Of a stretch of 64,000 bases of DNA, positions 1 through 64,000 are shown in pieces. The notes below the pieces were generated by a model, which saw only the letters and a program-made list of their open reading frames with translations, was not told where the DNA came from and did no database searches. The DNA is from Phaeosaccion multiseriatum (Eukaryota > Protista > Ochrophyta, other classes): NCBI GenBank assembly GCA_965112735.1, contig OZ218955.1:1736001-1800000 (forward strand), in the 5' to 3' direction. A program made the position numbers and the translations under genes. How positions within the stretch are numbered: position 1 is the stretch's first letter; each line of letters opens with the position of its first letter.

Positions 1-94
1 TCAGATCTGTAGCGGCTCTGGCAGCCCAGGCGTTGGTGCCCACAGCCAAGAGGGCTAATCCCCGGCAGAGGAAAGCCGCCAGAAAGAGAGCCAT
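1..94 (-). CDS. Probable 5' end of a secreted/endomembrane protein (signal peptide), running off the window edge
   Basis: Minus-strand ATG at 94-92 opens MALFLAAFLCRGLALLAVGTNAWAARAATDL, a hydrophobic signal-peptide-like stretch open to position 1. Not in the ORF track. Confidence 0.35.
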   Translation of the reverse strand, partial: MALFLAAFLCRGLALLAVGTNAWAARAATDL

Positions 95-618
95 GAGGGG
101 CCGGGCGTGAGCAAGGGGGGGCTAATGTAATGTACGCTTATTGGCCCCCCTTGGTGTGAGCAAGTGAGCGATGAGGTCGGGGCGGAAGAGAGCGAAGAGA
201 GGGAGGGAGGGGACGAGGCCTGAAATGATTGCACCTTACTTGCTTGGCCTCCGGAGAAGGAGGGAAAAGTGGGCAACGAAGGGTCCGAGCGGCCGACAGA
301 GAGAGAGGGAGGATGGGGGGGGGAGGGGGCCCAAGGACGGATGGCTGTGCCTTGGTTTTTCTGTTTTACTCGCCTTCAAGAGAAAAGGCCGAAAGGGAAA
401 GGCCGAAAGGGAAAAAAAATTGTTAATAACCAGCAAAAGAAGGAGAAGCGAAAAGCAAAAAGCTGCTTCTTCACCACAAAACCTGTTCTGCGTATCTGAT
501 GTGTTGCATCTCTCTCTCTGTATGTGTCTTGTCTATATCTGCGTGTGTGTGTAACTGAAGCTTGCTTATCGTAAGGCAGCTCCCGTACGCTTCCAAAGTG
601 TCATTGCGCTCGAGCACG

Positions 619-649
<31 letters not shown>

Positions 650-772
650 CCCGACCCTCCTCTCACTCAGACGAAGGCCACTGCGAACGCCGCTCTTGAC
701 TACACTCCGAACAACTTGAAACCGATTCTTGACCAGCTCGCTGCACGACGGGGACAACCAATTAACGGAAAG

Positions 773-797
773 ACTTACGTATCGTACTTACGTAAGG
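773..797. promoter_or_regulatory. Double-ACGT element containing palindrome CTTACGTAAG (candidate bZIP site)
   Basis: ACTTACGTATCGTACTTACGTAAGG is 23/25 identical to 32248-32272. A TGACGTCA palindrome lies nearby at 852-859. Confidence 0.4.
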
Positions 798-1960
798 TTT
801 CTCTTAATCGGAGCTCCAAGCTGTTGGACAAAAAGGGGTTCGCAAAGCACCTGACGTCATCCATCTCGGATTCCGAGACACGGGGCTCGTCAACCGCATA
901 CGTGGCCTGGCAGTAAGGCTGATAGGCTGGTAGGCTGGTTGGTAGGCAGGCTGGTCGGCAGGCTGGCAGGCCGGCATCGTCACCACCGCCTGTACGGTAG
1001 AGTAGAAAAGACAAATTCCCACACAAGTGCTTGATCGCCAAGGCCAATGAGCCCCACACACCCGACCGGTGGACACGGTATACACTGTATACACGAGGCG
1101 GAGACTCTCGTCCCCTCCCCAAAGGAGCCTTGACAGGCTTACCAGTTACCAGCATCGTGGAGAGATGCGAGCACGTGGCCTCAGCAAGGGAGCCGGTAAG
1201 GGCTGACAAGAGGCAACCGAGGGGGTCGTCGCAGCCCCGCTGTGCCTCCTCCTCCTCCTCCTCCTCCTCCTCCTCCTGCTGCTGCTGCTGCTGCTGCTGT
1301 GAAAGTGGGGGCCAGCAAGTCCAGCTGGTAGTCCTGATAGACTGCGGCCCGAGGTTCGTAAGCTGTTTGCCCCCACTACCCCCAACCAAACCAAGTGCGC
1401 CCACGTACCACCCCGAAGATCAATCAGTGGGGGTGAAGGAGGGAGCCCCCCCCCCCCTGTGCCTATCCGTGGCCGGGCAGGACGGCAGATACTTGCAGCT
1501 CTGCCCAGCCTCTCCTCAGCTTCCTCTCCACCTCTTCTCAGTCCGGCGGTGTGGAGGAGAAGAGAGGCCACTCCTTCCATCCCACGCCACACGCTGTGTT
1601 GTTCGCGTTGCCCTAAATTACAAGGTGTGTCGCTGGAGGAGAATCGTCGCTGTCGGTACACACATTCAAAAATCAAAACTAGCGGGCTCCTTTGCAGCGA
1701 CGAAGCATGTGCTTGCTGAAAGTAGAAGCAGCTTCCATGCCCTGGAAGTCGTCCGGCCTACCCCCCCCCCCCCCCCGCTCGCTCGCCCGCTCGGCCAGAC
1801 TGCTTGTGGCACGAAGAGCAAGAGAAGAAGCTTGACGAGCAGCAGCTACACACACGCACTCTCCCTTCGGGGCGGGTGAGGGCATGGTGAAGACTGAAAG
1901 TCCCTCCATATTCCCTCGAGCAGCAACAAAGGCCAAACCATCGCCCTCTTTCCTTGTGCC

Positions 1961-2603
1961 TTACACCCCCATTATGTAGCTGCCCGCTGTTGCTCGAGGC
2001 ATCTGTAGAGGGTCAGACGCCTGCAGGCTCCGAGGCGACCCCTTCCCCTGATCGGGCCTGCTGATGGGCATGGCGAAGCCACCACTGAAGGGAGGAAGGG
2101 GGAGGGTGGGCGAGAGGGTGGGTGAGGCCTTGCCGCCGCCGCTGCCACCGCCGCTGCCGCCGCTGCTGCCACTACTGCAGTTGTGAATGACACTGCTGTT
2201 GTTACTGTTGTTGTGCATGCTGAAGCTGCTGTTGTTGCTGTTGTTGCTGTTGCTGTTGCTGGTGCCGTCACCGCCCATGTTACCCAGCGACAATTGGGCG
2301 TAGTCGTAGTACTCCTTCTCTGAGGAGTGTACGTAAGCAGGGACTCTCGGGCAGGCCTCCAATAGGGGTATTTGCGGCGAGGGCATCCCAGAGGGGCTCA
2401 TCCCAGGGGGGCTCATCACAGGGAGGCTCATCCCAGGGGGGCTCATGGGGGTCGACCCAGGAGGGGGGCGTAGTGAGGGAGGGAGCAAGGCGTGCAGCTG
2501 AGCAGGCCACCACCTCTGTTGCGACTGCTGCGCCTGCTGCATGTGCTGTACCTGCTGTAGAGGCTGCTCTTGCTGCTGCTGTTCCTGCTGCTCCTGCTGC
2601 TGT

Positions 2604-2645
<42 letters not shown>

Positions 2646-3960
2646 AGAGGTTGGAGCTGCTGTTGGTGCTGCTGTAGAGGCTGCTGCTGTAGAGGTTGGA
2701 GCTGCTGTTGGTGGTGCTGTTGGTGGTGCTGTTGGTGGTGCTGTTGGTACTGTTGCTGGTGCTGCCGCTGCTGCTGCTGCAGTCTCTGCAGCCGCTCTCG
2801 CTGAGGCTGTGACGGCTCCTGTGGTGAGCGCAGTATTGGCGGTGACGCGCACGAGACAGAGGAGGGGGGCGGGGACGAGGACGGTGGGCCTGAGAAAGAC
2901 ATGCTCTTAAGCCCTTCCACCGCCTTGGCTGCCTCCAGGATCTCCCGCGCCTTCTTCCCACGCGGCATTCGGCGCCTGCCGACGGCACAAAACAGCACGA
3001 GAGAGAGGATGGATGGATGGATGGATGGATGGATGGGGAGGTCAGAGGGTCGAGCCAAAACCCTGGTGGTTCCATGTTTTGGTGCACGTCTTTGGCCACA
3101 CGCCACACCGCATGACCAGCAGCAGGCATTGTACACGCACGGAACTACTGAAGTACTGGAGAGAAACGACCGGGCGGTGGGGAGGGGACCCAAACACAAA
3201 CAAACAACTTGGTCCTCAGTCCTCAGTCCTTCCGTCTTCAGCCCCCCTTGAGCCGATCCTGTACCCTACGATGATGCCGTACCTGCACTTCCTTCGGGCG
3301 ATGCTGCCGATGAGGCTCTCTGCGTCGAAGGGCGGCACGAGGCCGAGCTCCGCGATGATCTTGGGCGTGTACATGGCGCAGGCGGGCTGCTTGCGGCGGA
3401 TCTTCTTGAAACGGAAATAGTTGAGCTGTCGCATGAAGCTATCGTAACTGGGGTTCCGTACGTGTGTGTGTGCGTGTATGGGTGGGTGGGTGAGTGGGGT
3501 TGTGAGAATGTGTGTTTGCATGTGTATGGGTGTGTGTGAGTGTGTGAGGTTGTGGGTGCCTTCGTATGGTAGAGGATGCGGAGGGGAGGGAGGGGAGGGA
3601 GCAGCAGGGCCAAGAGGAAGCGACTGGTCCAGACCTCGCCCACCCACCTTGCGTGATTGAAGTGCAAGCCAAGGATCTTGCTGGCGAGGGCCTCTTTGTC
3701 GTGTATGAGGACGGAGCCTGTAGAGAGCGTGGGAGAATAATAGGGGGGAGGCAGGTCGTCGTAAGGAAAACAAGCAATAACGAGCTGCGCAAAGAGTGGG
3801 GGGGGGGCTAAGAGATTTTTTATTTGAAACTGGAAGGCGCATGCATGCAGCATCGGACGAGCAAGCAAGCAGCACTTAAGGCCATACAGGACAGGTAAGA
3901 AGCTGCCCGATCACATGGGCCAGGCTCGAGAGGTCTTTCCCCGCCCTGTCCCCCCCTCAA

Positions 3961-3992
<32 letters not shown>

Positions 3993-4164
3993 TCCTTTTG
4001 GGTTTACCTGTCTCTCGCTCGAAGGTGATGATGCTGCTGTTTCTCTCGTCAGCGAGGATGTTCACCAGCTTCTGTGCGAAGGGGGCTAAGACTTGCGTCT
4101 TGCCCTTCCTCGAGGCGGGCTCGCTAGGCGATACCTCGCCCGCGAACGCCTCATTGCCGGCCAT
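1961..4164 (-). CDS. Heat shock factor (HSF)-type DNA-binding protein with poly-Q C-terminal region; 4 exons
   Basis: Exons 4164-4008, 3717-3648, 3447-3283 and 2975-1961 join in phase at GT-AG sites. They give PFAQKLVNILADERNSSIITFERETGSVLIHDKEALASKILGLHFNHASYDSFMRQLNYFRFKKI, the HSF DBD signature (F-x-x-KL ... SFxRQLN). The start codon is the first in-frame ATG; an upstream exon is possible. Confidence 0.85.
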
Positions 4165-4427
4165 GACCTTCCCTTCCGTGGCCTGTGCTTTCGAACGCTC
4201 AATATTCAGCCCCCTCAACGTAAATCCCGATCCCAGGACGGAGGCCTTGCATGAAGGCGAGACGAAGGCACCCTTAGACTGTGGTGACGAGCTTGTCTGT
4301 TTCCGCCTTCTTCAATGAGCTACAGCGAGCCGGTTTAGGAAGGCCAGAAGATAAAAGGTGAATAAATATTTCAGCTCATCGGCCCGAGCAGTTGATGATT
4401 CTGGGTTGATTTGATGAGGAGGACAGG

Positions 4428-6638
4428 ATGAACGACATGATCCTTCAAGACGTGATCCATATCTATTACCACCGTCACGACCATGAAGCGCAGCAGGGGA
4501 AGGGACAGCAACCGCAGCCGCAGAGAGGAGACGAGGAGAAGGAGGAGGGGAACGGAGAGGATTTATTATTTATCCAGGCGAGGCAGCACTTCGAGCGAGA
4601 GACACTAAAGGCCACCTTTGGGCGCTGGATAAGGCGGACTCGATTCGCGATGGCCGAGGGGGCGGCGGCGAGGGAGCACAACGAGAGGCTGAAGCGCATC
4701 AGAGAGCTCCAGGAGCGAGCTCAGAAGCAGCAGCAGCGAGCATCTGCTGGTGTTGGCCGGCGAAGACTACGAGGAGGAGTAGGCAAGGGAGGAGGAGGAT
4801 CGCCGCCACCTCCTCCGCGAGCAGCAGCACAAGCACCAGACCAGCGAAAGCCACCTGTGGCCTGGAGAGAGGTTCAGGAGAAGCGGCGGAGGGAGGCAAA
4901 GGATCGAAGGTACGCCTCGTCCCCCTCCTCCTCCTCCCTCAATTGGACATTGCTTGAAAGAGTTTTCGATATGGGTTGAGCAGTGATGAATAGATTTGTG
5001 GTCTCTTTCCCCTTTTCCTACTGTTCGTTCCTCGTTTTTGCTGCTTGCGCACGATGTGGCTTGCGCACGATGTGGCTTGCCCCCTCCCGCCGTGGTCGCT
5101 GTGTCGCTGTGAACAACACACTCAAACATACACGCCCCACCACATCCGCCACAGGAGGGAGGAAGAGGCCGTTGCCGAGCGGAACCGGCTCGAGAGGGAG
5201 GAGGAGGAGCTGAGGAGCATCCAGCGCCAGAAGCAGGAGCACCAGCAGGAGGCCATGCAGCGGGAGAAGGACAGGCAGCACGCGCTACAGACGGCGAGGG
5301 AGATGTGGAGAGGGGCGGTCGAGCACCATCGCAAGGCGGTGTTGTTCTACTCGGGCTTTCTGCCGTGGAGGAGACGGATGGAGAGGAGAGCCATCGACCA
5401 TGTCAAAGCAGCGAGGTACGAATAGATACCGCGCGAAGGGAAGGGCAGGATGCACAGAGTAGGGGTGGTGTGAACGTATTAAAGGAGTCGCATTGCATGC
5501 TTTCCCTCTGGAATAACAAACAAACTCCATGTGCTTTGCTCTGTCAGAGGAGGGAAGGGGCCCCTCTGACGAAGAACCAACGTTATACGCACCCCTCGCC
5601 TCCTCTCCAAACCCTATCTCGTCGTACTCCTTCCCCACGCTGTCAACCTGTCCCTGTCCCTTGCCCCTGCCCCCTGCTCCCTGCTCCCTTTCCTCCACCC
5701 ACCCACCCATCCACACACACCCACCCACCCACATCCGCCCACCAACCAACCACCCACCCACCCACCCACCCACCCACCCACCCACTCACCCACCCACTCA
5801 CCCACTCACCCACTCACCCACTCACCCACCCACCCACCCACCCACCCACTCACCCACCCACCCACCCACTCACCCACTCACCCACCCACCCACCCACCCA
5901 CCCACTCACCCACCCACTCATTGACATACTACACCCACAGATTCGCAGCGTACTGCAGCCTCTCGCGCCACTTCGTCGCGTGGGACTTTGTGCGTTGCCA
6001 AAGAGCGGCGGCGGCAAAGCGGCGATTCGAGGCCCGCCTCACCCACGCACGAGAGCACTTCAGTCGGCGGCTGCTGGGGGCCGTCTGGCGGGTGTGGAAG
6101 TCCCGTCGAGGGGTGGTGGAGGAGCGGGCTGCGGTGATTAGCGCAAGGGTAGTCCTTGGAGTGTTGGCTCGCTGCTTGGACACGTGGAGGGTTGATGCCA
6201 TGCCGAGGTGAGCGGAGCACAGCAGACCAGAGTCGAGCACGCTCTTGGCTCGAGCGCGTCGGGGGACAGGTCATGCGTGTGCGTGTGCGTAAGTGTGCGT
6301 ACGGGTGCGCACGTGTGTGTACGCTCTTGGGTAGTATATTCAGGCTTCAACGCATTCTCCACATGACCCTCTTCCCTCTCCCTTGCCATCTCTTTCTATC
6401 TCGTTGTCCCTCTCTCTCTCTGATCTCTCCCGTCTCTCTCTCTCTCTTGCTCATCTCTCTCTCCCTGATCTCTCCCGTCCCCCTCTCTCTTGCTCATCTC
6501 TCTCTCTCTCTCACTCTCTCTGCCTCTCTCTCTCTCCCGTCTCTCTCTCTCTCTCTCTCTCTCTCTCCCGTCTCTCTCTCTCTCTGATCTCTCCCGTCTC
6601 TCTCTCTCTTGCTCATCTCTCTCACTCTTCCCCCTTTC

Positions 6639-6672
<34 letters not shown>

Positions 6673-6893
6673 CCTCTCGTCTCGCCACCCCCTCTCTCCC
6701 CGGTCTTACCCTACGGCACCGCACCAGAGCTCTAGAGCGATCACGGCACCAACAAGAGCAGGCTGACGGCCAGCGGATCACGGCACTGTTGCGGAGAGGG
6801 CTGCGTGGCTGGAGGGAAGGAGTCAACAAGAGCCGCTTAGACTCCCACGCTGAGGCTGAGTGGAATCGAGTCCGAAGCTGGCTAGGAGAGTAA
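4428..6893 (+). CDS. Coiled-coil protein with Trp-periodic (Sfi1/CCDC191-like) repeats; multi-exon
   Basis: Exonic pieces at ~4428-4909, ~5155-5415, ~5941-6207 and ~6728-6893 read QARQHFERETLKATFGRWIRR, VLFYSGFLPWRRR, LSRHFVAWDF, LLGAVWRVW, LARCLDTWR, LRRGLRGWR and AEWNRVRSWLGE*. They are separated by GT-AG introns filled with (CACC)n and (CT)n. The family call rests on motif resemblance only. Confidence 0.6.
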
Positions 6894-7167
6894 ACACCAA
6901 AATAAATAATCCAATCCCTTCAAACAAACAATGCCTGAGTGAGTGAGAGAGTGAGTGAGTGAGTGAGTGAGTTGGTGAGTTAGTGAGCCTTTGCAAAGCG
7001 ACTGCTGGATATGCCTGCTCGCCCTTGACAAAGTCAATCTCGCAGCGAGGACACGGAAGGGTGGCGGAGCGAATTAATGGAGCCGGGCAATCTAACGCTT
7101 GTGAAGCTTTGAAGCTCTGATTAGTCTATTTCAGTTAACGATACCGTAGTGCATGAGAGTAGGACAT

Positions 7168-18190
<11,023 letters not shown>

Positions 18191-18208
18191 CACGTCTCAT
18201 AGGGCGGG

Positions 18209-18276
<68 letters not shown>

Positions 18277-18365
18277 GAGAGAGCTTAATGCTGTGCCAAT
18301 CCGCCCACCCGCCGTCGGAGTGGCGTTTCATGGAGAGATGTGTAGCTTGGGCGGTATAGAACGGC

Positions 18366-29572
<11,207 letters not shown>

Positions 29573-29849
29573 TATGGGCGCAAATGAGGCAACGTAGGCG
29601 AGGTGGTGCTGACTCCCTCACTCTCCTTTTTCGTTATGCTAAGAGGTGATGCCCGGGCGACAAGAGGGAGACATTACACCCACAAGAAGCCGAGGGGGTG
29701 GCTCTCGGAGTGCGACAAAGCCCAAGCCGGGGGGTGGCTGGAATTACCCAGCCTCTCCACTCCAGTCTCTCCAGTCTCTCCAGTCCGTTCAGTCCGTCCC
29801 ATCCACAATCCGCAAGGGTACTGTAGTGAGTATCCTGTTTGTCTCTATT

Positions 29850-30180
29850 CTTCAAAGTGAACATGGCCCGTGCCTCATCGCCCAACTACAATATTCATTA
29901 TTGCACAGTTTCTGTCCAGTAAAGATGGACATCCATGGCGTCGCCGAGAGACTCCATGTGAATTTTTGAGCTTCTCGCTGTGAAGCTTCGTAACCAGGTT
30001 CGTCCCTGCCATAAAAGCCAAAGGCCTTCTCGCTCTCCTTGCTCGCAGAAGGTCTGAAATTCAAATCAAGAAGGGCGCGTAGCTACACATGGCGTAATGT
30101 TTGCCTCGCAGGGGAGCCTGGGCATAGGTTTTGAAAGGGGGGTTGGGCTGACTGGGTGGGCATGCATGATCACAACAACG
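29850..30180 (-). pseudogene. Possible decayed Fanzor/TnpB (RuvC II - zinc finger - RuvC III) C-terminal remnant
   Basis: Across frameshifts the minus strand reads VVVIMHAHPVSPT / FKTYAQAPLRGKHYAMCSYAPFLI / EFQT / ...EKLKNSHGVSRRRHGCPSLLDRNCAIMNI / GDEARAMF. Order and spacing resemble Fanzor motifs (VVxxG...AP...DEFRTS...HGVxxC...RDxNAAxNI...GxERPxxF). Catalytic residues are degenerate and the match is by eye. Confidence 0.35.
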
Positions 30181-30604
30181 TGTGTCCGCAGCAGGCAGCA
30201 GGGGCAGCACTGCGGGGGACCTCTCTGAATCGGCAAGGCACACTGTGAGCCAATCCACCCCGGCTGACTGGGAGGAAGATGACGCTGTCTCTTGACATCG
30301 CATGATATATTTTCGCTGCTGTGTGTTGTACTGGGAGTTTTTTTAGTTCAAGAGACCGTCGACGTTTGCCGGTGGGAGATACTGGATAATTGACTTTTTA
30401 AAAAGGAGTTTGAACTGATAATCCAAAAACAAAATGCCCTTATGGCTGGGGAGTGGGGCGGGGCTCTTCTGCAGGAAGTCACAGACTTGCCATCCCCATG
30501 GCCAAAGCCCCCCTCCCCTCCTCTTCTCGGCCATGTTGGCCTCCTACCCCGATGGCCCTCTTCCTTCGACTGTCCTCAGGCCCAGCGGCGTCGCATCATC
30601 CCTC

Positions 30605-32122
30605 TTAGCCGCGATATAGCTCCACCCCTTCGGGTAGATCTGCAGGCAGTGGGTATTCCCTCCCAACTGTAAGCTTCCTCAGGCCAGCAGGTAGGCTCCC
30701 CACAGGGCGAGTGTAATGCGGTCCCAACTTCAGCGTCCGCAAAGAAGCAGGCAGGACCAGAGGGAAGTCAAAGTGACCCCCCATCTCCACCTCCTCTACA
30801 CCATCAGGAAGCACCAAGTGGTGATTGAACTTCGAGTTCCAAGCAAAATGAATTCTCTTCAGCGAGGCTGGCAGATCCAGAGGGAAGCTAAAGTGACCCC
30901 CCATCTCCACCTCCTCCACACCATCAGGAAGCACCACGCGTTGATTGAACTTGGAGTCACGAGCAAAATGAATCTTCTTCAGCGAGGCGGGCAGGTCCAG
31001 AGGGAAGTTAAAGTCATCCCCCATCACCACCTCCTCCATTCCGCACGGAAGGACCACGCGCTGATTGAACCTAGCACCAAATTTGATCTTCTTCACCGAG
31101 GCGGGCAGGTCCAGAGCGTGGTTAAAGCAATACCCCGTATCCACCTCCTCCGCACCACAAGGAAGAACCACCTGCTGTGTGAATCTCCCGCTAAACCTGA
31201 TCTTCTTCAGAGAGGCAGGCAGGTCCAGCGGGTGGTCGAAGTCAACCCCCATATACACCTCTTCAATTCCAGAAGGAAGGACCACGGGCTGATTGAAGTG
31301 AAGACCGAATTGGAGCTTCTTCAGGGAGGCAGGCAGGTCCAGAGGGAAGTTAAAGTCACCCCCCATTTGCACCTCCTCCACACCGCACGGAAGGACCACG
31401 TGCTGATTGAACACCCCGCTAAACTTGATCTTCTTCAGGGACGAAGGGAGGTCCAGAGCGCGGTTAAATTTCCACCCCATCTCCAACTCCTCCACACCAC
31501 AAGGAAGGACGATGTGCTTGTTGAACTTCTCGCCCATTTTGATCTTCTTCAGCGAGGCAGGAAGCAAGATCGTCGTATTAAAGGCTGCTCCGAGAATAAT
31601 TTCTTCCACAGTAGCAGGTATAGATACGTTTCGCTGATTGAAATAGTCGGGGAAGACCACACGCTTGACTGATGCTGGTAACACCGCCAGTACCCTTCGA
31701 ACAAGAGCCTCGTCTGCAGTTCTTATGCCCTCGTCCGTCCGATCTTCCCAATCAAGGCCAAGCTTAACAGCCGCCACGCGAAATGACCCTACCACATTCA
31801 CTTGCTGGTCCTGCCGCTCTTCCTCCTTCGCCTGAATCCGCCCCGACCTTCGAGCCCCCTTGACAGGCGTTTTGGCCGCAGCAGCAGCACCCGCTCCCTC
31901 GGATAAGGAAGACGCTGGAGGACGACACCTCTCCTCTTCTCCCTTCTGCTGCCTCAGTCTACTCAGCAAACAACGCCGAACATGCTCAGGCACGGTGCTG
32001 TTGATCACCAGAGTGCGGGAGGTGCCCTGATCGACCTCCTTGCACACTCCCCACAGAGCCTTGTCCGAAGTGAGGCTCGCCACAGTTCTCAAAGCCGCTC
32101 TCGCCGACTTGTGCTCAGGCAT
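30605..32122 (-). CDS. FNIP-repeat (LRR-like) protein, coding region intronless
   Basis: First ATG at 32122 (MPEHKSAR). About 170 aa unique N-terminus, then about 8 tandem 44-46 aa double units (VVLPxGVEEVxMGxxFNFPLDLPASLKKIxFxxxFNQx) matching the FNIP pattern FNQPI...LPxSLxxLxFG. Upstream GT-AG sites (32199-32137) suggest 5' UTR introns. Confidence 0.85.
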   Translation of the reverse strand: MPEHKSARAALRTVASLTSDKALWGVCKEVDQGTSRTLVINSTVPEHVRRCLLSRLRQQKGEEERCRPPASSLSEGAGAAAAAKTPVKGARRSGRIQAKEEERQDQQVNVVGSFRVAAVKLGLDWEDRTDEGIRTADEALVRRVLAVLPASVKRVVFPDYFNQRNVSIPATVEEIILGAAFNTTILLPASLKKIKMGEKFNKHIVLPCGVEELEMGWKFNRALDLPSSLKKIKFSGVFNQHVVLPCGVEEVQMGGDFNFPLDLPASLKKLQFGLHFNQPVVLPSGIEEVYMGVDFDHPLDLPASLKKIRFSGRFTQQVVLPCGAEEVDTGYCFNHALDLPASVKKIKFGARFNQRVVLPCGMEEVVMGDDFNFPLDLPASLKKIHFARDSKFNQRVVLPDGVEEVEMGGHFSFPLDLPASLKRIHFAWNSKFNHHLVLPDGVEEVEMGGHFDFPLVLPASLRTLKLGPHYTRPVGSLPAGLRKLTVGREYPLPADLPEGVELYRG

Positions 32123-32247
32123 TGCCGCACGCTTTTCTGAAGATTTTTGAAGGATACAGGTTGTTTGAGGTTCTGATGGCTTTATTGTGCCTCCCTTACC
32201 TATGGCTACTCTGAGCACACAAAAAAAAGGGAGGGGGAAAAAAATTC

Positions 32248-32272
32248 ACTTACGTGACGTACTTACGTAAGG
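32248..32272. promoter_or_regulatory. Double-ACGT element upstream of the FNIP gene
   Basis: ACTTACGTGACGTACTTACGTAAGG is near-identical to 773-797. It contains TGACGT and the palindrome CTTACGTAAG, and also reads as two GTAAGT donor sites on the minus strand. Confidence 0.4.
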
Positions 32273-32323
32273 CACTAAAAGTAATATCTTCCCCTGTTTC
32301 CTTCCTCTCCTGCACGCCTGCTC

Positions 32324-32725
32324 ATGGCCTCTGCTGCCGCTGCTGTTCCGGCTACAGCGTTGCCCCCATTGCAATGGCCGGACAAGATGATGGCTGCGAG
32401 TGGACGATGGGCCGAGAGCGTCATGAGCAAAGAGGGAGGCGAAGACAGTCGGTCGGCGCTGGAGGCGATGCAGGAGGAGGAGGGAACAGGCGTACAGGTG
32501 GACGAAGGAGAGGCCAAACAATCAGACGAAGGAGATAGAGGGCAGGAGGAGATCGACGACGTGGCACTAGTCTCGGGTGCCAAGTCTCGAGCGGGCAGAG
32601 CGCTGAAGCGCCCCAGCAGCGGAGGGAGGGGCGGGAAGAGTGTCTCATCAAACTTACTTCCGACTTCTAAAGGTGGCAATGTGTACGTAAGAGGCAGGGC
32701 CAAGTGCGGCGCCAGTAGTGGCTAA
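32324..32725 (+). CDS. Hypothetical small acidic/basic low-complexity protein, divergent from the FNIP gene
   Basis: 133-aa ATG-initiated ORF not built from microsatellite; no recognisable domain. Confidence 0.3.
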   Translation: MASAAAAVPATALPPLQWPDKMMAASGRWAESVMSKEGGEDSRSALEAMQEEEGTGVQVDEGEAKQSDEGDRGQEEIDDVALVSGAKSRAGRALKRPSSGGRGGKSVSSNLLPTSKGGNVYVRGRAKCGASSG

Positions 32726-33760
32726 AGAAGAAAAAGGGGGGGGAATTTCGGAGGTAGAATACTAGTCACAGATCGCGCATTTTGTAGTCCAACGCTGGCG
32801 CGCCCATCGTGCTTCACCAACGTCTGTCGCCCCCTTTACGGTGGAGGCGAGCCCCTTTCGCGCGCCACGGTCACGAAACATGACGAAGCCCCCGAAGAGG
32901 ACGAAGATGCGCACACCCCCTTCGCCCCAGCCCACCTCCCGTTCACGTGGCTGAATCTCCTCATCTCGGGCTGGGTCAGCTTGCGGCCCGTCAACAGGCG
33001 CTCGGTGTGGCCCCCCAGCCAGTGGGTAAGGGGCGACGAGTGGGGGAGGAACAACATGGGGGTGGCGTGTGCGCTGAGAGGAAGGGGTCGCGGGGGTGGG
33101 CACATGTTGTGGAGGTGTTGACAGCCTTGCCTTCCCCTGTGTGTCTAGTTCACTTACGTACGTTGTCTAGGAAAGACAATGGGGGGAGGCAGCGAGATAA
33201 GCGTGAATCAGAGACCCATGTATCGCACTGAGCCAGTGCAAGGCCATTCGACAGCGTCGCTCTCGCTCCCGTTGATTGCACCGCTCGACGACTCGCGACA
33301 CGACACACGGGCGTTTCTCAATACACAGGCTTGTCCAAGAGAGCCCTTCAAGTTTTCCTCTCCGATATACACTTAGGCTATATCAGTTTTACGAAGTATT
33401 TCTAACTAGTGTGTGTACGTGTGTGCGTACGCCTAGAGCGCCTCCTACCTAGCCTGCCTCCTTACAAGAGCAAAGCCCCTACAATTTTTTTCCTCTCCCC
33501 CCCCACTCACACCTTGTCGAGGCAGCAGCACTCCCTGGGCCACACACGACCCATGGCGCCTCTCTCCAGAGCGTCCTCCGGCCCTAGAGAAGCATCGCCT
33601 CTTTCGCACCGCTCGCACTGTTCACTCTCCCGCCGCCATGCAACGCTGCTCCACGTGATGTTCCATGGCACCTCGCTCTCGATGCGCGACGCCTTCCCGC
33701 CCATCTCGTCCGTGCGTCTCGGCCCGAATGATGGTCGTCCCTCGTCGCGTCTCAGCCCTT

Positions 33761-35766
33761 TCAGCTCATTTCCTCCGCCATGCTCTCCCACGCTTCGCAG
33801 CCCACACTCCAGGGCCTCTTCAGTGGCGGCATCCCCCTCTCCTTGCCGAAGGTCGGATCGGTCCTTCGCATCAGGTCCAGTGCGCTTTGAGATCTGAAGA
33901 AGGCTGCTGCTGCGTCTCTGAGCCGCTGCTCAATCTCAGGGCCCAGTCCCTTCCGCCGTGCCGCAGCCAAGGCCTTGTCAACCGAGGCGTCGGCCGAGAG
34001 GAGCTGCCGTGCAATGCCGCGATGATTCATGTAGATGGCGGCAAGCAGTGGGGTGACGCCGTTCGATCTCTGGGCATCGATCGGGGATCTGGCAGAGATG
34101 AGACGAGCGACGACAACCTCGTGACCATTTTGAGCAGCAAGGTGGAGGGGTGTTACACCATCGCTGGTCGCTTTGTCCACCCTCGCTCCTGCAGAGAGAA
34201 GCCGCTCCACCACGGCCTCGTGACCTCCATGAGCAGCAAGGTGGAGGGGTGTTGCACCGTCAGTTCTCCCTATCTCCACTTCTGCTCCTGCAGAGAGAAG
34301 CCGCTCCACCACGGCCTCGTGACCTTCTTGAGCAGCAAGGTGGAGGGGTGTTACACCATCGTTGTCCACTGTCTCCACCTTTGCTCCTGCAGAGAGAAGC
34401 CGCTCCACCACGGCCTCGCGACCTTCTTCAGCAGCAAGGTGGAGGGGCGTTCTACCATCGTTGTCCACTGTCTCCACCTTTGCTCCTGCAGAGAGAAGCC
34501 GCTCCACCACGGCCTCGTGACCTTCTTCAGCAGCAAGGTGGAGGGGTGTTGCACCATCGTTGCCCGCTGTCTCCACCTTTGCCCCCTCCGCTAGAAGCCG
34601 CTCCACCACGGCCTCGTGACCTCCATGAGCAGCAATGTGGAGGGGCGTTGCACCATGTTTGTTCGTTTTCTCCACCTTTGCTCCTGCAGAGAGAAGCCGC
34701 TCCACCACGGCCTCGTGACCTTCTTGAGCAGCGATCATGAGGGGAGTCCAGCTGTTGTTGGGCCTAGCCTCCACGTTCGCATTCTCATCGAGGAGCTGCT
34801 CCACCACGGACGCATGACCGTTCTTCGAGGCTGCCCAAAGCGGAGTCACGCCCTGGTCATCAGCCTTGTCGATGTTGGCATTGGCCCTGATGAGCCGCTG
34901 TACCACGCTCTCATGCCCTTTTTGGGACGCCACGAAGAGTGGAGTCCTTCCGATGTTGTCTACGTTGTTCACATCCGCGTCCGCTGCAATGAGCTGCTCC
35001 ACGACAGAAGTGTGCCCATTCTGAGAAGCCAGCCAGATCGCAGTCAATCCCTCATTATCAGCAGCATTGACACTGGCCCCCGCCGGAAGGAGCTGTTGCA
35101 CAGTTGTGAAGTGTCCTTTAGCGGCAGCCACAATCAAAGGCGTCACACCTTCGGAAGAAAATTGGTCTACACCGGCCCCGACATTCAACAACCGCCTCAC
35201 CACCTCGTTGTGGCCCGACCAGCTAGCCGCTATCAATGGCGTGTCCCCGGTCGGCCCTCCCCCGGTGCTGAAGGAGGCACCCTCCTGCAGCAGAAGGTCA
35301 ACGACATCCAGCCGATCGTATCTCGCAGCCCATATCATAGCCGTAACGCCATCTTCGTCGACAGGCTTCTCCAAGATGACTTTGCCGTGCTTGGCGACGA
35401 GCTTCCTAACCAGCGCTCTCACAGTGGAGAGGCTTTCCATTCCAACGACGGCCTGATAGAGTCGTTGCATCTTGGGGGGGGGGAGTCAAGCGGGGAGAGT
35501 TCGGGAGAGAAGGCAGTGAGGGAGACAAAGCAAAGGTGGGGAATGGATCGCGCTGAGTACACTGGACGTGTGGAGAAGCATTCCTTCAAGAGTCTGACAC
35601 ACACTCCTCTGATACATTGTCATCCGCTTACGCTGGGCTCGCTCCCCTTCGAGAGGGAGACTCATTTCCGCTCGCTACCCTCACATTATCAACCTTGCTC
35701 CTACGACGGGTCACCGAGCGAGCCCCTGCTGTGCCTTACCTCGGGTGCTCTGGCCCGCTGCGGCAT
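33761..35766 (-). CDS. Ankyrin repeat protein, copy A (14 repeats); 27-nt first exon plus one long exon
   Basis: Exon 1 35766-35740 (MPQRARAPE, ACC-ATG context, donor GAG|GTAAGG), intron 35739-35471, exon 2 35470-33761 (1710 nt) with GxTPLHLAAxxGHxxVVxxLL repeats. Confidence 0.92.
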
Positions 35767-36877
35767 GGTGAGGATGGCTTGGCCTGTCGATCCCCAGCCT
35801 CTCGCAGGAGAGGGCGAGAGCGGGGGGAAGAGAAAATCGGGGGAACCAAGCAGGCGATGCCCGTCCCCCTCAGACGTGTCGCACGAAGACTGTCGGGGAA
35901 GGAGGGCTCCCTCGCCGCGTTGTCCTCACAGCCTGTCACGGTCCTTTCTTCTTACTCTCTGTACAAGGAGAGGCCAACGCGGCGCTAAGCTAGGTGAGAG
36001 CGGAGGGGAACCAAGCCGACCCCTTCCTGACTTAAGACAAGCCCCTCCTCCCCAGGCGTGCCCCACTACAAGTGAAGAGTAAGGAGGGCTCTCTCAATAG
36101 CTTGCCACGCTCTGCCTATCAGGGTCCTTTCCCTTTGCTACATATTCCCGCATAGAAATGAAGAGGCGTCAGAGACACGGAGCCCAGAATATGTCAATGG
36201 CCCAGGCGTAGGCAGCCATTTTTTCAGCGGGGTTGTGGCTCCTTCCTCTAATTCACTTACATCTATCTGTCTGATGCCTTTCACAATGGGGGGTGGCCGC
36301 GAGACAGGCGTGACTCGGTGACCTATGGATCGCACTGAGCCAGTGCAAGGCCATTCCACAGCATCGCTCTCGCTCCCGTTGATTGCACCGCTCGACGACT
36401 CGCGACACGACACACGGGCGTTTCTCAATACACAGGCTTGTCCAAGAGAGCCCTTCAAGTTTTGCTCTCGGATATACACTTCTCTGCGACGTGTAGCGGC
36501 TATATCAGTTTTACGAAGTATTTCTAACTAGTGTGTGTGTACGTGTGTGCGTACGCCTAGAGCGCCTCCTACCTAGCCTGCCCCCCTCCTTAGAAGAGCA
36601 AAACCCCTGCGAAGTCTGCAGGTCCATGCACCAACCCCCCCACTCACACTTTGTCGAGGCAGCAGCACTCCCTGGGCCACACACGACCCATGGCGCCTCT
36701 CTCCAGAGCGTCCTTTAGCCCTAGAGAAGCACCGCCTGTTTCGCACCGCTCGCGCTGTTCACTCTCCCGCCGCCATGCACCGCTCCTCTATGTGATGTTC
36801 CATGATACCTCGCTCTCGATGCATGAAGCTTTCCCGCCCATCTCGTCCGTGCGTCTCGGCCCGAAGGATTGTCGGCC

Positions 36878-38425
36878 ATGTGTACAGACGAGCACGAGTG
36901 ACGCGTCATGTGTTGCCCAGTGCTTATGGGGGAGGAAGTTGGGTGAGTGATTGCAGCAAGCATTCCCTCCAACAGCCCGTCTTTCCCTCTAGGTAGCTAC
37001 CCCCCCTCTACCTTCTTCGTCTCCTCACGGGCGGCTATTACGTCTGGGCTTTGGGGGCGGGGAGGGAGAGTTCATTGAGGGAAGACGGCCTCGCGTCCTG
37101 ACGTGCTCAGTTGCTCAGTTGTCAGTGGTCAACAAGTTAGTCCTCAGTGGCCTCTTACTAAGTCTCAATGCCCTCTTACCACTGTGCCCTGCGCACTGTG
37201 CTTGTATGAGCGCAATCAGAATCCCCTCCCATCGAGACTGAACTGAGACTGAAACTGCTGGAACGGTAGGCCCCTCCAAGTCCTGACCCCTTTCCTCCCC
37301 CAAGAGTAAGGCCTTAAGGTTTGTAGCAGTAATGCAAACTAACGCGAGCACCAGCATCCATGCTACTTAGCTTCTTTAGTTGCACGCGAGAAAGCTGAGG
37401 ACGCAAGAGCTGCTGTTAAGTCAATGCTTGGCACTTGCTTGGCGTCGACACGCCCCAAGTCCTGACCTGACCCTTCCAGAGGCCTACAGAGGTGTACGTG
37501 AGGACTAACCAAAGGCCTACATAAGGGTCTGCAGACGCTTACGTAAGCCCCATAGAAGTCCTCTTGCCTCTCCCGTGGGTCGGTGACCGAGTTCGTTTGC
37601 CACTTTTTCAAGTGAAGATGGATAGGACGATCCACGACAGACATGCGCTGATGATTACGTTGTAGCGAAGTGGTAATCTAGCCGGTAGGAGGCCTTTGTG
37701 AAGACGGTAGGAACCAATGGAGGGTGCAGCGGTGGCTCACAAGACTCTGCTCGATGACGGGAGTGAGTGAGGTGAGTGTGAGTGAGTGAGTGAGTGAGTG
37801 AGTGAGTGAGTGAGTGAGTGAGTGAGTGAGCATGAGTGAGTGGCTTGCCTTTGCCTCCACACGAGCACAGCACCCCACTGCTGGCATCACCTTCGCGTAT
37901 GCGCTTGTGCCGGAGATCGGGGGAATTGTGCCCCCTCCAATCTACGACCACTTGGGCTGTGTGTTACTATGTGGTTTATCTGGGGCGCAGCCCCCCTCCA
38001 ATCTACGACCAATTGCTGTGCCCGCCTGCGGCGCCCGACCCAAGAGCCTTATGGGCATGGCATATCGTATCTCGATTTTGGAATGCCTCCGCCCACCCGA
38101 GCGAGCGGAACTGCCGATGTGCGTCGTACCCAAAGAAAGTCCTTCGCCTCACAAGCTCAAGCACTGTTTTGAACCTATTTGCTAGCTACCCCAGTGTGAA
38201 TCCCAGCCCCCCCCCCTCCCAACCCCATTCCTTTTGCTTCGCTCCCAAAGTCATTCCCGCCAAGTCGATCTGAATGTGCTCTAGACGGTGCCTCTCACAC
38301 ATCGCATCGTGGTATGCCCATACCCCCCATGGCCTGACTGGTGCAAACGAGCGAGAGCAATCCTCTTTAGTCTCAGTCGTTGTCCCCCCCCCATCTCGCA
38401 TTCGCCCAGGCCCCCTTCTCTTGAC
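36878..38425. other. About 1.55-kb insertion/replacement unique to unit B, abutting the ankyrin B stop codon
   Basis: Homology to units A and C stops at ~36877 and resumes at 38426. The segment contains (GAGT)n, short direct and inverted repeats and no convincing ORF. Confidence 0.8.
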
Positions 38426-38426
38426 T

Positions 38427-40113
38427 TCAGCTCATTTCCTCCGCCATACTCTCCCACGCCTCGCTCCCGACACTCCAGGGCCCCTCCAGCGGCGGCATCC
38501 CCCTCTCCTTGCCGAAGGTCGGATCGGTCCTTAGCATCAGGTCCAGTGCGCTTTGAGATCTGAAGAAGGCTGCTGCTGCGTCTCTGAGCCGCTGCTCAAT
38601 CTCGGGGCCCAGTCCATTCCGCCGTGCCGCAGCCAAGGCCTTGTCAACCGAGGCATCGACCGAGAGGAGCTGCCGTGCAATGATGTGATGATTGTTGTAG
38701 ATGGCGGCAAGCAGTGGGGTGACGCCGTTCGATCTCTGGGCATCGATCGGGGATCCGGCAGAGATGAGACGAGCGACGACAGCCTCGTGACCTTGTTGAG
38801 CAGCAAGGTGGAGGGGTGTTACACCATTGTTGATCGCTGTCTCCACCTTTGCTCCCGTAGAGAGAAGCCGCTCCACCACCGCCTTGCGACCTTCTTGGGC
38901 AGCAACGTGGAGGGGTGTTGCACCATCGTTGGCCGCTGTCTCCACCTTTGCTCCCTTTGAGAGAAGCCGCTCCACCACGGCATCGTGACCTCCAAAAGCA
39001 GCAAGGTAGAGGGGTGTTGCACCATGGTTGTCCGCTGTCTCCACCTTTGCTCCTGCAGAGAGAAGCCGCTCCACCACGGCCTCGTGACCTTCTTGAGCAG
39101 CGATCATGAGGGGAGTCCAGCTGTTGTTGGGCCTAGCCTCCACGTTCGCATTCTCATCGAGGAGCTGCTCCACCACGGACGCATGACCGTGCTTCGAGGC
39201 TGCCCAAAGCGGAGTCACGCCCTGGTCATCAGCCTTGTCGATGTTGGCATTGGCCCTGATGAGCCGCTGTACCACGCTCTCATGCCCTTTTTGGGACGCC
39301 ATTAGGAGTGGAGTCCTTCCGATGTTGTCTACTTTGTTCACATCCGCGTCCGCTGCAATGAGCTGCTCTACGACGGAGGTGTGCCCATTGTGAGATGCCA
39401 TCCAGATCGAAGTAACTCCCTCATTATCAGCAGCATTGACACCGGCCCCCGCCGGAAGGAGCTGCTGCACAGTTGTGAAGTGCCCTTCAGCGGCAGCCAC
39501 AATCAAAGGCGTCATCCCGTTGAGAGCGGCTTGGTCTACATCGGTCCCGACATTCAACAGCCGCCTCACCACTTCGTTGTGCCCCCGCCGGCTAGCCGCT
39601 ACCAATGGCGTGGTCCCGTGCGACCCTCCCCCGGTGCTGAAGGAGGCACCCTCCTGCAGCAGAAGGTCAACGACATCCAGCCGACCGCAAACCGCAGCAC
39701 ATATCATAGCCGTAAGGCCTTCTTCATCGACAGGCTTCTCCAAGATCGCTTTGCCGTGCTTGGCGGTGAGCTTCCTAACCAGCGCTCTCACAGTGGAGAG
39801 GTTTTCCATTCCAACGATGGCCCGATGGAGTCGTTGCGTCTTGTCCATGCGAGCAGCGTTAGGGAGAGAAGACAAGTGAGGGCGACAAGCGAAGGTGGAG
39901 AATGGCGAATCGGACTCAGTACACTGGACTGGAGGAGCATTCCGCAAACACTCCTCCCACACGTTGTCATCCGCTTACGCTGGGCGCGCTCCCCTTCGAA
40001 AGGGAGACTCATTTCCGCTCGCTACCCTCACATTATCAGCCTTGCTCCTACGACGGGTCACCGAGCGAGCCCCTGCTGTGCCTTACCTCGGGTGCTCTGG
40101 CCCGCTGCGGCAT
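38427..40113 (-). CDS. Ankyrin repeat protein, copy B (11 repeats)
   Basis: Exon 1 40113-40087 (MPQRARAPE); intron with CTAAC branch-like motif and ACAAG acceptor; exon 2 39839-38427 (1413 nt, copy A minus 3 x 99 nt). Confidence 0.92.
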
Positions 40114-41244
40114 GGTGAGGATGGCTTGGCCTGTCGCTCCCCAGCCTCTCGCAGGAGAGGGTGAGAGCGGGGGGAAGAGAAAATCGGGGGAACCAAGCAG
40201 GCGATGCCCGTCCCCCTCAGACGTGTCGCACGAAGAGTGTCGGGGAAGGAGGGCTCCCTCGCCGCGTTGTCCTCACAGCCTGTCACGGTCCTTTCTTCTT
40301 ACTCTCTGTACAAGGAGAGGCCAACGCGGCGCTAAGCTAGGTGAGAGCGGAGGGGAACCAAGCCGACCCCTTCCTGACTTAAGACAAGCCCCTCCTCCCC
40401 AGGCGTGCCCCACTACAAGTGAAGAGTAAGGAGGGCTCTCTCAATAGCTTGCCACGCTCTGCCTATCAGGGTCCTTTCCCTTTGCTACATATTCCCGCAT
40501 AGAAATGAAGAGGCGTCAGAGACACGGAGCCCAGAATATGTCAATGGCCCAGGCGTAGGCAGCCATTTTTTCAGCGGGGTTGTGGCTCCTTCCTCTAATT
40601 CACTTACATCTATCTGTCTGATGCCTTTCACAATGGGGGGAGGCAGCGAGATAAGCGTGAATCAGAGACCCATGTATCGCACTGAGCCAGTGCAAGGCCA
40701 TTCGACAGCGTCGCTCTCGCTCCCGTTGATTGCACCTCTCGCTTGACGACTCGCGACACGACACACGGGCGTTTCTCAATACACAGGCTTGTCCAAGAGA
40801 GCCCTTCAAGTTTTCCTTTCGGATATATACTTCTCTGCGACGTGTAGGGGCTATATCATTTTAATTTCTAACTAGTGTGTGTGCGTGTGTGTGTACGTGT
40901 GCGTACGCCTAGAGCGCCTCCTACCTAGCCTGCCCCCCTCCTTAGAGGAGCAAAACCCCTACGAAGTCTGCAGATCCATGCACCAACCCCCCCACTCACA
41001 CCTTGTCGAGGCAGCAGCACTCCCTGGGCCACACACATGGCGCCTCTCTCCAGAGCGTCCTCAGGCCCTAGAAAAGCACCACCTCTTTCGCACCGCTCGC
41101 GCTGTTCACTCTCCCGCCGCCATGCACCGCTGCTCTATGTGATGTTGCATGGTACCTCGATCTCAATGCGTAAAGCTTTCCCGCCCATCTCGCCCGTGCG
41201 TCTCGGCCCGAATGATGGTCGTCCCTCGTCACGTCTCAGCCCTT

Positions 41245-43144
41245 TCAGCTCATCTCCTCCGCCATGCTCTCCCACGCCTCGCAGCCCACACTCCAAGGCC
41301 TCTTCAGTGGCGGCATCCCCCTCTCCTTGCCGAAGGTCGGATCGGTCCTTCGCATCAGGTCTAGTGCGCTTTGAGATCTGAAGAAGGCTGCTGCTGCCTC
41401 TCTGAGCCGCTGCTCAATCTCACGGCCCAGTCCATTCCGCCGTGCCGCAGCCAAGGCCTTGTCAACCGAGGCATCGGCCGAGAGGAGCTGCCGCATAATG
41501 CCGTGATGATCGTTGTAGATGGCGAGAAGCAGTGGGGTGAAGCCGTTCGACCTCCGTGCATCGATCGGGGATCTGGCAGAGATGAGACGAGCGACGACAA
41601 CCTCGTGACCATTTTGAGCAGCAAGGTGGAGGGGTGTTACACCATCGTCGTACACTGTCTCCACGATTGCTCCTGCAGAGAGAAACCGCTCCACCACGGC
41701 CTCGTGACCTTTTCCAGCAGCAAGGTGGAGGGGTGTTACACCATCGTTGTCCGCTGTCTCCACCTTTGCTCCTGCAGAGAGAAGCCGCTCCACCACTGCC
41801 TCCTGACCTTCTTGAGCAGCAATGTGGAGGGGTGTTACACCATCGTTGGCCGCTGTCTCCACCTTTGCTCCTGCAGAGAGAAGCCGCTCCACGACGGCCT
41901 CGTGACCTTCTTGAGCAGCAAAGTGGAGGGGCTTTGCACCATCTTTCTCCGCTGTCTCCACCTTTGCTCCTGCAGAGAGAAGGCGCTTAACCACGGCGTC
42001 GTGACCTTCTTGAGCGGCAAAGTGTAGAGGAGTGGCGCCCTCGGGGTGAGACGCGAGTACGTCCGCCCCTGCAGCCAAAAGGAACTTCACCACGGCCAAA
42101 TACCCTCTGAGAGCAGCGATCATGAGAGGAGTAAAGCCCCCATCGCTCCTGGCATGCACGTTGGCATGCTCATCGAGGAGCTGCTGCACGATGGACGCAT
42201 GCCCGCCCTCCGAGGCTACCCACAGTGAAGTGAAGCCACTCTCATCAGCCCTTTCGATGTTGGCGTTGGCCCCGATCAGCCGCTGTACCACGCTCCCATG
42301 GCCGCTTTGGGACGCCATTAGGAGTGGAGTCCTTCCCATGTTGTCTACTTTGTTCACATCCGCGCCCGCTGCAATGAGCTGCTCTACGACGGAGGTGTGC
42401 CCATTGTGAGATGCCATCCAGATCGAAGTACATTCCTCATTATCAGCAGTATTGACACGGGCCCCCGCCGCAAGGAGCTGCTGCACAATAATGAAGTGCC
42501 CTTCAACGGCAGCCACAATCAAAGGCGTCATCCCGTCGAGAGCGGCTTGGTCTACATCGGCCCCAACGTCCAACAGCCGCCTCACCACCTCGTTGTATCC
42601 CGACCCGCTAGCCTCTATCAATGGCGTGGTCCCGTGCGACCCTCCCCCGGTGCTGAGAGAAGCCCCCTCCTGCAGCAGAAGGTCAACGACATCCAGTCGA
42701 TCGTATCTCACGGCCCATATCGTAGCCGTAGAGACGTCTTCGTCGACAGGCTTCTCCAAGATCGCTTTGCCGTGCTTGGCGACGAGCTTCCTAACCAGCG
42801 CTCTCACAGTGGAGAGGCTTTCCATTCCAGTGATGGCCTGATAGAGTCGTTGCATCTTGCTTGTCCATGCGAGCAGCGTTTGGGAGAAAAGACAATGAGG
42901 GCGGTAAGCAAATGGTGGGTAATGGATCGCGCTCAGTACACTGGACTGGAGGAGCATTCCTTCAAGAGCCTAGTGCAAACACTCCTCCCACACGTTGCCA
43001 TCCGCTTACGCTGGGCGCCCTCCCCTTCGAAAGGGAGATTCATTTCCGCTCGCTACCCTCACATTATCCACCTTGCTCCTACGACAATTCACCGAGCGAG
43101 CCCCTGCTGTGCCTTACCTCGGGTGCTTTGGCCTCCTGCGACAT
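41245..43144 (-). CDS. Ankyrin repeat protein, copy C (13 repeats)
   Basis: Exon 1 43144-43118 (MSQEAKAPE); exon 2 42855-41245 (1611 nt, copy A minus 99 nt). Confidence 0.92.
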
Positions 43145-43433
43145 GGTGAGGATGGCTTGGCCTGTCGCTCCCCAGCCTCTCGCTGGAGAGGGCGAGAGCG
43201 GGGGGAAGAGAAAATCGGGGGAACCAAGCAGGCGATGCCCGTCCCCCTCAGGCGTGTCGCACGAAGAGTGTCGGGGAAGGAGGGCTCCCTCGCCGCCTTG
43301 TCACGGTAAAAACATAAATACAATGGCCCTCCCCTCCCTCCTGCGTGTCCTTGACGGTTGGTCCTCTGCTCACAGATGGAAAGCAATTTTTTATTTTTTT
43401 CTCCCATTGTTTTCCTCCCTTTCCTCCTCTTCA

Positions 43434-44391
43434 ATGGGAAAGGTAAGGTGCCTCCCTTGTCTTCTTCCTCTTCTCCTCCTTTCTCTTCTTGTTACCTCTC
43501 TCTGTCTCACTCTGTCGCTCCTCCCGCTCTTCTGGTTGCTTTTCTTGTTCTCCCTCCCCCCCCCCTCTCTCTCTCTCTCTCTCGATCAGTCTCTAGCTCT
43601 CTCTCAATCTCTCTCTCCCGCCCCCCCCTTTCTCTCTCTTTCACTCTCTCGCGCTCTCTCCCACCCGCTCTGCCGATCAAGTTCCGGCTCTATTGTGGAC
43701 TCACTCAGCTGCATACCCAGCAATCCCCAACCTAACAGACGCGCTGCTGCTGTTGTTTGTTGCTGCCCTCCCCCCTCCCCATCCATCAAGGACGAGGGGC
43801 ACAAGCGTCTAAAGAAAGAGAAAAAAGAGGAGAAGAAGAAGAAAAAGAAGGAGAAGAAGGCCAAGAAGAAGTCAAAGAGTTTGGACAAGCATCATGAAAA
43901 GACCACCAGCAGCACGGGGAACAAAGCGCCAGATAGCACCGATAGCGATGTCAGCGACAGCGACAACAGCAGCACGAACAACAGAGGCCAGGATCAGGCC
44001 AATGCCTCGGCCTCGCAGGGAAAGAGCCCCAGCGGCCCGGTGGATCCTCAGCTTCAAATGCACCTCGCCAACCGACAGTTGGCGCTCAAGCAGCAGCAGG
44101 AGAAGCAGCAACAGTTGATGATACGTCAGCAGCAGACGGGCAAGGAGCTGAGCGCAGCGGCGGCAGAGAAGCTCCTCAACGAGAGAAGCGCCCAGCAGAG
44201 CAAAAAGAGAGGCGCGAGGGCAGGCAGCATCACACCCACAAAGCTCTCGGCGGTGGATCTCGCAGAGCGGCAGAGGAGGAACGCCGCTCGCTTTGCTAAC
44301 GTGGCACCGACACCGAGCGGTACGGGTGGAGGAGTGGTAGCAGCAGTTGGTGGTACAGCAGCAGGCGCGGCGAAAGGAAGAAAGAGAAAGC

Positions 44392-44427
<36 letters not shown>

Positions 44428-46680
44428 GTGCCTCGTGGTCCGAGGGGGGAGCAGTCGGGGACGACGACTGGAGCAGCAACAACGAAGGGGCCGCAGCCGT
44501 CAAGGGCACAAGCAAGGTGAGGGGTGTCAGGACGGACGGAACGTGCCCAGGAACAGCACCGCTGGGTTTCGGTTGGCCTCTGCCCTCTCTTTGTGTGGCG
44601 ACTGTAGGAGGGAGGGAGGGAGGGACGGAGGGAGGGAGGGAGCGCGTGTTGTGCCGCAAGGCCTCTTTTGATGTCGCTGCTCTTTGGTCAGTTGCGCGTA
44701 TGGATGGGATGACCCCGGCGATGAGAGCACCGTCTGTCTGCTACTTTGCTTGGAAACGGTCAGGAACGAGGCCCGAGAAGCCTTGGCAATTGCTCCATTT
44801 CTTTCCCCCCCTGCATTGCCTTGCTGACTGTGCTGGTTGGCTGCCCTCTCCTCGTTCCCTCCTTCCCTCCTTCTCTCTACTCCCCCGCCATCTGTGTTCC
44901 TCGTGCGCCGGTGCGGCTCCACTGTTGCTCCACTGTTGCTCCGCTGTTGCTCTTCTGTTGCGCTGCTGCCGCAGGCCCTGGAAAAGTCTTATTTCCGCCT
45001 CACAGAAGCCCCAGATCCTTCCGTCGTCCGGCCTCTAAAGTACTTGAAGAAGGTAAGGCAATGAACGCAAGACAACGGCCAGTAGTGGAGGGAAAGGCGC
45101 AGGGGCAGGGGGGATTGAGGTATGCAGGGTCACAAGGTGAGGTGTCCAAGCTCATTGTACAGGGTCACAGGATATGCGTACTGGGCCAGGCGAATGCGCA
45201 ACGTGGAGGGAGAATTGCGCAGGGGGCTCACAGGCCCTACTCTCTCTCTCTCAACGTCCGTCTGTCTCTCCCTCAATGTCCGTCTGTCTCTCCCTCACAC
45301 ACACACATATGTGCACACACGCGCGCGCGCGAATATGAACTGCCTCGTCCCTGACCATTGGGGAAAAAAGTGTTTTTCCCTCATGCTGACGGACACAGAG
45401 TCACTCCTGACAACTCACCCCCTGTCCTGACACCCTCTGCTGCTCCCTTCCTCCCGTGCCCGCCCTGCCCCACCCCATCCCAGTCTTTGGAGCATGTCAA
45501 GCGGCGCTATGCCGCGGACGAGGAGTACGCGTGGGCGTGCGAGCAGCTCAAGGCCATTCGGCAGGACGTTACTGTGCAGCACATACAAGACGAGCTTACG
45601 GTAGACGCCTACCAGACGCACGCCAGAATCGCGCTGGAGAGCGGGGATCTGAACGAGTACAATCAGGTACAGTAGGTCGGAGGGAGGGGGGGGGGGAGGT
45701 TCGGGAGGGGGGGGGGAGAGAGGGAGGGACGGACGGAGGGAGGGAGGGAGGGAGGGAGGGAGGGAGGGAGGGAGAGAGGGAGAGAGGCACTCGCCTTCTC
45801 TAGCATGGAGTGTAGGAGGTGTCGAGGAGGTGGTGTCCTGTATGGGTTCTCGGCTTTGCTTTTGTTGTTTGTCCATTGTGGGGTGTGTTTCGCTGAGACT
45901 GACACGAAAAATACTAAAGGGTAGGGTATAGCCCGCTGACCACACACAAGACCAACCCCGAAGCCCAAAGCTGATGACCCCTCCTCTGCTTGGAACATCT
46001 GCCCCGCTGCTGTCTGTATGTGTATCACCAACTCCTACTGCGGCTGCTGCTTGGCGGTGCCCTTTCAGTGTCAGAGCCGCTTGAGCGACTTGGCAGCAGT
46101 GGAGGGGCTCACCGTTGCGCAGGATGAGTTCACCGCCTATCGCCTTCTGTACTCGCTCTACCGGTAAGTCAGTGAGTCAGTGAGCGAGTGAGCGCCAGGC
46201 TTGCTTCCTTATGCACTTTCTCTTTCCATCGCCTGTTTCCTTGGTTTGTTCTACTTGGATGGCCGGCCTGCTCCTCCCCCTGCCCCTTCCCCTGCCCCTG
46301 CCTCTTCTCCTGTCGCTGTCCTGCCCGCGTGCGTGCGTTGCCACCCTGACCCCTGTTTCTGTGTTCCCCTCCCCCAGGGGGGCCAAGGAGGACGTGTACA
46401 AGTGGTTGAGCACTTTGTCCGAGCGGCAGCGGCGCCAGCCAGCGGTTCGACACGCGATGGGTGTGATTCGGAGTGAAGGTGAGGCCGGCATGGGACTACA
46501 TCGACTGCCTTGCCCGCCCCCTCCTCCTCCTTTCGTTCCAGGCGCTTCCCTCGTCCTGCTGCTCTGTGCACCCCTCACCTCGCCACACGACGAGCCCCGT
46601 TCCCCGTCCCCCGTTGCTGTACGATAGAGGTATATCGATGATCAATCGTCATGCTCAACGCCTCTTCTCTTCCCCTCCTA

Positions 46681-46728
<48 letters not shown>

Positions 46729-47115
46729 CCACCCGCTTCCGGCTCTGCCCCAGCCTCAAGCGATTACCACACCTTCTTCCGCCTCTACGACTCCGCGCCT
46801 CACATGAGCGCCTTCCTCATGGACTACTTGGTGGACAGGATGAGGCGGGCGGCCTTTGAGCGGATGGTGAGGGCATACATGCCCAGCCTGCCCCTGTCCT
46901 TCATCGCAACGACCCTGTCCTTTTCCAGCGCGGACGAAGCCGCGAACTTCATTGTCAAGCATGGGGGAGTGCTGCGGAGGAGAGGGGAGGGGGAGGGGGA
47001 GGGCGAAACGTTTCTCGACGTGAAAGAGTCGAGAGCTGTTGACGCCCTTGCTGCGAGTACGGCTGTTGCGGCGTCTCGGACCGGCGGCATGAGGAGGGTC
47101 GTCGCTCGGAGATGA
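43434..47115 (+). CDS. LENG8: SAC3/GANP/THP3 family protein (LENG8/Thp3-like); multi-exon
   Basis: Spliced exons give RRNAARF...VKGTSK|ALEKSYFRLTEAPDPSVVRPLKYLKK|SLEHVK...CEQLKAIRQDVTVQHI...YQTHARIALESGDLNEYNQ|CQSRL...EFTAYRLLY...DYHTFFRLYDSAPHMSAFLMD, all hallmark LENG8/Thp3 motifs. Probable 9-nt first exon ATGGGAAAG|GT at 43434-43442. Confidence 0.9.
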
Positions 47116-47560
47116 CAGAGAAGAGGGGGGCTGGGAGAGACACGACCTCGATCCATAGCAGTCCTTGCCTCTGGGGGTTTGGTTGGGTGAGGGGGGGAGG
47201 GAGGGAGGGAACCTGCGCAGGCGCGAGTGATTCCGAAGAGTTGAGTTGCCAAATGTGATTAAAGATGATTTAATTCAACGTCACCTCTTTCCCTTTCCAA
47301 CCCGTGTTTTGCTAGTCTCGCTGGTTGCCACTTCAAAACCCAGCATGCCCTTTCTAAGGAATTACTTGAAAAAGGGACCTAAAACTGAGGAGATGAGGAA
47401 GCCAGAGACTTTCCTGACGGAGGGGGGGCCTCCGACCGTTTCGACCGTTTCGAAACGTGCGTATATCGACACGTTCTATGTACAGCGACAAAGAGAGCAA
47501 GCACTGCATGCAATCTCTCTCCCGCCTCTCTCGTGTAACGGGGGGGGGGTGCTCGTCTCG

Positions 47561-47768
47561 TCAAAACGTATCGTAGAAGCCACTTCCTCCTCCTCCTCCT
47601 CCTCCTCCTCCTCCTCCTCCTCCTCCTCCTCCTCCTTCTCCTCCTCCTGCTGCTCCTCCTCCTCCTCCTCCTCCTCCTCCTCCGGCTGCTCCTCCCCCCA
47701 AGTTGTTCAGTCCAAAGGTGCCTCCGCCAAGACCCGCCCCCCACGCGGCGGAGAACTGCTGCTGCTGC

Positions 47769-47803
<35 letters not shown>

Positions 47804-48996
47804 GTGGTGGTGGTGGTGCAGGTGGTGCTGCTGCTGAGTGGATGGGCCATCAGGCAGCACATCCCCTAGGCCGCCCTCACCCGCCTGCACCTGCGGCGCG
47901 ACTACTACCCCCCCTCCTCCTCCCACTACCCCAACCAATCCTCCTCCTCCCACTATCCCAACTAATCCTCCTCCTCCTCCTCCTCCTCCTCCTCCGCCTC
48001 CTCCTCCTCCTCCTCCTCCCACCACTACCCCTCCTCCTACCCCTCCTATGACTCCTCCTCCTCCTCCTGCCGGGACTGCCCCAGTCACAGCCGCTAGCGC
48101 CGCTGCGTCCGTCATCATCCCCTGCATCCCATCCAAGCCGAGCACATCCCCGGCCGTGGGGATGGGAATGGGGATGGGTATAGACCCCATGCCCGCCACC
48201 CCCCCGACTCCCACCATGCCCCCCCCAACGGCCACTGCAGCCGGCTGCATCAGGGCGGCGCTGGCGGCGTTGTGCTGGTGCTGTGTTTCCGCCTCTCGCG
48301 CTTCCCTAAGGTAAACCGCTGCCGCTGCTGTGGCGGGGTTGGCTTCGATGCTCGGTAGGGAGCAGGGCCACTCTAGATTGTGGGGATCGTCCGGGTCGCT
48401 GGGCTGCTCCTGCATGGTGACGAGGATCCCGGCGACGGCCGTCACACACTCGTCGCTGAGCGGGAGAAGGGAGAGAAGGCGTGTAAAACAAGAGAGGGGA
48501 GTACGAGGCAAGTAAGTAAGGGGGGATGATTCGAAGACACAGAGCACACCCTCGTCCTCCTCCTCCTCCTCCTCCTCCTGTGCCTCTCCACAGGACAACA
48601 AAAAACTTGTGGTCCGGCCGCAGATCCTCCTAGTCAACACCCACCACACCATGCAACTCTCTCTACCACCCTCCTCCTCCTATACTCGGGGTAAAGCTCG
48701 GAGTTCAATCAAAGAGAGCGAGTTTCGATGTGTAAGCCACGTGCTAGCTCTTGCACTTCTTCTTCCAGTCCTCTTTTGTCAAAAAACAAACGCAATACTC
48801 ACGTCCACAAGGGGTAGATTTGGATGAAGTTCGCAAAGGGGAGGCCCTCCCCTTTCTTGTAGGACAACACCGCCACAGAGCCCGCCTGGCCCAGCTGCTG
48901 CGCGTTGAGCAACAACTGAAGGTACTGCGAGTCGGTGCGAGCGCCCTCCAGCAAGGCCAGCGTCTTTGCTTCGGCCTCCGCCTGTGTGCACAGGGG

Positions 48997-49056
<60 letters not shown>

Positions 49057-51373
49057 GGAGAGAGAGAGAGAGAGAGAGAGAGACGGAAAGGAGACGCAAG
49101 GAGAGGGTTTGAAAATGTAAATACAAAAACAAAGTCCCTTCGTTCGTCATTCACTCCGAGACAGAGGGAACGGAGAACATAACGAGAGGGTGAAGTAGGA
49201 AAGTACAGGGGAGGTTGACACAAGCAAGAGGTAACAGGACCCGTTCCTTTCCGTCACTCCCCCCGAGACAAGAGGGGAGGTGCGACGCAAGCGAGAAGAG
49301 TTGAGAGGATCAAGATGGAACAACAGAATGCCATTCCTTGGTCATTCACTCCCAGAGACAGGGAAAAGGGAGAAGATAACGAAAGGTCAGTCAAGTCATC
49401 AGGGGGGGCTTGAGAAGAAAGATGACGGCAAACATACACACAACTCATTCCTTCGTCGTTCGTCACTCACTCAGTCCCGCACACATCCCAACACACACAA
49501 AAAGACCCATCAACCAACCAACCAACCAACCAACCTGTGAAAAGCCCGTGAGTTGGCTCCACACCGCATTGACGTGTGAGATGCAAAAGGGCGGCTCCGC
49601 GCTGAGTATGACTCGCGCCTCTGCACTTGGCTGCAGCGCCATGTCCACCGTGTTTGGCGGCACAGGCAGAGAGTTGAGAGCCCCGTTGGCGCGCTGCAGC
49701 TGCTGCATCCAGCCCATAAAGTCGAAGACAATCTCCGCGGCCAGAAGGCGGCTGTTGAAGCTGAACTTGCATTGCATCATGCCCGTCATGTGCAGTTCGC
49801 AGTTTGCGCCGCTGTTGACGGCTCCCTCCGTCTGCAGCGTGAATCTGTGTGTTGTGTGTTTGAGGGGGGGTGAGGAATTATCAATTGGTTTGCGTCATCA
49901 TCATCATCATCGAGAGAGAGAGCGAGAGAGAGAGAGACAGGGAGAGAGCAGACATGTTTTAGGGAAAGGGAGATGTAATTCAGAGACAGGGAGGGAGACA
50001 CGCCGCCCACCCGAGGGTAAGGCCACACCGGCAGCAAATTGAAGTGAGCCCACGTACGCCACTCCCCACCCTTCCCTTCCCCACGCCCCACAAACGATGA
50101 GAGCTTGCCTGCACATGAGCATATCCCGCGCGATGAGAACGTCCTCGCTGCGCAGGTTCCAAGTCATGCGGGTGGTGCGGCCCTCCTTCTGGGCCCGCCG
50201 CCACTGCAGCGAGCCCGCCCCGAGAGACCCCACCAGCACCGCCTGGGACACTGCGTCAGTCAGCACGGCGTCCACCCCGAACAGAACACGCGAGCTGTTG
50301 ACAATCTCGGCGCGGCTGAAGCTGCGGTACGGGGTAATGGGCTGTGGTGGGATGGGCGAGGGTCGCGAGGGGGGTGGGTGGGTGGGTAGAACGGTAGAAT
50401 GCGATGGTGAGTGTTGTGTTTGGTTGGGTAAGCGCCTTTTCGTTACTTTTTTGTTGATGCCTCCACGTGCATGCCAACCCCCCCCCCCCAATGCCCCCCG
50501 TCTTCTTACCAATGTCAGGCCAAAGGTCTCCTCGAGAATGCTGGCCATCTCCGCGCGGTCGGCCCTCTCCGAGCCAAAGTAGAGGCGGAAAAAATGCTCG
50601 ATCACAAACTTGCGCTGCCGTTCAATCTCGGCCACCTGTGTAAGGTGCCGGGCCCACGCCTCCTGCTCTTGCTCCTTGGACGCACTGAGGTCCTGCACGA
50701 GCTGCTTCATTTTGTTTACATAGGCCTTCTTCCGTAACCGGGTATTGCGAGCGTGCTCTCGATTGCGATCGCGGCTGTTGGAGGAGAAGCGGGACGGGCG
50801 GGGAAAGGAAAGCGTATTAGTATTGTGTCGGTCAGCACACAGCTTCAAGTATAGAGAAGAAAGAAAAGAAGGGGAAGCGACCCCTCGTTCAGAGCAGAGG
50901 CCGACTCGGGTGGGGGGGGGGGCAGCAGCAGTCGCAACACTGTGGAAGCAAGAATCGAGCCTCCCGAGACAGAACGGGCCGCAACCGCCGCAGCAACGTA
51001 GAGGAAGGAAGGCACAGAGTAGGGACTGACTCAGTTGCCTTTCTCCGCGCTTCACCGCCCTCAGAGCCCCGCCCTTCACGGTTGCCCCTTCATGGCCCCG
51101 GACCCTCCACCCCTTCGTTCCCTCCCCTTTGTCGACTTACTTCTGTTGCGCCTTCTCCACCGGATCCAGACATTTCCGCCTGGATCGCACCCCCGCACTG
51201 GTGCTGCTGCTGCTGCTGGTTTGACGGCACGATCTCGCGCCCCCGTCCTCAAATTCCTCTTCGTCCGGTTGCTGCTTCAGCTTTTGGACGTTGTAGCTGC
51301 TGCTCACCTCCAGCTCGGGCTGCGGAAGCGCCTGCTGCAGCTGCTGGCCATGCCCGTGGCCTTCGTCCTCCAT
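47561..51373 (-). CDS. bZIP-PAS transcription factor (stramenopile type, not aureochrome); 6 exons
   Basis: Exons 51373-51141, 50774-50510, 50341-50109, 49844-49535, 48981-48803 and 48455-47561 join in phase. They encode the bZIP basic region NRDRNREHARNTRLRKKAY, the PITPYRSF motif and a PAS domain (EARVILSAEPPFCISHVNAVWSQLTGFSQAEAEAKTLALLEGARTD...SYKKGEGLPFANFIQIYPL). There is no LOV GRNCRFLQ motif. Confidence 0.88.
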
Positions 51374-51835
51374 CGTGAGGCCCCTTCCGCTCTGACACTA
51401 CTGATTCATCCCTGGTCCCGCATTGGGAGGCCTCTCCAACCTCCCGAGGTTTTTCGTTCGTTCTATCTTTACCCCGCTTCAAACTCTGGCACCGCCACTC
51501 CTGGCTGCTGCAGCTTCTGTCCTTCCGGCTCTTTCTCTCCGGCCCAGTAGACACAATGCCTTGGTGTACTATAGGCAGTAGTAGTTAAGTCGAGACTCCT
51601 GCCTGTTGCCAATTGAACACGAATTACAGAAAAACACGTGAAACCTTTCCAAGGGAAAGTGCGATACGTGGCGGGGTGCGTCGTGATTTTGGCGGTCCAC
51701 GTACAAATTTGGAGGCATATAGGCTGGACTCTCGTTTCTTGTCGCACCGGCTACATTCCTGTGCTTCATATACGTAGTTACCGCACTGCCCCTTACCAGC
51801 TTGACACGTTTCCCCGTGCCTGCCTCCTCTCTATA

Positions 51836-52272
51836 TTCGGCCCCGTGCACGCCTAGCGGCCTAGGCTAGGCCGGCGGCCTCCGGCCACTCTAGGCCGCTC
51901 ACTTTTCAGCCCTAGGCGGCCTATAGCCCGCCTCTAGGCAGCCTCCCAGTGACCGTGGGCGCGTGCGTGGTGCCGCCCAGCCAGTGGGTAGCAGCACACC
52001 TGTAGGCCTGCACTCCTCGTAGGGCCAGCGAGGCGGAAAGAGACAACTACTCCTCACTTATCCCATGCAATACATTTGCTTAAAACTTCCGGGCCAGCCC
52101 AGGGGCATATGAGCATATTCCCGCCCTGGACCTGCGCCTAGTTGGCGTCTTCCCTGGGCCGCGGGCCTCCGGCCCCCGCCTAGGCCGCTGCCTAGGCGGC
52201 CTATAAATAGGCCGAGGGCCTACGGCCCTCGCTAGGCCGGGCAATTTTCCAACCTCCTTGCACGGGGCCGAC
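51836..52272. mobile_element. MITE-like non-autonomous DNA transposon (~437 bp, TA-flanked, Tc1/mariner-like)
   Basis: Terminal inverted repeats TA|TTCGGCCCCGTGCA ... TGCACGGGGCCGAC|TA (13/14 match). Internal 15-bp direct repeat CCTAGGCGGCCTATA at 51911 and 52191, plus many CCTAGG/TAGGCC motifs. No ORF. Confidence 0.7.
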
Positions 52273-52347
52273 TATTATGAGAGAAAGCTTGCAAGCCGTC
52301 TCGGACGGTCTTCGAATCGAGAAGTACTGCAGGAGGGTTTGACTAAA

Positions 52348-52468
52348 TCACAGTTGGGATGATTCTTCCAACAGCTGAGCTTCTGAGATGGCCCCGGCGC
52401 CACCCTCCGGATGGTGCTGCGGGGGAACATGTCCCTGTTGCTGTTGATGGTGGTGGTGGTGGTGGTGC

Positions 52469-52521
<53 letters not shown>

Positions 52522-53907
52522 TTGTTGTTGCTCTGGAGGTGGCCAAACCTGCTGCTGCTCGTACTGCTGATGCTGTTGGTGATACGAAAGCTGCTGCCAG
52601 TGCTGCGGTGCCTGCACCAATATGTGCTGCCCCTGCTGCTGGTACTGCATGTGCTGCTGAGTCTGCGGCTGCGTCTGCTGCTGGATCGCCAACCGCTGCG
52701 TCTGCTGCTGGATCACCAACTGCTGCTCCTGCAGTGACTGCATACACCCCCCTGACGTGGGCCCAACTGCATAGCCAAAGCCCTCCCCCACCGGGTACTG
52801 CGTCAGAGGCAGTGGTCCTTGCCCTTGCCCTTGCCCTTGCCCTTGCCCTGGCGGAGGTCCACAAGTAGCGGGAGACCACGGAGCCGAGGCAGGATCATCC
52901 TCGAACATCATCGGCAGTGCCCCCACCACCCTCGCGGCTTCTCCTCCTCCTCCTCCTCCTCCTCCTCCTCCTCCCACTGCTGCTGCTGGTGCTGCTGTTG
53001 TTGTTGTTGTTGATTCACCACCGAGGCTTACCGTCTTGCTACGTCTCTTGGCGCTCCTCCCGGGGTCGTCTCCGTCGTCTCCGACCAGAACGGGCCCACT
53101 CAAGCCCCGCTGTTGGTAGTACAGCCGGACGTAGGCCTCACAGGTCGCCGCGGCTCTCTGTCGCTTGAAAGGGATGGAAAGCGGCTCGGACTTCTTGCCC
53201 TTCTTGCCCTTCCCTCTCGCATGGCCTCGCCCTGCTGAGGCTGCTGCAGCAACAAGCTTCCCTCCCGGCTGCCCAAAGGCGCCCAGAGGAGGAGTGCTCG
53301 CCACCGCCTGGTCATTCCCTCCCAACTGCTGTGCGTCTCTGGCTCTTGCATCATGCCCTCCGTTCATCGCCTCACTACCCCTGTAGTAGGCTGCTGCTTT
53401 CTGCGCTTCCTCTCGGGCCTTATTGGTCTGCAGACTCGCCCTGGCCGTCTCCTGCTGAAGGGAGTGGGTGAAGGGGAGGGGAAAGGTGAGAGGGTGGGGA
53501 GGGGGGAAGGGAGGATCAACGTTACGTTGTGAGACGGTGGTTTGTCTACTTTATTCGGGCAGCAGCAACTGCAGCCACACGCCCAACCTTATCGCAACTG
53601 CTTCCTTTCCCGCTCTGTCCATATGCCAAGGGGGTGAGAGATGAGAGAGAAGACCCGCATTTGTCCATCTTCCTTCTCCTTGCTCGTCCTTTCAGAACGA
53701 ACGAATGCACATCGATCGCCCTGGCACAGGCGGGCGGTGTCTTCTAAGGCCATTCGATATCAGCGAACCCAAGGAGGGCCCCCAAAGCATTCCTCTTCCT
53801 GCCGATACACCGTTCGTTCGTTCCATACCAATGCCCTTGCCCTTGCCCCTGCCCCATCCACCCCCAAATTCTTCCACCTCCCATCCGCCGTCCCTCCTTG
53901 ACCATTG

Positions 53908-53971
<64 letters not shown>

Positions 53972-54888
53972 CTCCTTGTGCTTGTTGCTCCCCACACCAC
54001 CACCGGCCTTTAGACCACCGGCCTTCCTCGTGGCCTTCCTCCAGTTGCCCACCGGGTTGCTTGGGGCCCACTTGAAGGAGTACTCTCCGTGCTTGTCCGG
54101 ACGGGCCGCCGAGCAGGCGATGCAGATGTACTTGAACGTCTTGCTCCTGCCGGTGTGAGTGAGTGGGGCGGGGGAAGGGTGTGCGTGTGTGTGTGTTTGT
54201 GTGTGTGTGGGTGGGTGGGTGGGTGGGTGGGTGGGAGTATGGGTGTGTTGTGGAAACGGGGAGCAAGCCGGTGGGGCAAAGGGACTTAAGAAACCGACAG
54301 GAAGGAGGCCCTTGCCTTTGACAGTCACAGACCCATCCGACAGTCGCCAACAGTGAGTGAGGCGATGCGGCACGCTTCGCCCCCTCTTCAGAGAGCGCAG
54401 CAACAGGGCAGACACACTCCTCATCTCCGTATGCATACCCTCGCCGTGTCATCTCCCTCTACCCTCCCCCCTCCCTCGCTGTACACACACATAAGCACAC
54501 GCGCACACGCACACACGCACACGCACACGCACACGCTCACGCACACGCACACCACTTACTTGGCCATCGCCAGATGTCGCTTCGAGCGTGCGCCCACGCA
54601 GCCGAGATGAAACCACTCCTCGCACTCCTCGCAGCACACCATCACGCGCGTGCCGTCGTCAAGCCCCCTGCATACGCAGAAGAGACCGTCTTCTTGTTGG
54701 TCTTGTTCACCGCCCTTCTCCTCTCGCGCCTCTCCCTGACCTCCTCCTTCTGCTCCTGCTGCTGCAGCTGCTGCCCCCCCGACTCCGACGTCGAAGACGG
54801 TAGCATTCTGCCCACCACCTCCTCCTCCTTCTTCTTCTCCCCCTACACGAGAAGACGTGTTGGCAATCCCCCCTTCCTTCTCTCCTTC

Positions 54889-54953
<65 letters not shown>

Positions 54954-55791
54954 CGCCCGCAGTGGTGCCAATCTTCTCGACGCTCGGGTCGTATGCCACA
55001 GCGGATGCCTGAGCCCTCACCATCGCCCACTCTTGTCGAATATCAATCACTCTTCCAACAGACTCGAGCCTCGGTAAGAGCTTGTAGCAAACCTGCCAAC
55101 ACATACACACACGTCATCATCGGTAATAGCATATGGGATACGGAGCGAAGGGGAACGGGGAAAGGGGGTGGTTGTGTGTTGATGGCCCCTCCCGAAATCA
55201 ACAAATCAACTCAAGACGGAAGGAGGCTAGTGACCAACGGGGTGTGTGGGAAACGCCCAGATGCACGACGGGCAAGGAGGATCCCCAACACGGACGGACG
55301 AAGGAAAGGAGAGTCTTAAGCGGCCTAGAGATGCTGCGGGTGCGTTGCGTGCCCCAGTGCCACAACCAGGTGCAGAGCACCAACCAGCCAACCAACCGGC
55401 CAACCGACCAACCAACCAACCACCCAACCAGCAAACCAGCAAACCAACCAACCAACCAACCATCCAACCAACCATCCAACCAACCAACCAATCCAACCAA
55501 TCCAACCAACTAACCCACAAACCTGAATGTCGCTGTCCTCCGCATCCAGCAGCAGCTCCAGCGCCTCCTTCAAGGAGTGCTCCACAGCGGTGCACACCGC
55601 CGTGCCCTCCATGCCGAGGCGCTTGCCTTCCTTCGTCACGCCTGCGAGCAAGGAGCGAGTAGTAGAGGAGTGAGTCCACACAGTTGTGTCAGGTTTTAGT
55701 GGGGTTAGTTTAAGGCCACGACAAACACACAAACACACACACACACACACACTCACACACACACACACACACACACACGTACGCACACGCA

Positions 55792-55831
<40 letters not shown>

Positions 55832-55861
55832 CCCACACCCACACCCACACACACGTTCCCA

Positions 55862-55912
<51 letters not shown>

Positions 55913-58900
55913 GCTTGCTCACACGATAACAGGTCAAGGACTAATCGGGACCACCCGTGTGGGTTTACCTGAGTGGACACCACATCCCAAGGGAAGCCTT
56001 CGTTGTGCTCTCCCCCTTCCATCCCTCTCCTCATACGCCCCCTCTCACTACAATTCCAAAACAGACAGGCCAGACTCTACCCCAGATCCTGCCCCACGGA
56101 CTCGTACTTCGCCTTCTGCACTCACTCACTCACTCACTCACTCACTCACTCACTCACTCACTCACTCACTCACCCACTCACTCACTCACTCACTCACTCA
56201 CTCACTCACTCAGTCACTCAGTCACTCAGTCACTCAGTCACTCAGTCACTCACTCACTCACTCACTCACTCACTCACTCACTCACTCACTCACTCACTCA
56301 CTCACCGGCCAACAACTCGAGAGAGACGAGGTTCCTCTCCTTGGGCTTTTCTTCCTTCTTCCTGCGCGGCCCCTTCTCCTGCTCCTCCTTCTCCTTCTCC
56401 TCATCATCATCATTATCATCATCACCATCGTCTTGAGTAACTTTGGCGGCGGCGGCAGAGGCAGAGAGACGTCTGGCGGCGGAATCCGCTGCCCGCTCTT
56501 CCAGCGACAGAGGAGGAAAGTACGAGGGCTGTACTTGCACTTGTGCGGGCCCTTTCTTGACTTTCTTGGTCGCATCTTCGTAGGCCGTAAGGAGGCCCCA
56601 CATCGTCGGTACTGTTGCCGAAGCCACGAGCAGCCACAGCAGGCGTCTGAGTTCTCGGTGCTGCTGCCGAATGTCCACCACCTGTATGGCAGAGAGAAGA
56701 GGGAGAGGGAGAGAGGGAGGGCAGGGGGGGGGAGGGAGGGAGGGAGAGAGAGAGAGAGAGAGGGAGCGGGATAGAGGGAGGGCGGGAGGGAGAGGGACAG
56801 AGGGAGAGAGGGATAGAGGGAGGGCGGGAGGGGGAGAGGGAGACGGATAGACGGAGAGAGAGAGAGAGAGAGAGAGACGCACTAAGTTGCTTGTCCTCCT
56901 ACTCGTCTCCCCTCTTTCTTACTATACGTGCATCACAACCACACACACACAACCAAACCTCCTATCCTCCTCACCTCGATAAGCCCCCCCTCGCACAGCA
57001 ATTGCCCGAGCCGCTCGACGATGACCGCTTCGTAGCCAAAGTCCCTCCAGCAGCTGCCCCTATCACTGCGGTTGCCGCTACTGCTACTACTGCTACTGCT
57101 GCTGCTGCTGCTGCTGTTGCCAGCCTCCCTGCTGCCGCCAGCGGTACGACTGCCGAAATGTGAGCAGTCCTTCTTTCCTCCCGCACTGCTGTTGCTGTTC
57201 GTGTCCTTTTCCCCTTCAAGCGGCAGGCCCATGGAGCTGAGCTCTTCCCGGAGCAGCGTCCTGAGGTGCAAGGTCTCCTCCTCGCTCTGCTCAGCTACCA
57301 CCTCAGTAGCTTCCGCCAACGAGGGCGAAGAAGGCCACTGACGGTGGGCGTCCTCGAGCCCCGGCGTCAATGGAGATGATTCCATAGAGTATCCTCCTCC
57401 TCCTCCTCCTCCTCCTCCTCCTCCTCCACTGCCCCACGCCTTGGCATCATCCATATCAGCATCATCATTGTGTCCGTTCGCATTCACGTCTCTTTCTTCT
57501 TGTGCTGCTGCTGCCTCCTCTCTGGTCCCTCCTGCTGACACGCCCTGCAAACCCGCAGCGTCCCTCTCACAATCACCAGTCCTATCGTCACCTCGGCGAT
57601 GCACCTCATCCCCCCCACCGTTCACGCGCTCCTCCTGCCCTTGCTGCCCTTGCTGCCCTTGCTGCTCATGAGGCTTCTCATGATGCTCGTGCTGTGCAAT
57701 CACGGGCTGTAGGCCCAACGACATGAGGAAGACGTCGTTATCCTTCATCTTTGCCACACGCGCCCGTTGGTACTCCGAAATCGACCCCCCCCCTTGGTGG
57801 AACTTCTTCTGCTCCTCCTCCTCCTCCTCCACTCCCGCTCCCTTCTCTTCGGTCTGGTCCACCTCCATGATGCTCGCCCCAATCTCCTCTGACGCCATTC
57901 TTGCCTGCTTCTCCTCCTCTCTCCGCTTCCATTCCGCTTCTTCCCTCGCTGCATCCTCCTCTTCCCTCGCCTTCCTTCTTCTTTCCAGCAGCCTCTCCAT
58001 CACATCCTTCTCTGCACTGGCCCTTCCCCCCCGCATGTACCCTTTCACCAACACCATCAATCGGTCCCCTTTCTCCTTCCACTCCCGTACTTGCTCGGCG
58101 ATAATCTCAATGTAGGTTGCCACCTTTATCGACTGAATTGGGAGCTCGGACGCCGCTTCCACTGTTTTTGGTTAAAGATGGAACGAGCGGCAGGCGAGTG
58201 GGGGAAGGGAGGAAGGGATTTTAGAACATGTTGTGTTTCAAAGTTGGTATACAACTGCGCAGCAGCCGGGGGCGGCAAAACACTCAAACCTCCATGAATC
58301 GTCGCTCTCTCTCTCTCTCTCTGTGCTACATCGGACGGAAAGTTTCTCTTCCCCCACCCCAGACAACCCATTTCTATCTTTGCCAGCCCCGCCCAACTAA
58401 CCACACTCACTTACCCACGCTCTCCAGCTCCCCTGGTGTAGGCCGATTCACGTGAGTGCTAAAGAGCCCTGGAGGAGCGGGCATGCCCAGACAACAACCC
58501 GTCCCTTCCTTGTGTCGGCACATGGGGCAGATGAAGCGATGGTCCTTGTTTCCCATGTCCCTCTTTCGAACCTGTGGTGGGCGGGGTCGCCAGCCAACAA
58601 CGAGGAGGAGGGGGAAGGGGGGAGGAGAGCAAAGGTATGTGACGAAGGGGAGAGTAAGCTGTGTAGAGGGGATACACGAGGCATATGGGTGGGGCAGGTT
58701 AGAGGTATATGGGTTGGACAGGGTGGAGGTGTATGGGGGATGCCAGCATGTCATGTATATACGGGAAGGGATAAAGGCGGGAACGTAGCGGGGAGGCACT
58801 CAATGCGCGGCCTCTGCCCCATACTATTTCTTCCGCGGCTTTCCCAAAGCATCAAAATATACCTTGGCCCCTTCCTTTCCGCTCCTACACAGAGGAGAGA

Positions 58901-60753
58901 AGAGACAGCACCTACCCTCCCTCCCTCCCTCCCTCCGTCCGTCCGTCCCAACAATCAACCACCTCGTCCTTCACCCTCCCCTCCTGCTCGTACGACCAAC
59001 ACATGCATGTGGACCGCCGACCCTCACTACTCGCCTGCTCGTGTACGCAGATGGGGTGAAACCAGCGCCGACAGTCATCGCACTTGATGAGCAGCCTGGT
59101 CTTGGAGGCCCCCTCTGTGAGTCGGCACAGGCAGTGCAGGGTGTGCTCATCACTGTCGCTGACGTCACTTTCGTTGCCGTCGCCGTCTTGTCCCTCCACC
59201 CCCCTTGCGCCGCTCCGGGCCTTGGCTTTTCTTTCCTCTCCGCCCTTTGACCGCTTTGGACCTATTGTACCGCACCACCCAGGAACAAGCAGGACAGGCG
59301 TCCAGCAAGGTGTCAAGCAAGGTGTCAAGCAAGCAAGCTGTCAAGAAAAATCAAGAAGCAAGAATCGTAATCATCGACTTCTGAGCGAGGGAGCGAAAGA
59401 GCAATCGAACAACTTCACTCCACTCCCCCTCTACACTCCATTCTACCCTCTCCACAAACCAGGAGCGCTCGCCAAGCCAATTCCATCAAACACAAAGGTT
59501 TATACGTACTACTGTTGTATGTATCTCACCTTCACCCTCCGTCGGTTTCGGCAATCTGCGTTTCCGCTTGAAAGAGCTCCCTGCTCTCTCCATCTCCTGC
59601 TGCGCCTCCGCCGCTGCAACCTCTCGATCCTTCCTGTCTTTGGCCTCCTTCTTCTTCCTCTCTCTCGCCTCCTTCTCCTGCTTCGCCTTGCGAACGAGTC
59701 CAAACGCCGCAACTTCCTCCGCCTTGACCTCCAGAGCATCAAGGCATTGTGTCTCTATGCCGAAGTCCTGCAATTTATTCAGAATTGACCTTCGCCCCTC
59801 TGGCCCTCGCCTCCCCCTTCCTCGCTTGCTGGCCTTGCCTCCTGTCGTGCTACCTCCGTCACTCGGTAGAGGGGCAGGCAGTGGGCCTTCCCCTCCCTCC
59901 ACCTTTATCCTCATCACCCTGCATGTTCTTTCCGCCCATCGCTCCACCTGGTGATACACGACATGCCATTTGTAACATTTGCAGAGGAACGAAAGACCCA
60001 AGAACACGAGCAAGAGCAAGGCGTGCACAGAAGGAGAGGAGGAGGAGGAGGTGATAGGATACACCCATCAGTCAAGGGTAGACATCCAAAAACCAACCAA
60101 CCCAAACCCACCCACCCACCCACCCATCCTCCCTCCCTCCTCCCCTCTCTTCCTTTACCTCCACGAGCAGTGCCGGCATGAGCTCCACGCCAGGCACCAC
60201 GACGGGGGCCACTGCCTTGGCATCATACAAGGCCCCCACCACTTGGTTCATGTGCGGTCTCTCCAGGATGGGGTCTGGCATGGGGAGAGGGACGAGATGC
60301 GATGACTTCGAGCTGTCCAGGGAGGGACCAAGGGCCATGGCAAGAGCGGCGGGTGGGCCTTCCCTTTCCCCTTCCTCTCTATGCACAGCTCCTCGTCCAA
60401 GTGCCCTGCTTGCTACTCTCTCCCCCGCTGGTGCTGCTGGTGGCGCTGCTGTCATTCCTGCTGTTTCCGACGCTGCGTGTTGTTGTCCCTCGTTGGTGCC
60501 CTCACCTTCACCCCGCCGCTCCCCATCTCCAGTCCCCTCATCCCCCGCCACGTGGCCCGCCGCCCACAGGTCCACATTCACGCCATTGGCCTTGGCAGCC
60601 CTCAACACGCTGGCCACTGTCGTCGCCGCATTTGTGGCCCTGGTCAGGAGGCGTTGAGCTACTTGCACTTCACGAACTGTCACCTCTCGAGGGGCACATG
60701 CGACGAGCTGCTCCAGATCCACGAGGCTGACGGGGCGCGGTTGGAATTGCTCT

Positions 60754-60791
<38 letters not shown>

Positions 60792-62770
60792 TTCCTCCCC
60801 TTCTTTATCTTCTTCGTCCTCCTCCTCCTGCTCATCTCCGTCTGGCTTACTCTCCTCCTTCTCGTTGTCTTCTCCTCCCCGCTCATCACCATCTTCCTCG
60901 GCCGCTTCGCCCCCTCTTCCGGTCCCGTCGGAAACGTCCATACTTGCTACACCGTTCGGCAAAGCTTCCATTTCAACCCCCTCTTCCAAGCCATTCCCAC
61001 TCGCACCTCCTCCTCCCCCTCCTCCGCAAACCTCAACCATTACATCGTCGTCTTGCCCACCCCCAGCTTCATGCCCTTGTCCCGCTGGCGCATCCTCCTC
61101 ACCCTCCATGTCCACGTCTTTGGTGTTCACGTCGCCTTCCCCCACCCCTTCGTCTTCGTCTTCACTCCGGGCTTCCTCCTCTCCTTCCGCTTCCTCCTTC
61201 CTCACTGGCTCCATGCAAAACAAGTTTGCTCTCTTCTCCAACCATGTCTCTCCGTCCCTCATGAGCTGCCTCAAGCAGATGATCTCTCGCCCCACTCCAA
61301 AGCCTTCCTTGTAGGCTGCTTCCCACCCCTCTCGCGCACCACCATCATCATCTTCTTCTTCCTCTTCCTTCCTACCCTCCTCGCCTTCGTCTATTCCTCC
61401 TCCTCCTCCTCCTTCTTCTTGTTGTTGTTCACTTTGCCCTGGCCCCCCTCCCCCATTCGACTGCTCTCCTACTGCAGCAACAGCCCTCCGATGAGTCTCC
61501 AGCTTCTCCTGTACCCTCTTCCTCGTCTTGCTATCAAGGTAGGCATCAATCGTCGCCAGAACGTGAGGATCCACCCCAAAGATCTCCTCTGCGTCCTCCA
61601 CGAGCTGAGCCACTTCTGAAAAAGCCGGCCGAGCCTGTGCTAGAACCTTACATGTTGAAGCCACGACACGGATGCAGATTGGATGATGATGAAGAGGCAA
61701 GGGAGGGGGTGGTTAGAATGGGAGTGATTGGAATTCTGAGTGTGAGTGCGGTGCTATGAGCGGTCTCCAGGCAGATCGAAGGATTAGGCACGTACGTCCA
61801 TGAAGGAGGGTGCGGGGAGGGGAGGGGAGGAGGTGGTAACTGTGTGAAAGATAGGGGATGAAGTGATGACTACCAAGACTCTTGTAGCAGAGAGCGAGAG
61901 AGAGAGTATGTCTGACGGAACGGGGAAAGAAAGCGAGGCAGCATCACCACATACAACGCCGCCGAGGAGGAGGAGGAGGAAAAGGAGGAGAGGAGGAAAG
62001 GAGGGGGGGGAGGAGGAGGACGAGGAGGCCGAGAGCACGTCAATCATGTGCGTGCCTGAGGTGCCCTGAGCCACGGCCCGCTCTCCCTCCCTCCCCACCC
62101 TTCGTCCTCCGTGCCGCGCACGTACCTTATGTGCGGCTTGCCTCCAGCTCTCGGGCGCCGTGACCACCACCTGCACCGTCCCTCCGATGAAGCCGCTGCA
62201 GTTGTCTGCCCCGCACAGACACACTTGCCGTTTCACCAAGCCTCCAAGAGTATCTGCATTATAGTTGTACTCGAGCTCTGCTCCGTTCCATTACACGATA
62301 CCATGGGTGAAAGGGGGGTGGGTGGTGGGGTGGGGAAGGATGGGAGGTTGGACGCGAGAAGGTAGTAATGATTCAATGGGGAGTGGTATGTATGCCATTG
62401 TCTCTACTTCTCCCCCTCCCCTTCCTCCTCCTCCTCCTCCTCCACCACCACCACCACCCCCACCACCACCCCATCTCCCCTTCCTCCTTCCATTCCCTCA
62501 CCTTCTCCCTCCTCGAGGTCTCTGAGCGCCGCAAGCACCACCCTTGGCTCCCCCTGCACGTTCCACTTTTGCAGCTGACAGTTGGGGTCGCAGCTGTGGT
62601 TGGCGAAGCGGGCTTCACTGCCCATGGGTGCCGCATCCAACACCAAATTACCGTCGAGAGAGGCAAAGTAAAAGTCTTTGGTTTGACCCTCGGTGCCCAC
62701 CAAGCCCAGCCTCTGTCTGCACTCCTCTACGTCGATCACCTCCCCCAAATACTCGCCTGCAGCAAAAGCA

Positions 62771-62815
<45 letters not shown>

Positions 62816-63705
62816 CACAGCAGCAACAGCACAGGAGGCACCACAAGAGGCCGGAGGGTGGGGGGTTACAGAAGTTAGCTCAGCTGCTTTAAATTGGACA
62901 ATAATGTGGAGTGCGGCAGTGCAGGAGAAGCAACACCCCGGTGCGATTAACTCACTCAGCATGGTTCCAGCAGGGACGGGCCTTTTCTCAGTGAGGCGAA
63001 GCGCCCACCCTCTGCCGTTGTCGGTTCGAAACACCTCGGTGGCAGGGAATGATCGTCGCTGTAGAGCCGTGTTGGCGCAGTAGCGCTTCTCGTTGGTGGT
63101 GCTGCTGTTGTTGGCTTTGGTCGCCTTGGGCCCTCTATTGTTGGGGCCGTCAGGGCCGATGGAGGGGCAGCGATCAGGCACACACTCCATGAATAGCTGC
63201 AACACGCACACACACACGCACACACACACAAGGAAGAACGGGCAACGGCAATAGCAACATCATTGCACAGGGTCAAGGCAGTAGCAGCAGCAGGAGCGAG
63301 CAGCAGAAGCAGCAGCAGCAGCAAGTTGGGCGATGATCAGTGCATATCGGGTGTAGCAAGGGAAGTGAGTAAAAGGGAAGGCGGGATGGGAGCGGAGCTC
63401 TCTCTCCCTCCCTCTCTCTCTCACACACACGCTCTCTCTCTCTTCCTCCCTCTCCCTCCCTCTCTCCTCTCTCACACACACCCTCTCTCTCTCTTCCTCC
63501 CTCTCCCTCCCTCTCTCCTCTCTCACACGCACGCTCTCTCTCCCTCTCCCTCCCTCTCTCCTCTCTCACTTGTCGGTTGATACAATCGGAGCTACATCCC
63601 GTGGCCGGGGTGCAGGAGCACTGGGGGGCATCGTCCTCCGGTATAGAAGCCTTGCTGATGGCCGCGTTGTTCTTGGGGTACAGATTGGACTTGAGCTTCC
63701 TGTAC
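52348..63705 (-). CDS. AWS-SET-postSET histone methyltransferase (NSD/ASH1/SETD2 class) followed by a PLU-1-like helical region and PHD fingers; 5' end likely outside the window
   Basis: AWS region [12 protein letters not shown]...[20 protein letters not shown]...[12 protein letters not shown] region GRGWAL...EYLGEVID...[12 protein letters not shown]...ELEYNY. Post-[16 protein letters not shown]. PHDs HCLCR...[15 protein letters not shown]...FICPMC and FCVCR...[16 protein letters not shown]...YICIAC. Q-rich last exon ends at 52348. Confidence 0.85.
56119..56304. repeat. (CACT)n array, read on the coding strand as tandem GTGAGT donor-like motifs at an intron start
   Basis: The minus strand reads CCG|GTGAGTGAGTGAGT... 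for ~185 bp. Confidence 0.9.
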
Positions 63706-64000
63706 GGGGGGGGCTGAGGTGGTGCCACGTACGTGTGTGTGTGTGTGTGTGTTTCATTGCGGGAGAACACGGGGAAGAGCAAAAGGGTAGGAGATGAGAA
63801 CGGTGGCTGCCCCGGAGCAAGAGCGATAGAGTGTGTGGGGAAATTCTGCACATGCGCCTGCACTCAATGGCAGACAAACCCAAGCCTGATAGGCTGTGCT
63901 TGCTACTAGGCTGTGCATGTCACTACCCTTTATGTCCGTTCGTCCCTCCCTCCCTCCCACCCTTCGCTCCGCTCCCTTCCCTGCAAAGTGCAAAAGGACG

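Follow-up and report, generated by a model that had tools for sequence, protein, structure and literature searches.

Positive selection on the binding face of three tandem ankyrin-repeat genes in the alga Phaeosaccion multiseriatum

Three tandem ankyrin-repeat paralogs (A, B and C) are encoded in the window (the whole 64-kb stretch of Phaeosaccion multiseriatum DNA that was analysed), and our results support positive selection on the binding face of the encoded proteins, with their reading frames under purifying selection. Such selection indicates that the partners change, but these need not be pathogens. We lean towards the explanation that this is a small, recent tandem family of functional stand-alone ankyrin solenoids, encoded in the nuclear genome of a stramenopile, which would offer variable binding surfaces in evolutionary conflict; the targets are most likely changing proteins of an intracellular virus, parasite or endosymbiont, recognised or blocked by the paralogs, for which we infer an immune role. 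The features are listed below (duplicated units from self-BLAST and alignments; first coding exons and intron predicted by sequence consensus).

30605-32122, minus strand: FNIP/LRR-type gene, uninterrupted, ~18 units of 19-21 aa of alternating types
33176-36283, minus strand: duplicated unit bearing A, ~3.1 kb with flanks
33761-35470, minus strand: main exon of A, 1710 nt, 14 ankyrin repeats, 39-aa N-cap, 67-aa tail
34117-34732, minus strand: homogenised block of A, 6.2 units of 99 nt
35471-35739, minus strand: predicted intron of A
35740-35766, minus strand: predicted first coding exon of A, 27 nt (9 aa), Kozak-like start, GT donor
36283-40630, minus strand: duplicated unit bearing B
38427-39839, minus strand: main exon of B, 1413 nt, 11 ankyrin repeats
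38782-39101, minus strand: homogenised block of B, 3.2 units of 99 nt
40087-40113, minus strand: predicted first coding exon of B
40630-43302, minus strand: duplicated unit bearing C
41245-42855, minus strand: main exon of C, 1611 nt, 13 ankyrin repeats
41601-42024, minus strand: homogenised block of C, 4.3 units of 99 nt
43118-43144, minus strand: predicted first coding exon of C

As the sequence-only reading had stated, the main exons differ by multiples of 99 nt (length gaps of 297, 99 and 198 nt among A, B and C), the paralogs keep the same caps and C-terminal tail (the 39-aa N-cap and the 67-aa tail are common to all three), and the ankyrin repeats of each gene lie inside a single exon, in one open frame. 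The repeats are Pfam Ank repeats, of which the first is 34 aa long and the last is degenerate; a Pfam scan of the paralogs matched ankyrin families alone. Each copy has a predicted spliceosomal intron; in the acceptor region of C two AG dinucleotides lie 4 nt apart, and only the second preserves the frame. The duplicated unit includes ~520 nt upstream of exon 1, which leaves no room for a NACHT/NB-ARC or effector domain, and upstream of its start the C unit has only ~160 nt in common with A and B. The B unit carries 1.55 kb of unique sequence (36877-38426) immediately 3' of the stop codon; it has neither terminal repeats nor a stop-free frame of >145 codons and so cannot be called a transposon. 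The count of three paralogs refers to the 64-kb window.

The near-invariant frame that had been attributed to the internal repeats in general is restricted to the homogenised block (3-6 repeats per gene), and does not extend to repeats 1-6 and the last repeat, which differ from one another at ~40-60 of 99 nt and are orthologous by position in A, B and C. The A block is out of phase with the repeats, starting at about ankyrin position 11 of repeat 7 and ending at about position 17 of repeat 13; in C, repeats 6 and 7 and the first half of repeat 8 are outside the block. Every variable motif listed earlier was found in the paralogs, one of them ('LR') in C7 and hence outside the homogenised block. 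The block repeats of A and C share on average 87% pairwise nucleotide identity, and no two of the 99-nt units are identical (minimum of 4 differences within the block). By hand count, the block repeats of A and C are ~84-85% identical in amino acids to the majority sequence, and the B block is ~100 aa long; these values are borderline for the high internal conservation of fungal NLRs, defined as 85% identity over at least 100 aa.

Repeats A7 and B7 are hybrids: their TPLMIAA codons differ from those of C7 at one of 21 nt, and the remainder is block sequence. Two block units from different genes are no less similar than two from one gene (12.7 vs 12.8 differences), and 54 of the 135 informative site pairs in the block are incompatible, part of which homoplasy may explain. 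Similarity between A and B is mosaic, with 3 differences in 518 nt upstream vs ~9% in the 3' flank (p=7e-12), and with synonymous differences in 0 of 84 vs 10 of 113 codons of adjacent tracts (p=0.006). The hybrid repeats, together with the mosaic similarity, are signs of recombination in register and of gene conversion, both within and between paralogs. Of the recombination among 99-bp units that had been proposed as unequal crossover, the products are present, whereas the exact pathway is something that we can only infer. The block tree is almost star-like, with changes that are mainly singletons; this also fits a single expansion followed by diversification through point mutation and occasional conversion, and the equal distances within and between genes also fit an expansion older than the gene duplication.

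In the explanation that we favour, diversity has three sources. One is whole-gene tandem duplication of a ~3.1-kb unit, seen directly in the window. Another is recombination in register, in the central 99-nt block as well as between paralogs, which may have taken the form of unequal crossover, slippage or conversion and produced the observed changes in repeat number and the hybrid repeats. The third is selection, which would have fixed point substitutions on the beta-turn and inner-helix face, as the statistics given below indicate. All three would be germline-scale; programmed somatic repeat shuffling is extremely improbable, and nothing at the locus supports it.

In DARPins, six positions per repeat are randomised, all on the concave binding surface. 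Amino-acid differences among the paralogs occur in 28 of 42 codons at these positions vs 44 of 202 codons elsewhere in the repeats (Fisher p=4e-8), and sets of six randomly chosen positions equal this concentration in 1e-4 of draws. The variation expected at DARPin positions is therefore present above chance, but two other surface positions, 1 and 10, are as variable: position 1, a fixed Asp in DARPins, is the most variable block site (eight residues across 11 units), and position 10 varies in six of the seven orthologous repeats. Because of these two positions, the match of variable sites to the DARPin design is good but not exact. The paralogs resemble DARPins in having caps, a framework close to the consensus and variable residues at the surface positions that are randomised in the designed proteins; unlike DARPins they are natural, have 11-14 repeats and vary at positions 1 and 10. 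The variation is DARPin-like, and 'DARPin library', the name once given to the locus, is too strong for three genes.

A comparison of dN/dS at binding and framework codons had been set beforehand as a test that could refute the reading; it gave ~2.5-3.6 at the binding codons vs 0.3-0.5 in the structural core, and the reading was not refuted. Codon maximum likelihood, applied to codons that are orthologous by position, gives an omega of 3.4-3.6 at DARPin positions, or 2.7-3.0 if multi-nucleotide changes are allowed (p from 2e-8 to 2e-3, with or without such changes). In the orthologous repeats the structural core has an omega of 0.44 (p=0.003; 0.3-0.5 over all analyses), and positions that are neither core nor DARPin positions are near neutral (0.87-0.94), so that constraint is modest; the caps have an omega of 0.35 (p=4e-4; range 0.35-0.47). 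Among the 13 block units, binding positions again show an omega of 2.65-2.9 (p 0.002-0.006) and the core one of 0.29 (p=0.006), although recombination can raise omega on the block tree artificially. The 1068 aligned coding nt contain no indel, whereas intron and flank, over 875 nt, contain about a dozen.

The AlphaFold2 model of A (mean pLDDT 88) is an ankyrin solenoid, with 6MOL, an extended DARPin, as its best PDB match. The N-cap is predicted to form two helices and has no Pfam match; the tail, a predicted helix followed by disorder, has no meaningful match in Pfam or PDB (cut-off E=10). The tail contains no SOCS box or F-box-like domain, and an E3 adaptor of the ASB/SOCS-box or poxviral PRANC/F-box type was rejected. 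Since no enzyme, NOD, F-box or SOCS-like domain was found, the paralogs would act by binding alone, or via a partner docked on the conserved caps or tail. The lack of an effector domain also counts against our preferred explanation, which leaves the outcome of binding unexplained.

Relatives were searched for with the main exons (the 9-aa first exon is too short as a query). The exact paralog proteins were not found in a collection of 15 billion proteins, and no tail homologs were found among proteins, metagenome contigs or viral contigs. Full-length matches are generic ankyrins with at most 43% identity, and generic ankyrins also swamped a representative-library search; matches to latrotoxins, TRPA1 and ankyrin-B reflect mere generic ankyrin similarity. 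Searches of proteins and metagenome contigs and with full-length queries gave no second assembly or close relative of the locus.

The neighbouring FNIP/LRR-type gene varies in a similar way: its variable residues are on the beta-strand and the next turn, and dN exceeds dS at strand positions, sites that were picked after inspection of the data. No Rfam families were detected between 29 and 44 kb. A neighbouring bZIP gene has diatom relatives (42-51% identity) and points to a stramenopile.

A rather unlikely alternative is that the paralogs are duplicated adaptors diverging towards different endogenous partners, or serve in mating or in telling self from non-self, in either case without a pathogen and with repeat-number change as a by-product of the homogeneous block. 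Positive selection after duplication requires no pathogen, allorecognition is part of the fungal precedent (PMC2873952), and algal ankyrin expansions have been ascribed to scale attachment (PMC3491373) or cold adaptation (PMC11409870). However, replacements are in excess in most repeats, in all three copies and again among the block units, a spread that favours repeated change over one shift, and the adjacent FNIP/LRR gene, an unrelated repeat gene, has a similar pattern.

Relaxed or near-neutral evolution of young redundant copies, in which surface residues simply tolerate change and conversion tracts from unseen paralogs at a greater distance mimic dN > dS, is improbable and largely refuted. 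Omega of the whole genes is 0.7-0.9, differences in A are densely clustered at residues 73-76 and 104-109, and C may have a frame-breaking acceptor, all as relaxation might produce. But relaxation cannot push omega significantly above 1, and the excess persists not only under the multi-hit model but also after removal of the clustered tracts and repeat 6 (omega 2.5, p=0.003). Core and caps are significantly below 1, and in the orthologous repeats only one of 42 binding codons has a synonymous variant vs 28 with replacements.

That the locus is an island of repeat genes derived from a giant-virus-like source or otherwise acquired horizontally, and that it still evolves as a selfish element or a recent capture, is very improbable. 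Giant viruses typically encode both ankyrin and FNIP repeats (PMC5871332; PMC4421812), and the region from 29.9 to 43.3 kb combines long exons free of interruption with a microsatellite content of 0.4% vs 5-8% on the flanking sides; its GC content, however, equals that of the flanks, no viral hallmark gene was seen in it, neither the tail nor the FNIP protein has a relative among the viral contigs searched, structural matches to viral proteins are generic and do not exceed 30% identity, and every ankyrin copy has its predicted intron. An assembly or haplotype artefact, with alleles or mis-joined reads posing as copies, finds a hint in the 99.4% identity of A and B across the 518 nt upstream and is hardly credible given three copies that diverge by 5-14% in coding and non-coding sequence with distinct indels, the unique stretch in B, 99-nt units that are all distinct and frames that are all open.

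We return to the reading of the paralogs as variable binding surfaces in conflict, which has counterparts in several known systems. Fungal NLR ankyrin arrays have already been reported to be polymorphic in repeat number and positively selected at the concave face (PMC4986451). Podospora Pa_3_8560 and Pa_2_8180 and the hnwd WD40 family (PMC4986451; PMC2873952) resemble the locus in several ways: their repeats are homogenised and differ in number, hybrid units occur, repeats are exchanged inside one gene as well as from gene to gene, and positive selection acts on the face formed by the inner helix and the beta-hairpin. Unlike these, the locus belongs to a stramenopile, homogenisation is limited to the central 3-6 repeats, and the ordinary repeats flanking the block are also positively selected; it has no NACHT/NB-ARC (Pfam) and no N-terminal effector domain (the N-cap is 39 aa), which rules out membership among fungal-type NLRs.

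An analogy had been drawn with brown algae, whose ROCO-LRR and NB-ARC-TPR genes (PMC3341825; PMC11378527) likewise form paralog families in stramenopiles, with a concave face under diversifying selection and a proposed immune role. The likeness in selection stands, but the analogy is weaker than that with fungal NLR ankyrins: the brown-algal genes have one repeat per exon, shuffled exons and an attached GTPase or NB-ARC, whereas here ankyrin repeats lie in one exon without a signalling domain (no Roc-COR/NB-ARC by Pfam), and exon shuffling of that type is ruled out by the single open frame. Wolbachia ankyrin genes (PMC3563639) and the accordions of Bodo saltans virus (PMC5871332) are stand-alone and change repeat number by recombination in a host-parasite setting, but on the symbiont or virus side, not as nuclear genes of a eukaryote.

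Ankyrin-only genes with orphan termini in tandem, as here, are found in Mamiellophyceae, a different algal lineage with 149 stand-alone copies in Bathycoccus, many in tandem (PMC3491373), and in the metagenomic loci L003, L021 and L044, where dN also exceeds dS at DARPin positions. Structural or cold-adaptation roles are proposed for the Mamiellophyceae expansions, and binding-face selection is not reported, in the excerpts of PMC3491373 and PMC11409870. None of 80 metagenomic ankyrin loci matched the caps or tail. Of 20 unrelated ankyrin arrays from metagenomes, used as a control, 16 have the same selection signature; this suggests that it also occurs in the stand-alone ankyrin genes of further microalgae, for whose expansions other explanations have been given. 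It is conceivable, if doubtful, that several microalgal lineages use effector-less stand-alone ankyrin and FNIP/LRR binders in intron-poor islands, diversified by repeat recombination and positive selection, to neutralise or sense giant viruses or endosymbionts inside the cell. If true, this would be a layer of innate defence separate from NLRs and from brown-algal exon shuffling, with the locus as one window onto it. For the recognition of intracellular viruses and parasites in unicellular algae, the three genes, with selection measured at known binding positions, are directly testable candidates. The mechanism of diversification is already known from the ankyrin repeats of Podospora NLRs, of which the locus is a good further example and not a surprise; new here are the stramenopile host, proteins that stand alone, with orphan caps and neither a NOD nor an effector domain, and the adjacent, similarly varying FNIP/LRR gene.

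Three tandem minus-strand ankyrin paralogs (A, B and C) lie in eukaryotic nuclear sequence (~59% GC, introns rich in microsatellites). In a self-comparison each sits in a unit of ~3.1 kb, flanks included. Their main exons are:

33761-35470, minus strand: paralog A, 14 ankyrin repeats
38427-39839, minus strand: paralog B, 11 ankyrin repeats
41245-42855, minus strand: paralog C, 13 ankyrin repeats

All three share a 39-aa N-cap and a 67-aa tail, for which no match was found in Pfam, PDB, the protein collection, metagenome contigs or viral contigs. Sequence consensus alone predicts for each a first exon of 27 nt, whose start context and donor site are good; searches used the main exons only. At the predicted acceptor of C (42856-42870, minus strand) two AG lie 4 nt apart, the first of which would leave exon 1 out of frame. 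The main exon opens with ATG in A and C but with ACG in B, where an ATG lies in frame three codons before it. Right after the B stop codon, 1.55 kb of unique sequence (36877-38426) displaces B's 3' flank; it contains one GAGT microsatellite, and neither terminal repeats nor a long frame.

Repeats 1-6 and the final one belong to a diverged, ordinary type (~40-60 differences per 99 nt among themselves) and are positional orthologs across the paralogs. A central block of homogenised 99-nt units accounts for all length differences. It does not keep phase with the protein repeat, running from about position 11 of repeat 7 to about position 17 of the penultimate repeat. The repeat-number variation claimed by the sequence-only reading holds (14/11/13 repeats), but the homogenised frame covers just the central 6.2 (A), 3.2 (B) and 4.3 (C) units. 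The AlphaFold2 model is a solenoid predicted with confidence (pLDDT 88): two helices form the N-cap, and a long helix at the C-terminus is followed by disorder. The best PDB match to the model is an extended DARPin (designed ankyrin repeat protein).

Repeat 7 of A and of B starts like repeat 7 of C (of the 21 nt that code for TPLMIAA, one differs) and then turns into block sequence, a hybrid form such as in-register exchange would produce. Within genes and between genes, block units are equally distant (12.8 and 12.7 differences), and 40% of informative pairs in the block cannot fit one tree. Over 518 nt upstream A and B share 99.4% identity, but their 3' flanks differ by 9% and their introns by 14%; from one coding tract to the adjacent one, synonymous differences between them fall from 10/113 to 0/84. 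Because of these shifts in A/B similarity, the hybrid repeats and the tree-incompatible pairs, gene conversion among the paralogs is well supported. The unit tree is nearly star-like, which allows a single expansion followed mostly by point mutation as an alternative to continuous shuffling. Exchange among 99-bp units, as first proposed, is borne out by hybrid repeats and conversion, but not unequal crossover specifically, whose products would look the same as those of slippage or deletion.

Selection was tested at six positions set in advance (2, 3, 5, 13, 14 and 33), which we take to be the DARPin-randomised sites, numbered after Binz et al. 2003. DARPin randomised positions number six (PMC6796971). 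Two non-overlapping data sets were used. For positionally orthologous codons, omega at these positions is 3.4-3.6, or 2.7-3.0 with multi-nucleotide changes allowed (p 2e-8 to 2e-3), and 2.5 (p=0.003) with two dense clusters and repeat 6 taken out; it is 0.44 in the structural core, 0.87 at other surface positions and 0.35 in the caps. For block units (n=13), omega at binding sites is 2.65-2.9 (p 0.002-0.006), an estimate that recombination may inflate; core codons give 0.29, and the remaining surface sites, positions 1 and 10 among them, give 2.1. The reading frames are maintained: the 1068 aligned coding nt hold no indel, against some dozen in the intron and flank. The early observation that variation concentrates at DARPin positions is confirmed without a model: amino acids differ among paralogs at 28/42 binding codons vs 44/202 others, an excess equalled by random position sets in 1e-4 of draws.

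This locus thus shows duplication, hybrid repeats, conversion and selection. On balance we favour, with some reserve, the reading that these are stand-alone variable binders, a young family engaged in a biotic conflict; the proteins' ligand, defence role and mode of action are parts of this reading that we infer. Divergence of the paralogs toward endogenous or self-recognition partners is a less probable account of the same changes. Relaxed evolution is improbable.

The surrounding genes are as follows:

30605-32122, minus strand: uninterrupted FNIP/LRR-type gene, directly downstream of the ankyrin genes
3219-3875: heat-shock-factor-like gene (motifs, by eye)
14775-17087: kinase-like gene (motifs, by eye)
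43700-47100: SAC3/GANP-like gene (motifs, by eye)
49910-51136: bZIP gene (motifs by eye, confirmed by search)
61787-63259: SET-domain gene (motifs, by eye)

The last five, which flank the locus, are ordinary nuclear genes by motif, and the bZIP gene has named relatives among diatoms (42-51% identity), on which ground we take the host to be a stramenopile. The stretch 29900-43300 is an island of long exons with repeat-protein genes only; microsatellite DNA makes up 0.4% of 29.9-43.3 kb vs 5-8% on either side. The FNIP/LRR-type gene has an orphan 147-aa N-terminus and alternating 19-aa units (two are of 21 aa), whose variable residues fall on the predicted strand and turn; at these sites, picked after inspection, dN vs dS is 1.36 vs 0.56 and 0.67 vs 0.26 for the two unit types. 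A viral island is quite unlikely, as no viral relationship was found in viral contigs, checked for the ankyrin tail and the FNIP/LRR protein, or in structure matches. Least likely of all is that the copies are an artefact; we regard the feature as real.

A metagenome scan with the block retrieved unrelated ankyrin genes (≤56% identity), none with a cap or tail match to A, B or C. Twenty arrays have units that resemble one another; in 16 of them, dN at DARPin positions exceeds 1.5x dS. The estimates are plain pairwise ones from small numbers of units that are not independent, on arrays picked by query similarity, and carry no significance level. These arrays include fungal NLR-like genes (one, L009, bears NPHP3_N) and stand-alone, partly clustered ankyrin genes (L001, L003, L021 and L044) on contigs that look like green picoalgae, presumably their source. 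Stand-alone genes with homogenised units are found at:

L003, 5191-7659
L021, 2432-9487: three copies
L044, 4978-11032: two copies

Several loci of this type have dN above dS at DARPin positions. Two other homogenised arrays were seen: one (L031, 4837-5826; dN/dS ratio ~2.2) beside an acyl-CoA-synthetase-like gene on a contig that looks prokaryotic, and a long one (L055, 94-3801; ratio ~2.1) in a 1235-aa protein whose N-terminal half is EF-hand-like plus unknown.

Our literature search, of incomplete coverage, found no description of stand-alone ankyrin paralogs under positive selection from a stramenopile. Stand-alone ankyrin genes vary in Wolbachia (PMC3563639) and giant viruses (PMC5871332), and Bathycoccus carries 149 ankyrin genes of orphan type, many of them arranged in tandem and none with an assigned function (PMC3491373). 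Brown-algal receptors shuffle exons of one repeat each (PMC3341825), whereas all repeats of A, B and C lie in a single main exon, and we reject that system as the identity of the locus. The same regime is on record for ankyrin repeats of Podospora NLRs: isolates have from 7 to >16 of them, and the sites under selection lie on the inner helix and the hairpin (PMC4986451). Repeats of hnwd genes rearrange spontaneously (PMC2873952). A, B and C are not NLRs, because NOD and effector domains are absent, but their ankyrin array evolves like the recognition domain of fungal NLRs.
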